Positions 1 to 64,000 of a stretch of DNA of 64,000 bases are shown piece by piece (position 1 is the stretch's first letter; every line of letters begins with the position of its first letter). The position numbers and the translations under genes were made by a program. The notes below the pieces were generated by a model. The model was not told where the DNA came from, searched no databases, and saw only the letters and a program-made list of their open reading frames with translations. The DNA lies in NCBI GenBank assembly GCA_903828515.1, contig CAIKMD010000007.1:1208706-1272705 (forward strand), given 5' to 3'. The stretch is from an uncultured Rhodospirillales bacterium. Lineage in GTDB: Bacteria; Pseudomonadota; Alphaproteobacteria; ATCC43930; CGMCC-115725.

Positions 1-1
1 C

Positions 2-1279
2 GCATGGCGACGCATCGCCTGGATCGCGCTCGTCGTGCTGTTGGTCGTGGTGGCGGGGTGGTGGCTCTATCAGCGCGCCGGAACGAAGGCGGCTCCCGGC
101 GGCCGGCCCGGCGCGGGCGTACCGTTGCCGGTGGCGGTCGCACCGGTCGCGCCCGGCGATATCAACATCGTCTACAACGCACTCGGCACGGTAACGCCGC
201 TCGCGACCGTCACGGTTAAGACGCAGATCAACGGTCAGCTCATCCAGATCGCCTTCACCGAAGGCCAGACGGTGCAGAAGGGTGATCTTCTCGCGGTGAT
301 CGATCCGCGCCCCTACGAACTCGCGTTGGCGCAGGCACAAGGACAGTTGGCGAAAGACCAGGCCCTGCTCAAGCAGGCCCAGACCGACCTCGTCCGCTAC
401 CAAACTTTGCTCAAGCAGGATTCGATCGCCGAGCAGACCGTCGCAACCCAGGCGGCGCTGGTTCAACAATATCAGGGGACCATCAAGACGGATCAGGGCG
501 TCGTCGACAATGCGAAGCTCAATGTCGCCTATTGCCATATCGTTTCGCCGATCACCGGCCGCGTCGGTTTGCGTCAGGTCGATCAGGGCAATTACGTCAC
601 CGCCGGCGATGCCAACGGCATCGTGGTCGTCACCCAGATGCAGCCGATCACCGTGCTGTTCAGCCTTCCAGAGGATGATCTTCCCGCAGTGGCCAAACGC
701 ACGAGCGCCGGCGCCATCCTGCCGGTGACCGCGAGCGATCGCAGCAACACGACGAAACTCGCGACCGGCAAGCTGGCAACCATCGACAATCAGATCGACA
801 CCACCACCGGCACAGTGAAATTCCGCGCTCAGTTCGACAACGCGGACGGTGTCTTGTTTCCCAATCAGTTCGTGAATATCGCGCTGCTGGTCGATACGGA
901 ACACGCGGCAGCGGTGATTCCGACGGCGGCGTTGCAGCGCGGCGCGCCCGGCACCTTCGTTTATGTCGTGAACCCTGACAGTACGGTCGCGGTGACCCCG
1001 ATCAAGGTCGGCCCGACCGAGGGCGAGCGCATGGCGGTTCGTTCCGGCCTGACGACCGATCAGAAAGTGGTGATCGACGGGGCCGATAAGCTGCGCGACA
1101 AAGCCAAGATCAGCATTCGTCAGGCGACGCCGTCGGCGAATTCCGCAGCACCCGCTGCACCGGCCGCGCCGGCGACGGACGCCCCCGCGCCGCGCGGCGG
1201 TCGCGGACGCCCGTCCGAACCGTCAACACCCGCAGCGCCCGCAGCAGCGCCAACGCCGCCGTCCGGCGAAGACCAATGA
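2..1279 (+). CDS. mdtA: RND efflux periplasmic adaptor (membrane fusion protein), MdtA-like; 5' end outside the window
   Basis: The frame is open from the first bases of the window (AWRRIAWIALVVLLVVVAGWW looks like the N-terminal TM anchor), so the ORF-table Met at 35 is probably internal. HlyD/MFP-type segments are present (KTQINGQLIQIAFTEGQTVQKGDLLAVIDPRPY; CHIVSPITGRVG). It sits directly upstream of two RND permease genes and has an Ala/Pro-rich C-terminal tail. Confidence 0.9.
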   Translation, partial: AWRRIAWIALVVLLVVVAGWWLYQRAGTKAAPGGRPGAGVPLPVAVAPVAPGDINIVYNALGTVTPLATVTVKTQINGQLIQIAFTEGQTVQKGDLLAVIDPRPYELALAQAQGQLAKDQALLKQAQTDLVRYQTLLKQDSIAEQTVATQAALVQQYQGTIKTDQGVVDNAKLNVAYCHIVSPITGRVGLRQVDQGNYVTAGDANGIVVVTQMQPITVLFSLPEDDLPAVAKRTSAGAILPVTASDRSNTTKLATGKLATIDNQIDTTTGTVKFRAQFDNADGVLFPNQFVNIALLVDTEHAAAVIPTAALQRGAPGTFVYVVNPDSTVAVTPIKVGPTEGERMAVRSGLTTDQKVVIDGADKLRDKAKISIRQATPSANSAAPAAPAAPATDAPAPRGGRGRPSEPSTPAAPAAAPTPPSGEDQ

Positions 1280-1312
1280 TCCGGGCGCCGCGGCGCGTGG
1301 GAATGTGAAGCG

Positions 1313-4300
1313 ATGAGTCCGTCGCGTCCGTTTATTCTACGGCCTGTCGCGACGTCTCTTCTCATGCTGGCCGTGGTGCTGGTCGGCATCATCGGTTACC
1401 AGTACCTGCCGCTCGCCGCATTGCCGGAAGTCGATTATCCGACCATTCAGGTTCAGACCTTTTATCCCGGCGCCAGTCCCGATGTGATGACCTCGTCGGT
1501 AACGGCGCCGCTCGAGGTTCAGTTCGGCCAGATGCCGAGCCTGAACGAGATGACGTCGACCAGTTCGGCCGGCGCATCCGTCCTTACCCTGCAGTTCACG
1601 CTCGATATCAGCCTCGATGTAGCCGAGCAGGAAGTGCAGGCGGCGATCAACGCGGCCGGCAATCTGCTGCCTGCCGACCTGCCGGCGCCGCCGATCTATG
1701 CCAAGGTCAATCCGGCGGATGCGCCGATTTTGATCCTGGCGCTGACCTCGACGACGATGCCGCTGCCCCAGGTCGAAGACATCGCCGATACGCGCCTTGC
1801 GCAAAAGATATCGCAGCTTCCGGGCGTCGGCCTCGTCACCATCGCCGGCGGCTTGCGTCCGGCGGTGCGGATCCAGGCCAATCTGCGCGCGCTTGCCGCT
1901 TATGGGCTCAACATCGACGATCTGCGCACCACGATCGGCAACGCCAACGTCAATACGCCCAAGGGCAATTTCGACGGGCCCACACGGGCCTATACGCTCA
2001 ATGCCAATGATCAGTTGAAAAGCGCGGACGATTATAAAAACCTGGTGATTGCCTATAAGGACGGCGCGCCGGTGCACCTGACCGACGTGGCGCAAATCGT
2101 CGACGGCGCCCAGAACACCAAGCTTGGCGCCTGGATGAATGCGACGCCGGCGGTGATCCTCAACATCCAGCGCCAGCCTGGTGCCAACGTGATCGCGGTG
2201 GTGGACGGCATCAAGGCGTTGTTGCCGCAGCTTCAGGCGTCGCTGCCGGCGTCCATCGACGTCGCGGTCCTGACCGACCGGACGGTGACGATCCGCTCCT
2301 CGGTGCGCGACGTCGAATTCGAGCTGGCGCTCGCGATCGGGCTCGTCGTCATGGTGATTTTCCTGTTCCTGCGCACGGTGCGCGCCACGATCATTCCGAG
2401 CCTGTCGGTTCCGCTGTCGATCGTCGGCACCTTCGCGGCGATGTATCTCCTCCATTTCAGCCTCAATAATCTGTCCCTGATGGCACTGACGATCGCGACC
2501 GGGTTCGTCGTCGACGACGCGATCGTCATGATCGAGAACATCAGTCGATATATCGAGGAAGGCGAGCGGCCGATGGCGGCGGCGCTGAAGGGCGCCGAAC
2601 AGATCGGCTTCACCATCGTGTCGCTGACCATCTCGCTGATCGCCGTGCTGATTCCGCTGTTGTTCATGGGCGATGTGGTCGGGCGGCTGTTCCGCGAATT
2701 CGCGATCACGCTGGCGGTGACGATCCTGATTTCGGCGGTGGTGTCGCTGACCCTCGTACCGATGCTGTGTGCGAGAATCTTGCGGCGAACCGACGAGGCG
2801 ACCGAAACCAAATTTGCCCGCTACAACCGGCAATCCTTCGACTGGGTCATCAACCGTTATGACGGCGCGCTCAACTGGGTGCTCGATCGCCAGGGACTGA
2901 CCCTTCTGGTCGCGATCGCGACGCTCGCATTGACCGCCTGGCTCTACATCATCATCCCGAAAGGGTTCTTCCCGGTGCAGGACACCGGACTGATCCAGGG
3001 TATTTCCCAAGCGTCGGAATCGATTTCCTTTACCGCGATGGCGGACCGCCAGACCGCGCTCGCTGACGCCATTCTCAAGGACCCCGACGTCGAGAGCCTG
3101 TCGTCGAATATCGGCGTCGACGGCACCAACATGACGCTCAATTCCGGCCGGTTTCTGATCAACCTGAAACCGATGGGAACCCGCAGCAGCGATGTCACCG
3201 CGATCATCCGCCGGCTGGAAGACGACATGAAAAGCGTGCCGGGAATTTCGCTTTTCATGCAGCCGGTACAGGATCTGACCATCGATGCGACGGTCAGCCG
3301 TTCGCAATATCGCATCATGGTCGAGGATGCCGATCCCGCTCAGCTCGTCGAGTGGGTGCCGAAGCTGGTCGACGCGCTGGCCGCGAAACCCGAATTCGCC
3401 GATGTTGCCAGTGACCAGCAGCAGCAGGGGCTGAGCGCCTATATCACCATCGACCGCAATACGGCCGGGCGTTTCGGGATCACGCCGGCGACGATCGACA
3501 ATGCGCTCTACGACGCTTTCGGCCAACGCATCATTTCGACGATCTTCACCCAGACCAACCAGTATCGCGTGATCCTGGAAGCGTCGCCCGCGTTGCAAGG
3601 CTCGATCGATTCATTGGGCACGATCTATTTGCCGGCATCGGGCTCGGCGACCGGGCAGGTGCCGCTCTCGGCGATCGCCACGGTGGATATCCGCAATGCC
3701 CCGTTGCAGATCAGCCATCTCGGTCAGTTTCCGGCGAACACGATCTCGTTCAATCTTGCCAATGGCATATCGCTCGGTGAGGCGGTTCAGGCGGTGGCGC
3801 AGACCGAGCGGGAGATCGGCATCCCGGACAGCATCATCACGGTTTACGAAGGAACCGCGCTGGCGTTCCAGAGCGCGCTCAAGAACGAGTTGTACCTGAT
3901 TCTGGCGGCGATTATCACCGTCTACATCGTGCTCGGCGTGCTTTACGAGAGTTTCGTCCATCCGATCACGATTCTGTCGACGCTGCCGTCGGCGGGCATC
4001 GGCGCGCTTTTGGGGTTGATGATCGCGGGCGACGACCTCGATATCGTCGCGATTATCGGCATCGTCCTGCTGATCGGCATCGTCAAGAAGAACGCGATCA
4101 TGATGATCGATTTCGCGCTCGATGCCGAACGCAACGAAGGCAAGGCGCCGCGCGACGCGATTCATCAGGCCTGTCTGCTGCGACTGCGCCCGATCCTGAT
4201 GACGACCATGGCCGCCATTCTCGGCGCGCTGCCCTTGATGCTCGGGACGGGGATCGGCTCCGAACTGCGCCGTCCCTTGGGCATCGCGATCGTCAGCGGC

Positions 4301-4432
4301 CTGATCGTGAGCCAGATGCTGACGCTTTTTACCACGCCGGTGATCTATCTCGCCTTCGACCGCCTGGGCCGTCGCCTCGCGCGTTTCGCGCCTGATACCG
4401 ACGAGCCGCCGAGCGAGAGGCCGGCGGAATGA
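1313..4432 (+). CDS. mdtB: RND multidrug efflux permease, MdtB-like (1039 aa)
   Basis: Typical AcrB/MdtB N-terminus ([41 protein letters not shown]), 12-TM layout with two large periplasmic loops, and a conserved [14 protein letters not shown] block. It is the first of two tandem RND permeases, the MdtABC hallmark. Confidence 0.95.
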
Positions 4433-7400
4433 ATTTTTCCGAAATCTTCGTGCGCCGCCCGGTGGCGACGACGCTGCTGACCTTCGGCATCGCGCTGGCG
4501 GGCATCGCCGCGTTTTTCCAGCTTCCCGTGTCGCCGTTACCACAGGTCGATTTTCCGACCATATCGGTGCGGGCATCGATGCCCGGCGCGAGCCCCGAAG
4601 TCATGGCGGCGACGGTCGCAACTCCGCTCGAGCGTCACCTCGGACAGATCGCTGACGTTACCGAGATCACCTCGTCGAGTTCGGTCGGTTCGGCGCGCGT
4701 CACGCTGCAATTCGGTTTGAACCGCGATATCAACGGCGCCGCGCGTGACGTTCAGGCCGCGATCAATGCCGCCCGGGCCGACCTGCCGACGAGCCTGCGG
4801 AGCAATCCGACCTATCGCAAGGTCAACCCGTCGGATGCGCCGATCGTCATCCTCGCGCTGAGTTCCAGCACGCTGACCCAAGGTCAGATCTACGACGCCG
4901 CGAATTCCGTCGTGCAGCAAAAACTCTCGCAGATCGATGGGGTCGGCGAGGTCGACGTCAGCGGCAGTTCTCTGCCGGCGGTGCGCGTCGAACTCAATCC
5001 GCAAGCGATGTTCAAATACGGCATCGGGCTCGAGGATGTTCGTGCGGCGCTCAGCGCGGCGAACGCTCATGCCCCCAAAGGCGCGATCGAGCAGAACGGA
5101 CAACACTTCCAGATATACACCAACGATCAGGCCAGCAAGGCCTTCGAGTACCGCCCGCTCGTGGTTGCCTATCGCAACGGCGCGGCGGTCCGCTTGTCGG
5201 ACATCGGGGAGGTTCTCGATTCGGTCGAGAATCTGCGCAATTTCGGCATGGCGGACGGACAGCCGTCGATCCTGGTGATGTTGTTCCGGACCCCGGGCGC
5301 CAACATCATCAATACGATCGATGCGATCAAGGCCCAGTTGCCGCTGCTCCAAAGCTCGATCTCGAGCGACATCACGATCACGCTCGCCCAGGATCGATCC
5401 AGCACCATCCGCGCCTCGCTCCACGATATCGAGCGGACGCTGATGATATCGGTCATCCTGGTGATCGGGGTGGTCTTCCTGTTTCTGCGCGATCCGCGCA
5501 CCAGCCTGATCCCACTGGTGGCGGTTCCGGTGTCGCTGATCGGCACGCTGGCCGTGATGTATCTGCTGGGCTTCAGCCTCGACAATTTGTCGCTGATGGC
5601 GCTGACCATTTCGACGGGGTTCGTGGTCGACGACGCCATCGTCGTCACCGAAAACATCACAAGGCATATCGAGGCGGGGATGCCGCGGCTTCAGGCGGCC
5701 CTGCAGGGCGCCCGCGAAGTCGGCTTCACGGTCCTGTCGATGAGTCTGTCGCTCATCGCGGTGTTCATCCCGATCCTTCTGATGGGCGGCATCATCGGCC
5801 GGCTGTTCCGCGAATTCGCGATGACCTTGTCGGTTGCGATCCTCGTGTCGTTGGCAATATCGCTGACCACCACGCCGATGATGTGCGCGCGGGTTCTCCG
5901 CCAGGCTTCCGACCGTCCGATGGGCATCGTTGGCCGCGCGAGTGCGCGCTCTTTCACGTTCGTCCAGAACCTCTATCGGGATTCGCTCGGCTGGGCGCTC
6001 GGCCACGCGGGTACGATGATGCTGATTCTGGCGGCGACGCTCTGCCTCAACGTCTTTCTGTTCACCATCGTACCGAAGGGCTTTTTCCCGCAGCAGGATA
6101 CCGGTCGGATCGTCGGCGGCATTCAGGCCGATCAGAGCATCTCCTTTCAGTTGATGAAGCAGAAGTTGATTCAGTTCCTCACCATCGTGCAAAAGGATCC
6201 CGCGGTCGAAACGGTCGCGGGGTTCACCGGTGGCGGACAGACCAATGGCGGCGGCGTCTTCCTCGCGCTGAAGCCCTTGAGCCAGCGCGATGCGTCGGCG
6301 GATGAAATCATCGCCCGGCTGCGGCGCGAACTCAATTCGGTGCCGGGGGCATCGCTGTTCCTCCAATCGGTACAGGACATCCGCGTCGGCGGACGCCAGA
6401 GCAATGCGCAGTTTCAATACACGCTGCAGGGCGACGATCTGGCGACGCTGTATGAGTGGGCGCCGAAGATCGCCACGGCGCTGCAAAGCGTTCCGGACAT
6501 CGCGGATGTCAATTCGGATCAGCAGCAAAAGGGACTGGAGACCGATCTGGTGATCGACCGCGCATCGGCGGCGCGGCTCGGCATCACGGTGAGTCAGATC
6601 GACAACACGCTTTACGATGCGTTCGGCCAGCGGCAGGTCTCGACGATCTTCAATCCGCTCAACCAATACCACGTCATCATGGAAGTCGCGCCGCGCTACT
6701 GGCAGGACCCTTCGATCCTCAAGGACATCTATATCAGCACCGCAGGCGCGGTGAAGGGAACGCAATCGACCAACGCCTTGGCCGGAACGACGGTGTCGTC
6801 GTCAGCCGCCGGGGCCGCCGGAACGCCGGCCGCCAGTCAGGATGCGGTGCGCAATGCGAGCACCAATTCGCTGACGACCATCGGCAAGGCGGGTGCATCG
6901 ACGGGCGCGGGGGTGAGCACCAGCGTCGAAACCATGGTCCCGCTCGCCGCGGTCAGCCGTTTCGGACCGGGGAACACGCCGCTCTCGGTCAGCCATCAGG
7001 GCACGTTCGTCGCGACGACGATCTCGTTCAATCTGGCGCCCGGGAAATCGTTGAGCGACGCTACGCAGGCCATCGCCGAAACAATGGCGAAGATCGGCGT
7101 GCCCGTGAGCATTCGCGGAACCTTCCAAGGCACCGCCAGCGTGTTTCAGGCGTCACTGGCGAGTGAACCGTTCCTGATCCTCACCGCGATCCTGACGGTC
7201 TATATCGTGCTGGGCGTTCTCTATGAGAGCTACATCCATCCGCTCACGATCCTGTCGACGCTGCCGTCGGCCGGCGTCGGCGCGGTGCTGGCGCTGCTGG
7301 TCGCCAAGATTCAATTCGATATCATCGGCCTGATCGGGGTGTTTCTGCTGATCGGCATCGTCAAGAAAAACGCGATCATGATGATCGATTTCGCGCTCGA

Positions 7401-7713
7401 TGCGCAGCGCACGCGTCATCTCACGCCGCACGACGCGATCTTCGAGGCCTGCCTGTTGCGGTTTCGCCCGATCATGATGACGACGATGGCCGCCATCCTG
7501 GGCGCGCTGCCGCTGGCGATCGGCATGGCCGAGGGAAGCGAGCTGCGCCGTCCGCTGGGCATCTCGATCATCGGCGGACTGATCGTCAGCCAGATGCTGA
7601 CGCTCTACACCACCCCGGTGATCTACATCTATCTCGACCGGTTCCGGCTCTGGGCGGGGGCTCGGCTGCGCTTCATACGGCGGCGCGTCGGCACGCTGGA
7701 AGGAAGTACATGA
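4429..7713 (+). CDS. mdtC: RND multidrug efflux permease, MdtC-like (1094 aa)
   Basis: Its ATG overlaps the mdtB stop (ATGA). Paralogous to mdtB ([41 protein letters not shown]; [14 protein letters not shown]). Carries an extra low-complexity insertion (see findings). Confidence 0.95.
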
Positions 7714-9212
7714 CGTCTCTATCGCGCATTTTCGCCGCGCTCGCGGTGACCTCGCTCGGCGCCTGCGCCGTGGGGCCCGACTATCAAAAGCCGTCGGCGC
7801 CGGTTTCGCTCGAGTTCAAGGAAGTCGAAGGGTGGAAGCCGGCCCAGCCCGCGGTTGCCGCCAGCGGCGAGGCATGGTGGTCGGTCTATCAGGATCCCGT
7901 GCTCGACGGATTGGAGCGTCAGGTCGATGTCTCGAACCAGACCCTCAAGGCCTCGGAAGCCGCGTTTCGCGCCGCCGAGGCGATCGTCGCGCAAGCCGAT
8001 GCCGGCTATTTCCCGACCGTCAATCTGACCGGCTCGGCGATCCGCAGCGGCAATGGCGGTGGTACGGCGTCGCGCACGTCCACGACGACCACGAACCGGG
8101 GCGGCACGGCGCAAAACACCTTTGCGGTCGGTACGTCCGCGAGTTGGATCCCCGATATCTGGGGCGAGGTCCGCCGTCAGGTCGAGTCTAGCGTCGCGAC
8201 CGCCCAGGCAAGCGCCGCCGATGTCGCGGCCGCGCGGCTGGCAGCGCAATCCGCACTTGCCGCCGACTATTTCGAACTGCGCATGACCGACGACATCAAG
8301 CGGTTGCTCGATGCGACGGTCGATGCCTATGGCCGCTCGCTGCAGATCGTGCAGAACCGATACAATGTCGGCACCGCCGCGCGCACCGACCTTGCCTCGG
8401 CGCAGGCCCAGCTCGAAAACACCCGCGCGCTGGCGATCGCCACCGGGATTCAGCGCGCGCAATTCGAACACGCTATCTCCGTCCTGACCGGCAAGCCGCC
8501 GGGCGATTTCGGGATCACGCCGATGCTGACCAATTACGGCGTTCCGGTCGTGCCGGCGGGCGTGCCCTCGGCGTTGCTCGAACGCAACCCGACCATCGCC
8601 GCGGCCGAACGCGCGATGCAGGCGGCCAACGCGAATATCGGCGTGCAGATCGCAGGCTATTTTCCGAACGTCACGTTGGGCGCCGCCTACGGCCAGCAGA
8701 GTTCGATGCTGAACAAATTGTTCACCGCCGCGAGCAGCCTGTGGTCCTTCGGCCTGACCAGCGTCAGCCTGCCGATCTTCAATGGCGGATTGACAGCGGC
8801 GCAAGTGGCGCAGGCGCGGGCGCAATACGATCAGACGGTTGCCGAATATCGCCAAGCCGTGCTGACCGCGTTCGCCCAGGTCGAGGATCAGCTATCCAAT
8901 CTGCGCATTCTGCAACAGCAGGGCGATGTGCAGGCCGGCGCGGTTCAGGCCGCGAAACTCGCCGAACAGCTCACGATCAATCAGTATCGGGCCGGAATAT
9001 CCGACTACACTGCTGTGATCACCGCGCAGGCGACGGCGCTATCGAGCCAACAGGCTGCGCTCAATATTCTGCAAAGCCGTCTGGTAGCCAGCGTCAATTT
9101 GATCGTGGCGCTGGGCGGCGGCTGGGATACGCAGCAATTGCCGAACGCTGACCAGGTCAAGAATCCGCCCGACGCGCCACCGCCATCCGGGCCTAATCCG
9201 CCGGCGCCCTGA
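7710..9212 (+). CDS. RND efflux outer-membrane lipoprotein, NodT family
   Basis: ATGA overlap with mdtC. Signal peptide plus lipobox ([10 protein letters not shown]), then the family-typical AVGPDYQKP and two OEP-type coiled-coil repeats. Confidence 0.92.
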
Positions 9213-9319
9213 TTCGTTCTTTCATGCGTAACGGTGGGCAGCAAGTGGGTTGCGCACGGGGCGACGCTGAGACTTAATGACGCCAATGTCGCGGCCGATC
9301 GCGCCGCCAAGGGAGGATT

Positions 9320-10438
9320 ATGATGGCTCAACGCACGACCCCGCCGTTCCGCGCCGATCATGTCGGCAGCCTGCTGCGCCCGAAGGCGCTCCACGATGCG
9401 CGCGAGCAGCGCAAGCGTAACGAGATCAGCGCCGACGATCTGCGGAAGGTCGAGGATCAGGCGATCCGCGACGTCGTCAAATTGCAGGAAGATCTCGGCT
9501 TCCAGGTCACGACCGATGGCGAATTCCGCCGTGCCTACTGGCATCTCGATTTCCTCGAGCAGTTCGCCAACGTCACGGTCGTCCCCCCGAGCATCAAGGC
9601 GAGCTTTCATACCCATGCCGGCGACATCCAGTTCGCGCCGCCCGGCATCCGCGTCGACGGCAAGCTGTCGCGTCCGCATCCGATCTTCGTCGACCATTTC
9701 AAGTTCCTGAAATCGGTGACCAAGGTCACGCCGAAGATCACCATCCCGGCGCCATCCAACATGCATTTCCGCGGCGGTCGCAAGGCGATCGACCAGAAGG
9801 CCTATCCTGATCTCGAGGCGTTCTACGACGATCTCGGCCGCGTCTATAGCGAGGAGGTGAGGGAACTCGGCGCAGCCGGCTGCCGCTACCTTCAGATCGA
9901 TGAGGTGAATTTCGCCTATCTCTGCGACCCCAAGCTGCGCGAGCAGGTGCAGAACATCGGCAGCGATCCGGCCACGCTGCCGCAGACCTATGCGAAGCTG
10001 ATCAATGCGTCGATCGCCGGCCGGCCCAAGGACATGACCGTCGCGATGCATCTCTGTCGCGGCAATTTCAAAAGCGCGTGGGTCGCCGAAGGCGGGTATG
10101 AACCCGTCGCCGACGTGTTGTTCAACCAAGTCGACGTCACCGGCTATTTCCTCGAATACGACGATGTCCGCTCGGGCGACTTTGCGCCGTTGCGTTTTGT
10201 CCCGAAAGGCAAGGTGGTGATCCTCGGCCTCGTGACCACGAAACTGCGCGCGCTCGAAACCAAGGACGAGATCAAGCGGCGCATCGAGGAGGCGGCGAAA
10301 TTCTGTCCGCTGGATCAGCTCGCCCTGAGCCCGCAATGCGGCTTTTCGAGCACCGTCGAAGGCAACGACGTCACCCTCGATAACGAGATTGAGAAGCTCC
10401 GTTTGGTCATGGAGGTCTCGAAAGAGGTCTGGGGCTGA
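9320..10438 (+). CDS. Cobalamin-independent methionine synthase-like protein (MetE C-terminal-domain family, ~370 aa form)
   Basis: N-terminal PPFRADHVGSLLRPKAL and putative Zn-ligand contexts (MHLCRGNF; LSPQCGFS) are characteristic of the short MetE-like family. A GGAGG-like SD (agggagg) lies upstream of the ATG. Confidence 0.8.
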   Translation: MMAQRTTPPFRADHVGSLLRPKALHDAREQRKRNEISADDLRKVEDQAIRDVVKLQEDLGFQVTTDGEFRRAYWHLDFLEQFANVTVVPPSIKASFHTHAGDIQFAPPGIRVDGKLSRPHPIFVDHFKFLKSVTKVTPKITIPAPSNMHFRGGRKAIDQKAYPDLEAFYDDLGRVYSEEVRELGAAGCRYLQIDEVNFAYLCDPKLREQVQNIGSDPATLPQTYAKLINASIAGRPKDMTVAMHLCRGNFKSAWVAEGGYEPVADVLFNQVDVTGYFLEYDDVRSGDFAPLRFVPKGKVVILGLVTTKLRALETKDEIKRRIEEAAKFCPLDQLALSPQCGFSSTVEGNDVTLDNEIEKLRLVMEVSKEVWG

Positions 10439-10618
10439 CTCGAAAAGTGGGCAAAATTGTCCCAATTCATCATGTTTTACAACGAATAAACAGGCATTAG
10501 CCCACATTGAATTCCCACCTTGTAAGTGGGCGAATTTAGGGTTGACCGGTGGCCTCTGCTGGCTTCGTATAGGCGGCGCGTAACGACGCGTAGAGAACGC
10601 CTAGGGGAGTGAACGGCC

Positions 10619-12055
10619 GTGGAGAGCGAAGCGCTCTTGCAAGAAATCGCAGGCTATTGCCGCCGTGTCGGCATGGCCGAGTCGACCTTCGGTCGCCTTG
10701 CCGTCAATGACGGCAAGCTGGTCAGTCGTCTGCGTTTCGGCGGCCGCGTGCGCGGCAAGACGGTCGAGCGGGTGCGCGAGTTCATGACCCGACGCGACGA
10801 AGATCCCGCAGCCCGACGCAACCGGACCCGGCTGATTGCCGATCCCGCGCCGGCTCCGGTTCCGGTATCGCCTCAGGGAGCCACGCCTGTCATGTCGTCG
10901 TCCGATGTCGTCGATCCGCAAGCGCCCGCGGACAAGAATTTCCGGTTCTTCGACAACCGGCAGAAATACCTGCTCTTCGTCAACACCTGCAGCGAGAAGT
11001 GGGTGGTGGCCGATCGAGTCGCGCTGGAACTGGCCAATATCCATCCGCATCCGCCGGGCCTGCGGATTTTCGATGCCGGCGTCGGCGACGGTACCGTGCT
11101 CACCCGGGTCATGCGCTCGATGCACCAGCGCTTTCCGACCGTACCGTTCTATCTGGTCGGCAAGGAGATCAGCCTCGAGGACGTCCGGCTCACGCTCGAA
11201 AAGATGCCGGACCGGTTTTTCGAGCACCCCGCCTCGGTGCTGGTTCTCACCAACATGTATTATTCCGAGGCGCCCTGGCTCACCCCCAATTCGGTGACCG
11301 CGGCGACCAGTCTGGTCTGGCATGAGCAGAGTCTTTTGGGTAATACCGCTCATGAATTCGAGCAGCAGATCACCGAACTGCAAGGCTTCCTGGCGCAGAA
11401 CTGGCGCGCCAAGGTCAGCAAGGTCAGCGGCAATCCGATCTACGAAAAGCCGGTCGTGCTGGTACTCTATCGCGAGGACTACAAATTCCTCCTCGACGGG
11501 CTGCGCCCCCGCCGCGGCGCCGCGCGCGCCGATTACGATCTGGTCATTGCCTCGCAGCCTTATCGCGCCCGCGCCTCGGTCGAATTCAAGGCCCAGAAGG
11601 TCGTGGCGCCGCTCGCCCGCGCGCTGGCGCCGGGCGGCCGGCTCATCGGCATCCATTCGCATGGCCAGGATCCCGGCCTCGAAATCATCCAGAAGGTCTG
11701 GCCCGGCGAAAACCCGTTCAGTACAGACCGGCACAAGCTGCTCCGCGCGACCAAGGCCGAACTCGGCAGTGCCGGTCGTCACCTCAATTTCAATGCCTAT
11801 TCCGATGCACGGTCGCTCTTCCGCTATGCCATGCATACGCTGCCGAGCGAAGTGGCGGAGACCATCGGCACGTCGACGCTGTTCGCGGCGTGGAATGCCG
11901 CCATCTACGTTGCCCAGATCGAGGATCAGAGGCTGGGCGATGTAATCAACGGATCGGAATACCTTGATGCCACCAAGGAAGTGTTGCAGAAACACGGTGG
12001 ATTATGGTTTTGGGATGAATCCTATGTGATCTCGCGCAAGCGGGATTCGGCGTGA
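10619..12055 (+). CDS. Conserved protein with class I SAM-methyltransferase-like motif I; function unknown
   Basis: 478-aa ORF with high GC3 coding bias. It has a RIFDAGVGDGTVL glycine-rich loop (motif I, D/ExGxGxG). The stop lies 24 nt upstream of the metK start, implying co-transcription. The GTG start is uncertain. Confidence 0.6.
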   Translation: MESEALLQEIAGYCRRVGMAESTFGRLAVNDGKLVSRLRFGGRVRGKTVERVREFMTRRDEDPAARRNRTRLIADPAPAPVPVSPQGATPVMSSSDVVDPQAPADKNFRFFDNRQKYLLFVNTCSEKWVVADRVALELANIHPHPPGLRIFDAGVGDGTVLTRVMRSMHQRFPTVPFYLVGKEISLEDVRLTLEKMPDRFFEHPASVLVLTNMYYSEAPWLTPNSVTAATSLVWHEQSLLGNTAHEFEQQITELQGFLAQNWRAKVSKVSGNPIYEKPVVLVLYREDYKFLLDGLRPRRGAARADYDLVIASQPYRARASVEFKAQKVVAPLARALAPGGRLIGIHSHGQDPGLEIIQKVWPGENPFSTDRHKLLRATKAELGSAGRHLNFNAYSDARSLFRYAMHTLPSEVAETIGTSTLFAAWNAAIYVAQIEDQRLGDVINGSEYLDATKEVLQKHGGLWFWDESYVISRKRDSA

Positions 12056-12079
12056 CCCGAGAAGCAGGAGTTTAACAAC

Positions 12080-13246
12080 GTGGCCAAAGGCGATTTTCTC
12101 TTCACCAGCGAATCGGTGTCCGAAGGACATCCCGATAAAGTTTGCGACCAGATTTCGGATGCGGTCGTCGACGCCTATCTTGGGGCGGATCCGACCGCGC
12201 GCGTGGCGTGCGAAACGCTGGCGACCACCAATCGCGTCGTCCTTGCCGGCGAAGTGCGCGGTCCCGCCAGCATCACCAAAGACGTGCTGATCGAAGCGGC
12301 GCGTCAGCGCATCAAGGCGATCGGCTACGAGCAGGAAGGCTTTCACTGGAAGAACGCCGAGATCGAATGTCTGATCCATCAGCAATCGGCCGACATCGCC
12401 CAGGGCGTCGACGCTGCGGGCAATAAGGACGAGGGCGCGGGCGATCAGGGCATCATGTTCGGCTATGCCTGCCGCGAAACTGCCGAGCTCATGCCGGCGC
12501 CGATTCAATTCGCCCATCAGATCCTGAAATCGATGGCTGATGCCCGCCACAGCGGCGCGACCCCCGATTTCGGTCCCGACGCCAAGAGCCAGGTGACGCT
12601 GCAATATGTCGGCGGCAAGCCGGTGCGCGCGACGTCGGTCGTGGTCTCGACCCAGCATTCCGAAAAGGTCAACCAGGAACAGGTCCGCGAGATCGTTCGC
12701 CCCCACGTCCTGAAGGTCCTGCCGAAAGGCTGGATGTGCCCCGAGGACGCGTTCTACGTCAATCCGACCGGCCGTTTCGTCATCGGCGGACCGGACGGCG
12801 ATTGCGGCCTGACCGGGCGCAAGATCATCGTCGACACCTACGGCGGCGCTTCGCCCCATGGCGGCGGCGCGTTCTCGGGCAAGGACCCGACCAAGGTCGA
12901 TCGCTCGGCGGCTTATGCCGCGCGCTATGTCGCGAAAAATGTCGTGGCGGCGGGACTGGCCGAACGCTGCACCATTCAGCTATCCTACGCCATCGGCGTG
13001 TCGCGTCCGCTCTCGGTTTACATCAATACAGATGGCACCGGGACGGTGGACGAAGACAAGCTGTCGCGCGTGATCCAGGAAATGGTCGATCTGAGCCCGC
13101 GCGGCATTCGCACCCACTTAGGCCTTAACAAGCCGATTTATGTGCGCACCGCGGCTTATGGGCATTTCGGCCGGGCGCCCGAGGCTGACGGCGGTTTCTC
13201 ATGGGAGAAGACCGATCTCGCCCAGGCGCTAAGAGGAGCATTCTAA
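12080..13246 (+). CDS. metK: S-adenosylmethionine synthetase
   Basis: Hallmark N-terminus [21 protein letters not shown], plus [12 protein letters not shown] and [22 protein letters not shown] start 9 nt after an AGGAG. Confidence 0.97.
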
Positions 13247-13247
13247 G

Positions 13248-14543
<1,296 letters not shown>

Positions 14544-14550
14544 GATCAAA

Positions 14551-14580
14551 CCCTCTCCGCCCGTTCATGGGCGGAGAGGG
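14551..14580 (+). terminator. GC-rich perfect hairpin after ahcY (possible terminator or processing site)
   Basis: CCCTCTCCGCCC-gttcat-GGGCGGAGAGGG, a 12-bp perfect stem starting 8 nt after the ahcY stop. Only a weak T tract follows (ttcgagc). Confidence 0.5.
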
Positions 14581-14638
14581 TTCGAGCTTCGCGGGTCGAA
14601 GAGGCGGATGAGATGACTGTTCGCTTGCGAGACTTTCA

Positions 14639-15559
14639 ATGACATCGATCAGCGCTCTTGGCGACGCCCTCGGCAGCGGCAAGTTTGTCGTCACTGCTGA
14701 GGTAGCCCCTCCGGTCTCCGCCGACCCGGCCGATCTTCTTGCGCGCGCGCTGCCGCTCAAGGGCATCGCCACCGCGGTCAATCTCACGGACGGCGCGGGG
14801 GCCAAGGCGCATCTCGCCAGCCTCGTCTCGGCGCATCTGCTGCTGCAGAACGGGATCGAACCGATCCTGCAGATGACCTGCCGCGACCGCAACCGGTTGG
14901 CGCTGGAAAGCGACCTGATCGGCGCGGCGGCGTTGGGCATCCGCAACGTCCTGATGCTCACCGGCGACGATCCCAAGGAAGGCGACCAGCCCGAAACCAA
15001 GGCGGTCTTCGACGTCAACAGCCAAGGCCTGATGGCAATCGCGCAACGGATGCGCCGCGAGCATCAGCTTCCCACCGGAACCGCGATCAAGGGGACGCTC
15101 GACTTCGTGCTCGGCGGCGCCGACATGCCGCTCGATCCGCCGGCGGATTGGGTCCCGAAATCGCTCACCGCCAAGATCGAGGCGGGCGCCGATTTCGTCC
15201 AAACCCAGTTTTGCATGGATACCCGCATCGTTCGCGCCTACGCGGCGCGGCTGATGGAACTGGGCGTGGCGCAGCGGGTCAAAATCCTCATCGGCGTTTG
15301 CCCCATTCCCTCGGCGCGCTCGGCGCGCTGGATGAAGGAAAAGCTCTTCGGCACGGTCATTTCGGATCAGATTGTCGATCGGCTGGAGAAGGCGCAAAAT
15401 CCCAAGGCCGAGGGCATCAAGATCTGCGCCGAGCTGATGCAGGAATTTGCGACCATTCCGGGCATCGCCGGCGCCCATGTGATGGCGCCCCAGGCCCCCT
15501 CCGTCATTCCGGAGGTGATCGCTACATCGGGTGTCGCGGGGAAACCGCGCGCCCTCTGA
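14639..15559 (+). CDS. metF: Methylenetetrahydrofolate reductase (short MetF-type)
   Basis: 306-aa protein. FVVTAEVAPP...NLTDGAGAKAH...QMTCRDRNR...LMLTGDDP are typical MTHFR TIM-barrel blocks. It follows ahcY. Confidence 0.8.
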   Translation: MTSISALGDALGSGKFVVTAEVAPPVSADPADLLARALPLKGIATAVNLTDGAGAKAHLASLVSAHLLLQNGIEPILQMTCRDRNRLALESDLIGAAALGIRNVLMLTGDDPKEGDQPETKAVFDVNSQGLMAIAQRMRREHQLPTGTAIKGTLDFVLGGADMPLDPPADWVPKSLTAKIEAGADFVQTQFCMDTRIVRAYAARLMELGVAQRVKILIGVCPIPSARSARWMKEKLFGTVISDQIVDRLEKAQNPKAEGIKICAELMQEFATIPGIAGAHVMAPQAPSVIPEVIATSGVAGKPRAL

Positions 15560-15574
15560 CTGGAGGAAGCGTGC

Positions 15575-16120
15575 ATGCCCCGCGTCAAGACTTTCACCTT
15601 CGAAGAACTCGACCCCGAACAAAAACGCGTCTGGCAGGAAGTGGGTGCGGTGCGCAGCGGTTCGCCCGGCGGCCCGTTCGCGGTCTGGATGCACACGCCG
15701 AAGATCGCCGAGCGTGCGCATCATTTCGGCAACGCGGTGCGGCTCGAAGGCAAGCTGGGGCGCAAGCTCCTGGAGCTCGTCGTCCTCACCGTCGCGCGGG
15801 ATTGGTCGGCGCAGTATGTCTTTGCCGCGCATGTGCCACCCGGCCGCGAGTACGGCCTCAAGGAAGACGTGATCGAGGCGATCCGCACGCGTCGCACGCC
15901 GGTCTTTGCCGACGACGAGGAAAAACTGGTCTACGACACGACGCGCGAGATTCTCGAGAGCAAGCGCCTCAGCGACGAGAGCTACGCGCATGCCGAAAAG
16001 ACACTCGGCCTCGACCGGATGATCGAGCTGGTCACCGCGGTCGGCTTTTATATGACCGCGTCGGCGATGGTGAACAGCTTCGACATCGGCCCCCGCCACG
16101 AAGGCAAGCGCCTGATCTGA
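15575..16120 (+). CDS. Carboxymuconolactone decarboxylase (AhpD-like) family protein
   Basis: 181 aa. The helical AhpD/CMD-like pattern (ARDWSAQYVFAAHVPPGREYGL) was recognised from memory of the family. Confidence 0.6.
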   Translation: MPRVKTFTFEELDPEQKRVWQEVGAVRSGSPGGPFAVWMHTPKIAERAHHFGNAVRLEGKLGRKLLELVVLTVARDWSAQYVFAAHVPPGREYGLKEDVIEAIRTRRTPVFADDEEKLVYDTTREILESKRLSDESYAHAEKTLGLDRMIELVTAVGFYMTASAMVNSFDIGPRHEGKRLI

Positions 16121-16525
16121 TCAGGCGTCGGTCACCGCCGTCAGGTCGATCTCGATCAGGAAATCGGGGTTCGAGAGCCGGGTCACGCCGATCATGGTGC
16201 TGGTCGGCGGGTGATCGGCATTCTCCGGGCGCTTGGTGGTTGGATCGCGCATCACCTTCATCAGGGCATCGACGTCGAGGGTGAAGACGCGGCGCACCAC
16301 GACGTCGTCCCACGTCGCGCCGGCGGCCTTCAGTTGGATCGTCAGCCCTTCGATGATGTGCTCGTATTGCTTCTTGTAGTCGCCTTTGGCGACCGGCTGA
16401 TATTTGTCGTCCGACGGCGTCTGGCCGGCGATGAAGATGAACTTGCACGGCCCCTTGACCGTGACCACGCGCGAATAGCTCGGGTGTTTGAAGAGTTGCG
16501 GCGGATTGATGAATTCTTTTTCCAT
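16121..16525 (-). CDS. RidA/YjgF/L-PSP family enamine/imine deaminase-like protein
   Basis: 134 aa. YSRVVTVKGPCKFIFIAGQTP...IGVTRLSNPDFLIEIDLTAV matches the RidA fold signature. Confidence 0.85.
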   Translation of the reverse strand: MEKEFINPPQLFKHPSYSRVVTVKGPCKFIFIAGQTPSDDKYQPVAKGDYKKQYEHIIEGLTIQLKAAGATWDDVVVRRVFTLDVDALMKVMRDPTTKRPENADHPPTSTMIGVTRLSNPDFLIEIDLTAVTDA

Positions 16526-16538
16526 GATGTCCTCCCGG

Positions 16539-17048
16539 TTAGGGCGCGGTGCTCCACGCCTTGAAGTCTTCGTCCGATACTTTCGGCAGTTGCTTGACGA
16601 AAGCGGTGATCGCCCAGATTTCCTTGTCGTCGACGCCGACGCGGGCGAAGCTCGGCATGCCGGTCATGTTGATGCCGTTCTTCACCACCCAGAAGATTTC
16701 GCGCGGCGCGAGAGCATCGGCGAGGTCTTTGAGATCGGGCGGGTCGGGGCGCAGGCCTTCCGAGAACTTCGCCCAATCCGCGCCCGGGCCGCCGTGACAG
16801 CTCACGCAACCGCGTTGGGCGAAAGCCTTGGCGCCGGCCCGAACGGTCGCGGGGTCGGTGAACTCGGGCGGTGCGATGTCGGTCGCATGGCGACCGATCG
16901 AGGCGTTGCGCACCTGGGTCAGGGCCCAGGCGACCGGTGCCGGATCGGCGTTGACCGCCGAGATGCTGTAAAAGCCGCCGAAGAAATATCCGGCGGCGGC
17001 AATGCCGAGGATGACGGCGAGAAAGCCGATGAAAGCAAAGAGTCGCAT
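16539..17048 (-). CDS. Membrane-anchored c-type cytochrome
   Basis: N-terminal TM helix (MRLFAFIGFLAVILGIAAAGYFFGG), a single CVSCH haem-binding motif and a distal Met context (NMTGMPSF). Confidence 0.85.
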   Translation of the reverse strand: MRLFAFIGFLAVILGIAAAGYFFGGFYSISAVNADPAPVAWALTQVRNASIGRHATDIAPPEFTDPATVRAGAKAFAQRGCVSCHGGPGADWAKFSEGLRPDPPDLKDLADALAPREIFWVVKNGINMTGMPSFARVGVDDKEIWAITAFVKQLPKVSDEDFKAWSTAP

Positions 17049-17075
17049 AGGGTGGCTCCTGTTTGCGGGTTTGAC

Positions 17076-17594
17076 TTAGCCGGGGCTTGCCGTGCCGGTG
17101 ACGGGGTGACCAAGACCCAGGGGCTTGCCGTCGATCAGCACGAAGGCGACGCGCGCGGGTTTGTCCGACCGATTGACCCAGGCGTGGTTGGTACCGCGTT
17201 GGATCAGGATGTCACCGGCCTTGAGCTTCACAGTCGATTGATCCATGTCCATTTCGATCTCGCCCGCCAAGACTAATACATAATCGAGCGTCTCGGTGCG
17301 ATGCATCGTGCCGGGCGATCCGGCGGGAAAATCGATCACCGTGAAACGCGTGCCGTTGGGCGGCGGAGCGGTGCCCAGGATGCGCGCACCCATGTCCTCG
17401 GCGTTCTCGCCGATGGCGATGTCGGTCGGCGTTGCGTCGGTGCACCAGACCAAAGTGGAGACGTTGTTGCCGCTACGCGGCGGCTTCGCGTTGGTGGCGA
17501 AATCGTCGCGGATGACCTTGGCGATGCCGTTGGCGTCGTGGCCGGTGATGACGCGGCGGATCGGTGGGTTCTTGGCATCGGTCATGTCGGTCAC
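17076..17594 (-). CDS. Cupin domain protein
   Basis: 172 aa. PAGSPGTMHRTETLDYVLVLAGEIEMDMD...GDILIQRGTNHAW is a typical cupin motif 1/2 arrangement. It overlaps the upstream gene by 4 nt. Confidence 0.8.
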   Translation of the reverse strand: MTDMTDAKNPPIRRVITGHDANGIAKVIRDDFATNAKPPRSGNNVSTLVWCTDATPTDIAIGENAEDMGARILGTAPPPNGTRFTVIDFPAGSPGTMHRTETLDYVLVLAGEIEMDMDQSTVKLKAGDILIQRGTNHAWVNRSDKPARVAFVLIDGKPLGLGHPVTGTASPG

Positions 17595-18547
17595 GCGAAT
17601 TTGGGGAAGAGTTTAAGCGCATTGCCACGCTCGATCGCGGCGATCTGATCGGGCGTCAGGTTCAATTTCTGTAACTGCTTGGCGAAAATGTCGATTCCCC
17701 AGAACGGGTAATCCGAACCGAGAAGAAGCTGCGTGACCGGCGCCATCGCGGTCAGCGCGGCCATGGCGACGGGATTGGTCACGCTGGTCACGTCGTAAAA
17801 GAGTTTTGCGAATTCATACATCGCACCTTTGGGCACGCGCGCGGCCGCTGCGCTGGCGAAGGAACGCTCAAGCGATCCGGCGACGCGTCCGGCCAGCATC
17901 GGCAAGGTGCCGCCGCCATGGGAGAAAATGAAGCGCAGATCGGCGCAGCGCGAGAGCGTCCCGCTATAGAGCAGGTCGACGATGCAGCGCGTGCTGTCGG
18001 TCGGGAACTCGATCGTCGCGACCGAGATGCCGGGGATCAGATGGGTGCAGCAGGTCGGCGATGTCGGATGGAAATAGACCACCGACTTACGCCGGTTGAG
18101 TTCGTCGAAGATCGGCGCGAATTTAGGATTGCCCGGCCAGACATCGCCATAGCTCGTCATCAACCCGACGCCGTCGAGCTTCAGCACGTCGAGCGCGTAT
18201 TCGATCTCGCGCAAGCTCGAATCGACATCGACGAAGGGGAGGGCGGCGAACATGCCGAAGCGACCTTTATGGTCGCGGCACATCTGCGCGCCGTATTCGT
18301 TGCACTCACGCGCCAGACGCTTGGCCTGATCGACATCGCCGAACCACACGCCGGGGGTCGAGACCGACATGATCGCGGTGGCGGTGCCGGCTTCGTCCAT
18401 CGCCTCGACCGCGCCGGTCGGCGACCAGGCGAGCAACTGCTCGGCCGGGATCGCCTGCGCGTCGGCGAGGATGCGTTCCCGCTCCTCGGCGAGCCATTTC
18501 GGCGGCAGGATGTGATGGTGGGTGTCGATGCGGTGCGGTGCGGGCAT
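17591..18547 (-). CDS. Amidohydrolase-2 (ACMSD/LigW/lactonase) family protein
   Basis: N-terminal metal-binding motif IDTHHHILPP, later FSHGGG and a C-terminal GSDYPF, as in PF04909-type enzymes. Confidence 0.85.
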   Translation of the reverse strand: MPAPHRIDTHHHILPPKWLAEERERILADAQAIPAEQLLAWSPTGAVEAMDEAGTATAIMSVSTPGVWFGDVDQAKRLARECNEYGAQMCRDHKGRFGMFAALPFVDVDSSLREIEYALDVLKLDGVGLMTSYGDVWPGNPKFAPIFDELNRRKSVVYFHPTSPTCCTHLIPGISVATIEFPTDSTRCIVDLLYSGTLSRCADLRFIFSHGGGTLPMLAGRVAGSLERSFASAAAARVPKGAMYEFAKLFYDVTSVTNPVAMAALTAMAPVTQLLLGSDYPFWGIDIFAKQLQKLNLTPDQIAAIERGNALKLFPKFA

Positions 18548-18564
18548 TGAGGTTCCTCTTTGGT

Positions 18565-20175
18565 TCAGGCGCCGCGCGCGATGAAATCGGCGGCATGCTC
18601 GGCGATCATGATGGTGGGGGCGTTGGTGTTGCCGCTGGTGATCGTCGGCATGATCGAGGCATCCGCGACACGCAGGCCATCGATGCCGCGCACGCGTAAT
18701 TTAGTGTCGACCACGGCGTCGGCGTCCGATCCCATGCGGCAGGTGCCGACCGGGTGGAACACCGTCTTGGCGTACTGACGCACGAATTCGGCCAGTGGTT
18801 CGTCCTCGTCGGGCACGTCGTCGCCGGGCAGGAATTCGCGCTCGACGACGCGGGCGAGCGACGGCGCCTTCAACATGCGCCGCGCCAGCCTGGTGCCGCG
18901 CACAAGAGTATCGACGTCGTCCTGATGCGACAGGTAATTGCCTTTGAAGCGCGGCCCGTCATTCGGGTCGGTGCTTTTGAGGCGGATTTCGCCGCGCGAT
19001 TTCGGCCGCATTAGGCTGGGTTGAACCGACAGCCCGTGAACCGGGGGCATCGGCGAATTCAACTCGCCGCGTAGTATCGGCAGAAAGGTGAATTGCGTGT
19101 CGCAGCGTCCGTCGCCGTCGAGATCGAAAAATCCGCCAGCCTCGACGACGTTGGAGGTCACGAGGCCGGTGCGGAAGAAATACCATTCAAGAAAATTCTT
19201 CAGACCCTTGAAGCCTTTTTCCTCGCCGAGGACGCTGATCTTCTCGCGGCATTGGCCGTGAACCGGCACCGAGAGATGGTCCTGGAAATTGCCCCCGACC
19301 GCGGGCCGGTCGAGCGCCACCGCGATGCCGTGTTCTTTCAAATGCTCGGCGGGGCCGATGCCCGACCGCATCAGCACGGTTGGCGAGGCCAATGCGCCGG
19401 CGGTCAGGATCACCTCGCGCGTCGCCGTCGCTTCGACCGGTGCGCCGTTCTCGCGAAAGGCGACGCCGGTCGCGCGGCGGTTGTTGATGATAATGCGGTC
19501 GACGCTGGCGCCCGTTCGCACGGTGAGATTGGGGCGTTTTTCGGCCTCGCGCAGATAGCAGCGCGCGGTGCTGGCGCGCTCGCCGTTTTCCTGCGTCACC
19601 TGGTGGAAGCCGACGCCTTCCTGGCTCTCGCCGTTGAAATCGTAGTTGTAGGGGATCGGCCGGTTCTGGGTCTCGCCGATCTCCTGCGCCGCGCGGATGA
19701 AGGCCTCGCTGAGCGGATGATGATGGCGCAGGTCGCAGACCTTCAACGGCCCGTCAGCGCCGTGGTAGCGCCCCGACAGCGTCGAATTGCCTTCCGATTT
19801 GCGGAAATACGGCAGCACATCCTCATAGCCCCAGCCGGCGCAGCCCATCGCCAGCCAATCGTCGTAGTCTTCCTTCTGGCCGCGAATATAGACCATGCCG
19901 TTGATTGAGCTGCCGCCGCCCAGCGTGCGGCCTTGCGGCACGAAGAGTTGGCGGTCATGCGCGGCGGGTTCGGGCTCGGTGGTGTATTTGAAGCTCCGCT
20001 CGGTCGGGATGACCTTGAAATTGCCCGCCGGCATGCGGATGAAGATGCTGTTGTCGCGCGGACCCGCTTCGAGCAACAGCACGCGGCATTTCGGGTCGGC
20101 GGTGAGGCGGTTGGCGAGCACGCAGCCGGCTGAGCCGGCGCCGACGATGATGTAATCGTAAGCGTCGCCGGTCAT
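18565..20175 (-). CDS. GMC family FAD-dependent oxidoreductase (choline/alcohol dehydrogenase-like)
   Basis: YDYIIVGAGSAGCVLANRLT (GxGxxG), GGSSINGMVYIRG and C-terminal HPVGTCRMG...VADASIMPTITSGNTNAPTIMIAE. Confidence 0.93.
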   Translation of the reverse strand: MTGDAYDYIIVGAGSAGCVLANRLTADPKCRVLLLEAGPRDNSIFIRMPAGNFKVIPTERSFKYTTEPEPAAHDRQLFVPQGRTLGGGSSINGMVYIRGQKEDYDDWLAMGCAGWGYEDVLPYFRKSEGNSTLSGRYHGADGPLKVCDLRHHHPLSEAFIRAAQEIGETQNRPIPYNYDFNGESQEGVGFHQVTQENGERASTARCYLREAEKRPNLTVRTGASVDRIIINNRRATGVAFRENGAPVEATATREVILTAGALASPTVLMRSGIGPAEHLKEHGIAVALDRPAVGGNFQDHLSVPVHGQCREKISVLGEEKGFKGLKNFLEWYFFRTGLVTSNVVEAGGFFDLDGDGRCDTQFTFLPILRGELNSPMPPVHGLSVQPSLMRPKSRGEIRLKSTDPNDGPRFKGNYLSHQDDVDTLVRGTRLARRMLKAPSLARVVEREFLPGDDVPDEDEPLAEFVRQYAKTVFHPVGTCRMGSDADAVVDTKLRVRGIDGLRVADASIMPTITSGNTNAPTIMIAEHAADFIARGA

Positions 20176-20182
20176 GGCCCGC

Positions 20183-21103
20183 TCATGGAATCATGGTCGC
20201 CATCACCGACGCGATATCGTCCATGCTCGTGCGCGCGACATCGACCAAGTTCTGCATTCGCATGAAACCATGGGTCACACCCTGGTAGCGCCGGATCGAG
20301 ACTTTGACGCCGGCGGCGGCGAGGCGCTTTCCATAGATTTCAGCCTCGTCGCGCAGCACGTCGTATTCGGCGGTCATGATGAGCGCGGGCGGCAGACCGG
20401 CGAGGCTCAAGGCGCGCAGCGGCGAAACCAGGGGGTTGCCGCGCTTGGTCTTATCGCCTTCGAGATAGTGGTCGTAGAACCAGTTCATGTCGGCTTCGGT
20501 CAGGACGAGGCCTTTGCCGAATTGACGATAGGAGTCGGTCTCCATGTCGCAATCGCAGACCGGATACATCAAAATCTGCAGCGCGATCCGGGGGCCGCCG
20601 CGATCGCGTGCCAGCATCGCGCAGACCGTGGCGAGATTGCCGCCGGCGCTATCGCCCGCGACGACCAGCGGAACCTTCAAGCGTTCGGCTTCCTTGGCGC
20701 ACCACAAAAGTGCGTCGAAACTGTCGTCGACCGGTGCGGGGAAGGGATGCTCGGGCGCCATGCGGTAGTCGACCAGCACGACCGCCGCGCCAGTCTTATC
20801 CACCATGAAACGGGCGATGAGTTCTGTCTCGTCGATCCCGCCGATGACCCAGCCACCGCCGTGATAGAACACGATCAGCGCCTTGGGGGCGGTCTTGGGC
20901 ATCAGGGTGCGACCGCGGATCGAACCCGCACGGGTCGGGATGTCGTGGTCCGTGATCGCGCCCACGTCCGGCCCCTTGCCGAACTGCGCGGTGCGCTTCG
21001 CCATGAAGTCGCGCGCCTCTTGCGGGGTGGTCTGGGCAATACCCTTCCATCCCGAGAGGAGCATCCCGTCGAGCATTTTCTGGACGACTGGATGAAGCGG
21101 CAT
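20183..21103 (-). CDS. Alpha/beta-hydrolase fold-3 esterase (HSL / family IV)
   Basis: HGGGW oxyanion motif (VFYHGGGWVIGG) and nucleophile elbow GDSAGGNLA. I chose the internal Met (MPLHPVVQKML) as start because the longer ORF-table form would overlap the upstream gene. Confidence 0.85.
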   Translation of the reverse strand: MPLHPVVQKMLDGMLLSGWKGIAQTTPQEARDFMAKRTAQFGKGPDVGAITDHDIPTRAGSIRGRTLMPKTAPKALIVFYHGGGWVIGGIDETELIARFMVDKTGAAVVLVDYRMAPEHPFPAPVDDSFDALLWCAKEAERLKVPLVVAGDSAGGNLATVCAMLARDRGGPRIALQILMYPVCDCDMETDSYRQFGKGLVLTEADMNWFYDHYLEGDKTKRGNPLVSPLRALSLAGLPPALIMTAEYDVLRDEAEIYGKRLAAAGVKVSIRRYQGVTHGFMRMQNLVDVARTSMDDIASVMATMIP

Positions 21104-21113
21104 GGTGGCCCTT

Positions 21114-21902
21114 TTAGCTCGCCAGGAATTTCTCGACCAGAGCCGCGACTTCCTCGGTCTTCTCATAGGGCAGCATGTGGCCGGTGCCCTTGATCGTCAG
21201 GGTCTTCGCATGCGGCAGGCCCTTGGCGAAATCCTCGGCATAGCGCGCCGGGATGAACGAATCCTCGGCGCCGAAGAGCGTCAGCACCGAGGCCGCGATC
21301 CGCGGCAGGCGTTTCTTGAGGCCTTTGTCCGGAATCGGCCAGGTGAATTTGGTGACCGCGGTCAGGCCCTGCGCGATGGCGATGATCCGCTCGGCCTCGT
21401 TCGGCGGCCCTTCGGCGTTGGAGCGGCGGGCGGCCAACGCATCGCGCGCCTCCTTGTCGTGCCATAGCATCGACTCGATCTGAAGATAAGGCTCGGCGAA
21501 AATGTCGGTCACCGGATAGGCGTCGTTCCACAGGCCGACCGGATTGAGCAGCGCGAGTTTCTTCGCGCGGCGCGGGAAATGCGCGGCGATCTCGGCGGCA
21601 ATCATCGCGCCGAAGGAATGGCCGACGATGGCGGTTCCTTCGAGGCCGAGATGATCGAGCAGGTCGTCGTAATCGAGCGCCAGTTCGTGGATGTTGCCGA
21701 TCTCGTCGAGTTCGGCGAGATCGCTGAACCCCGGCGCCAAGGGCGCGATCACGCGATGGTTGCGCTCGAGCGCGGCTAGGAAGGGATCGGATGCGGCAAT
21801 CCCGCCCAATCCATGCAGCCATAACAAGGTCGGTCCTGTGCCGCCGCTATAGACGCGCCAGGCACGGCCGTTCTTCAGCTTGATATTCTCACCGGTAAGC
21901 AT
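21114..21902 (-). CDS. Alpha/beta hydrolase
   Basis: 262 aa. LLWLHGLGG oxyanion region, GHSFGAMIAAE nucleophile elbow, and C-terminal GTGHMLPYE (catalytic His context). Confidence 0.85.
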   Translation of the reverse strand: MLTGENIKLKNGRAWRVYSGGTGPTLLWLHGLGGIAASDPFLAALERNHRVIAPLAPGFSDLAELDEIGNIHELALDYDDLLDHLGLEGTAIVGHSFGAMIAAEIAAHFPRRAKKLALLNPVGLWNDAYPVTDIFAEPYLQIESMLWHDKEARDALAARRSNAEGPPNEAERIIAIAQGLTAVTKFTWPIPDKGLKKRLPRIAASVLTLFGAEDSFIPARYAEDFAKGLPHAKTLTIKGTGHMLPYEKTEEVAALVEKFLAS

Positions 21903-21909
21903 GCGAGCC

Positions 21910-23148
21910 TCAGACGATCGTGGCGAGCGGCGCGGGTTCGGCGATCGAATCGAGCGTGTCTTTCGGCCACCACTTGTCTTCGTACTCGCTGAATTTGTGC
22001 CGCAGCTTCGGAATGACTTCCTTGGCGAAGCGCGTCGTGTTGTAGAGCGTCGTCTCTTTCGACATGTTGCCGTATTGGCATAGCACCATCAGATGCCCGA
22101 CATGCATCTTGTCGGTGAGATGGTCGAGTTGCTGCACGATGCTCTCGGGGCTGCCGGCGACGACATAGCCGCGATCGATCATTTCCTTCCAGGTCAGGTT
22201 CTCGACGTCCTGCCGGCGGGTCGAGCGCGCGACCATGCTTTCGATGCCCGCGCGCATGGTCGGGATCGAGGTATAGCCGGGCGGGTTGCCGAAACCGGGA
22301 TAGACGTGCAGGCACCGCGAATAGAAATAGGTCGCGGCCTCCGAATAGAGCCGCTCCGCCTCGGCGTCGTTCTCGGCACAGGCGATGAATTGCAAGAAGC
22401 CGCAGCGATAGGGATTGCGCTCCTTGCCCGCCTTGTCGACCGTCGCCCAGAACCCGTCATTGACCTTTTGGCCGGCGATGTAACCGAAATAGGAAAGGTT
22501 GGCGTAGAGGAACTCGTTGTCGACGCACCAGTCCCAGGTCTCCACGCTGCCGCCGCCGGGGATCCACACGGGTGGGTGCGGCTTTTGAATCGGGCGTGGC
22601 CAGACATTGACGTAGCGAAGCTGGGTATGTTTGCCGTTGAAGGCGAAAGGCTCGGGCTCTTCCCACGCGCGCAGGATAAGCTTCACGCCCTCGTAGTATT
22701 TTTCGCGCAACGTCGCCGGCGATTTGCCATAAGCAAAAACCGTGTCCATCGGGGTTCCCACCGGGAATCCCGCGACGAGTCTTCCGCCCGACATGCAATC
22801 GAGCATCGCCATTTCCTCGGCGACGCGGGTCGGCGGATCGTAAAGCGCGACCGAATTTCCCATCACGACGAGCTTGGCGTTTTTGGTCCGTCGCGCGAGC
22901 GCCGCCGCGATCAGGTTCGGCGAGGGCATCAGCCCATAGGCGTTCTGATGATGCTCGTTCACGCAGATGCCGTCGAACCCGACGCTGTCGGCATATTCGA
23001 GTTCGTCGAGATAGTCGTTATAGGCGCGGTGCCCGACCTTGGGGTCGAACAGGCTCGACGGAACGTCCACCCAGACCGACCGGTGGTCGTCCTTGAAGGT
23101 CTCCGGCAGCTCCGGATAGGGCATGAGGTGGAACCAATGGAATTTCAT
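21910..23148 (-). CDS. Luciferase-like (LLM class) flavin-dependent monooxygenase
   Basis: 412 aa. MKFHWFHLMPY...GFDGICVNEHHQNAYG...RVAEEMAMLDCMSGGRL are typical LLM TIM-barrel blocks. It is the first gene of the minus-strand operon. Confidence 0.85.
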   Translation of the reverse strand: MKFHWFHLMPYPELPETFKDDHRSVWVDVPSSLFDPKVGHRAYNDYLDELEYADSVGFDGICVNEHHQNAYGLMPSPNLIAAALARRTKNAKLVVMGNSVALYDPPTRVAEEMAMLDCMSGGRLVAGFPVGTPMDTVFAYGKSPATLREKYYEGVKLILRAWEEPEPFAFNGKHTQLRYVNVWPRPIQKPHPPVWIPGGGSVETWDWCVDNEFLYANLSYFGYIAGQKVNDGFWATVDKAGKERNPYRCGFLQFIACAENDAEAERLYSEAATYFYSRCLHVYPGFGNPPGYTSIPTMRAGIESMVARSTRRQDVENLTWKEMIDRGYVVAGSPESIVQQLDHLTDKMHVGHLMVLCQYGNMSKETTLYNTTRFAKEVIPKLRHKFSEYEDKWWPKDTLDSIAEPAPLATIV

Positions 23149-23266
23149 GTGTTTTCTTCCTCCCTCGGCACGAATTATTCCGGCATCATGGCATCAATAA
23201 GCGACCGGCTAAAGGGCTTCGTTGCCGTGCGCGGCCGGGCTATGCTCGCGTCAACAGGAGGATGCC

Positions 23267-24490
23267 ATGGCGATCACCGAAGGCGGACAGCAGGACAAGG
23301 CGCGCGTGGGGATTCCGGCATCCGCGCGCGAAGCGATGGAAAAGCTCAATGCCGATGCCGGCCAGTTCAACATCTGGCTGCGCACTCAGGCCAATGCGCC
23401 GGCACAGCTTCCGTGGTTCCGCGATACCGAAATCGGCGCGGCGGGGCAGGTCGCGGGCGGCCGGGTCGGCACCGCGCAGTTGAAGGCCTCGGCGCATCGC
23501 TGGCGCTGGAAGGAAATCTCGCCCTATCTCCTGCGCATCGCCGAGATCGCGCGCGACGCCGATGTGCCGCCGATCGAATTCGCCGACCGCCAGCAATTCC
23601 TGCTCACCAACCCCGGCCTCGGCGGTCGGCTGCAGGTCACGACGACGATCCGTTGCGCGATTTCGATCTATAATGGCGGCGACGTGGCGCCGGTTCACGT
23701 TCACGCGCCGAATGCGAGCCGTACCATCCTGTCGGAGAAGGGTGGCTACACCACCATCGAAGGCGAGCGCTGCATCGCCGAGCGCGGCGATCTCATCCTG
23801 ACGCCGAACGGCACCTGGCACGATCACGGCAACGAGGATGCGGAGCCGGTCATGTGGGCCGACATTCTCGATTTCCCCCTACTCGAATATCTCGATTGTA
23901 ACTGGCTCGACGATAAATTTACCGGCGCGATGGAAGGCAACGCGCGCGCGCAAGCGCCGGTTCACGAGGTCGGCTATTCGCATAAGCTCTACGGCAAGGG
24001 CGGCATGCTGCCGTCGTTCGTCTCGCATCAGCGCGGTTTCGGCCACGGCACGTCGCCGGTGTTCCAATATCGCGGCAAGGAAATCCGTCAGACCCTCGAT
24101 GCGCTACGCAGCGAGGCCGGCGATCCCTATGAAGGCATCACCCTGCGCTTCGTCAATCCGGCGACCGGTGCGCCAATTTTCCCGACCCTCGACTATTCGG
24201 CGCAGTTGTTGCGCCCCGGCGAAGAGACGCGGTGGAAGCGCGAGACCTCGAACATTTTTTATATCGTACTCGACGGCAGCGGCGTAACCGAAGTCGGCGG
24301 CAAGCGTTATGAGTGGGAACGCAACGACGCAGTCGTGGTGCCGAACTTCCTGTGGCGCCGCCACATCAACACCGGCAAGACCGATGCCGTGCTCTATGCC
24401 GTGTCGGATTGGCCGCTGTTCGAGAAGATCGGCCAGTATCGCGCGCAGGGCCGCAAGCCCGACGGTAGCGTCGAACAATTGATCGCTTAA
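23267..24490 (+). CDS. Gentisate 1,2-dioxygenase-like bicupin
   Basis: GDVAPVHVHAPNASRTIL...GDLILTPNGTWHDHGNE resembles the GDO metal-binding cupin, and a second cupin lies near the C-terminus. The start was moved to the ATG preceded by AGGAGG (23254-23259). It is divergent from the LLM operon. Confidence 0.75.
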   Translation: MAITEGGQQDKARVGIPASAREAMEKLNADAGQFNIWLRTQANAPAQLPWFRDTEIGAAGQVAGGRVGTAQLKASAHRWRWKEISPYLLRIAEIARDADVPPIEFADRQQFLLTNPGLGGRLQVTTTIRCAISIYNGGDVAPVHVHAPNASRTILSEKGGYTTIEGERCIAERGDLILTPNGTWHDHGNEDAEPVMWADILDFPLLEYLDCNWLDDKFTGAMEGNARAQAPVHEVGYSHKLYGKGGMLPSFVSHQRGFGHGTSPVFQYRGKEIRQTLDALRSEAGDPYEGITLRFVNPATGAPIFPTLDYSAQLLRPGEETRWKRETSNIFYIVLDGSGVTEVGGKRYEWERNDAVVVPNFLWRRHINTGKTDAVLYAVSDWPLFEKIGQYRAQGRKPDGSVEQLIA

Positions 24491-24506
24491 GCGGCGCATC
24501 GCGGAC

Positions 24507-25283
24507 GTGCTGGCTTTCATCGCTCGGCGGATCGCGGCCTCGCGCGCCTGGCGCTATTGGCTAGGCAAGCTCAGCAATCAGCCGGGCTTTCAGCCGATCT
24601 ACGATATTCTCGTCGAACGGATGAGTGCGGCGATGCGGGGCCTGCGCGCGGCGGGTTACGTCCCCGATGCCGTTGTCGATGTCGGCGCGCATAGCGGCGA
24701 ATGGACCAAGCTCGCCCTGCCGTGTTTTCCGAATGCGCGGTTCCTGATGATCGAGGCGCAACCGGAAAAGGAATCCCTGTTGCGACAGGTGCAGGCGAGC
24801 GCGCCGGCGCGGATCGATTATGCGATCGCGCTGCTCGGCGCCGAGAGCCGCGCGAGTGCCGAATTCTTCCTCGCCGATCTCGGCTCGTCGCTCTACGTCG
24901 AGAACACGGCCGTCGTGGCGCGTCGCGTCGACCTGCCGATGCTGACCCTCGACGAGGTGCTGGCGCGTGAGGGTGTGCTGGGCCGGATTTTCCTGAAGCT
25001 CGACGTTCAGGGTGCGGAACTCGACGTGCTGGCCGGCGCGGTGGCCACGCTGGCGCGCACCGATGCGATCCTGCTCGAAGCCTCGGTGGTCGAATACAAC
25101 AAGGGTGCGCCGCGCGTCGCCGAGGTGATCGGCCGCCTGAAAGCGCTCGATTTTCTGCTGTATGATGTCTGCGATTTGCGGCGGATCGGGCCGGTTCTGG
25201 CGCAGACCGATCTGCTCTTCGTGCGGGCGGGATCAGCGCTCGAATCCCACGCGCGCGGGGTGATCGCCCACTACGGAATCTAG
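24507..25283 (+). CDS. FkbM family methyltransferase
   Basis: VVDVGAHSGEWT (motif I of the FkbM family) plus ...LKLDVQGAELDVLAGA..., the family-typical C-terminal block. The GTG start is uncertain. Confidence 0.75.
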   Translation: MLAFIARRIAASRAWRYWLGKLSNQPGFQPIYDILVERMSAAMRGLRAAGYVPDAVVDVGAHSGEWTKLALPCFPNARFLMIEAQPEKESLLRQVQASAPARIDYAIALLGAESRASAEFFLADLGSSLYVENTAVVARRVDLPMLTLDEVLAREGVLGRIFLKLDVQGAELDVLAGAVATLARTDAILLEASVVEYNKGAPRVAEVIGRLKALDFLLYDVCDLRRIGPVLAQTDLLFVRAGSALESHARGVIAHYGI

Positions 25284-25350
25284 GTCTTGAGCGGCCGGTT
25301 TTTTGCCGCTATCGGATAGCGACCATAGCGGTCGGAACGGGACGGAAAAG

Positions 25351-27705
25351 ATGGACGGATCGGCGGACGAAGCCACTCTGGCGCTCGAAAAATTCGGGAT
25401 CGGACAGCCGGTGCTCCGGGTCGAGGATCCGAAGCTTTTGCGCGGCGAGGGCCGCTATACCGACGATTTCAGCTTTCCCGGACAAGCTCATGCCGTGATG
25501 GTACGCAGCGGCCATGCGCACGGCACGGTCGTCAAAATCGGCACCGAAGCGGCGCGCGCGATGCCGGGCGTTCTCGCCGTCTACACCGCGGCCGATCTCG
25601 CGGCCGGCGGCGTTGTTGCGCTCAAATGCGGCATGACGGTTCAAGGTCGCGACGGCAAGCCGTGGCTCTCGCCGGTGCGGCCCGTCTTAGCGGGCGAGAA
25701 GGTTCGCTTCGCGGGCGAGGCGGTCGCTTTCGTTGTCGCCGAAACCGCGGCGCAAGCCAAGGACGCGGCCGAGGTCGTCGAGGTCGAGATCGATCCGTTG
25801 CCGGCAGCGCCCTGGGTGGCCGATGCGATCAAAGCAGGCGCGCCGCAGATTCACGACGGCGTGCCGGGCAATATCGCGGTCGACTACCACTGGGGCGATA
25901 GCGCCAAGGTTGCCGAGGCTTTCGCCAAGGCGGCGCATGTCACCACGCTGAGCCTCGTCAGCAATCGAGTCGTCATCAATCCGCTTGAGCCGCGCTCGGC
26001 GGTTGGACAATTCGATCCGGCCACCGGTCGCTACACGCTTCAGGTCTGCAGCCAGGGTGTGTTCGGCATGAAGGGCGGCACGGCCAACGCGCTCGGCGCG
26101 GCGCCCGACAAGATGCGCGTGCTGACCGATAATGTCGGCGGCTCGTTTGGCATGAAGAGCCAGGTCTTTCCGGAAAATGTCTGCGTGCTGTTCGCCGCGA
26201 AGGCGTTGGGCCGTCCGGTCAAATGGACCGACGAACGCTCGGAGAGCTTCTTGTCCGATCATCACGGCCGCGATCACGAGATGACCGGCGAATTGGCGCT
26301 CGACGCGCAAGGCACGATTCTCGCGCTACGCCTGACCGGTCACGGCAATGCCGGTGCCTATCCGATCGTGCCGCTGCCCTATACCGTCAACGCGGTGAAG
26401 AACGTGATCGGCGTCTATCGCACGCCGCTGCTCGAGGTGAACACCAAAGGCGTCTACACCAACTCGACGCCGGTCGGGGCCTATCGCGGCGCCGGACGCC
26501 CCGAAGGCAATTATTATATGGAGCGGCTGCTCGATACCGCCGCCGCCGAGATGAAGCTCGATAAGCTCGAACTGCGCCGGCGCAATCACATCGCGTCGTC
26601 GGCGATGCCTTACAAGGCGCCGTCCGACATGCTCTATGACAGCGGCGAATTCACCGCGGTCATGGACGAGGCGATCGAGACCTCGGACTATAAAGGCTTC
26701 GAGAAGCGTAAGCAGGACAGCAAGGGGCGCGGCAAAGTTCGCGGCCTTGGCCTCGGTTCCTATCTCGAAGTGACCGCGCCGCAAGGCAAGGAGATGGGCG
26801 GCATCCGCTTCGACGCCGACGGTGGTGTCACGATCGTCACCGGCACGCTCGACTACGGCCAGGGCCATCACGCGCCTTTCGCCCAGGTCCTCGTGTCGCA
26901 ACTCGGCATTCCGTTCGACCGTATTCGCCTGTTGCAGGGCGACAGCGACGAGTTGCTGTTCGGCGGCGGCACCGGCGGTTCGCGCTCGATCATGTCGAGC
27001 GGGGCGGCGCTGGTGAAGGCGAGCGAGCAGGTGATCGAGCAGGGCAAGCAGTTGGCCGGTGTGGTCCTCGAAGCCGCGCCTGCCGATATCGAGTTCGGCA
27101 AGGGACGCTTCACGATCGCCGGTACCGACCGCTCGATCGGTCTGATGGAACTCGCCGACCGGCTGCGCAAGGGTCTGAAACTGCCGACGGACATGAAGCC
27201 GACGCTCGACGTCAATCTGGTGGCCGACTCGCCGCCCTCGGCCTTTCCGAATGGTTGTCATGTTGCCGAAGTCGAACTCGATCCCGATACCGGCGTGATC
27301 GAGGTGGTGAAATACTCGATGGTTAACGATTTCGGCATCATCGTGAACCCGCTGACGGTCGAAGGTCAGTCCCATGGCGGCGTCATGCAGGGTATCGGCC
27401 AGGCGCTGATGGAGCGCACCTATTACGATACGGACGGGCAGTTGCTCTCCGGTTCGTTCATGGATTACGCGATGCCGCGCGCCGACAACGCGCCCAATTT
27501 CCGCATCACCAATCACCCCGTTCCGGCCACCACCAATCCTTTGGGCGTTAAGGGCTGTGGCGAGGCCGGTTGCGCCGGTTCACTGCCCGCGGTGATGAAC
27601 GCGGTGCTCGATGCGCTGTCGTCGTTCGGCATCCGGCATATCGACATGCCGGCAACGCCCGAGCGCGTCTGGCGCGCCATTCAGGACGCGCGCGCGCCGG
27701 CCTGA
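25351..27705 (+). CDS. Xanthine dehydrogenase/aldehyde oxidase family molybdopterin-binding subunit, form-II CoxL-like
   Basis: N-terminal [22 protein letters not shown], the active-site loop GAYRGAGR (26479-26499) and the C-terminal GVKGCGEAG motif. The start was set at Met 17 of the ORF (MDGSADE). Confidence 0.88.
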
Positions 27706-27853
27706 TCCGCGACGCGCGACGGTTAACGCGCATAAGCCATAACTATCGGATATTACAGCGCATTCAGCACGTTGCTGATCTGCGCCTTCACGCTTTCTTA
27801 AAGCCTTGAGGGCCAAATAAACAAATATCGGCAAATTCTACCGGGTCCCCTCA

Positions 27854-28366
27854 ATGAAACTTCTCCGTGGTTTTTTATCGCGACTCGCGCGCCATAACGC
27901 GGGTATCAGCACGGTCTAGTTTGCGCTGCTCGCGCCGACCTTCGCTCTGCTGATCTGCGTCAGCATCGATTTCGGCCTGACCATGTTGACGCAATCGACG
28001 CTCGACAACGCGGCACGCGACGCTTCGCGGCTGATCATGACCGGACAGATCCAGACGGCGGGCGGTTCCGCCGCGCCGTTCACGGCGAAGCTGTGCGCCG
28101 AGATCGGCACGCTGATCCCCTGCGCGAGCATCCAGTACAACGTGCAATCGGCGACCACCTTCGCGGCGCTGAACGGGACGGTCACGCCCAACGCCGGCGG
28201 CAACATGAGCAGCCAAGGCTTCTCGCCCGGTGTTTCGGGCTCGGATGTGCTGGTGCAGGTCGGTTACAGCCGCACGACGCTCATCCCCTGGGTCGGACAG
28301 TATTACGGCTCCGGCGGCAAGATCCTGGTCGTTTCAACCGTCGCTTTTCAGAATGATCCCTACTGA
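27854..28366 (+). pseudogene. TadE-like pseudopilin gene interrupted by an in-frame TAG at the invariant Glu codon
   Basis: The ATG at 27854 gives MKLLRGFLSRLARHNAGISTV, then TAG (27917-27919). The same frame continues FALLAPTFALLICVSIDFGL... into ORF 27983..28366. The canonical TadE/Flp motif is G-xxxx-E-F-A-L, and the stop replaces the E. Confidence 0.65.
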
Positions 28367-28893
28367 TGTTGAACAAACTCCGCTCCCTCTATCACGACCA
28401 AAGCGGCATGGGCATCGTCGAGTTTGCCCTGCTGGTCCCGCTGATGCTGTCGATGCTGCTCGGTGGTTTCGAGGTCACCCAGGTGGTCGGCGCCAATCTT
28501 CGCGTCGGCGTGGCTGCGCAAACGATGGCCGAACTGATCTCGCAGCAGACCGCCGTCACGACGACGACGCTGGCGAATTTCTGCAAGGGCGCGCAACTCG
28601 TCATGACGCCGTTCTCGTCGACGCCGCTCAAGATCGCGGTTGCGAGCGTCACCAACAACAACAACACCAATTCGGTCGACTGGACCTACACGACTTGCGG
28701 TAGCGCCAGCGCGATCACCAATGCCGCCAGTCTCGCTGATCCGATGATCCCGAATGACGGCGACAGCGTGATCGTGGTCAAGGCGTCCTACAGCTACTCG
28801 GGTGTGACGTATTTCGCGCTCGCGTCGGCATACAGCCTGACCGAGACGAGCTTCGCGCGCCCGCGCAACATCACGCAAGTCGCCCTTAACTAG
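28366..28893 (+). CDS. TadE/TadF-like pseudopilin
   Basis: N-terminus SGMGIVEFALLVPLMLSMLLGGFEV is the intact G-xxxx-EFAL prepilin-like motif followed by a TM helix. Confidence 0.8.
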   Translation: MLNKLRSLYHDQSGMGIVEFALLVPLMLSMLLGGFEVTQVVGANLRVGVAAQTMAELISQQTAVTTTTLANFCKGAQLVMTPFSSTPLKIAVASVTNNNNTNSVDWTYTTCGSASAITNAASLADPMIPNDGDSVIVVKASYSYSGVTYFALASAYSLTETSFARPRNITQVALN

Positions 28894-28921
28894 CGTGCCG
28901 TCCGTACAACCCGAGGTTCAT

Positions 28922-29944
28922 ATGCGCCGCTTGTTTTCGTTTGCGAACATTCTCTCCCGGCTCTTCGGCGAATCGAGGGGCAGCATCAGCGTCGTTTTCG
29001 GCCTGATGCTGGTCCCGACGACGCTGGCGATCGGCGCCGGTGTCGATTTTTCGCGCGCGCTTCAGCTCAAGAGCCAGATGCAGTCGGCGGTCGACGCGGC
29101 TGCCCTGGCCGGTGCGAGCGCCTATAAGGACGCCAACTCCGGGACTTCGGCAACGACGACGGCGACCAACTATATGAAGTCGGCGATCACCAACATGACC
29201 ACCAATCTCGGCGTGACCTACACGACCGTGCCATCGACGAAGGCGATCAGCGGTTCCACCACCGGCTATATGATGACGGTGACGGCTACTTCCTCTTTGA
29301 AGCCGACGCTATTGGGATTGTTCATGAGCGGGATCAACGTCTCGGTCTCGGCCCAGGCCGAGAATCCGATCGTGACCGCGACGGTCAATCTGGCCAATTT
29401 CTCCAGCAGCGCCTGCGACACCAACACGATCTATTATTACTATGTTCCGTCCGACGGCAGCACGCCGGCGAACTCGGATCTGGTTCAGCTTTACATCAAC
29501 ACGTCGACGCCCAACGTCAAGAATGTCAGCTTCCAGATTTCGGCGAGCAAGCAGATCGGTTTCGTGCTCAAGAACGTGACCGGTGGCCAATGCGGCTATG
29601 GCACCAACGGCTATGGCGGCAAACAGGGCAGCACGCATTACTTCTATTCGCAGTACAACCCGCCCAGCACGATCGCCTATCCCTCGACCACCAAGAACTG
29701 TGCGCTACAGGTGCTGAGCGTTCCGTCGAGCGGCAAGCTGCCGACGCCCGCGTCGGGAAGCTGTTACACGGCGGCCTTCGTCGGCGCGGCGCCGAGCTGC
29801 TCGCAGCTCTCGGGTCAGAGTTTCGAATATGCCTGGAACGACATGGGCGGCACGTCGGACGACCATGACTACAACGACGCGATTTACAGCTTTTCCTGCT
29901 CGGCGACGGACAGCACCAACGCTGTCGTGTTCCTGACCAACTAA
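28922..29944 (+). CDS. TadG-like putative pilus-assembly protein with Ser/Thr-rich middle and Cys-containing C-terminal domain
   Basis: N-terminus RGSISVVFGLMLVPTTLAIGAGVDFSRA matches the TadG N-terminal (Tad/pilus-assembly) motif. The start was set at the ATG (MRRLF) rather than the upstream GTG. Confidence 0.7.
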   Translation: MRRLFSFANILSRLFGESRGSISVVFGLMLVPTTLAIGAGVDFSRALQLKSQMQSAVDAAALAGASAYKDANSGTSATTTATNYMKSAITNMTTNLGVTYTTVPSTKAISGSTTGYMMTVTATSSLKPTLLGLFMSGINVSVSAQAENPIVTATVNLANFSSSACDTNTIYYYYVPSDGSTPANSDLVQLYINTSTPNVKNVSFQISASKQIGFVLKNVTGGQCGYGTNGYGGKQGSTHYFYSQYNPPSTIAYPSTTKNCALQVLSVPSSGKLPTPASGSCYTAAFVGAAPSCSQLSGQSFEYAWNDMGGTSDDHDYNDAIYSFSCSATDSTNAVVFLTN

Positions 29945-29956
29945 CCGTCGCTGGGG

Positions 29957-30400
29957 TCAGGCTTCACATTTCGTTGCCCCGGTCGCATCGGACAGACTGG
30001 CGACGATATCGCCCGGAATCGGCGCGCTCTTGATGCGGCCTTTTTCGGTCGGGTGGGGGACGACCCAGACCCGTTTCTCGAAGCCTTCGACCGCCAGCTT
30101 GCCGTCCTTCATCATCCGATGCTGGACGGTGAAGCTGCTTTGTCCCCACTCGCTCACGCCCGATTCGCAGACGAGATCGTCGCCCCAACGCGACGGAATG
30201 ATGAAGCGCGCCCGCGCGTCGATTAGCGGCGTGCCGACCGAGCCATGCTTGTCCCAGAGCGCCCGCATGGTGAGGCCGGTGCGGCCGAACAGGGAGAAGG
30301 TGCAAGCATCGAACCACGCGTAATAGCGCGGGTAGAAGACGATCCCGGCGGCGTCGCAATCGCCCCATTCGACGTGCAACGCGCGGCTGTTGATGAGCAT
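29957..30400 (-). CDS. Acyl-CoA thioesterase, 4HBT/YbgC-like hotdog fold
   Basis: VEWGDCDAAGIVFYPRYYAWFDACT is the typical 4HBT-type N-terminal catalytic Asp context. Start set at the internal Met (MLINS); the longer ORF-table N-terminus is Arg-rich and non-protein-like. Confidence 0.8.
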   Translation of the reverse strand: MLINSRALHVEWGDCDAAGIVFYPRYYAWFDACTFSLFGRTGLTMRALWDKHGSVGTPLIDARARFIIPSRWGDDLVCESGVSEWGQSSFTVQHRMMKDGKLAVEGFEKRVWVVPHPTEKGRIKSAPIPGDIVASLSDATGATKCEA

Positions 30401-30529
30401 CGGTGGAACTCTCCTGCGGCGTGGACGTTGGGCCCTGGTGTTCCCGTGATAGTACAATCGGGGACGAGAACGGGCTATCCTTGGGCTCGAGACGTCACTG
30501 GATAAGCCGCGAAGCGGCGCACGGGACCG

Positions 30530-31948
30530 ATGGCCGGAGCCGCCAAGAATATCATCCCCCTGATCGTCGCCTGTTCTCTCTTCATGGAGAGCCTCGATTC
30601 GACGATCATCGCGACGGCTCTGCCGACGATCGCGCACTCCCTCGACGAAGACCCTCTGAAGCTCAATCTCGCGATCACCTGTTATTTGTTGAGCCTGTCG
30701 ATCTTCATTCCGCTCAGCGGCTGGATGGCCGATCGATTCGGCGCGCGCGCCGTGTTTCGCGCGGCGATCGCGGTGTTCTGCATCGGCTCGATCTGCTGCG
30801 GTCTTTCCAACACTTTGTCGGAATTCGTCGCGTCACGGATGCTTCAGGGCATGGGCGGCGCGCTGATGTCGCCGGTCGGGCGGTTTGTCATGCTGCGCAG
30901 CGTCCCTAAATCGGAATTGATGCGGGCGATGATTATCGTCACGACCCCCGCGATGTTGGGTCCGGTGTTCGGGCCGCCCTTGGGCGGTCTGATCGTTACC
31001 TATTTCTCGTGGCGCTGGATCTTCTTCATCAACGTGCCGATCGCCCTCATCGGCATCGTCCTGGTCACGATGTTCGTCGACAATCTGCGCGACGATAATG
31101 TCCGGCCGCTCGATCTACCGGGGTTTCTCCTCACCGGCTTCGGGTTGTGCGGCCTCGTCTTCGGCTTCGAGGTCGCGGGGCGCGGCGGTTTGTCGGTCAC
31201 GACCGTGATCGCGATGATGGTCGCCGGCGCGATCTGCCTCACGCTTTACGTCTGGCACGCGCGCCGCACCGCCTTTCCGGTGATCGATCTCGATCTTCTC
31301 AAAATCCCCACTTTCCGCATTGCGGTGACCGGCGGGACGCTCACGCGCATCGGTATCGGCGCGTTGCCGTTTTTGTTGCCGCTCATGCTGCAACTGGGCT
31401 TCGGCTACACGCCGATCGAGTCGGGCCTGTTGACCTTCGCCAGCGCGGCCGGCGCGATGCTGATGCGGGTTACCGCGACGCCCATCATCCGTGCTTTCGG
31501 GTATCGGCGAACGCTCGTCTTCAATGCTTTTCTCACGTCGGCCCTATTGGGGGTCAACGCGTTCTGGACCCCGACCACGCCGGTCGTGGTGATCTTCGCC
31601 GTCCTGCTGTTCGGTGGGTTCTTCCGGTCGCTGCAGTTCAGCGCGGTCAACACACTGGGTTATTCCGACGTGCCGATCGCGATGATGAGTCGCGCGACCC
31701 CCTTTGCCAGCATGGCGCAGCAACTCGCGATGAGCATCGGGGTCGGCATCGGCGCGCTGTTCCTGCATCTGACGTTGCTGATGCGCCATGACGCGGTTCT
31801 GACGGCGGGCGATTTCATGCCGGCGTTTATCGGGGTCGGTCTTCTCTCGTTGGTCTCGCTGCCGCTGTTTCTGCAACTGGAACCGGATGCCGGGGCTTCG
31901 GTGATCGGCGGCCATCGGGCAACAGCCGTCGAAGAAGAAAACGAGTAG
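30530..31948 (+). CDS. MFS transporter, 14-TM DHA2 (EmrB/QacA)-like
   Basis: LFMESLDSTIIATALPTIA...GWMADRFGAR...MLQGMGGALMSP are typical DHA2 N-terminal motifs. The protein is multi-TM throughout. Confidence 0.88.
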   Translation: MAGAAKNIIPLIVACSLFMESLDSTIIATALPTIAHSLDEDPLKLNLAITCYLLSLSIFIPLSGWMADRFGARAVFRAAIAVFCIGSICCGLSNTLSEFVASRMLQGMGGALMSPVGRFVMLRSVPKSELMRAMIIVTTPAMLGPVFGPPLGGLIVTYFSWRWIFFINVPIALIGIVLVTMFVDNLRDDNVRPLDLPGFLLTGFGLCGLVFGFEVAGRGGLSVTTVIAMMVAGAICLTLYVWHARRTAFPVIDLDLLKIPTFRIAVTGGTLTRIGIGALPFLLPLMLQLGFGYTPIESGLLTFASAAGAMLMRVTATPIIRAFGYRRTLVFNAFLTSALLGVNAFWTPTTPVVVIFAVLLFGGFFRSLQFSAVNTLGYSDVPIAMMSRATPFASMAQQLAMSIGVGIGALFLHLTLLMRHDAVLTAGDFMPAFIGVGLLSLVSLPLFLQLEPDAGASVIGGHRATAVEEENE

Positions 31949-31954
31949 GGTGCG

Positions 31955-33181
31955 TCAGCGCCCGAGTCGCTGACTGGTGGCGGTTGCGAGGAAGATCGCG
32001 GAGGTGACCACCAGCAGCGCGGCGCACAAGCCGATGCCGCCGCTGATACCAAGCCAGGGTTGATCGACGCAGAATCCGGCGAAGATCGGCCCGGTGATCG
32101 CGCCCAGATCGGTGGTCATACGCATCGAGCCCATCACCGCGCCGACACTGCCCGGCGGCGCCGCGTCGGCCGCATAGGTCGAGACGAGGGCGGTGGTCAT
32201 CGTGGTTCCCGCACCCATCAGGATCGTGAAAGGCCAGAGCATCCAGCCGACTCCCGCGAAAGCGAGGATCGCGAGCGCCACGAGCACGATGGCGTTGGCG
32301 ACGACCATGATGGTGAACCGACCGTACCGGCGCACCATCCAGGGCATGAAGCGCAATACGACGAGGCTCGCGATCGAGCTGGCGGTCAGGAGCGCGCCGA
32401 TCGTGCCGATGCCCATGTCGAACTGGGTATGCGCGATCAGCGGCATCAAGATCCAGGACGACGCGACACGCGAGAAAAAGAGCGCATAGCTCAGCGCGGC
32501 GACGCCGGCGATCAGGGCGAGAATGCCCCGCACGCCCGGGCCTTTTTCCGAAGGTGCCGCGGCTTTGGGCCGATCGGCGGGAATGCGCATCACCGCGATG
32601 AAACCGATCAGCGCCATCACGCCCTGGCAACCGAAGGGTGCGCCATATCCCCACAACGCCGCGGCAAAACCGCCGAGACCGGGGCCGATCGACAAACCGA
32701 TCTGGGTCGCGGTCTGATAGGCGGACATGTCGCGCACGCGTGTCGTCGGCGTGCCGCGATCGGTCACGGCCGAAAGCGCCGCGGTGCCGTAACACGCCGA
32801 GCCGATGCCTTGCAGCAAAAGGCACGCGATCAGCATCGGCAGGCTCTGGACCAAGAGGGCGACGAAAGACGAGAGCGCGATCGTGAGCAGCCCGAACATC
32901 ATCACGCGCGTCCGGCCGAGCCGTTCCGAGATCATGCCGGCCGGGACACTGACGATGAGGCGCGACAGGCCAAAGGCCGATATCGTGGCGCCGGCGGTCG
33001 CGGCGCTCGCGCCGAGCTCCGTGGCATAAACGGTGAGGACCGACCACACCATGCCGATCCCCGTATAGGTGAAGAACATGCCGAGCAGCAGACCGACGGG
33101 CGGACCCGCGGCGTCGCTGCTGGGGCTCCACCATCGCCCGAAAAGGTCGCTCACGAATTTCATGTGGCGCGACGCTAGCAC
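31955..33181 (-). CDS. MFS transporter (12-TM)
   Basis: 408-aa hydrophobic protein with an MFS motif A-like GMISERLGRTRVM. Convergent with the previous gene at 6-nt spacing. Confidence 0.85.
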   Translation of the reverse strand: MLASRHMKFVSDLFGRWWSPSSDAAGPPVGLLLGMFFTYTGIGMVWSVLTVYATELGASAATAGATISAFGLSRLIVSVPAGMISERLGRTRVMMFGLLTIALSSFVALLVQSLPMLIACLLLQGIGSACYGTAALSAVTDRGTPTTRVRDMSAYQTATQIGLSIGPGLGGFAAALWGYGAPFGCQGVMALIGFIAVMRIPADRPKAAAPSEKGPGVRGILALIAGVAALSYALFFSRVASSWILMPLIAHTQFDMGIGTIGALLTASSIASLVVLRFMPWMVRRYGRFTIMVVANAIVLVALAILAFAGVGWMLWPFTILMGAGTTMTTALVSTYAADAAPPGSVGAVMGSMRMTTDLGAITGPIFAGFCVDQPWLGISGGIGLCAALLVVTSAIFLATATSQRLGR

Positions 33182-33273
33182 AGGGTGGCGGGCGGTGACA
33201 CCCGCGCGGCACCGGTTGCCAGCCTTGCGCGCGCGGCATAAGAAAGGTGTAACGAGAAATCGGGGAGGATGAC

Positions 33274-34896
33274 GTGGCGGATTACGACACCATCATCGTC
33301 GGCGCGGGCTCCGCCGGCTGCGTGCTGGCCAATCGGCTCGGCGAGGATCGCGCCAAGAGCATTCTGGTGCTCGAAGCGGGCGGCCACGACCGGCATTGGC
33401 TGCTCCGGATTCCGATCGGTGTCGCCAAGGTGTGGAACGAGCCGCGATTCAACTGGTCGTATCAGTCCGAGCCCGAACCGCATGTCGATGGGCGCAGCAT
33501 CTATCATCCGCGCGGCAAGGTGATCGGCGGGTCGTCCTCGATCAACATGATGGCCTATGTGCGCGGCAATCGCGGCGATTACGATCGCTGGCGTCAAAAG
33601 GGGCTGACCGGCTGGTCTTATGCCGATGTGCTGCCCTATTTCAAACGCGCGGAAACCTGGGAAGGCGGCGCTGACGCCTATCGCGGCGGCGACGGGCCGT
33701 TGAAGGTGCGCAAGGGCCGCAACCAGGATCCGATCTTCGACGCTTGTGTCGCGGCGGCGCCCGAATTGGGCTTGCCGGTGAACGACGATTACAACAGCGG
33801 CGATCAGGACGGCTTCACGCGCGGACAATTCACCGCGAGCGGCGGGCGCCGGTTCAGCACGGCACGCGCCTATCTTCATCCCGCGGTGAAGCGCGGCAAT
33901 GTTTCGGTCGAAGTGAACGCGCAGACCACGCGCATCCTGATGGAGGGCAACCGCGCGGTCGGCATCGAATACCTGCAATACGGCAATCTCCGTCAGGCCT
34001 ATGCGAAAGAAGTGATTCTTTCCGCGGGTTCGATCAACTCGCCGCAGATCCTGATGTTGTCCGGATTGGGGCCGGCCGATCATTTGCGCAGCGTCGGTAT
34101 CGAACCGCGCATCGATCTTCCGCAGATCGGCCGCAACCTGCAGGACCATCCGGCGATCCGTCTGGCCTATGAACGTTTGTCGCCGTCACGCCTGCCGGGC
34201 GAATTGCGGCTCGACCGGCTGACCATCAGCATGGCGCGCGCGATCTTGTTCGGCACCGGCTTTGCCGCGAACCCGCCGGGCGGGATGTATGCCTTCGTCA
34301 GAAGCGCGCCCGAGATCGACATTCCCGACCTGCAATTGTTTTGCAGCAACGCGTCGCTCTTTGCGCGCGAATGGTTTCCCGGCTGGCGCCCGCCGGCCTC
34401 GGACGTGGTCACGATGCGCGCCTGCCATCTGCGCCCCGAAAGCCGCGGCCACGTCACGCTCGCTTCGAGCGATCCGGCCGCGAAGGTGCGCATCTTCAAT
34501 AATTTCCTCTCGACCGACGCCGACCGTCGCGCGATCCGCAGCGCGTTCAATATCCTGCGCGACATCGCCCATACCAAGCCGTTCCAGGCGTTGATCGGCG
34601 CGGAACTGACGCCGGGCGTGGCGGTGCAGAGCGATGCCGAGATCGACGCTTATATCCGCCAGACCATGGACACGGTCTATCACCCGGTCGGCACCTGCCG
34701 CATGGGCAGCGACCCCGAGGCCTCGGTTAGCCTCGATTTCCGGGTGCGCGGCGTCGAGGGATTGCGCGTGGTCGATGCCTCGGTGATGCCCGACCTCACC
34801 GGCGGCAACATCAATGCCGTGGTGATCATGGTCGCCGAAAAAGCATCGGACGTGATTCGAGGGCTGGCGCCGTTACCGGCGGAGGAAGCGGCCTAA
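33274..34896 (+). CDS. GMC family FAD-dependent oxidoreductase (paralogue of 18565..20175)
   Basis: YDTIIVGAGSAGCVLANRLG, GGSSSINMMAYVRG, HPVGTCRMG...VVDASVMPDLTGGNINAVVIMVAEK. GTG start after GGGGAGGA. Confidence 0.93.
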   Translation: MADYDTIIVGAGSAGCVLANRLGEDRAKSILVLEAGGHDRHWLLRIPIGVAKVWNEPRFNWSYQSEPEPHVDGRSIYHPRGKVIGGSSSINMMAYVRGNRGDYDRWRQKGLTGWSYADVLPYFKRAETWEGGADAYRGGDGPLKVRKGRNQDPIFDACVAAAPELGLPVNDDYNSGDQDGFTRGQFTASGGRRFSTARAYLHPAVKRGNVSVEVNAQTTRILMEGNRAVGIEYLQYGNLRQAYAKEVILSAGSINSPQILMLSGLGPADHLRSVGIEPRIDLPQIGRNLQDHPAIRLAYERLSPSRLPGELRLDRLTISMARAILFGTGFAANPPGGMYAFVRSAPEIDIPDLQLFCSNASLFAREWFPGWRPPASDVVTMRACHLRPESRGHVTLASSDPAAKVRIFNNFLSTDADRRAIRSAFNILRDIAHTKPFQALIGAELTPGVAVQSDAEIDAYIRQTMDTVYHPVGTCRMGSDPEASVSLDFRVRGVEGLRVVDASVMPDLTGGNINAVVIMVAEKASDVIRGLAPLPAEEAA

Positions 34897-35828
34897 CGAT
34901 ACTTCGGCGCGATGGCGGCGAAGTTGCTGCGGCCGATCGCTTCTATCTCGGCTGCGTTGAACACGCCGGCGGCTTTCAGCCCGGTCACGTGATCGATCGA
35001 GCTGCGATAGGGGAAATCGGTGCCGAAGACGAAATGTGAATCGGGCACGATTTCGCGCGCGCAGGTCAGAGTCGTGTGATTGGCGGTCTGCGCGATGTCG
35101 TAGAAGAAACGCTTTGCCTCGGGCAGGAAACCCTCGGGCAGGATTTTCTTGTATTGCGCCATCTCGGCCATGCGGACGAAGCGCTCGATCAGATAGGGCA
35201 TGGTCCCGCCGGCATGCGACCAGATTACCCGAATGTCGGGAAAGCGGCGCGTCGTGCCCGAGAAAATCATCCGGGTGATCGCGCGCGTCGTGTCGGTGCC
35301 GAACTCGATCGTGGCATCCGCCACGCCCGGCATCAGGTTGAGGCAGCAATCGGGCACGGAGGGGTGAACATAGATGATTGCCTTGCGGCGGTTCAGTTCG
35401 GCGAAGACCGGATCGAAGGCGGGATCGCCCATCCATTTGTCGTGGTAGCAGGTGTACATGCCGACGCCGTCGGCCTTCAGGACGTCCATCCCGTATTCGA
35501 TTTCCTTGAGCGTGCCGTCGATGTCGGGCAGCGGGAGGGCGGTGAACATGCCGAAACGGCTGGGATGGTCGGCGACAAGCTTTGCCGCATAGTCGTTGCA
35601 GCTGCGCGCGAGATCGCGGCGCTGGGCGTCGCCCGAGATGTGCTTGGCGAGTTGGGTGATCGAGACGATCGAGGTGGCGACGCCGGCCTCGTCCATGTCC
35701 GCGATCGATTTGGCGATCGACCAGGTCTTGAGGTGGCTGCCGACGCCGGCGCCGCCCTGTTCCAGATAGGCCGGCGGCGCGATGTGATGATGGACGTCGA
35801 TCCAGCCTTTACCGGTCGCCTGGGCCAT
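34893..35828 (-). CDS. Amidohydrolase-2 family protein (paralogue of 17591..18547)
   Basis: IDVHHHIAPP, WSHAGG, GTDFPY. Collinear with the other amidohydrolase-2 protein in this window. Confidence 0.85.
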   Translation of the reverse strand: MAQATGKGWIDVHHHIAPPAYLEQGGAGVGSHLKTWSIAKSIADMDEAGVATSIVSITQLAKHISGDAQRRDLARSCNDYAAKLVADHPSRFGMFTALPLPDIDGTLKEIEYGMDVLKADGVGMYTCYHDKWMGDPAFDPVFAELNRRKAIIYVHPSVPDCCLNLMPGVADATIEFGTDTTRAITRMIFSGTTRRFPDIRVIWSHAGGTMPYLIERFVRMAEMAQYKKILPEGFLPEAKRFFYDIAQTANHTTLTCAREIVPDSHFVFGTDFPYRSSIDHVTGLKAAGVFNAAEIEAIGRSNFAAIAPKYR

Positions 35829-35950
35829 GGGGTCTGCTCCTGTTTTCTTCGGATGGCGACTTTAGCGCCTGGTTGGGAGGAGCGGAATTCCTGGCCCGAC
35901 GGATTGTCTTCTCATTAGACTGAACCGCGATTGCCCCATGGAGACCACCG

Positions 35951-36754
35951 ATGACCACCGGACCCAGCCGCAAGATCGCCTTCGTGCTCGCCGCGTCCGA
36001 TCACGGCACGATGATCGTCAACCGCTTCGATTACCGGATGATCGACGAGACGCGCGGCTTCGGGGTCGGACTCGACATCCTCAACACCTCGTCCTTCGAT
36101 CCAAAGGGCGTCGATCTGACGTTGTCGCTGCTCGCGCTGCGCCGCCAGTATTTCGGCGACGGCGTGCATGTCATCGATTGCGGCGCCAATATCGGCACTT
36201 TCACCCTGGAATGGGCGCGCCAGATGACCGGGTGGGGATCGGTCACCGCGATCGAGGCGCAGGAGCGAATCTATTACGCGCTCGCCGGCAACATCGCGAT
36301 CAACAACTGCTTCAACGCCCGCGCAGTGCTGGCCGCCGCCGGCGACCGGCTCGGGGTCATGAAAATCCCCGTTCTGGATTACGCGCAACCGGCGAGCTTC
36401 GGCAGCGTCGAAATCAAAAAGCGCGAGAACCCCGAATTCATCGGACAAGATCTCGATTACGCGAGCGAGCATGCCGTCGAGGTTCCCTGCATCACGCTGG
36501 ACTCGCTGGGGCTGGCACGGGTCGATCTCGTCAAGATCGATGTAGAAGGGATGGAGTTGGAGGTGCTCGCCGGCGCCGCGGGTCTGATCGAACAGTATCG
36601 CCCCATCGTGATCGCCGAGTTCATCAAGGCTGGAAAGGAACAGCTGCGGGCATGGCTGGAGGCGCGTGACTACAGCGTCACCGAATCCGACATCAATTTC
36701 GTCGCTATTCATAAATCCGATAAGACGCTGGGACACATCGCGAAAGCGCCCTGA
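35951..36754 (+). CDS. FkbM family methyltransferase
   Basis: VIDCGANIGTFT (motif I) and DLVKIDVEGMELEVLAGA (family C-terminal block). GGAGA SD 7 nt upstream of the ATG. Confidence 0.8.
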   Translation: MTTGPSRKIAFVLAASDHGTMIVNRFDYRMIDETRGFGVGLDILNTSSFDPKGVDLTLSLLALRRQYFGDGVHVIDCGANIGTFTLEWARQMTGWGSVTAIEAQERIYYALAGNIAINNCFNARAVLAAAGDRLGVMKIPVLDYAQPASFGSVEIKKRENPEFIGQDLDYASEHAVEVPCITLDSLGLARVDLVKIDVEGMELEVLAGAAGLIEQYRPIVIAEFIKAGKEQLRAWLEARDYSVTESDINFVAIHKSDKTLGHIAKAP

Positions 36755-36904
36755 ACGGGACCAACCGGCCGTTTGTCGAACGACGGTTAGGTAACATTAG
36801 GCAACACTTCGGTGCTGCTTGTTCGGTAATGCACTGAATGATAACCTCCCCGCATTAACCACGTCCGCGCGATCAACGGGGGATGTGGGGGGATTGGCAC
36901 CGAA

Positions 36905-38263
36905 ATGAGCATTGCTCCGATTCGGAGTAACCCGCCTGCGGCAGCAAGAGCGTCCCTGGCGCTCGTGTCCGAAGACGCGACTTCGGCCTCACCCGATCCG
37001 GCTACAGCATCCCCGGCGATTGCGGTTTCGTCGCCGCCCGATCAGCCCGTCGAAGAGAAACGCGCTTATCCCGCGCCCGCCGACATTCCGACGCAACATG
37101 GCCCGAAGGGCATCCGGTTCGATTTCAACAATGGCTGCCGCGTCGTCGTGCCCGAAAGCGAACACGCGTGGCACGTCCGGTTGAGCGATCTCGACACCGG
37201 CAACATCCTTTTCGATACGACGACCAAAGCCGCGCGCGTCAACAGTTCGAAACTCTACTTCGTTCGCTTTCATATCGAGATCGAGCAGAACGGCGCGAGT
37301 ATCCTGAGTCACGATTATGTCGCCCGCGATCGCGACGTGCTGATTCAGTTTCCGGTCGGCACGCTGGGCGACACGATGGGCTGGTTTCCCTATGCGGTGA
37401 AGTTTCAGGCGCTGCACGGCTGCCGCCTGACCTGCGCCATGGCCGAATGGCTCATCCCGCTGTTCCGGGATACCCATCCCGAGATCGCGTTCGTTACGCA
37501 TGACGAGGTCGAACCCGAGCGTTACTACGCGACATACAATATCGGCCTCTTCTTCGACGATAAGACCAACGTGCATCAGCCCACCGATTTCCGCCATGTC
37601 GGGCTGCACCGCACGGCGGGTTACATTCTGGGCGTGGATCCGACCGAGGTGCCGCCGCGTCTCGCGCTTGCCGAAAGCACCAGGCCGATCGCCGAGCCTT
37701 ATGTCTGCATTGCCGTGCAAAGCACGACGCAGGCGAAATACTGGAATAACCCGACCGGCTGGCGCGAAATCGTCGATTTCCTGAAGGCGCGGGGCTATCG
37801 CGTCGTCTGCATCGATCAAAAGCCGACGCATGGCACCGGTCTCGTGTGGAATCACATTCCGCACGGCGCCGAGGACGAGACCGGCGACCGTCCGCTCGAA
37901 GAGCGCGCGCGTTGGATCAAGCACGCCGATTTCTTCATTGGCCTTTCGAGCGGACTGTCATGGCTTGCCTGGGCGGTGGGCACGCCGGTCGTGCTGATCA
38001 GCGGCTTCACCTTGCCGACGAACGAGTTCGAGACGCCGTATCGGATCGTCAACTATCACACCTGCAATGGCTGCTGGAACGACCCGGCACATCGTTTCGA
38101 CCACAAGGACTTCCTGTGGTGTCCACGCCATAAAGACACGCCGCGCCAGTTCGAATGCACGCGACTCATCACCGCTCAGCAGGTGAAGGCGACGCTGCAG
38201 AAGGTACCCGGATTCGGTTCTCACGCCCTCGACACGTCCAATGACGGGACCACAGCGCCATGA
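36905..38263 (+). CDS. Autotransporter strand-loop-strand O-heptosyltransferase homologue (BAHT family; TibC/Aah-like)
   Basis: Blocks I recognise from TibC/Aah: GPKGIRFDFNNGCRVVVPE..WHVRLSDLDTGNILF; FPVGTLGDTMGWFPYAVKFQ; HRTAGYILGVDP; EPYVCIAVQSTTQAKYWNNPTGW; GLSSGLSWLAWAVGTPVVLISGFTLP. A four-Cys cluster matches the family's iron-finger (CNGCWND...DFLWCPRHKDTPRQFECTRLIT, Cys codons at 38063, 38072, 38120, 38156). There is an extra ~60-aa Pro/Ala/Ser-rich N-terminal extension. Confidence 0.88.
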   Translation: MSIAPIRSNPPAAARASLALVSEDATSASPDPATASPAIAVSSPPDQPVEEKRAYPAPADIPTQHGPKGIRFDFNNGCRVVVPESEHAWHVRLSDLDTGNILFDTTTKAARVNSSKLYFVRFHIEIEQNGASILSHDYVARDRDVLIQFPVGTLGDTMGWFPYAVKFQALHGCRLTCAMAEWLIPLFRDTHPEIAFVTHDEVEPERYYATYNIGLFFDDKTNVHQPTDFRHVGLHRTAGYILGVDPTEVPPRLALAESTRPIAEPYVCIAVQSTTQAKYWNNPTGWREIVDFLKARGYRVVCIDQKPTHGTGLVWNHIPHGAEDETGDRPLEERARWIKHADFFIGLSSGLSWLAWAVGTPVVLISGFTLPTNEFETPYRIVNYHTCNGCWNDPAHRFDHKDFLWCPRHKDTPRQFECTRLITAQQVKATLQKVPGFGSHALDTSNDGTTAP

Positions 38264-40845
38264 GCACGGTCAGCAGCGGCGTCACCGATACGGTCACCTC
38301 GGGCACGGTCGATAGCGGCAGCACCGTCCTCAGCGGCGGAATCATCGATGTCCTGTCGGGCGGCGAGGCGCTCAGCGCAACCGTCAACAGCGGCGGTCAA
38401 ATCCTCGTCGAATCCGGCGGTACGACCAGTATCACGTCGCTGGCTGCCGGCAGTATCGAAGTCGTCAGCAGCGGCGGGTTGGCGATTTCCACCGGCGTAA
38501 CCGGCGAGATCGACGTCTATGGCACGGCGAGCGGGGCAAAGGTTTTCGCGGGCGGCGCCATCGACGTCGACTCCGGCGGTACGGCCACATCGATCACGGC
38601 GTCGGGCGGCACGATCAACGTTTCCTCCGGCACGGCCACGGGCATCACCTTGTCGAGCGGTGGTGCGCTCAACCTCACCTCCGGCACCGCGACCAACGTC
38701 ACGGTGTCGAGTGGCGGCAACCTGAACGTATTCGCCGGCGGTACTACGTCGAGCTTCATCATTTCGTCGGGTGGCACGGAGACTGTTTCCTCCGGGGGGG
38801 CGACCGCCAGCTTGACGGTGCTCAGCGGCGGCACGTTGAAAGTATTCGGCGGCGGCACGATCGACAGCAACACGATCACCGCCAGTGCCGGCGCTCAATT
38901 CGTCCTCGGTTCGGGCTTCGCCACCAGCAATGCGACCGTCACCAGCGGCATTACCTTCGTCGTGGCGTCGGGCGGCGAACTCGATAGCTCGACGGTCAGC
39001 AGCGGCGGCAAACTCATCGTTCAGTCCGGCGGCTCGGCGCTATCGGCCATGCTCACCGGCACCAGTGCCAGCAACGTGAGCGCTCTGGAAGTGGTGTCCG
39101 GCGGTACGAGCCTGGATACGGCAGTCGCCAGCGGCGGCAAGCTCATTCTGTCGTCTGGCGTGAATACCAGCGCCACGGTTCTCAGCGGCGGCGCGGTGAT
39201 CGTTTCCGGCGGCACCGACAGCGCCACGACGATCAGCGCTGGCGGTCTCGAGGTACTTTCCGGCGGCGCGGCCATCAGCACCATTGTCATGGCCAGCAGC
39301 AGCGGCGCCGGTTTCCTTGTCTCGGGCGGCACGGCTTCGGGGACGACCGTCCTGAGCGGCGGGGCGGAAACGGTGGTGAGTCACGGGATCACTTCCGGCA
39401 CCACGGTTTCCAGTGGCGGTTCCGAGAACGTGTCCTCGGGCGGTGTGGCGTCCGGCTCCACGGTTATTTCGGGCGGTCAGTCGTTCGTGTTCGCCAGCGG
39501 CACAACCGTTTCCGAAACGCTCAGCGGGAGCGTGTCGCTGAGCGGCACCGAGACGGTCCAGGCCGGCGGAACGGCCAGCGCCACGATCATCGATAGCGGT
39601 GGCAAGCTGATTATCAACACGAGCGGCTTCGCCAGCGGCTCCGTGGTGAACGGCGGCGGTGTCGAGGTGGTCAAAACCAGCGGCACCGACAGCAATGGCG
39701 CGGCAGTCAGCGGCGGACAAATCCTCGTCTCAGCCGGCGGCACGACGGTGTCAGCCACAATTGGTATTGCCGACTCCGGCGGGCTGAAGAGCACCGAAAT
39801 TCTTTCGGGCGGCACGTCGTCCAACACCACGGTGTCCGGCGGCGGCCTCGAAATCGTTTCCGCCGGCGTGGCGTCCAATACCGACGTCGTCAGCGGCGGT
39901 CAGTTGGTCGTTTCCGCCGGCGGCGTGTCGATCTCGGCCCTGCTCTCGGGCAGCGGCGCCGCGGTCAGCAGCGGCGGCTTGGCCAGTTTGAGCACAGAGG
40001 TTCTGTCTGGCGGCACGTCGTCCAACACGACGATTTCGGCCAGCGGCTTCGAGGTCGTGTCTTCGGGCAGCGTCGCGTCCAACACCACTGTCATCGGGGG
40101 CCAGTTGTTCGTCGCTTCCAGCGGCACGACCATCTCGGCCGTCATTTCCGGTGTCAGCGGCGGCTTCAGCAACGAGTCTGTGTCGAGCAGCGGCGTCGCA
40201 TCCAACACCCAGGTCATCAGCGGCGGCCAGCTCAGTGTCTCTTCCGGCGGCACGACGATCGGCACTGTACTCTCTGGTGGCGGCAGCAAGGAATATCTGT
40301 CGGGCGGCACCGCCTCGGGCACGACGGTGTCCAGCGGCGGCATGGAAGTCGTTTCCTCCGGCGGCAATACCATCAGCCTGACCGTCGATAGCGGCGGTAC
40401 GCTGGAGGTATTCAGCGGCGGCAGCCTCGATTCTAACACGGCGTCGATCAATGCCGGGGCGATCCTCATCGCGGGGTCCGGCTATAACGCGAACCAGTTT
40501 CTGATCAGCAGCGGCATCACGCTGCAAGTTGCTTCGAGCGGCAGCGCCACCAGCGCGCACGTCTTGAGCGGCGGCGTCATCGACGTCCTGTCGGCTGGCA
40601 CCGCCACAAACATGACGATCGACGCCGGCGGCACCGAGGTGGTGAGCGCATTCGGCTCGGCTTCCCATATGGGCATCAGCGGCGAACAGGACGTCTACGG
40701 CACGGCCGGCCTGCAGACGATTTCTGCCGGGGGCGTGGTCAAGGTCGAATCCTTCGGCTCCGCTGCCAGCATGACGGTGTTGAGCGGCGGCGAACTGGAC
40801 GTACTCAACGGTGGTCACGCGACGGATATCGTCGTGGCGAGCGGG
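38260..40845 (+). repeat. Coding tandem-repeat region: ~19-aa Ser/Gly/Thr/Val strand-loop-strand units (V.SGG.x.V.SGG.Asx.T)
   Basis: The SGG tripeptide recurs about every 9-10 residues, e.g. VLSGGAETVVSHGITSGTT / VSSGGSENVSSGGVASGST / VISGGQSFVFASGTTVSET. About 860 aa at a ~19-aa period implies on the order of 45 units (estimated, not aligned). Confidence 0.85.
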
Positions 40846-42573
40846 GGCACGCTTGCCAATAACGGAACATTTACGTTCGACCAGAACGTCAGCACCTTTG
40901 CCGGCACGCTCACGGGCAGCGGCTCGCTTCTGGTCCAGGGCGGCGGCACGCTGAGCCTGTCGGGTGCGAATACCTTCACCGGCGGCACGACGATCAGCGG
41001 CAGCACCGTATCGATCTCGGCCGATAACAATCTCGGTTCGTCCTCCGCGCCGGTCACGCTGGCGGATGGCGCGGCCATCGCTTTCACGTCGGGCATGGTC
41101 TTCGACCACAACATCACGGTGGCCGGCGATCCGACCTTCGACGTGATGAGCGGCCAGACGGTTTCGATCACGACGACGATCGCGGACGGGACCTCCGCCG
41201 GCGACGTGGTGCTGAGCGGCGGCGGCACGCTGGTTCTGGACGGCACGAACAGTTATTCCGGCGGCACCGTGATCGACGGCGGGACGCTGGAACTCGGCAA
41301 TGCCAGCGCGGCGGGCACCGGGTCGGTCTCGTTTGCCTCCGGTGCGGCAGCGACCTTGCGCATCGACGGCACCACGATGCCGACCAATGAGGTCGACGGC
41401 TTCGTCAGCGGCGGCAAGGTGATCGATCTCGCCAATCTCAACATCACGTCGGCGACGCTCGGTGGCGGCAATGTTCTTACCCTCGCCGAGAGTGGCGGTG
41501 GCTCGGTCACGCTGCAGCTCGATCCGTCGCACGATTACAGCGGTTCGAGTTTCACGGTCCATCCCGACGGCGCCGGCGGTACCGACCTTTCGGTCGTCTG
41601 TTATCTGCGCGGCACGCATATTCTTGCCGAAGGCGGCGAGGTTACGGTCGAGGAACTGAAGATCGGCGACCGTGTCATGACGGCGTCGGGTGTGTTGAAG
41701 CCAGTGACCTGGATCGGGTTCGGCTGCGTGATGGTCGTGCCGGGACAGCGGATGAACGCGACGCCGATCGTCGTCCGCCGCGGCGCCTTTGCGGAGAACG
41801 TGCCGCGTCGCGATCTCTACGTCACCAAGGGCCACTCGTTCTATTTCGATGGCGCGCTGATTCCGGCCGAGTATCTCATCAATGACCGCTCGATCCTGTG
41901 GGACGACGCGGCGCGGGTCGTCGACTACTTCCATGTCGAGCTTGAGGATCACGACGTCCTGCTGGCCGAGGGCGCGCCTGCGGAAAGTTACTTCGATGAC
42001 GGCAATCGCGACCTGTTTCAGAATCATAATCCGGGCTGGACCCGCGAGACAGTCGCACAAGCCCGCTACGCGCCGGTGCAAACGGGTGGCGAGATCGTCG
42101 ACCGTGTCTGGCACCGTTTCTCCGACCGGGCGGGCCTGCCCGCTGTCGAAACGACGCATGATCCCGACCTGCATCTTGTCGTCGATGGCCAATCCATCCG
42201 GCCGACGAAGATCGTCGACCGCATCTACACCTTCGCGATCGACGGCGTTCCTTCGGGAGCGATCTTGAAATCGCGGGTCTGCGTGCCGTCGGCGCTCGGC
42301 GCCGCGCGCGATCCGCGCCGGCTTGGCGTCGGCTTGGCAAAGCTCGTGCTGCGCCAGTCCGGTATCGTGACCCAGATCGGACCCGAGGCACCTTTCTTCG
42401 AACGCGGGTTCCACAAGGATGAGGGCGGCTTCCGCTGGAGCGATGGCGACGGCGATCTGCCCGCCCAGCTCTTTGCCCACATGACAGGCGCCTTCGAGAT
42501 CGAGGTCCATATCCTCCATCTCGCCGCGTACCCGATTGCCCCGATGGACATTCCCGCCCGCAACGCGGGTTAG
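38260..42573 (+). CDS. Giant repeat protein: AIDA/TibA-type strand-loop-strand repeats + PATR repeats + C-terminal Hint (bacterial intein-like) domain + unknown tail; no beta-barrel translocator
   Basis: 1437-aa ORF whose ATG overlaps the heptosyltransferase stop (ATGA). See the sub-features. High GC3 in this frame; the long antisense ORFs are Arg-rich artefacts. Confidence 0.9.
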   Translation: MSTVSSGVTDTVTSGTVDSGSTVLSGGIIDVLSGGEALSATVNSGGQILVESGGTTSITSLAAGSIEVVSSGGLAISTGVTGEIDVYGTASGAKVFAGGAIDVDSGGTATSITASGGTINVSSGTATGITLSSGGALNLTSGTATNVTVSSGGNLNVFAGGTTSSFIISSGGTETVSSGGATASLTVLSGGTLKVFGGGTIDSNTITASAGAQFVLGSGFATSNATVTSGITFVVASGGELDSSTVSSGGKLIVQSGGSALSAMLTGTSASNVSALEVVSGGTSLDTAVASGGKLILSSGVNTSATVLSGGAVIVSGGTDSATTISAGGLEVLSGGAAISTIVMASSSGAGFLVSGGTASGTTVLSGGAETVVSHGITSGTTVSSGGSENVSSGGVASGSTVISGGQSFVFASGTTVSETLSGSVSLSGTETVQAGGTASATIIDSGGKLIINTSGFASGSVVNGGGVEVVKTSGTDSNGAAVSGGQILVSAGGTTVSATIGIADSGGLKSTEILSGGTSSNTTVSGGGLEIVSAGVASNTDVVSGGQLVVSAGGVSISALLSGSGAAVSSGGLASLSTEVLSGGTSSNTTISASGFEVVSSGSVASNTTVIGGQLFVASSGTTISAVISGVSGGFSNESVSSSGVASNTQVISGGQLSVSSGGTTIGTVLSGGGSKEYLSGGTASGTTVSSGGMEVVSSGGNTISLTVDSGGTLEVFSGGSLDSNTASINAGAILIAGSGYNANQFLISSGITLQVASSGSATSAHVLSGGVIDVLSAGTATNMTIDAGGTEVVSAFGSASHMGISGEQDVYGTAGLQTISAGGVVKVESFGSAASMTVLSGGELDVLNGGHATDIVVASGGTLANNGTFTFDQNVSTFAGTLTGSGSLLVQGGGTLSLSGANTFTGGTTISGSTVSISADNNLGSSSAPVTLADGAAIAFTSGMVFDHNITVAGDPTFDVMSGQTVSITTTIADGTSAGDVVLSGGGTLVLDGTNSYSGGTVIDGGTLELGNASAAGTGSVSFASGAAATLRIDGTTMPTNEVDGFVSGGKVIDLANLNITSATLGGGNVLTLAESGGGSVTLQLDPSHDYSGSSFTVHPDGAGGTDLSVVCYLRGTHILAEGGEVTVEELKIGDRVMTASGVLKPVTWIGFGCVMVVPGQRMNATPIVVRRGAFAENVPRRDLYVTKGHSFYFDGALIPAEYLINDRSILWDDAARVVDYFHVELEDHDVLLAEGAPAESYFDDGNRDLFQNHNPGWTRETVAQARYAPVQTGGEIVDRVWHRFSDRAGLPAVETTHDPDLHLVVDGQSIRPTKIVDRIYTFAIDGVPSGAILKSRVCVPSALGAARDPRRLGVGLAKLVLRQSGIVTQIGPEAPFFERGFHKDEGGFRWSDGDGDLPAQLFAHMTGAFEIEVHILHLAAYPIAPMDIPARNAG
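40846..41370 (+). other. PATR-type (autotransporter-associated beta-strand) repeat region
   Basis: GSGSLLVQGGGTLSLSGANTFTGGTTISGSTVSI; LSGGGTLVLDGTNSYSGGTVIDGGTLELGNASAAGTG. This is the classic G-GTL-L-G-N-TY-GGT-I--GTL pattern. Confidence 0.75.
41599..42030 (+). other. Hint / bacterial intein-like (BIL, Hint_2-type) domain
   Basis: Starts at Cys1114 (CYLRGTHILAEGGEVTVEELKIGDRVMT...PVTWIG). Block-B-like TKGH (RDLYVTKGHSFYF), block-F-like VDYFHVELEDHDVLLAEGAPAESYF, and an ending ...QNHN followed by Pro. Confidence 0.8.
42031..42570 (+). other. Uncharacterised ~180-aa C-terminal region downstream of the Hint domain
   Basis: PGWTRETVAQARYAPVQTGGEIVDRVWHRF...GFHKDEGGFRWSDGDGDLPAQLF...; I recognise no family. 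Confidence 0.5.
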
Positions 42574-42654
42574 CCCGACGCCCGAAATCTCGGTTCAACC
42601 ACCGGCCGAGCCGCTTAGGCGGCCGCCTCGTTCTGGCTGATTTGCGCTCTTGGC

Positions 42655-43164
42655 ATGGCTTATCATAAGCCTGCTTACTATATTCGCGCGATGAGCGAAT
42701 TCGACTTCAACCGGAGCTTCGGTTTCGTCCTGCACGAAACCGCGCGGCATCTCAACAAGCGCTTCGACCAGCGGGCGAAACACCTTGGCCTGACCCGCGC
42801 GCAGTGCCAGTTGCTGGCCTATCTCGTCTATCACGAGGGCATCAACCAGACCGGCCTCGCCGATATCCTCGAAATCGAGCCGATCTCCCTGGCCCGGTTG
42901 ATCGACCGGATGGAGCAGGCGGGCTGGGTCGAGCGCCGTCCCGATCCGACCGACCGCCGCGCCTGGAAGCTCTACATCACCGAGAAGGCGAAGCCGCTGT
43001 TTTCCCAGATGATCGAGATCGGACGCGAGACACGCGAGGAGGCCTTGGCCGGCATCGCACCCGAGGAGCGCGACCGGATCATGGAATTGTTGCTGCAGGT
43101 CCGGCGCAATCTGTCCGACCGCAGCATTGAAGAGAAAGGTTCTATCGTGGGAGCGGCGGAATGA
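42655..43164 (+). CDS. MarR family transcriptional regulator
   Basis: FGFVLHETARHLNKRFDQRAKHLGLTRAQCQLLAYL...GINQTGLADILEIEPISLARLIDRMEQAGWVERRPDPTDRRA is a winged-helix MarR signature. An alternative start at ATG 42691 (MSEFDF) is plausible if the palindrome is an operator. Confidence 0.88.
   Translation: MAYHKPAYYIRAMSEFDFNRSFGFVLHETARHLNKRFDQRAKHLGLTRAQCQLLAYLVYHEGINQTGLADILEIEPISLARLIDRMEQAGWVERRPDPTDRRAWKLYITEKAKPLFSQMIEIGRETREEALAGIAPEERDRIMELLLQVRRNLSDRSIEEKGSIVGAAE
42657..42671. promoter_or_regulatory. Perfect 15-bp palindrome, candidate MarR operator
   Basis: GGCTTAT-C-ATAAGCC (7+1+7), just upstream of the marR-emrAB operon and overlapping the first candidate ATG at 42655. Confidence 0.4.
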
Positions 43165-44240
43165 GTGCGATCAGCGATTTGAACAGACGATCGGGCTTTG
43201 CCGGTACCTGGCTTCGCATCCTCTTGATGATCAGCGTCCCGGTCGTGCTGCTTGCGATCGGCGCTTATCTCTATCTTTCGGCTGGGCGCTTTGCCTCGAC
43301 CGACGATGCCTATGTCAAAGCCGACAAGGTTTCGATCAGCGCCGATGTTGCGGGGCGGGTGATCGCCGTCGAGGTCAAGGACAACCAGCAGGTTCGCAAG
43401 GGACAGGTGCTGTTCCGCCTCGACAATGGTTCCTACAAGATCGCTGTCGATCATGCCGATGCGCAGCTTGCCAGTGCGCGCCTGCAAATCGATGGGTTAC
43501 GCGCGACCTATAAGCAACGCGCCGGCGAGTTGAAGGCGACCGAGGACACACTCGCCTATCTGAAGAACGAGGCCGATCGTCAGGCGCAGTTGCTGGCATC
43601 GCACGTCACCTCGCAGCAGAAATATGACGAGGCGCGGCACAATTACGACAATGCGCGCCAGCAGGTTGCCGGGGCGCAGCAGCAATTGAACAACGTTCTC
43701 GCCAGCCTGGGCGGCGATCCCGACCTGCCGACTGACCAGAATCCGCTGGTGCGCCAGGCGCAGTCGCAACTCGATCAGGCCAAGCTCAATCTCTCGAACA
43801 CGATCGTGATGGCGCCTGCCAACGGCTATGTCACGATGGTGAACAAGCTGCCGGTCGGGCAATACATCAATACCGGCGCGCCGGCTTTCGAACTCGTCAC
43901 GACCGATCACGCGTGGATCGAGGCGAATTTCAAAGAAACCGATCTCACCCGCATGCGTCCCGGTCAAACCGCGACGGTGACCATCGACACCTATCCCGAC
44001 CGTAATTTCACCGCGCATGTCGAAAGCATCAGCGCGGGCACCGGTTCGGAATTCTCGGTGCTGCCACCGCAAAACGCCTCGGGTAACTGGATCAAGATCG
44101 TGCAACGGGTTCCGGTGCGTCTCGAGATCGACAATCCCGATCCCGATCATCCGTTGCGCTCGGGCATGAGCGCGAACGTCGATGTCGATACCCGCACTGT
44201 GCCGCCGTGGAATCCGAACGGCGCGCCACCCCAATCGTGA
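43161..44240 (+). CDS. emrA: HlyD-family membrane fusion protein, EmrA-like
   Basis: N-terminal TM, STDDAYVKADKVSISADVAGRVIAVEVKDNQQVRKGQVLFRLD, a long coiled coil, and C-terminal NWIKIVQRVPVRLEID (EmrA-typical). ATGA overlap with marR. Confidence 0.88.
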   Translation: MSAISDLNRRSGFAGTWLRILLMISVPVVLLAIGAYLYLSAGRFASTDDAYVKADKVSISADVAGRVIAVEVKDNQQVRKGQVLFRLDNGSYKIAVDHADAQLASARLQIDGLRATYKQRAGELKATEDTLAYLKNEADRQAQLLASHVTSQQKYDEARHNYDNARQQVAGAQQQLNNVLASLGGDPDLPTDQNPLVRQAQSQLDQAKLNLSNTIVMAPANGYVTMVNKLPVGQYINTGAPAFELVTTDHAWIEANFKETDLTRMRPGQTATVTIDTYPDRNFTAHVESISAGTGSEFSVLPPQNASGNWIKIVQRVPVRLEIDNPDPDHPLRSGMSANVDVDTRTVPPWNPNGAPPQS

Positions 44241-44250
44241 GCAGAGGGGC

Positions 44251-45783
44251 ATGACCACGCCGGGCGCCAGCACGGTTCCCTATCGCGGCATCGTCACCGC
44301 GGCGGTGATGCTGGCGACGATCATGCAGACGCTCGACAGCACGATCGCCAACGTCGCGTTGCCGCATATGCAGGGATCGTTCTCGGTCGCGCAGGACGAA
44401 GTTACCTGGGTGCTGACCTCTTATATCGTCGCCGCTGCGATCGCGACGCCGCTGACGGGTTGGCTTGCCTCGGTCTACGGCACCAAAAAGCTGTTGTTGC
44501 TTTCGATCGCCGGATTCACGGTGGCATCCGTGCTGTGCGGCCTCGCCGGCAGCATCTACCAGATGGTGATCTATCGCTTCCTGCAAGGGGTGTGCGGCGC
44601 GGCGCTGGTGCCGCTGGCGCAGACCATTCTTCTGACCATCTATCCGCGCGAGCGCCAGGGCCATGCGATGGCGATCTGGGGCGCCGGCGTGATGCTGGGG
44701 CCGATCATCGGCCCGACGCTCGGCGGCTGGCTGACCGACGAATATTCCTGGCGTTGGGTGTTCTACATCAACGTGCCGATCGGCTTTCTGGCTTTTGCCG
44801 CGCTTTGGGTGTTCGCGCGCGAGACCGATCACCGGCCGCGCGGCTTCGATATCTTCGGTTTTACGATGCTCAGTCTCGCGGTCGGCGGATTGCAGATGAT
44901 GCTCGATCGCGGCGAGCACAAGGATTGGTTCGCCTCCAATGAAATCCGCATCGAGTTCGGCATCGCCATCGCCGCGTTCTGGGTGTTCCTTGTCCATTCG
45001 GCGACGACGCGCCAGCCTTTCGTCAATCTAAAGCTGTTCGCGGACCGGAATTTCCTGGCCGGCAACATCATGATGTTCCTCGTGAGCGTGGTGATTTTCT
45101 CCTCGACCGCGCTTTTGCCGGTTCTGCTGCAAACCGTGATGAATTATCCGGTGGTGACGGCCGGTTGGTTGATGACGCCGCGCGGCGTCGGCACGGTGGC
45201 CTCGATGCTGATCGCAGGGCGTCTGACCAACAAGGTCGATGTTCGGCTGCTGATGGCGATCGGATTTATGTGCACGGCGTTTTCGTTCTGGCTGCCGAGC
45301 GGTTGGACGATCGCGATGGGATCTGGCCCGGTGATGATCGCGGGCTTTGGCCAGGGTTTCGGGATGGGGCTGATGTTCGTGCCTCTGTCGTTGGCAGCCT
45401 TCGGCACGTTGGCGCCGGCCTATCGCAACGAAGCGACGGCGCTGTTCAGCCTGGTGCGCAACGTCGGCGGCAGTATCGGTATTTCTATCGCGGAGAATTT
45501 GCTCGCCCATTCGACCCAGGCGTCGCATCAGGCGATCGGTTCGGCGGTGACGCCGTATAACCACGCGTTGCTCGATCCGCTGGTACAGCAATTCTGGAAC
45601 ATTCACACGACGGTGGGATTGGGCGCGCTCGATATCGAGGTCAATCGCCAGGCGGCGATGGCGGCCTATCTCAGTTGTTTCACGACGATGGCTGTGATCA
45701 GCCTGTGCATGTTGCCGCTCTTGCTGATGATGAAGCGAATCTATCCGGGGCAGGCGGCCGGCGCGCCGCACGCGATGGATTAG
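44251..45783 (+). CDS. emrB: DHA2 MFS multidrug efflux permease, EmrB-like (14 TM)
   Basis: MLATIMQTLDSTIANVALPHMQGS...TPLTGWLASVYGTKKLLL...FLQGVCGAALVPLAQ...EYSWRWVFYINVPIG. Start set at ATG 44251 (MTTPG) after the emrA stop. Confidence 0.9.
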   Translation: MTTPGASTVPYRGIVTAAVMLATIMQTLDSTIANVALPHMQGSFSVAQDEVTWVLTSYIVAAAIATPLTGWLASVYGTKKLLLLSIAGFTVASVLCGLAGSIYQMVIYRFLQGVCGAALVPLAQTILLTIYPRERQGHAMAIWGAGVMLGPIIGPTLGGWLTDEYSWRWVFYINVPIGFLAFAALWVFARETDHRPRGFDIFGFTMLSLAVGGLQMMLDRGEHKDWFASNEIRIEFGIAIAAFWVFLVHSATTRQPFVNLKLFADRNFLAGNIMMFLVSVVIFSSTALLPVLLQTVMNYPVVTAGWLMTPRGVGTVASMLIAGRLTNKVDVRLLMAIGFMCTAFSFWLPSGWTIAMGSGPVMIAGFGQGFGMGLMFVPLSLAAFGTLAPAYRNEATALFSLVRNVGGSIGISIAENLLAHSTQASHQAIGSAVTPYNHALLDPLVQQFWNIHTTVGLGALDIEVNRQAAMAAYLSCFTTMAVISLCMLPLLLMMKRIYPGQAAGAPHAMD

Positions 45784-45864
45784 TGGGCGTGCATTGCACG
45801 CGGTCGACTAGTTGGCGTGCGGCGCACGCGGGCGACCAGTTGGCGTGCGGCGCACGCCGGAGGC
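45781..45864. repeat. Three tandem ~28-bp units, each with a perfect 15-bp palindrome, filling the whole convergent intergenic spacer
   Basis: Unit 1 TAGTGG-GCGTGCA-T-TGCACGC-GGTCGAC; unit 2 TAGTTG-GCGTGCG-G-CGCACGC-GGGCGACC; unit 3 AGTTG-GCGTGCG-G-CGCACGC-CGGAGGC. Confidence 0.85.
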
Positions 45865-46295
45865 TAATCGGACTCGAGCGCCTCGCGGAAGGCGCGCGGA
45901 TCGAACTCAGCGGCGCCCTCGGCGCCCTTGCGGGTGACCTTCAATTCCAATCGCGCCGCCGCGACCAAGGCATTCTCGGTCAATGCGCCGCCCGGCGTTT
46001 CGTCATCCATGGCGAGCGCGGTCAGGGCTGGGCTCTGGGCCAGAAGGCGATAGAGCGCGGTGATGCGCAGATAGAGGTTGAGCGTCGTCTGGACGTTAGT
46101 GCCGAGCTCGTCGGCAAAGAGGGTGAGCACGGCGCGGGTCTCGATCGGCGGTGGCTCCTCGTCCTCGTCGAGGCCGGGATTGTCGGCCGCCAACTGATCG
46201 AGATATTCCTGAAACAGGAACGCCGCCGAGCCCAGCAGAAGGGGATCGACGGGCGGGACGGGCGGTTGAGCGGAGGTGCTGGGCGTATCGGGCAT
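45864..46295 (-). CDS. Hypothetical acidic protein (143 aa)
   Basis: Strong G/C third-position bias in this frame. The composition is protein-like (MPDTPSTSAQPPVPPVDPLLLGSAAFLFQEYLDQLAADNPGLDEDEEPPP...). No family recognised. Start set at the internal ATG 46295. Confidence 0.5.
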   Translation of the reverse strand: MPDTPSTSAQPPVPPVDPLLLGSAAFLFQEYLDQLAADNPGLDEDEEPPPIETRAVLTLFADELGTNVQTTLNLYLRITALYRLLAQSPALTALAMDDETPGGALTENALVAAARLELKVTRKGAEGAAEFDPRAFREALESD

Positions 46296-46298
46296 GTT

Positions 46299-46327
46299 CC
46301 CCTGTCTTAGCCCAGGGGGATTTTTTT
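46299..46327 (+). terminator. Intrinsic-terminator-like hairpin plus T7 run on the + strand
   Basis: CCCCTG-tcttagcc-CAGGGG followed by GA-TTTTTTT. It lies between the start of the minus-strand hypothetical gene and the ClC gene. Confidence 0.45.
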
Positions 46328-46417
46328 CCCAACCCCCGATGGAACAAAACCGCTGACAGCTCGTTGTCAAAATAGCCTGGGACGCGCGAGCGCGTCATCC
46401 GGGCAGGAGCCGTTTTT

Positions 46418-48301
46418 TTGAAGAGCGCGATCCTGAAGCCGGCCATGCAGAAATCCATCGAGGGCCGCTTCGCCAGCCTCTTCGAACTCTCCGCGCTGGC
46501 GATTGCCATCGGCACCGTGACCGGGTTGATGGGCGTGTTGTTCCGCGCGCTGGTTGCCGGAATCCATAATTTCTTTTTCCTCGGCGAATTGTCGCTTTAT
46601 TACGATCCGAACATCCACACCGTGGCGAGCTGGCTTGGGCCGCTGGTCATCCTGTCGCCGGTGGTCGGCGGCCTCGTCGTCATTTACCTGACGAGACTCC
46701 ATGCCGTGGAGCATCGCGGCCAAGGCGTCTCCGACGTCATCGACGCGATCTATTATCGCGAGGGGCGGGTGCGCTCGGTGCCGGCCTTCATCAAGTCGCT
46801 GGCGGCGGGTATCCAAAGCGGATCGGGTGGTTCGGTTGGGCGCGAGGCGGCGATCGTACAGATTGGCGCCGCGCTCGCCTCGCGGTTGGCCCGGTTCATG
46901 AACATCGCGCAGTGGCAGCGCATGACGCTGGTCGCCGCCGGTGCCGCCTCCGGCCTCGCAGCCGCGTTCAACGCGCCGCTCGGCTCGATCGTCTTCGCGG
47001 TCGAACTGATGATGCCTGAGATCAGCCCCCGCACGTTGTTGCCGGTCACCATGGCGGCGGGTGCCGGCACCTTCGTCGCGCGGCTTTTTTATGGCTTGCA
47101 GCCGACCTTCCTGGTGCAGACCGTCACCGCGTCGCAACTGCGCGTGTCGGGCGTGCTCGACCTGTTGCCTTTCGTCGTCTTCGGCATTCTGCTTGGTTTG
47201 ACCTCGTGGCTGATGATCCGCGCTCTGGGCTGGACCGAGGCGCTGCTGACCAAGATCACCGCTAATCCCTATCTGCGCCACGCCTTCGCCATGCTGCTGG
47301 TCGGGCTGCTGATCTATGCGATGAAATGGGCGGTCGGCGACTACGAGATCGAAGGACCGAGCTACGCCGCGCTACAGGATATTCTTCAGGGCGACGTGAC
47401 CAGCGTGTGGTTCTTCGCGCTCCTGTTTGTGGCGAAGCTCGTCGCCACCACGTTAACTCTCGCCTCGGGCGGAAGCGGCGGCGTTTTCTCCGCATCCCTT
47501 ATAATCGGCGCGGCTTTGGGCGGCGTGGTCGGAAACCTCACCCACCTAATATTGCCCCATCTTGACATCAATCTCGCCGACTACGCGATCGTCGGCATGG
47601 CCGGCATGCTGGGCGGCACCACCGGTGCGGCGATGACGGCCATCGTCATGGTGTTCGAACTGACCCGAGACTACAACGTCATCGTCCCGCTTATTCTCGC
47701 GGTCACGTTGGCGATTGCGGTGCGCCGTGGCGTCCTGCCGCACAGTATTTACACGCTGAAACTCGCGGACAAAGGGCACGAAGTGCCCGATGCGTTGCAG
47801 GCGAACACGTATCGAATCCGCCCAGTCGAACGTGCCATGACGACCGATTTCGAGGTTCGTCCGGCCGATGCAATGCTCGACGAGGTGATCGGCGCCTTGG
47901 CCGAAACCGGGCGCCCGATCTACGTGGTGATCGCTGACGGCAAGCGGTTCGCCGGCTATATCCGGCTCGACCCGGGTTTCAAGCTGTGGCGGTCGCGCGA
48001 TGCCGGCCTGCGCCTGGGCGATGTTGCACGCAACGACTATGTACTGGCCCGGCCGCAGGACACGGTCTTTGACGTGATCGGACGTTTGGCGCGGCGCGGC
48101 GCGCGCTTGGCTATCGTGATGGGTGGCGTCAACCGCATCCCGCGCGCTGCCGATGTCGTCGGGTTCATCGCACTCGAGACGATGGGCGAGGGGGTGATCG
48201 AGAATGCGCGCGCCTACGCGCCGCAGGCGACGCGCAACCCGTTCCCGTTGCTCTATCGCCGGCGCGTCGGGCGCAGTTTCTCGTCGTGGTGGAAGCGCTA
48301 G
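46418..48301 (+). CDS. ClC family voltage-gated chloride channel/antiporter with C-terminal CBS pair
   Basis: GREAAIVQIGAA (GREGP-like gating-Glu motif), GGSGGVFSASL (GxFxP-like), ~10-12 TM helices and a C-terminal CBS-like region. TTG start 8 nt after AGGAG; ATG 46445 is the alternative. Confidence 0.88.
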   Translation: MKSAILKPAMQKSIEGRFASLFELSALAIAIGTVTGLMGVLFRALVAGIHNFFFLGELSLYYDPNIHTVASWLGPLVILSPVVGGLVVIYLTRLHAVEHRGQGVSDVIDAIYYREGRVRSVPAFIKSLAAGIQSGSGGSVGREAAIVQIGAALASRLARFMNIAQWQRMTLVAAGAASGLAAAFNAPLGSIVFAVELMMPEISPRTLLPVTMAAGAGTFVARLFYGLQPTFLVQTVTASQLRVSGVLDLLPFVVFGILLGLTSWLMIRALGWTEALLTKITANPYLRHAFAMLLVGLLIYAMKWAVGDYEIEGPSYAALQDILQGDVTSVWFFALLFVAKLVATTLTLASGGSGGVFSASLIIGAALGGVVGNLTHLILPHLDINLADYAIVGMAGMLGGTTGAAMTAIVMVFELTRDYNVIVPLILAVTLAIAVRRGVLPHSIYTLKLADKGHEVPDALQANTYRIRPVERAMTTDFEVRPADAMLDEVIGALAETGRPIYVVIADGKRFAGYIRLDPGFKLWRSRDAGLRLGDVARNDYVLARPQDTVFDVIGRLARRGARLAIVMGGVNRIPRAADVVGFIALETMGEGVIENARAYAPQATRNPFPLLYRRRVGRSFSSWWKR

Positions 48302-48307
48302 ATTCGC

Positions 48308-48751
48308 TTACGCCGGATCGCCGGTATCCGCGAGCAACCCTGCCGCCTTGATCCCGGCGACGGCACAGGCCTCGTCGTTCTCCGACGTGTCGCCCGAGAT
48401 ACCGACCGCGCCAAGGATGTTCTTTTCGGCATCGCGGATCAATACGCCGCCGGCGTTCGGGATCACCTTGCCTTCGGACGCGACCATCAGCGAGTTGAGG
48501 AAGGTGGCGCCGCCGCCCGCTGCGCGGCGCGCGAATTCGCGTCCGCCGAAACCCATGCCGAGGGTGCCCCAAGCTTTGCCCTGCGCGATCTGCGGCCGCA
48601 GGATGCTCGATCCATCCTCGCGCTTGAACGCCATCAGATGGCCGCCGGCGTCGAGCACGGCGACGGTGAGCGGCTTGAATTTTGCGGCGCGTCCGTGTTC
48701 GAGCGCCTTGTCGACCATGGTGGAAGCCTGGGCGAGGGTCAGTGGGGTCAT
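48308..48751 (-). CDS. GlcG/HbpS-like (DUF336) haem-binding-fold protein
   Basis: 147 aa. KPLTVAVLDAGGHLMAFKREDG...GGVLIRD...ILGAVGISGDTSENDEACAVAG is the family signature. Confidence 0.85.
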   Translation of the reverse strand: MTPLTLAQASTMVDKALEHGRAAKFKPLTVAVLDAGGHLMAFKREDGSSILRPQIAQGKAWGTLGMGFGGREFARRAAGGGATFLNSLMVASEGKVIPNAGGVLIRDAEKNILGAVGISGDTSENDEACAVAGIKAAGLLADTGDPA

Positions 48752-48842
48752 CGATCAAAATCTCCCGAAAAGGTGAGGTGGCGGCAAGCGCCCGCGGGTG
48801 GCAATATCACACACCGCGCCGGGAGGGGATAGGAAAACGCCG

Positions 48843-49835
48843 ATGTCGAAACTACGTTTGTCTTTTTCGTGCTGGGATTACGATCGGATGCGCGCGCTGG
48901 CCGATGAAAGCGTGACGCCGCAGGGCATCGAGTTGACCTGCATGCAGCATGTGGTCGAGGAAACCTTCTTCCGCATGGCCCGTCACCGCGAGTTCGATCT
49001 CGCCGAAATGTCGCTGAGTTCCTATACCGTCTCGCTGTCGAAACCGGACCGGCCCTTTGTCGCGATCCCGGTCTTTCCGTCGCGTATGTTCCGGCATGGG
49101 TTCATTTTCACTTCGGCCAAGAGCGGCATCAAGGAACCCAAAGACCTGATCGGCAAGCGCGTCGGCACCCCGGAATACCAGCTCACCGCGCCGGTCTGGA
49201 TCCGTGGCATTTTGCAGGATGAATACGGTGTCGACGCTGCGAGCCCGCAATATCTGACCGGTGGCCTCCTCGAGCCCGGCCGGGTCGAAAAGATCACACT
49301 CAATCTGCCGGAGAAATTCCGCGTGGGAACCATCTCCACCGACCGGACTCTCTCCGAGATGATCGTGACGGGCGAGATCGACGCGATCCATGCGCCGCAT
49401 CCGCCATCGACGTTCTACACCGAGCCCAAAGCCGTCAAACGCCTGATCGAGGATTATCACGACGTCGAGCGCGCGTATTACCGCAAGACCAAGATTTTTC
49501 CGATCATGCACACAGTGGCGATCCGCCGCGAGGTCTACGAGGCCAATCGCTGGATCGCGCAATCGTTGATGACGGCGTTCGTCGCGGCGCAGCGCAAGGT
49601 CTATGAAGATTTCCACCATCTCGAGGCTTATCACACCATGCTGCCGTGGCAGATGGCGTATATGGAAGAAACGCGGCGCGAGATGGGCGACGATTGGTGG
49701 GCTTACGGGCTCGAGCCCAATCGCCACGTTCTCGACACGTTTTTGCGTTATCACCACGAGCAGGGGCTGTCGCCGAAACGGTTGAAGCCTGAGGATTTGT
49801 TTGCACCCGAAGCATTGGAAAGTTTCAAGATCTAA
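48843..49835 (+). CDS. 4,5-dihydroxyphthalate decarboxylase-like / NMT1-type binding-fold protein
   Basis: MSKLRLSFSCWDYDRMRAL...FDLAEMSLSSY...FVAIPVFPSRMFRH resembles the PhtD-like family from memory. The function assignment is tentative. Confidence 0.55.
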   Translation: MSKLRLSFSCWDYDRMRALADESVTPQGIELTCMQHVVEETFFRMARHREFDLAEMSLSSYTVSLSKPDRPFVAIPVFPSRMFRHGFIFTSAKSGIKEPKDLIGKRVGTPEYQLTAPVWIRGILQDEYGVDAASPQYLTGGLLEPGRVEKITLNLPEKFRVGTISTDRTLSEMIVTGEIDAIHAPHPPSTFYTEPKAVKRLIEDYHDVERAYYRKTKIFPIMHTVAIRREVYEANRWIAQSLMTAFVAAQRKVYEDFHHLEAYHTMLPWQMAYMEETRREMGDDWWAYGLEPNRHVLDTFLRYHHEQGLSPKRLKPEDLFAPEALESFKI

Positions 49836-49857
49836 AAAAAATTACGGGAGTTTCGCG

Positions 49858-51147
49858 ATGACGAAGATGCTGTGGCAAGGCGTCGCGTTGGCGGCGTTGG
49901 TGGTCTTCGGCGGTGTTGGATCGGTCTCTGCCGCCGACACGGTCTTCCAGGGCAAGGAAGCGTTCGGCGATTACACCCGTGACGCGCCGGGCGTGCGGCA
50001 CAAGATCACGGCCGCCGACATTCCGGCACCCTTTGCTACCGAAGCCGCGCGCAACTTCTCGAAGATCGCGCCGCAGCCGCAGGACGGGAAGTTGAAGGTG
50101 CCGGCCGGATTTTCGGTCACGGCTTTTGCGAATGGCTTCAACGTGCCGCGCCAGATGAAGATCGCGCCCAACGGCGATATTTTCATGTCCGAAAGCGGCA
50201 CCGGAAAAATCCATGTCCTGCGTGGCGCCGACAAAGCCGCGAGCGACGACATTTTCGCGACCGTCGCCGAGAAACCTTACGGCATCGCGTTCTTCCCGCC
50301 GGGACCGAAGCCACAATGGGTTTACATCGCTTCGATGAACCAGGTGGTGCGCTTTCCCTATCAGGTCGGGGACATCAAGGCGCGCGGCCCCGCCGAGACG
50401 ATCGTGCCGAACTTGCCGGGGCCGGTGCATTGGACGCGCGACATCGTGCCGACGCTCGACGGCAAGCATTTTCTCCTTGCCATCGGTTCCAGCTCCAACA
50501 TACAGGACAATGGACCCGACGCCGAGAAATTCCGTGCCAACATCCTTCAGTTCAATCCCGACGGCAGCGGCCGGAGCATTTATGCAGCGGGTACGCGTAA
50601 TCCGGTGACTATCGCTTTCGATCCGGTCACCAAGAATCTTTGGGCTTCGGTCAACGAGCGTGATCTTCTCGGCAACAATCTGCCGCCGGATTATGTGACG
50701 CATATCCAGCCGGGGAAATTCTATGGCTGGCCCTATTTCTATACCGGCAACCACGCCGATCCTCGGGTCAAAGGCACGCCGCCGGTACCGGGCAATCAGG
50801 TCGTGGTCGGCGACGTGCTGATTCAGCCGCATTCGGCGCCGCTCGGCATGGCCTTCTATACCGGCCGCCAGTTCCCCGCAGAGTATCGCAACGATCTGTT
50901 TGTGGCGCTTCATGGTTCGTGGAACCGCGATCTGCGCACCGGGTATAAGCTCATCCGGATCAAGCTCAAGGACGGCCATGCCACCGGCGACTACGAGGAT
51001 TTCATGACCGGGTTCGTGACCGGCGATGCACAGGTCTGGGGTCGGCCGGTCGGTGTCGTGGTGGCGCCCGACGGATCGCTGCTGATGAGCGATGACGGCT
51101 CGGGCACGGTATGGCGCATCGCCTATACCGGCGGCGCCACGCATTGA
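49858..51147 (+). CDS. Secreted PQQ-dependent sugar (sorbosone/glucose) dehydrogenase-like beta-propeller
   Basis: Signal peptide MTKMLWQGVALAALVVFGGVGSVSAADT. Blocks PRQMKIAPNGDIFMSE, RNPVTIAFDP, GWPYFY and HSAPLGMAFY are typical of the SNDH/YliI family. Confidence 0.75.
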   Translation: MTKMLWQGVALAALVVFGGVGSVSAADTVFQGKEAFGDYTRDAPGVRHKITAADIPAPFATEAARNFSKIAPQPQDGKLKVPAGFSVTAFANGFNVPRQMKIAPNGDIFMSESGTGKIHVLRGADKAASDDIFATVAEKPYGIAFFPPGPKPQWVYIASMNQVVRFPYQVGDIKARGPAETIVPNLPGPVHWTRDIVPTLDGKHFLLAIGSSSNIQDNGPDAEKFRANILQFNPDGSGRSIYAAGTRNPVTIAFDPVTKNLWASVNERDLLGNNLPPDYVTHIQPGKFYGWPYFYTGNHADPRVKGTPPVPGNQVVVGDVLIQPHSAPLGMAFYTGRQFPAEYRNDLFVALHGSWNRDLRTGYKLIRIKLKDGHATGDYEDFMTGFVTGDAQVWGRPVGVVVAPDGSLLMSDDGSGTVWRIAYTGGATH

Positions 51148-51932
51148 GCACCCAGGTTCCGCTCGCCGCGACGGTGTTACTGCTGCGCGACAGCGCCGCG
51201 GGGCTCGAAGTCCTGATGGTCACGCGTCACGCCGAGGTGGTGTTTGCCGGTGGCGCGCTGGTATTCCCGGGCGGCCGGCTCGATCCCGAGGATTCGGCGC
51301 CGGAGCTCGTGGGGCAAGTCCGCGCAGTTCCCGGCATCGATGCGGCGCAGATGGCGTTGCGCGTCTGCGCCATTCGAGAGACCTTCGAGGAGGCGGGCTT
51401 GCTGCTCGCGCGAGAGCGGGGTAGCGACACGCTGCTCGCCGGCGATCAGCTCGTGGCGCTGGTGAAACGGCTGACGACGCAATTGGGCCGTGCGCCCAGC
51501 TTCAATGAACTCGCGACGCAAGGTGCGATCGAACTGGCGACGGATTTGCTGGTGCCTTTCGCGCACTGGATCACACCGGTGCTCCGTCCGAAACGCTACG
51601 ACACCTATTTCTTCCTGGCACCGGCACCGCCGGATCAGCAGGCGCAGCACGACGGGCATGAGGCGGTTGCGTCGGTGTGGGTTCCGCCGACGCAGGCTGC
51701 GGCTGACGGCGCTGCGCATCGGGTCAAAATGATCTTCGCCACGCGGTTCAACCTGCAAAAGCTCGCGCGGAGCAACGACGCGCAAAGCGCCTTTGCTGCT
51801 GCGCGCGCCGACACGATCGTAACGGTCTGTCCGGAATATCGTGAATCGCCCAAGGGCACGTTGTGGTGCATTCCGATCGAGGCCGGTTACGGCATTTCGG
51901 AGACGCTGGTCGCCGGTGAACCGGTCGCTTAA
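51111..51932 (+). CDS. NUDIX hydrolase family protein
   Basis: FPGGRLDPED...AIRETFEEAGLLLA is a NUDIX box with an extended spacer. Start uncertain: ATG 51111 overlaps the previous gene, and a TTG at 51144 is possible. Confidence 0.75.
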   Translation: MAHRLYRRRHALSTQVPLAATVLLLRDSAAGLEVLMVTRHAEVVFAGGALVFPGGRLDPEDSAPELVGQVRAVPGIDAAQMALRVCAIRETFEEAGLLLARERGSDTLLAGDQLVALVKRLTTQLGRAPSFNELATQGAIELATDLLVPFAHWITPVLRPKRYDTYFFLAPAPPDQQAQHDGHEAVASVWVPPTQAAADGAAHRVKMIFATRFNLQKLARSNDAQSAFAAARADTIVTVCPEYRESPKGTLWCIPIEAGYGISETLVAGEPVA

Positions 51933-51950
51933 ATCGTCTGATTCTCTTCA

Positions 51951-52040
51951 TCGTGATGGCCGGGCTTGACCCGGCCATCCACGACTTTCTTACGGTGGCA
52001 ACAAGACGTGGATGCCCGGCACAAGGCCGGGCATGACGGG
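51951..52040. repeat. Inverted pair of REP-like GC-rich hairpin elements
   Basis: TCGTGATGGCCGGGCTTGACCCGGCCATCCACG (51951-51983) and CGTGGATGCCCGGCACAAGGCCGGGCATGACGGG (52007-52040). Each is internally palindromic and they face each other in inverted orientation between convergent genes. Antisense translation gives the ...PGLVPGIHV... artefact peptide that I associate with this repeat class in Hyphomicrobiales genomes. Confidence 0.75.
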
Positions 52041-52057
52041 TGAATTAAGGGATCGGA

Positions 52058-54013
52058 TCAGCGCTTGAAGTTGCGCTCGCCGTAGAACATCGGGCCACCG
52101 CGATAGGCGGGAAACCCGTAGCCATAGACCCAGATTACATCGATATCGCTGGCGCGTTCGGCGATACCGTCCTTGAGCAGATTTTTGCCTTCGTCGTACA
52201 TCGCCCCGAGAATGCGTGCGACGATTTCGTCGGCTGACAACGATGTGCGCGTGGTGCTGCCTCGGGCTTTGTCGACGATGGCTTGCGCCTCGGGGTCGGG
52301 GAGCGGCGTGCGATTGCCGGGATCGTAACGGTAATAGCCGGCACCGGTCTTCTGGCCGAAGCGGCCGGCATCGACGATCGCATCGACCAAAGGAAGGTTG
52401 CGGCCGCGCTGTTTGCGGGCTCGATAGGAAATGTCGAGCCCCGCCATGTCGGCGGCGACGAAGGGGCCGACCGCGAATCCGAATGCGACCATCGCGCGAT
52501 CGATGTCGAGAATGGTGATGCCTTCGGACAGCAAGGCCTCGGTTGCGCGCCATCGCGCGGTCAGCAACCGGTTGCCGATGAATCCGTCACAGGCGCCGGC
52601 AGCGACCGGAATCTTGCGCAGCTTGCGGCCGACCGCCATGCCGGTGGCGAGTGCTTCCGTGCTGCTCTTGGTCGCGCGAACCACCTCGATCACGCGCATC
52701 TGCGTGGCCGGCGCGAAGAAATGCAGCCCGATTACATTTTCGGGCCGATGCGTCGCCGATGCGAGCGTATCGATGTCGAGATAGGAAGTGTTGGTCGCCA
52801 GGATCGCCTCGGGTTTCGCCATGCGATCGAGCGCCGCGAAAATCTGTTGCTTCAAAGCCAGATCCTCGGTCACCGCCTCGACGACCAGATCGGCGATCGA
52901 GACGGCGTCGATCGCGGTCGTCCCGACGATACGGGTCAGGCGCCGTTCGGCCTCGTCGCCTTTGAGCCCGCGCTTGATCGCACTGTCATAGTGTTTGCGC
53001 AACGTTGCGCGCGCCCGCGCTAGCGCGGCGGGATCGGCTTCGACCAGCGTCACGCCATATCCGGCGTCGGCGCAGCAGATTGCGATGGCGCTACCCATCG
53101 TGCCGCCACCGATCACCGCGACCTGCTTGACCTCGCGCACCGGCGTATCGGCGGGGAGATAGCTGACCTTCGCGGCGTCGCGTTCGGCGAAGAACTGATA
53201 GCGCAGCGCTTTCGATTGCTCGCTTGCCACGGTGGCCGCGAAAATCTCGGCTTCGCGCGCGAGGCCTTCATCGAAGGGCAGGAGCGAGGCCTCGACCGCC
53301 GCGACGCAGGAATCATGCGCCTGAAGATGGGGACGGCGCTTGGTCAGGTCGGCGCGGGCCTGCACGAAGAATTCGGGGTCGGGCAGTTCCGGCGGCGGCA
53401 GATCGCGCACCCGTTTCAAGGGTGCCTTGTCGCGCACCAGATTATCGGCGAAGGCAACGGCGCCGGCGCGTAATTCACCCTCGATGATTGAATCGATCAG
53501 GCCGCGTTCCAATGCGAGGGGGGCGGCAATCGGGTCGCCGCCGACGATCATGTCGAGCGCGAGGGGCAGGCCGACCAGGCGTGGCAGGCGTTGCGTCCCG
53601 CCGGCGCCGGGGGTGAGGCCAAGTTTCACCTCCGGCTGTCCCATCCGCGCCTCTCTGGTGGCGACGCGGTAATGACAGCCCATGGCGAGTTCGAGCCCGC
53701 CGCCCAGCGCGTGGCCGTGAATGGCGGCGACGATCGGTTTGTTGGCTCGTTCCATGACGGCGATGATCGCGGGGTTGAGCGGTTCGTCGCGCTTGCGGTC
53801 GAACTCGCTGATATCGGCGCCGGCGATGAACCCGCGGCCCGCCCCGATCAGGACAACGGCTTGAGTGATCAGATCGCCCAACACCGCCTCGATCGCGGCT
53901 TTCAATGCGGTGCGCAGGGCGTGGCTGGTCGCGTTCACCGGCGGGTTGTCGATGGTGAGGATCGCGACCGCGCCCACATGCTCGGTCCGGACTAAAGGCG
54001 CTCGGTCGTTCAT
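52058..54013 (-). CDS. Bifunctional enoyl-CoA hydratase / 3-hydroxyacyl-CoA dehydrogenase (FadB/FadJ-like)
   Basis: N-terminal crotonase fold (AILTIDNPPVNA...GRGFIAGADISEF...AAIHGHALGGGLELAMGCHYRVA) and a central NAD site (VAVIGGGTMGSAIA). Start set at the internal ATG 54013 (MNDRAP). Confidence 0.9.
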   Translation of the reverse strand: MNDRAPLVRTEHVGAVAILTIDNPPVNATSHALRTALKAAIEAVLGDLITQAVVLIGAGRGFIAGADISEFDRKRDEPLNPAIIAVMERANKPIVAAIHGHALGGGLELAMGCHYRVATREARMGQPEVKLGLTPGAGGTQRLPRLVGLPLALDMIVGGDPIAAPLALERGLIDSIIEGELRAGAVAFADNLVRDKAPLKRVRDLPPPELPDPEFFVQARADLTKRRPHLQAHDSCVAAVEASLLPFDEGLAREAEIFAATVASEQSKALRYQFFAERDAAKVSYLPADTPVREVKQVAVIGGGTMGSAIAICCADAGYGVTLVEADPAALARARATLRKHYDSAIKRGLKGDEAERRLTRIVGTTAIDAVSIADLVVEAVTEDLALKQQIFAALDRMAKPEAILATNTSYLDIDTLASATHRPENVIGLHFFAPATQMRVIEVVRATKSSTEALATGMAVGRKLRKIPVAAGACDGFIGNRLLTARWRATEALLSEGITILDIDRAMVAFGFAVGPFVAADMAGLDISYRARKQRGRNLPLVDAIVDAGRFGQKTGAGYYRYDPGNRTPLPDPEAQAIVDKARGSTTRTSLSADEIVARILGAMYDEGKNLLKDGIAERASDIDVIWVYGYGFPAYRGGPMFYGERNFKR

Positions 54014-54117
54014 GAAGGAAGGCTTGAAGCCCGGCCGGGTTTCTGTCAAGCAGAAGGCGGCATTAGACGCCTTTGCCACGTAATTTCGGGCGCAAAAGCC
54101 GGGCCACAGGGGGGCCG

Positions 54118-55323
54118 ATGAAGTTCCGTCTCGCGGCCGTTCTTGCCGTGGTGTTCATTGTCATATCGCACGTCGCGCTGGCGCAGACGAAGATCGTCAC
54201 GCTCGGCGCCTCGCTGCAACTGACCGGCAATAACGCCAATCTCGGTCGCTATTTTCGCGACGGGTATCAGGTCGCCGTCGATCGCATCAACGAGAAGGGT
54301 GGGATCGCCATCGGCGGCGTGACCTATCGTCTCGCGCTCAGAGTGCTCGACAATCAATCCGACCTCAATCTCGGCGTCCAGCAATACGTTCAATTGGTGA
54401 CGCGGGACAAGGTCGACTTCCTGCTGGGGCCCTATAGCAGCAACGACACGCTCAACGATTCGAGCGTCGCCGAGAAGTACCGCATCCCGATGGTGCAGGG
54501 CGGTGGCGCTGCCGCTCTGATATTCAGCCGTGGTTACAAATACCTGTTCGGGACGGCGCCGCCGGCCGAGAATTATTTCGGATCGACCGTCGAGATGATG
54601 ACGAAGCTCGATCCGCGACCCCGGACGATCGCGTTGCTCGCGGCGGACGATGCGTTCGATGTATCGCTGGCCAAAGGGACGCGTGCGCTTGCCGCGCATT
54701 ACGGGTTCGATATCGTCACCGATCAGCAATACAGCGAGCACAACACGGATTTTTCGGCGACCCTCGCGTTGGTCAAATCGAAAGCGCCCGATGCGATCCT
54801 CTGGGGCGGGCACGAGACCGAAGCGCTGAATTTCATCCGCCAGGCGAAGAGCCTCGACGTCAACGCACGCGACATGTTCGCGATCACGGTCGGGGTGCCT
54901 TCGGCGGATTTTCGCAAGGCGCTCGGCAAGGATGCGGAATATGCTTTCGGCATGTCGCCGTGGCTGGCCAGTCCGCTGCTCCATGATCAATGGTTCGGCG
55001 ACGGTGCCCAATTCGCGAGGCTCTTCCAGCAACGCTTTGGTTACGAGGCGGATTACCACGTCGCTTCCGCCGTCTCCGACGTCGAAACTTTCGCCTACGC
55101 GCTCGAAGCGGCCGGGACCCTGGACAAGGACGCGGTGCGCGATGCGATCGTCAAAAGCGATTTCGAGTGCGTTTATGCGCATGTGCGTTTCGGCGAGACC
55201 GGTCAAATCGACCTGCCGCAGATCGTGATTCAGGTCCAGGACGGCAAGATCGTGCCGATCTACACCGATCACTTCCTCAACAAACCGCGCTATCCCCTCC
55301 CGCCCTGGGGCAAGCGAGGATGA
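54118..55323 (+). CDS. ABC transporter periplasmic substrate-binding protein, branched-chain amino acid (LivK) family
   Basis: Signal peptide MKFRLAAVLAVVFIVISHVALAQT. Type-I PBP pattern (LGASLQLTGNNANLGRYFRDGYQVAVDRINEKGGI). Followed by livHMGF-type genes. Confidence 0.85.
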   Translation: MKFRLAAVLAVVFIVISHVALAQTKIVTLGASLQLTGNNANLGRYFRDGYQVAVDRINEKGGIAIGGVTYRLALRVLDNQSDLNLGVQQYVQLVTRDKVDFLLGPYSSNDTLNDSSVAEKYRIPMVQGGGAAALIFSRGYKYLFGTAPPAENYFGSTVEMMTKLDPRPRTIALLAADDAFDVSLAKGTRALAAHYGFDIVTDQQYSEHNTDFSATLALVKSKAPDAILWGGHETEALNFIRQAKSLDVNARDMFAITVGVPSADFRKALGKDAEYAFGMSPWLASPLLHDQWFGDGAQFARLFQQRFGYEADYHVASAVSDVETFAYALEAAGTLDKDAVRDAIVKSDFECVYAHVRFGETGQIDLPQIVIQVQDGKIVPIYTDHFLNKPRYPLPPWGKRG

Positions 55324-55348
55324 TCCGATGATCCGCGGAATCTGAGCC

Positions 55349-56206
55349 ATGCTGTTCGCGCAAATCCTCGTCAACGGCGTGATGCTCGGCGGGCTTTACG
55401 GGCTGATGGCGCTTGGCATGGCGCTGGTGTGGGGTGTTCTCAATATCGTCAATCTGGCGCATGGCGCCTTCGTCATGCTCGGCGGGTACTGCGTCTATTT
55501 CCTGTTTACTGGCCTGCACCTCGACCCATTCGCGGCCTTGCCGATCGCGATGGTCGTCATGTTCGTGGTGGGGTACCTGCTGCAGCGGTATCTTCTGAAT
55601 CTCATCATCCGGTCGTCGCATCTCAACACGCTACTTATCACGTTCGGTCTCGATGTGGTTCTGACCTATCTGGCGCAATTGGCGTTCAGCGCCGATTTTC
55701 GCGCGATCAATCCAACCTATGCCGGCTCGAACGTGACGTTGCTGGGCGTCACCATTCCGTTGGTCCGTTTCGGCGCGTTCCTGACCGCGCTGGTCCTGGC
55801 CGCGGCGCTGTGGGTGATGCTCGAACGCACCAGGCTCGGCCACTCGATCCGGGCGACCTCGCAAAATCTGATCGCGGCACGGCTTTACGGCGTCGATCCG
55901 GCGCAGCTTTATGCGGTGACCTTCGGTCTGGGCGCGGCGCTGGCGGGCGCGGCCGGTGGTCTGTACGGCATGGTTTCGCAGGTCACGCCCTATATCGGCG
56001 CGACGCTGACGGCGAAATCCTTCGTGATCACGATCATGGGCGGGCTCGACAATCCGTTCGGGATCATCCTGGGCGGGCTCTTTATCGGCATCGCCGAAGC
56101 CCTGGCGGCGATCTATATCGGCCCGACCTTCACCGATGCGATCAGCTTCGGGCTCCTGGTGCTGATCCTTGTCGCGCGCCCGGCACGCAGCCTGCGTGGT
56201 GCTTGA
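55349..56206 (+). CDS. livH: Branched-chain amino acid ABC transporter permease, LivH-like
   Basis: MLFAQILVNGVMLGGLYGLMALGMALVWGVLNIVNLAHGAF is the canonical LivH N-terminus. Confidence 0.9.
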   Translation: MLFAQILVNGVMLGGLYGLMALGMALVWGVLNIVNLAHGAFVMLGGYCVYFLFTGLHLDPFAALPIAMVVMFVVGYLLQRYLLNLIIRSSHLNTLLITFGLDVVLTYLAQLAFSADFRAINPTYAGSNVTLLGVTIPLVRFGAFLTALVLAAALWVMLERTRLGHSIRATSQNLIAARLYGVDPAQLYAVTFGLGAALAGAAGGLYGMVSQVTPYIGATLTAKSFVITIMGGLDNPFGIILGGLFIGIAEALAAIYIGPTFTDAISFGLLVLILVARPARSLRGA

Positions 56207-56207
56207 G

Positions 56208-57148
56208 ATGAAGGGGCGCGTCGCACTTCTGGGCCTTTGTGCCGTGTTGCTGGCGCTGCTGCCGCTCACCGGCGACGACGTTCTAATCCAATACGGCATC
56301 GACGCGCTTCTCTTCGCGACCTTGGCGCAGGCGTGGAACATCATCGGCGGTTTCGCCGGCTATGCCTCGTTCGGCAATTCATCGTTTTATGGTCTCGGCA
56401 CCTACGGCACCGCGATTGCGATGGCGCAGCTTCATTTGCCGTTCTGGGTCGGGCTATGTCTGGGGGCTTTCCTCGCGGTGGTTTGCGCCGTTCTCATAGG
56501 CCTGCCGATCTTGCGTCTGCGGGGGCATTATTTCGCGATCGCCACCTTGGGTTTGTCTGCCACGCTCTCGGCGATTATTGCCAACCTCGATATTTCGGGG
56601 CGCAATATCGGTCTCATCCTGCCGCTCACCCGCAACGACACGATGTTCTACGAGCTGGCGTTGGTCTTGTTGGTGGCGGCGACCGGTACGGTCGCCTGGA
56701 TCGCACGCTCGCGCTTCGGCATGGGACTGATCGCCATTCGCGAAAACGAGGATGCCGCGCAGGTGATGGGCGTCAACACGACGCTCTATAAGGTGACCGC
56801 CCTCGTGCTCTCTGCGTTCTTTACCGCGCTGGCCGGCGGCATCCACGCCTATTGGATCACCTTCATCGATCCGGCGAGCGCCTTCGACCTGACGCTCAAT
56901 GTCCGCATGGTGATCATGGCGATGTTCGGCGGCCCCGGCACGGTTCTCGGCCCGGTCATCGGCTCGTTCATTCTCACGTTCGTCTATCAGCTTTTGGCCA
57001 GCAGCATCTCGACGGCGGCGGCTCTGTTGTTTGGTATCGTGATCGTGCTGGCGGTGATCTTCATGCCGCGTGGCTTGTGGGATTTGGCCGGGGGCTTGCG
57101 CCGCTTGGGCCCGCGCTATTTTCTCCAGAACATCCGGGCGCATCGGTT

Positions 57149-57152
<4 letters not shown>
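56208..57152 (+). CDS. livM: Branched-chain amino acid ABC transporter permease, LivM-like
   Basis: LAQAWNIIGGFAGYASFGNSSFYGLGTYG...LRGHYFAIATLG is typical of LivM. Start set at ATG 56208, 2 nt after the livH stop. Confidence 0.88.
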
Positions 57153-57885
<733 letters not shown>

Positions 57886-57889
<4 letters not shown>

Positions 57890-58602
57890 GCAATCCGCTC
57901 CTGACCATATCGGGTCTGCGCGCGGGCTATGGCGCGGCGCCGGTCCTGTTCGGCCTCGATCTGAAAATCAACGAAGGCGAGATCGTGGCGTTGGTCGGAT
58001 CGAACGGCGCGGGCAAGACCACGCTCCTGCGCGCGATCTCGCGCATGATCGCCGCCGAGGGCTCGATCAATTTCGCGGGCAAGGAGTTGATGCCGCTGAC
58101 GCCCGAACAGGTCTTCGCCACCGGTCTGGTTCAGGTGCCGGAGGGACGGCAGTTGTTCGCGCGCATGACGGTCGAGGAAAACCTGCGCATGGGCGCGCTG
58201 CTGCGGCGCGATCCCGAGGGCGTGGTGCGAAGTTTTGCCCGCATGTACGAGCTGTTTCCGATCCTCGCCGAACGGCGCCGCCAGATGGCGGGCTCGCTCT
58301 CGGGCGGCGAACAGCAAATGTGCGCGCTCGCTCGCGGCCTGATGGCCGAACCGAAATTGCTCATGGTCGACGAGATGAGCCTCGGATTGGCGCCGGTGGT
58401 CGTCGATCAATTGCTGGTCGTCTTGAGCGACATCCGCAAGGCGGGGGTGACCATCCTGCTGGTCGAGCAGGATGTGTTTGCCGCCTTCAGCGTCGCCGAT
58501 CGCGGCTACGTTATCGAGACCGGACATATCGTCCGTGAGGGCACGGTCGCCGAGCTTGAACGCGACTCGGACCTACGCAAAGCCTATCTCGGCGTGGCTT
58601 GA
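57886..58602 (+). CDS. livF: ABC transporter ATP-binding protein, LivF-like
   Basis: Walker A GSNGAGKTT, signature LSGGEQQM, Walker B LLMVDEMSLGL. ATGA overlap with livG. Confidence 0.92.
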
Positions 58603-58670
58603 TAAATAATTGAATACACACGATAATTACCACCTATGGGTTTGTCGAAAATCTTCATAAGATAGGGTCC

Positions 58671-59852
58671 ATGGGTGTGAAAAGACGCGTCACGATTCTC
58701 GGTTCCACCGGCTCGGTCGGTTGCAACACGGTCGAACTGCTGGCTGCCGATCCCGTGACCTATGCGGTCGAGGCGTTGGTCGCGCACAGCAACGTCGAGC
58801 GTCTGGCCGAGCAGGCGAAAAGCCTTAAAGCGAAATTTGCAGTGGTTGCCGACCCGACGCATTATCAAGCGCTCAAGGCATTGCTCGCCGGTACCGGGAT
58901 CGAGGCGGCGGCGGGCGCCGAAGCGGTGGTCGAGGCGGCGCGCCGTCCGGCCGATTGGGTGATGGCGGCGATCGTCGGCGCTGCAGGCTTGGCACCCACG
59001 TTGGCGGCCGTGCGTCGCGGCGCGTTTGTCGCGCTGGCCAATAAGGAAGTGATGGTCTGCGCCGGCGAACTGGTGACGCAGGAAGCCAAGAAACATGGCG
59101 CGACGATGCTGCCGGTCGACAGCGAGCACAATGCGATCTTCCAGGTGTTCGATACGCGCCAGACCAAGCAGATCGAGAAGATCGTGCTGACCGCGAGCGG
59201 CGGCCCGTTCCGCAATGCTTCGATCGAAGAGATGTCGGCGGCGACGCCGGCGAAAGCAGTGGCTCACCCCAATTGGAAGATGGGCGCGAAAATATCGGTC
59301 GATTCCGCGACCATGATGAACAAGGGCCTTGAGGTGATCGAGGCGCATCATCTCTTTGCGCTCGAAAGCGCGCGGCTCGATGTCGTGGTGCACCCGCAAT
59401 CGGTTATTCACGGGCTCGTCTATTACACCGACGGATCGGTGCTGGCGCAATTGGGCTCGCCCGACATGCGCACGCCGATCGCCAACACGCTGGGCTGGCC
59501 CGACCGCATGCCGGCGCCGAGCCCGCGGCTCGATCTTGCCAAGGTGGCGCAACTCACCTTCGAGGCGCCCGATCCGATCCGCTTTCCGGCGCTTCGCATC
59601 GCGCGTGCGGCGCTCGACGCGGCCGGGGGTGCGCCGACCGTGCTGAACGCCGCCAATGAAATCGCGGTTGCCGCCTTTCTCGACGAGAAGATCGGCTTTC
59701 TCGACATCGCGGCGACGGTGGAACGGACGCTCGACGCCATGCCCAATCGCCGCATCGCCTCGCTCGATGACGTCTATGCGCTCGATGAAGAAGCGCGGGC
59801 GACGACGCGCCAATTCATCGGCGAGGGCGCGCGGCGCGCTGCTCGCGTTTGA
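58671..59852 (+). CDS. dxr: 1-deoxy-D-xylulose 5-phosphate reductoisomerase
   Basis: VTILGSTGSVGCNT (NADPH site), LANKEVMVCAG, PVDSEHNAIFQ and HPNWKMGAKISVDSATMMNKGLEVIEA are hallmark Dxr blocks. Confidence 0.96.
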   Translation: MGVKRRVTILGSTGSVGCNTVELLAADPVTYAVEALVAHSNVERLAEQAKSLKAKFAVVADPTHYQALKALLAGTGIEAAAGAEAVVEAARRPADWVMAAIVGAAGLAPTLAAVRRGAFVALANKEVMVCAGELVTQEAKKHGATMLPVDSEHNAIFQVFDTRQTKQIEKIVLTASGGPFRNASIEEMSAATPAKAVAHPNWKMGAKISVDSATMMNKGLEVIEAHHLFALESARLDVVVHPQSVIHGLVYYTDGSVLAQLGSPDMRTPIANTLGWPDRMPAPSPRLDLAKVAQLTFEAPDPIRFPALRIARAALDAAGGAPTVLNAANEIAVAAFLDEKIGFLDIAATVERTLDAMPNRRIASLDDVYALDEEARATTRQFIGEGARRAARV

Positions 59853-60853
59853 CCCTCGATCGTTCGAAGCCTGTCCTGGTCACGGGTGCGTCCGGTTTCG
59901 TCGGTGCGGCGGTGGCGCGGGCGCTGGTCGCATCGGGCCGTCGCGTCCGTGTCCTGCTGCGCCCGCAAAGCGATCGACAAAACATCCATGGCATGACGGC
60001 CGAAACGCGGATCGGTTCGCTCGAAGATGGTGATTCGCTGGCGGCCGCGATCGCGGGATGCGGCGCGCTCTATCATGTCGCGGCGGACTATCGTCTTTGG
60101 GTGCGCGACGAAGCGCCGATGTATCGCGCTAATGTCGAGGGCACTCGATTGCTGATGCTCGCGGCGCTCGATGCCGGGGTCGACCGGATCGTTTATACCA
60201 GCAGCGTCGCGACGATCGGCATCCCGGCCCAGGGCGCGGCAACCGAAACCACGCCGAGCACGCTCGCCGACATGATCGGCCCCTATAAGCGTTCGAAATT
60301 CATGGCGGAGGAAGTCGTGCGCGGCTTGGCGCAGGAAAGGCGGCTGCCGGTGGTGATCGTCAATCCATCGACGCCGATCGGGCCCGGCGACGTGAAGCCG
60401 ACGCCGACGGGACGCCTCATCGTCGAAGCGGCCTCGGGCAAGATGCCGGCCTTCGTTGATACCGGTCTCAACATCGTGCATGTCGACGACGTGGCAGCCG
60501 GACATCTGCTTGCCGAAGAGCGGGGCAAGACCGGCGAGCGCTATATCCTCGGTGGCGAGGATTTGACCCTGGCGGAAATCCTGCGCCGCATTGCGCTGCT
60601 GGTGGGGCGCAAGCCGCCGACGATCAGCATTCCCATTCCGGCGATCTGGCCGATCGCGATCGGCGCCGAGGCCTGGGCTCATCTCACCGGCAAGGAGCCT
60701 TTCGTCACACGCGACGGATTGCGCATGGCGAAGAAGAAAATGTTTTTCGCCTCGGGCAAGGCGGAACGTGAGTTGGGCTATCGCGCGCGTGCGGCGCAAC
60801 AAGCGCTGGCCGATGCGATTGCCTGGTTCAAGGCGTCGGGGATGGTCGCGTGA
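59849..60853 (+). CDS. hpnA: Hopanoid-associated NAD-dependent sugar epimerase/dehydratase
   Basis: VLVTGASGFVGAAVARAL Rossmann motif and YKRSK catalytic motif, positioned directly before hpnB-hpnC-hpnD-hpnE. TTG start overlapping the dxr stop (TTGA). Confidence 0.8.
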   Translation: MTLDRSKPVLVTGASGFVGAAVARALVASGRRVRVLLRPQSDRQNIHGMTAETRIGSLEDGDSLAAAIAGCGALYHVAADYRLWVRDEAPMYRANVEGTRLLMLAALDAGVDRIVYTSSVATIGIPAQGAATETTPSTLADMIGPYKRSKFMAEEVVRGLAQERRLPVVIVNPSTPIGPGDVKPTPTGRLIVEAASGKMPAFVDTGLNIVHVDDVAAGHLLAEERGKTGERYILGGEDLTLAEILRRIALLVGRKPPTISIPIPAIWPIAIGAEAWAHLTGKEPFVTRDGLRMAKKKMFFASGKAERELGYRARAAQQALADAIAWFKASGMVA

Positions 60854-61959
60854 CGGTCGCGCTTGGCCTGCTCACGGTCGCGATCTGGGCCTACCTGGTG
60901 TTTGCCCATGGTTTTTTCTGGCGCGCGCGCGAGGCGTCACCGATTCCGTCGCCTTCGCGTTGGCCTTCGGTGATCGCGGTGGTCCCCGCGCGTGACGAAG
61001 CGGAGGTGGTCGGACGCTCGATCGACTCGCTGTTGGCGCAGGAATATCCCGGCGACTTTTCAATCATTCTCGTCGACGACCACAGTACCGACGGCACGGC
61101 GGAGGCGGCGGGAAACGATCCGCGCCTCGCGGTCGTTTCCGCACGCACGCTACCGCCCGGGTGGACGGGGAAACTCTGGGCGTTGTCGGAAGGGGTGCGG
61201 CAGGTCGCGGCGCTGCCCGAACTTTACCTTTTTACCGACGCCGATATCGAACATCACCGTACCAATCTGGCCGAGCTGGTAGCGCGGCTCGAGGGCGAGC
61301 AACGCGATCTCGTCTCGCTGATGGTGAAGTTGCGCTGCAAAAGTTTCGCCGAACGCTTTCTTATTCCGCCTTTCGTGTTTTTCTTTGCTCTGCTTTATCC
61401 TTTCGCCTGGGCGAACGACAAACGCAAGTCGACGGCGGCGGCGGCGGGCGGTTGCGTATTGATCCGGCGAAGTGCCTATGAGCGGATCGGGGGTTACGCG
61501 GCCATCAAGGGCGCATTGATCGACGATTGCGCCCTGGCGCGCGAGGTAAAACGCGGCGGTTCGATCTGGCTTGGCCTGACCGACCGCACGGTCAGTCTGC
61601 GCGCCTATCCGCGCGTCGCCGATATTTGGAATATGGTCGCGCGCACCGCCTACACGCAGCTTCATTATTCGCCGTTATTGCTGGCCGGAACCGTCCTTGG
61701 ATTGCTGGTCACCTATCTGGCGCCACCGTTCCTGGTCTTGGTCGGCGGCGCGTCCGTGTGGTTCGGCTTGCTGTCCTGGGTGGCAATGGCTGCGATCTAT
61801 GTGCCGATGCTGCGCCTCTATCGGCAATCCCTGTTCTGGGCGCCATTGCTTCCGGTGGCGGCATTGGTTTATCTGGCGGCCACCGTGGATTCGGCGTGGC
61901 GCTATTGGCGGGGTAGGGGCGGCGAGTGGAAGGGACGCGTACAATGGCAGGGCCGCTGA
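60850..61959 (+). CDS. hpnB: Hopene-associated family-2 glycosyltransferase
   Basis: VIAVVPARDEAEVVGRSIDSLLAQEYPGDFSIILVDDHSTDGT (GT2 DxD context), C-terminal TM helices, and its position in the hpn operon. Confidence 0.8.
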   Translation: MTVALGLLTVAIWAYLVFAHGFFWRAREASPIPSPSRWPSVIAVVPARDEAEVVGRSIDSLLAQEYPGDFSIILVDDHSTDGTAEAAGNDPRLAVVSARTLPPGWTGKLWALSEGVRQVAALPELYLFTDADIEHHRTNLAELVARLEGEQRDLVSLMVKLRCKSFAERFLIPPFVFFFALLYPFAWANDKRKSTAAAAGGCVLIRRSAYERIGGYAAIKGALIDDCALAREVKRGGSIWLGLTDRTVSLRAYPRVADIWNMVARTAYTQLHYSPLLLAGTVLGLLVTYLAPPFLVLVGGASVWFGLLSWVAMAAIYVPMLRLYRQSLFWAPLLPVAALVYLAATVDSAWRYWRGRGGEWKGRVQWQGR

Positions 61960-62786
61960 CCGCAGCGGTGGAGACGCCCTCGGGCAAGGGCCGGACTGAC
62001 GAGAATTTCCCCGTCGGCTCGTTCCTCATTCGCCGCGATCTGCGCGTTCACGTTCATGCCTTCTATCGTTTCGCGCGGATTGCCGACGACATCGCCGATC
62101 ATTCGGAACTGGCGGCGGACGAAAAGGTCCGGCGCCTCGATCGGATGGAGGCGGTGCTCGATGGTGCGCCGGGCGACGATACGCCTGCAGCGACCGGCAT
62201 GCGCAAAAGCCTGCTCGAAACCGGTACGACGTTTCAGCATTGCCGCGACATTCTGCGCGCCTTCCGGCTCGATGCGACGAAGTTGCGTTACAAGGACTGG
62301 GACGATCTGATGGAATATTGCCGGTACTCGGCCTCGCCGGTCGGACGGCAACTACTCGATCTGCATGGCGAGGACCGGGCGACCTGGCCGGCATCCGACG
62401 CGTTGTGCAGTTCGCTTCAGGTTCTCAATCATCTTCAGGATTGCGCCGAGGATTACCATGCGCTCGATCGCGTCTATCTGCCGCGCGAGGATATGGAGCG
62501 CTGCGGCGCAACGCTCAAAGACCTCGACGCATCGCATCTGACGCCCGGCATGCGCAAGCTTATCGACGGCTTGCTGGATGGAACCGATCGCCTGAACGCG
62601 CAAGCCGGCGCGCTTCCCGGTTTGGTCAAAAGCGGCGGGCTGCGGCGCGAATGCGCGGTGATCGTCGACCTTGCCCAACGTCTGGCGCGACGCCTGCGCA
62701 ACGGCGATCCACTGGCCAAGCGGGTGAAGCTGACGCGTGGTGATTTCATCGCGGCGCTGGTTGTCGGGATGTGGCGCGGACGATGA
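61944..62786 (+). CDS. hpnC: Squalene synthase HpnC (squalene/phytoene synthase family)
   Basis: ENFPVGSFLIRRDLRVHVHAFYRFARIADDIAD and the second Asp-rich region LNHLQDCAEDY. The start could instead be GTG 61926. Confidence 0.85.
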   Translation: MAGPLTAAVETPSGKGRTDENFPVGSFLIRRDLRVHVHAFYRFARIADDIADHSELAADEKVRRLDRMEAVLDGAPGDDTPAATGMRKSLLETGTTFQHCRDILRAFRLDATKLRYKDWDDLMEYCRYSASPVGRQLLDLHGEDRATWPASDALCSSLQVLNHLQDCAEDYHALDRVYLPREDMERCGATLKDLDASHLTPGMRKLIDGLLDGTDRLNAQAGALPGLVKSGGLRRECAVIVDLAQRLARRLRNGDPLAKRVKLTRGDFIAALVVGMWRGR

Positions 62787-63631
62787 GCGATACAGCCGAT
62801 ACGGCTTTGCGCGAGATGATCCGTGCCCGGGTGGCGGCGGCGGGCTCGTCCTTCTATCTCGGCATGCGGCTCCTGCCCGCGCCGCGCCGCGAGGCGATGT
62901 ATGCGATCTATGCGTTCTGCCGCGAGGTCGACGATATCGCCGACGATCTGCCCGAGCCCGAAAAGAGCGAAGGCCTCGCGCGGTGGCGACGCGAGATCGA
63001 TGCCATTTACGACCGCACGACGACGTTGCCGCTCGGCAAGGTGCTGGCCGCCGATGTGAAGCAATACAAGCTGCGGCGCGAGGATTTTCTTGCCGTCATT
63101 GACGGCATGGAGATGGATGCCAAAGGCGCCATCGTTGCGCCGAGCTTCGCCGAACTCGATCTCTATTGTGATCGGGTGGCGAGCGCCGTCGGACGGTTGT
63201 CGGTGCGCGCGTTCGGCGCGGATTCCGAAGCGGCCGACCGGGTCGCGCATCACCTCGGCCGCGCCTTGCAGTTGACGAATATTTTGCGCGATCTGGCCGA
63301 AGACGCCGGGCGCGGGCGGCTCTATTTGCCGCGCGAATTCATTACCGATGCCGAGATCCCATCGACCGCGCCGGTGGCCGTGCTCGATCATCCCCGCCTC
63401 GGGATCGTCTGTGACCGGCTTGCCGGCGTGGCGGAAAAGCATTTTGCCGACGCGCGCGCCGCAATGGCGGAATGCCCGCGTGCGGCGATGAAGCCGGCCC
63501 GTGCCATGGGTGCGGTCTATCATGCCCAGCTCGTTCGCTTGCGCCGTCGCGGCTGGTTGCGCCTGAACGATCCGATCAAGTTGTCAAAAGTGACCAAGCT
63601 TTATCTGGCCCTGCGCCACGGCCTGATATGA
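62783..63631 (+). CDS. hpnD: Presqualene diphosphate synthase HpnD
   Basis: SSFYLGMRLLPAPRREAMYAIYAFCREVDDIAD and TNILRDLAEDAGRGRLYLP. ATG overlaps the hpnC stop (ATGA). Confidence 0.88.
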   Translation: MSDTADTALREMIRARVAAAGSSFYLGMRLLPAPRREAMYAIYAFCREVDDIADDLPEPEKSEGLARWRREIDAIYDRTTTLPLGKVLAADVKQYKLRREDFLAVIDGMEMDAKGAIVAPSFAELDLYCDRVASAVGRLSVRAFGADSEAADRVAHHLGRALQLTNILRDLAEDAGRGRLYLPREFITDAEIPSTAPVAVLDHPRLGIVCDRLAGVAEKHFADARAAMAECPRAAMKPARAMGAVYHAQLVRLRRRGWLRLNDPIKLSKVTKLYLALRHGLI

Positions 63632-64000
63632 CCCAACCCCATCGTGTGCATGTCGTGGGCGCCGGGCTTGCCGGGCTTGCCGCGTCGCTGGCCTTGGCCG
63701 ATGCCGGCGTCGGCGTGGTGCTGTATGAGGCGGCGCCTTTTGCTGGCGGGCGGTGCCGTTCTTATCTCGATGCAAAGTTGGGATGCCGTATCGACAACGG
63801 CAATCATCTGCTGATTGCGGGCAATCGGGACGCCATGCGGTATGCCGACATGATCGGTTCGCGCGACAGCTTCACCGGACCGCGTACCGCTCTCTATCCA
63901 TTTCTCGATCGGGCAACCGGTGAGCGATGGACGTTGCGCCCGAATACTGGAAAAATTCCGTGGTGGATTCTGTCGCCGAAGCGTCGGGTCGCCGGGACCG
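63628..64000 (+). CDS. hpnE: Hydroxysqualene dehydroxylase HpnE (FAD-dependent amine-oxidase fold); 3' end outside the window
   Basis: Absent from the ORF track because it has no stop in the window. I translated it by hand: MTQPHRVHVVGAGLAGLAASLALADAGVGVVLYEAAPFAGGRCRSYLD...IDNGNHLLIAGN. The ATG overlaps the hpnD stop, and a GxGxxG FAD motif is present. Confidence 0.8.
   Translation, partial: MTQPHRVHVVGAGLAGLAASLALADAGVGVVLYEAAPFAGGRCRSYLDAKLGCRIDNGNHLLIAGNRDAMRYADMIGSRDSFTGPRTALYPFLDRATGERWTLRPNTGKIPWWILSPKRRVAGT

What the first reader, a model, noticed from the sequence alone, without database searches (positions are those of the whole stretch)
36905..42573. TibC/Aah-type protein heptosyltransferase coupled to a giant strand-loop-strand repeat protein that is not an autotransporter
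The 452-aa protein shares the conserved blocks and four-Cys iron-finger of the bacterial autotransporter heptosyltransferase (BAHT) family (TibC, Aah). Known BAHTs sit next to, and O-heptosylate Ser residues in, the ~19-aa repeats of type Va autotransporter passengers (TibA, AIDA-I, Ag43). Here the BAHT stop overlaps the start (ATGA at 38260-38263) of a 1437-aa protein. About 860 N-terminal residues are exactly that kind of Ser/Gly-rich ~19-aa repeat, followed by PATR repeats. But this protein has no visible Sec signal peptide (it begins MSTVSSGVTDTVTSG). It also has no C-terminal beta-barrel translocator. Instead it terminates in a Hint/bacterial-intein-like autoprocessing domain plus an unknown ~180-aa tail. 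I am not aware of a described system combining a cytoplasmic heptosyltransferase, an AIDA-like repeat scaffold and a Hint module. It may be a new class of glycosylated, self-cleaving surface or secreted protein in a non-enteric, apparently environmental alphaproteobacterium.
Basis: partly seen in the sequence, partly recalled or inferred. Interest (0 to 1): 0.9.

Follow-up and report, generated by a model that had tools for sequence, protein, structure and literature searches.

The report
Heptosyltransferase paired with self-cleaving non-autotransporter adhesin
A soil alphaproteobacterium carries a sugar-adding enzyme, so far described only with "autotransporter" adhesins, next to a giant adhesin-like repeat protein that has neither a signal peptide nor a membrane barrel and instead ends in a probable self-cutting Hint domain plus an unstudied conserved tail; the same pairing recurs in other uncultured soil bacteria and seems not to have been described.

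Summary
ORF 36905-38263 is a bona fide BAHT. It scores 652.8 bits on TIGR04414 (cut-off 200) and E=4.5e-148 against TibC, and every catalytic, sugar-binding and iron-finger residue is kept. Its stop overlaps (ATGA) the start of a 1437-aa protein with AIDA/TIGR04415 19-aa repeats, PATR repeats and a Hint_2 domain. That protein has no PF03797 barrel and no signal-peptide-like N-terminus.

New findings:
- The "unknown tail" is a conserved beta-sandwich domain that always accompanies Hint_2. It sits at the extreme C-terminus of at least 1,639 protein clusters, none with a signal-peptide-like N-terminus, and about 80-90% end in -AA or -VA.
- The pairing is not unique. Among the 80 closest BAHT loci, 59 have an AIDA-like repeat gene, 10 are Hint-terminated, 16 lie beside a C39-ABC/HlyD type I secretion system, and only one has a fused barrel.
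- The upstream FkbM methyltransferase (35951-36754) belongs to the unit. It is adjacent to BAHT in 11 of 80 loci and fused to BAHT in one genome, directly upstream of an AIDA-Hint-tail gene.

Glycosylation, cleavage and export are inferred, not shown, and the export route is unknown. I found no literature on this. Verdict: a new variant of a known kind; interest 0.65.

The parts
35951..36754 (+). FkbM-family (Methyltransf_21) SAM methyltransferase, 267 aa. Proposed third component, possibly O-methylating the protein-linked heptose.
   Evidence: Pfam PF05050 E=1.7e-20, with a weak RfbT hit. Close homologues (E 1e-82 to 1e-112) lie next to BAHT in 11 of 80 related loci. In L167 it is fused to BAHT in one 684-aa ORF, upstream of an AIDA-Hint-tail gene.
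36905..38263 (+). BAHT-family protein O-heptosyltransferase (TibC/Aah type), 452 aa. Residues 1-58 form a Pro/Ala/Ser-rich N-terminal extension that TibC lacks.
   Evidence: TIGR04414 652.8 bits against a cut-off of 200. TibC_1st and GT9 domains. 4rap E=4.5e-148. TibC residues map as follows: D110->D156, T226->T274, K230->K278, R286->R334, W305->W353, thumb F265/V266->L313/V314, P300->S348 (as in AAH).
38063..38158 (+). Iron-finger motif of the BAHT: Cys387, Cys390, Cys406, Cys418.
   Evidence: These align with TibC Cys339/342/358/370. The paper names these four as the Fe ligands.
38260..38263 (+). ATGA stop/start overlap, implying translational coupling of the BAHT and its substrate gene.
   Evidence: Overlaps of the same size (-3), consistent with ATGA, occur in several related loci: L023, L024, L026, L037, L039, L054.
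38260..42573 (+). 1437-aa putative BAHT substrate: an AIDA-like beta-helical repeat protein with no signal peptide and no barrel.
38260..40839 (+). About 45 copies of the 19-residue strand-loop-strand 'SGG' repeat (residues 1-860). This is the predicted heptose-acceptor region.
   Evidence: AIDA PF16168 in 9 stretches, TIGR04415 in 17 stretches. 52 S[GA]G motifs. TibA acceptor Ser313 lies in 'NSGG'.
40840..41598 (+). PATR-repeat / beta-helix C-terminal region (residues 861-1113), ending in '...FTVHPDGAGGTDLSVV'.
   Evidence: PATR PF12951 E=1e-11. A similar end motif closes many T1SS-type BAHT partners (motif-level only).
41599..41601 (+). Codon TGT for Cys1114, the first residue of the Hint domain. 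Predicted N-S acyl-shift nucleophile; the predicted scissile bond is Val1113|Cys1114.
   Evidence: Invariant column C30 in a 47-sequence alignment. The codon was read from the sequence.
41599..42009 (+). Hint_2 / bacterial intein-like domain (residues 1114-1250) with block B T1189-x-x-H1192 and an invariant N1249-R1250.
   Evidence: PF13403 E=5.7e-35. AF2 pLDDT about 90-97 across the domain. Foldseek matches to BIL2 6y75, class-3 inteins and the C. thermocellum BIL 2lwy, E 5e-5 to 1e-3. Conserved columns.
42031..42570 (+). Conserved C-terminal 'tail' domain (residues 1258-1437): one helix plus a beta-sandwich, with no Pfam or NCBIfam model and no structural match.
   Evidence: AF2 pLDDT 87.8. 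Best PDB match E=0.07 with TM<0.3. Best BFVD match E=0.0096. 1,639 clusters, always C-terminal. Hint_2 present in 51 of 55 sampled members.

Best explanation
Window 35951-42573 encodes a three-gene protein-glycosylation unit.

(1) The TibC/Aah-type dodecameric heptosyltransferase adds heptose in the cytoplasm, from ADP-heptose, to Ser residues in the loops of the roughly 45 'SGG' 19-residue repeats of the downstream 1437-aa beta-helical protein. This step is inferred from strict conservation of the enzyme and of the acceptor motif.

(2) The upstream FkbM-type methyltransferase probably modifies that glycan further, for example by O-methylating the heptose. This is inferred from conserved adjacency and gene fusions.

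(3) The substrate is not a type V autotransporter. It has no Sec signal and no barrel, so it must leave the cell by a Sec-independent route encoded elsewhere. A type I system is the leading candidate, because sister BAHT loci carry C39-ABC/HlyD genes. That link is not shown for Hint-type proteins.

(4) Its C-terminal module is a type-B-BIL-like Hint domain plus a conserved beta-sandwich tail. This module performs an N-S acyl shift at Cys1114 and cuts the Val1113|Cys1114 bond. The cut separates the glycosylated passenger from a constant Hint-tail remnant. The remnant's conserved -AA/-VA end may mark it for recognition or degradation. This step is inferred from conserved catalytic residues and from what is known of BIL domains.
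For: Enzyme:
- TIGR04414 652.8 bits against a cut-off of 200; TibC E=4.5e-148.
- The catalytic Asp, four sugar-binding residues, the hydrophobic thumb pair and four Fe-Cys are all conserved.

Substrate:
- AIDA in 9 stretches, TIGR04415 in 17, PATR in 2.
- The acceptor context 'xSGG' matches TibA Ser313.

Coupling:
- ATGA overlap.
- 59 of 80 related BAHT loci have an AIDA-like repeat ORF, mostly within 100 bp.

Not an autotransporter:
- No PF03797.
- 0 of 57 partner ORFs have a signal-peptide-like N-terminus.
- Only 1 of 80 loci has a fused barrel.

Type I link in sister loci:
- 16 of 80 loci carry C39-ABC plus HlyD.

Hint:
- PF13403 E=5.7e-35.
- Invariant Cys1, TxxH and N-R.
- Confident HINT fold.
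- BIL domains lacking a +1 nucleophile give cleavage products, and type B BILs cleave without splicing.

Hint plus tail as one constant module:
- About 50% identity over about 90% of the 357-aa query in at least 777 proteins with different N-termini.
- 1,639 tail clusters, all C-terminal.
- Hint_2 in 51 of 55 sampled.
- -AA/-VA ends in 109 of 120 and 111 of 141.

Methyltransferase:
- Adjacent in 11 of 80 loci.
- FkbM-BAHT fusion upstream of an AIDA-Hint-tail gene.
- Two independent fusions of a class-I methyltransferase to BAHT.

Recurrence of BAHT/Hint pairs:
- 10 of 80 loci, plus L085 and L167.
Against: - There is no biochemical evidence for any step.
- No secretion genes lie in the window. 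The HlyD-family gene downstream (43161-44240) is part of a MarR/EmrA/MFS efflux operon.
- None of the 10 Hint-type BAHT loci has a type I ABC plus MFP pair nearby, and none of 80 metagenomic Hint+tail loci has a HlyD-type MFP.
- RTX repeats are essentially absent from the Hint+tail family (1 borderline case in 261).
- The tail is predicted to be a well-folded domain, unlike typical unstructured type I signals.
- The window protein itself ends in -AG, not -AA.
- ADP-heptose biosynthesis genes are not in the window, so donor availability is untested.
- Absence of a signal peptide rests on a hydropathy heuristic, not on SignalP.
- All Hint-type examples come from MAGs or metagenomes.
Confidence: 0.6

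Rival explanations
1. Hedgehog-like adduct transfer. The Hint domain forms the thioester at Cys1114. The conserved tail then acts as an 'adduct recognition region' that presents a nucleophile, such as a lipid (for example a hopanoid), an LPS or peptidoglycan amine, or a Lys of another protein. The glycosylated passenger would become covalently anchored rather than simply released.
For: The tail is always coupled to Hint_2 and is as conserved as the Hint domain itself, with invariant W, S, R, G and Y columns. This mirrors the Hint+SRR/ARR 'Hog' architecture. The best structural match is the BIL2 domain of the Tetrahymena BUBL locus. The N-terminal cargo is highly variable while the module stays constant.
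Against: The tail resembles no sterol- or lipid-binding fold, or any solved fold at all. No adduct is known for any bacterial BIL. The cellular compartment where the reaction would occur is unknown. Type B BILs tested so far simply cleave.
Confidence: 0.15
2. Polymorphic-toxin arrangement. The repeat region would be a delivery stalk, the Hint domain a releasing peptidase, and the C-terminal ~180 aa a toxin released into competitors.
For: HINT domains act as releasing modules upstream of toxin tips in polymorphic toxin systems (background knowledge; MafB and CDI papers surfaced). Tandem Hint_2 paralogues occur in L086.
Against: The tail is the constant part and the N-terminus is the variable part. 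The tail is about 40-50% identical across hundreds of clusters. The downstream gene is a MarR regulator of an efflux operon, not an immunity gene. No conserved small neighbour was found in 80 loci. No toxin family matched in Pfam or NCBIfam.
Confidence: 0.04
3. Cytoplasmic maturation. Hint cleavage happens inside the cell, and the Hint-tail remnant, which ends in an ssrA-like -AA, is degraded by ClpXP. The module would then be a removable folding or glycosylation chaperone, or a timing device, rather than an export signal.
For: -AA/-VA termini in 109 of 120 and 111 of 141 family members. No signal peptide anywhere in the family. No linked secretion genes. BAHT acts in the cytoplasm on folded beta-helix.
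Against: The N-terminal domains (AIDA, PATR, cadherin-like, CAP, Big, subtilase, PPC) are typical extracellular modules and still need an export signal. The window protein ends in -AG. That -AA acts as a ClpX degron is recalled knowledge and was not tested here.
Confidence: 0.12
4. Incidental adjacency or a decayed autotransporter. The BAHT would really serve a canonical autotransporter elsewhere, and the neighbour would be a degenerate gene that lost its signal peptide and barrel.
For: BAHTs can act on unlinked and heterologous substrates.
Against: There is an ATGA overlap. The ORF is an intact 1437 aa. The same architecture is present in independent taxa (L051, L045, L085, L167). 59 of 80 loci show the pairing, and only 1 of 80 has a barrel.
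Confidence: 0.03

Closest known systems
Aah/AIDA-I and TibC/TibA of E. coli (BAHT plus type Va autotransporter)
   Same: The enzyme is about 60% identical to TibC, with all functional residues kept. The enzyme gene lies immediately upstream of the substrate gene. The substrate has the same 19-residue SGG strand-loop-strand repeats, with Ser acceptors in loops.
   Different: The substrate has no (extended) signal peptide and no C-terminal 12-stranded barrel. Instead it has PATR, Hint_2 and a tail. A methyltransferase is attached to the unit. The host is an environmental alphaproteobacterium, not an enteric pathogen.
Type B bacterial intein-like (BIL) domains (Amitai et al. 2003; Dassa et al. 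2004)
   Same: A Hint fold with an N-terminal Cys and block B TxxH, no intein-like His-Asn / +1 nucleophile arrangement, located near the C-terminus of repeat-rich proteins of Alphaproteobacteria that look extracellular. Expected to cleave rather than splice.
   Different: Here the Hint domain is followed by a conserved ~180-aa beta-sandwich domain ending in -AA, and it is attached to a BAHT-targeted glycoprotein. Neither feature appears in the papers I could read. The original BIL papers were not available to me, so an exact type-B assignment is untested.
Hedgehog 'Hog' domain (Hint + sterol/adduct recognition region)
   Same: Variable N-terminal cargo, then a Hint domain with Cys1, then a conserved C-terminal extension. 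The thioester chemistry is expected to free the cargo's C-terminus.
   Different: The tail shows no sequence or structural similarity to SRR/ARR. It is much longer (about 180 aa, versus roughly 70 aa as I recall). No adduct is known, and the setting is bacterial.
Type I-secreted giant repeat adhesins (RTX adhesins such as LapA/SiiE)
   Same: Giant repeat protein lacking an N-terminal signal peptide. Sister BAHT loci (16 of 80) encode C39-ABC plus HlyD next to the repeat gene.
   Different: The window protein and the Hint+tail family have no RTX nonapeptides and no linked ABC/MFP. To my knowledge, heptosylation of type I substrates has not been described.
Polymorphic toxins with pre-toxin HINT domains
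   Same: A Hint domain placed between a long stalk and a C-terminal domain.
   Different: The C-terminal domain is constant, not polymorphic. There is no immunity gene, and the variable part is N-terminal.

Membership tests
BAHT (bacterial autotransporter heptosyltransferase; TibC/Aah) | Scores above the curated cut-off of the equivalog model TIGR04414 over its full length | tested here: met
   652.8 bits against a cut-off of 200, model positions 1-374 of 374.
BAHT (bacterial autotransporter heptosyltransferase; TibC/Aah) | N-terminal flattened beta-barrel (TibC_1st) plus a GT-B/GT9 catalytic domain | tested here: met
   PF21129 E=1.1e-28 and PF01075 E=3.9e-11. Aligns with 4rap residues 9-386.
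BAHT (bacterial autotransporter heptosyltransferase; TibC/Aah) | Catalytic base Asp110 and sugar-binding residues Thr226, Lys230, Arg286, Trp305 | tested here: met
   D156, T274, K278, R334 and W353 in the alignment. The residues are defined.
BAHT (bacterial autotransporter heptosyltransferase; TibC/Aah) | Iron-finger: four Cys (TibC 339/342/358/370) | tested here: met
   C387, C390, C406, C418.
BAHT (bacterial autotransporter heptosyltransferase; TibC/Aah) | Beta-hairpin thumb with two consecutive hydrophobic tip residues (F265 V266) | tested here: met
   L313 V314.
BAHT (bacterial autotransporter heptosyltransferase; TibC/Aah) | Dodecameric ring; ADP-heptose-dependent O-heptosylation of Ser | not testable with these tools
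   Needs biochemistry. Position 300 is Ser, as in AAH, which suggests tolerance of both ADP-L,D- and D,D-heptose.
BAHT (bacterial autotransporter heptosyltransferase; TibC/Aah) | The partner is an autotransporter (as the family name implies) | tested here: not met
   The partner lacks PF03797 and a signal peptide. This concerns the substrate, not the enzyme fold, so it widens the family's scope rather than excluding the enzyme.
Type Va (classical) autotransporter | N-terminal Sec signal peptide | tested here: not met
   Starts MSTVSSGVTDTV. No K or R in the first 15 residues. Maximum 12-residue hydropathy 1.56. The AIDA-I profile match begins at model position 61. This is a heuristic only, with no SignalP.
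Type Va (classical) autotransporter | C-terminal beta-barrel translocator (PF03797) | tested here: not met
   No hit at E<0.1. Positive control: L066 gave E=3.3e-47.
Type Va (classical) autotransporter | Beta-helical passenger with AIDA/PATR repeats | tested here: met
   AIDA in 9 stretches, PATR in 2.
Hint_2 / type B bacterial intein-like domain | Pfam PF13403 above the gathering score, and a HINT fold | tested here: met
   121.3 bits against 28.4. Foldseek matches to BIL and intein structures at probability 1.00.
Hint_2 / type B bacterial intein-like domain | N-terminal Cys/Ser nucleophile and block B TxxH | tested here: met
   C1114 invariant; T1189 at 90% or more; H1192 invariant.
Hint_2 / type B bacterial intein-like domain | No intein block G His-Asn with a +1 nucleophile; cleavage uncoupled from splicing | tested here: inconclusive
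   The last Hint strand '..APAESY' is followed by an invariant N1249-R1250 with no Cys/Ser/Thr at +1. This is consistent with type B as described, but no type-B-specific profile was available and activity is untested.
Intein (mobile protein-splicing element) | Inserted within a conserved host protein, with a +1 Cys/Ser/Thr and extein continuity | tested here: not met
   The domain always sits at the same C-terminal position, followed by its own conserved tail. There is no +1 nucleophile.
Type I secretion substrate | RTX GGxGxD repeats and/or adjacent ABC, MFP (and OMP) genes | tested here: not met
   No RTX hit. 1 borderline case in 261 across the family. No ABC/MFP next to Hint-type genes. 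The feature is met in 16 of 80 sister BAHT loci with non-Hint partners.
Type I secretion substrate | Functional C-terminal secretion signal | not testable with these tools
   The conserved -AA/-VA end could be such a signal. No predictor or experiment was available.
Polymorphic toxin (PT-HINT type) | Variable C-terminal toxin domain plus an adjacent immunity gene | tested here: not met
   The tail is conserved. The downstream gene is MarR. No conserved neighbour was found.

The most novel reading that the evidence does not exclude
The Hint_2 + tail + '-AA' module may be a previously unrecognised, widespread C-terminal sorting and processing device of soil Alphaproteobacteria, present in at least 1,639 clusters. 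It would export signal-peptide-less extracellular proteins. It would then use Hedgehog-like thioester chemistry to release them, or to attach their new C-terminus covalently to an envelope nucleophile such as a lipid (for example a hopanoid), LPS or peptidoglycan. In parallel, BAHT enzymes, some fused to methyltransferases, would (methyl-)heptosylate non-autotransporter cargo, which would make 'autotransporter heptosyltransferase' a misnomer.
Probability: 0.12. Interest if true: 0.9.

Novelty: new variant of a known kind. Interest (0 to 1): 0.65.

Why it matters
BAHT glycosylation has been studied only as an accessory of type V autotransporters in pathogens. A 2021 review explicitly asks whether BAHTs can modify any beta-helix. 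This locus and its relatives suggest that, in soil Alphaproteobacteria, the usual BAHT partners are non-autotransporters: type I-linked giant repeat proteins and Hint-terminated proteins. They also suggest that methylation is often coupled to heptosylation.

The locus also gives a concrete, testable handle on bacterial Hint_2/BIL domains. More than 20 years after they were described, I found no established biological role for them in the papers available to me. Here the domain sits in a defined module (Hint, a conserved beta-sandwich, an -AA end) attached to a cargo whose modification state can be followed by mass spectrometry. If the module turns out to be an export or anchoring device, that would be a new protein-sorting principle.

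Tried and rejected
- Polymorphic-toxin reading: rejected. The tail is constant and the N-terminus variable, and there is no immunity gene.
- True intein: rejected. There is no host-protein continuity and no +1 nucleophile.
- Secretion genes in the window: none relevant. The window holds an RND/OEP efflux system at 35-9212, Tad pilus fragments at about 28.4-29.9 kb, and a MarR/EmrA/MFS operon at 42655-45783.
- Type I ABC/MFP genes next to Hint+tail genes: none with both next to the 10 Hint-type BAHT loci, and no HlyD-type MFP in 80 metagenomic loci. No conserved neighbour of any kind was found.
- Fold assignment of the tail: no significant match in PDB (best E=0.07) or BFVD (best E=0.0096). No Pfam or NCBIfam model matches it. 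Sequence search against PDB found nothing.
- DNA tandem repeats: none, so the repeats are diverged and not an artefact.
- Promoter and terminator scan: not above shuffled expectation, so uninformative.
- The 922-aa antisense ORF at 39751-42519 is most likely a by-product of GC-rich repeat sequence. I did not scan it, but the + strand carries all the strong domain hits.
- Literature: 'Hint domain' with heptosyltransferase gave 0 papers, 'Hint domain' with exoproteome gave 0, and 'Hint domain-containing protein' gave only an 'unknown function' mention. The primary BIL papers (Amitai 2003, Dassa 2004) were not held.
- The second FkbM-family gene in the window (24507-25283) is only distantly related (E=9e-6), and I judged it not part of the unit.
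- ADP-heptose pathway genes were not looked for outside the window.

Full report
**1. What is there**

G+C is about 61-66% across the region and does not differ from the rest of the window.

On the same strand, 150 bp upstream, lies a 267-aa FkbM-family methyltransferase (35951-36754; PF05050 E=1.7e-20). Downstream is a MarR / HlyD-family MFP / MFS efflux operon (42655-45783). The rest of the window is metabolic and transport genes, with no secretion system that could serve the large protein.

The same genes occur on ENA and NCBI contigs up to 2,314,205 bp long. The organism is an uncultured alphaproteobacterium. Its BAHT is 61-77% identical to those of Stellaceae, Roseiarcus, Reyranella, Bradyrhizobium and Acetobacteraceae genomes.

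**2. The enzyme**

The 452-aa protein scores 652.8 bits on the NCBIfam equivalog TIGR04414 (cut-off 200, full model length). It has the TibC_1st and GT9 Pfam domains and matches the TibC crystal structure sequence at E=4.5e-148.

I mapped the residues that the TibC structure paper defines (PMC4358343) through the alignment:

| TibC residue | Role | Window protein |
|---|---|---|
| Asp110 | catalytic base | D156 |
| Thr226 | sugar binding | T274 |
| Lys230 | sugar binding | K278 |
| Arg286 | sugar binding | R334 |
| Trp305 | sugar binding | W353 |
| Phe265-Val266 | hydrophobic thumb tip | L313-V314 |
| Cys339/342/358/370 | iron ligands | C387/390/406/418 |
| Pro300 | stereoselectivity | S348 (Ser, as in AAH) |

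In the paper, Ser at the Pro300 position lets the enzyme use both ADP-L,D- and ADP-D,D-heptose. BAHT membership is therefore met on every sequence-level criterion. The 58-residue Pro/Ala/Ser-rich N-terminal extension is absent from TibC.

**3. The partner protein**

- **Residues 1-860** are an 8+11 = 19-residue 'SGG' repeat. Pfam finds AIDA in 9 stretches, NCBIfam finds TIGR04415 in 17, there are 52 S[GA]G motifs, and Ser+Gly make up about 40% of the region. In TibA, the mapped acceptor Ser313 lies in the same 'N-S-G-G' context.
- **Residues 861-1113** contain PATR repeats.
- **No autotransporter barrel.** There is no PF03797 hit at E<0.1, whereas the positive control L066 gave E=3.3e-47.
- **No signal peptide, by heuristic.** The protein begins directly with repeat sequence. 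The AIDA-I profile match starts at query residue 3 and model position 61. There is no K or R in the first 15 residues and no hydrophobic h-region. SignalP was not available.
- **No DNA-level tandem repeats**, so the protein periodicity is genuine and diverged.

**4. The C-terminal module**

Residues 1113-1247 match Hint_2 (E=5.7e-35). In an alignment with 46 homologues, several positions are invariant or nearly so:
- Cys1114, the first Hint residue.
- T1189-x-x-H1192, intein block B.
- N1249-R1250, just after the last Hint strand.

An AlphaFold2 model of residues 1085-1437 is confident (pLDDT 86.6, pTM 0.79). Its first half matches BIL domains and class-3 inteins at probability 1.00: 6y75, 6rix and 2lwy, with E from 5e-5 to 1e-3.

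According to the reviews I could read, BIL domains lack the +1 nucleophile and mainly give cleavage products. Type B BILs lack intein block G and cleave without splicing. The window domain fits that description.

The 'unknown tail' (residues ~1258-1437) is predicted with confidence as one helix plus a beta-sandwich (pLDDT 87.8). It has no significant match in the PDB (best E=0.07, TM<0.3) or among viral models, and no Pfam or NCBIfam model covers it.

**5. The tail is not an orphan**

The last 357 residues (Hint plus tail) have at least 777 homologues. The 120 best hits listed are about 45-53% identical over 84-99% of the query. Their N-termini are unrelated to one another and include AIDA, PPC, beta-helix and subtilase domains.

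The tail alone finds 1,639 clusters at the 50% identity level. It always lies at the extreme C-terminus, in proteins of 150-4131 aa. Of 55 sampled, 51 contain Hint_2; at least three of the other four are short fragments under 200 aa. A few have AIDA, PATR, beta-helix, CAP or cadherin-like N-termini.

None of 104 full-length members has a signal-peptide-like N-terminus. 109 of 120 and 111 of 141 end in -AA or -VA. The window protein itself ends in -AG.

RTX repeats are essentially absent from the family. In 80 metagenomic loci carrying the module there is no BAHT, no HlyD-type MFP and no conserved neighbour.

The module therefore behaves like a constant C-terminal processing or sorting device on variable, extracellular-looking cargo. 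This is the opposite polarity to polymorphic toxins, and I reject that reading.

**6. How general is the BAHT pairing?**

I examined the 80 genome loci whose BAHT is closest to this one.

| Feature | Loci (of 80) |
|---|---|
| AIDA-like repeat ORF, usually <100 bp from the BAHT, several with an overlap of the same size | 59 |
| Hint-terminated protein next to the BAHT (L006, L007, L009, L045, L051, L052, L058, L060, L074, L075) | 10 |
| C39-peptidase-domain ABC transporter plus HlyD MFP beside the BAHT/repeat pair | 16 |
| Repeat protein with a fused autotransporter barrel (Trinickia, a betaproteobacterium) | 1 |

- Nine of the ten Hint-type loci have detectable repeats in the same ORF. L045, L051 and L058 also matched the window's tail type, although in L058 the match lies in a separate overlapping ORF.
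- Two further contigs, L085 and L167, also place a TibC-type gene upstream of an AIDA-Hint-tail gene.
- The type I-linked loci include cultured Enhydrobacter aerosaccus ATCC 27094 and several Bradyrhizobium strains.
- None of 57 partner ORFs has a signal-peptide-like N-terminus. Many start 'M-[ST]-T-x-x-[VI]-SSG-x-T'.

So in this alphaproteobacterial BAHT clade, non-autotransporter partners are the norm. [quoted passage not shown] I found no paper describing the alternative.

**7. The methyltransferase**

Close homologues of the window's FkbM gene (E 1e-82 to 1e-112) lie next to the BAHT in 11 of the 80 loci, with Hint-type, type I-type and other partners.

In L167 (GCA_037024885.1) a single 684-aa ORF fuses the two enzymes:
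- Its N-terminal part is an FkbM domain, 55% identical to the window's (E=2e-94).
- Its C-terminal part is a BAHT, 61% identical to the window's.
- The ORF sits directly upstream of an AIDA-Hint-tail protein.

Two other proteins fuse a different, class-I SAM methyltransferase to a BAHT (P0340 and P0341).

Recurrent adjacency plus independent fusions argue that methylation is functionally coupled to BAHT action. FkbM-family enzymes include sugar O-methyltransferases (background knowledge; there is a weak RfbT hit). The most economical guess is O-methylation of the protein-linked heptose. This is inference.

**8. Mechanism**

Shown by sequence and structure prediction:
- An intact BAHT.
- An acceptor-rich beta-helical repeat protein whose gene is translationally coupled to it.
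- An intact Hint active site.
- A conserved tail domain.

Inferred:
- Cytoplasmic heptosylation, possibly with methylation.
- Sec-independent export by machinery encoded elsewhere.
- An N-S acyl shift at Cys1114 that severs Val1113|Cys1114, separating the passenger from the Hint-tail remnant.

Three things remain open:
1. Where cleavage happens.
2. Whether the thioester is hydrolysed or transferred to a nucleophile, in a Hedgehog-like reaction with the tail acting as an adduct-recognition region.
3. What the -AA end does (type I signal, tail-specific protease or ClpXP tag).

A type I route is suggested only by analogy with sister loci. A shared end-motif, '..L.L.G.Y....F....DG.GGT.I', closes many type I-type partners and directly precedes the Hint Cys here (motif-level only). 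Against a type I route are the lack of linked ABC/MFP genes, the lack of RTX repeats, and the folded tail.

**9. Verdict**

The case is one instance of a broader pattern that appears undescribed, not a singular oddity.

It is a new variant of a known kind. The enzyme family and the Hint/BIL domain are both known. What is new is their combination, the non-autotransporter substrate class, the Hint-tail-AA module as a unit, and the methyltransferase coupling.

Interest is 0.65. Specialists in type V secretion, bacterial glycosylation or inteins would be surprised, and simple experiments are available. All functional steps are still inferred, the export route is unknown, and every Hint-type example so far comes from uncultured organisms.

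Noticed in passing
Hint+tail family (P0001-P0120, P0124-P0264); window protein end at 42556-42570: About 80-90% of Hint+tail proteins end in the dipeptide -AA or -VA: 109 of 120, 111 of 141, and 43 of 50 in metagenome loci. Divergent Hint-type BAHT partners without the same tail also often end in -AA. The window protein ends in -AG. This could be a C-terminal recognition signal (degron, tail-specific protease, or secretion signal).
   Followed up: partly
L018, L019, L020, L022, L028, L029, L033, L035, L037, L038, L040, L047, L053, L057, L061, L076: In 16 of the 80 closest BAHT loci, a C39-domain ABC transporter and a HlyD-family MFP (type I secretion) sit beside the BAHT/AIDA-repeat gene pair. 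These include cultured Enhydrobacter aerosaccus ATCC 27094 and Bradyrhizobium strains. It implies heptosylated type I substrates, which I have not seen described.
   Followed up: partly
P0340, P0341: Two BAHT proteins carry an N-terminal class-I SAM methyltransferase domain (Methyltransf_11/25/23). This is a different methyltransferase family from FkbM, fused at the same position.
   Followed up: partly
L029:3177-4160 and L029:5602-6594: Two roughly 330-aa ORFs consist of little more than an autotransporter beta-domain (PF03797 E=1.7e-47 for the one I tested). They lie a few kb from a BAHT / repeat-protein / type I locus. They could be stand-alone barrels.
   Followed up: no
L006, L011, L019, L025, L060: Two BAHT paralogues occur in the same locus (scores of about 580-650 and about 670-740 bits against the window enzyme).
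   Followed up: no
L086:4112-9731: Three Hint_2 paralogues (575, 300 and 576 aa) sit in tandem with small unannotated genes between them, next to IS21/Mu-type transposase genes.
   Followed up: no
C-termini of non-Hint BAHT partners (e.g. L018, L033, L040, L061, L057, L071, L023, L027, L030, L043): Many end in a His-containing tripeptide such as -PHA, -HHA, -GHA, -WHS or -WHG, preceded by '..LFGxYxAxxFxLxxDGxGGTxI'. This may be a family-specific C-terminal signal.
   Followed up: no
window 24507-25283 (+): A second FkbM-family methyltransferase (258 aa) lies between a cupin gene and a molybdopterin oxidoreductase gene. It is only distantly related to the BAHT-linked one (E=9e-6).
   Followed up: yes
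window ~9320-16360 (+): A methionine/SAM-cycle cluster is present: MetE-like Meth_synt_2, an unannotated 478-aa gene, S-adenosylmethionine synthetase, S-adenosylhomocysteine hydrolase and MTHFR. It lies about 20 kb upstream of the methyltransferase-containing unit, and the proximity is probably coincidental.
   Followed up: no
window 35-9212 (+) and ~28366-29944 (+): An RND efflux system has two tandem ACR_tran genes flanked by an MFP and an OEP gene. Separately, there are TadE/Tad-like pilus-assembly gene fragments.
   Followed up: no
window 39751-42519 (-): A 922-aa antisense ORF overlaps the substrate gene. I did not scan it. It is most likely a by-product of GC-rich repeat sequence, since the strong domain hits are all on the + strand.
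   Followed up: partly
L106, L107, L124, L129, L130, L156 and L098, L099, L101, L103, L130: A roughly 676-aa TPR-rich protein (6 loci) and a roughly 271-aa protein that looks sulfotransferase-like by eye (5 loci, not scanned against any profile) recur near Hint+tail genes in peat and soil metagenome contigs. Some of these contigs may come from closely related organisms.
   Followed up: no
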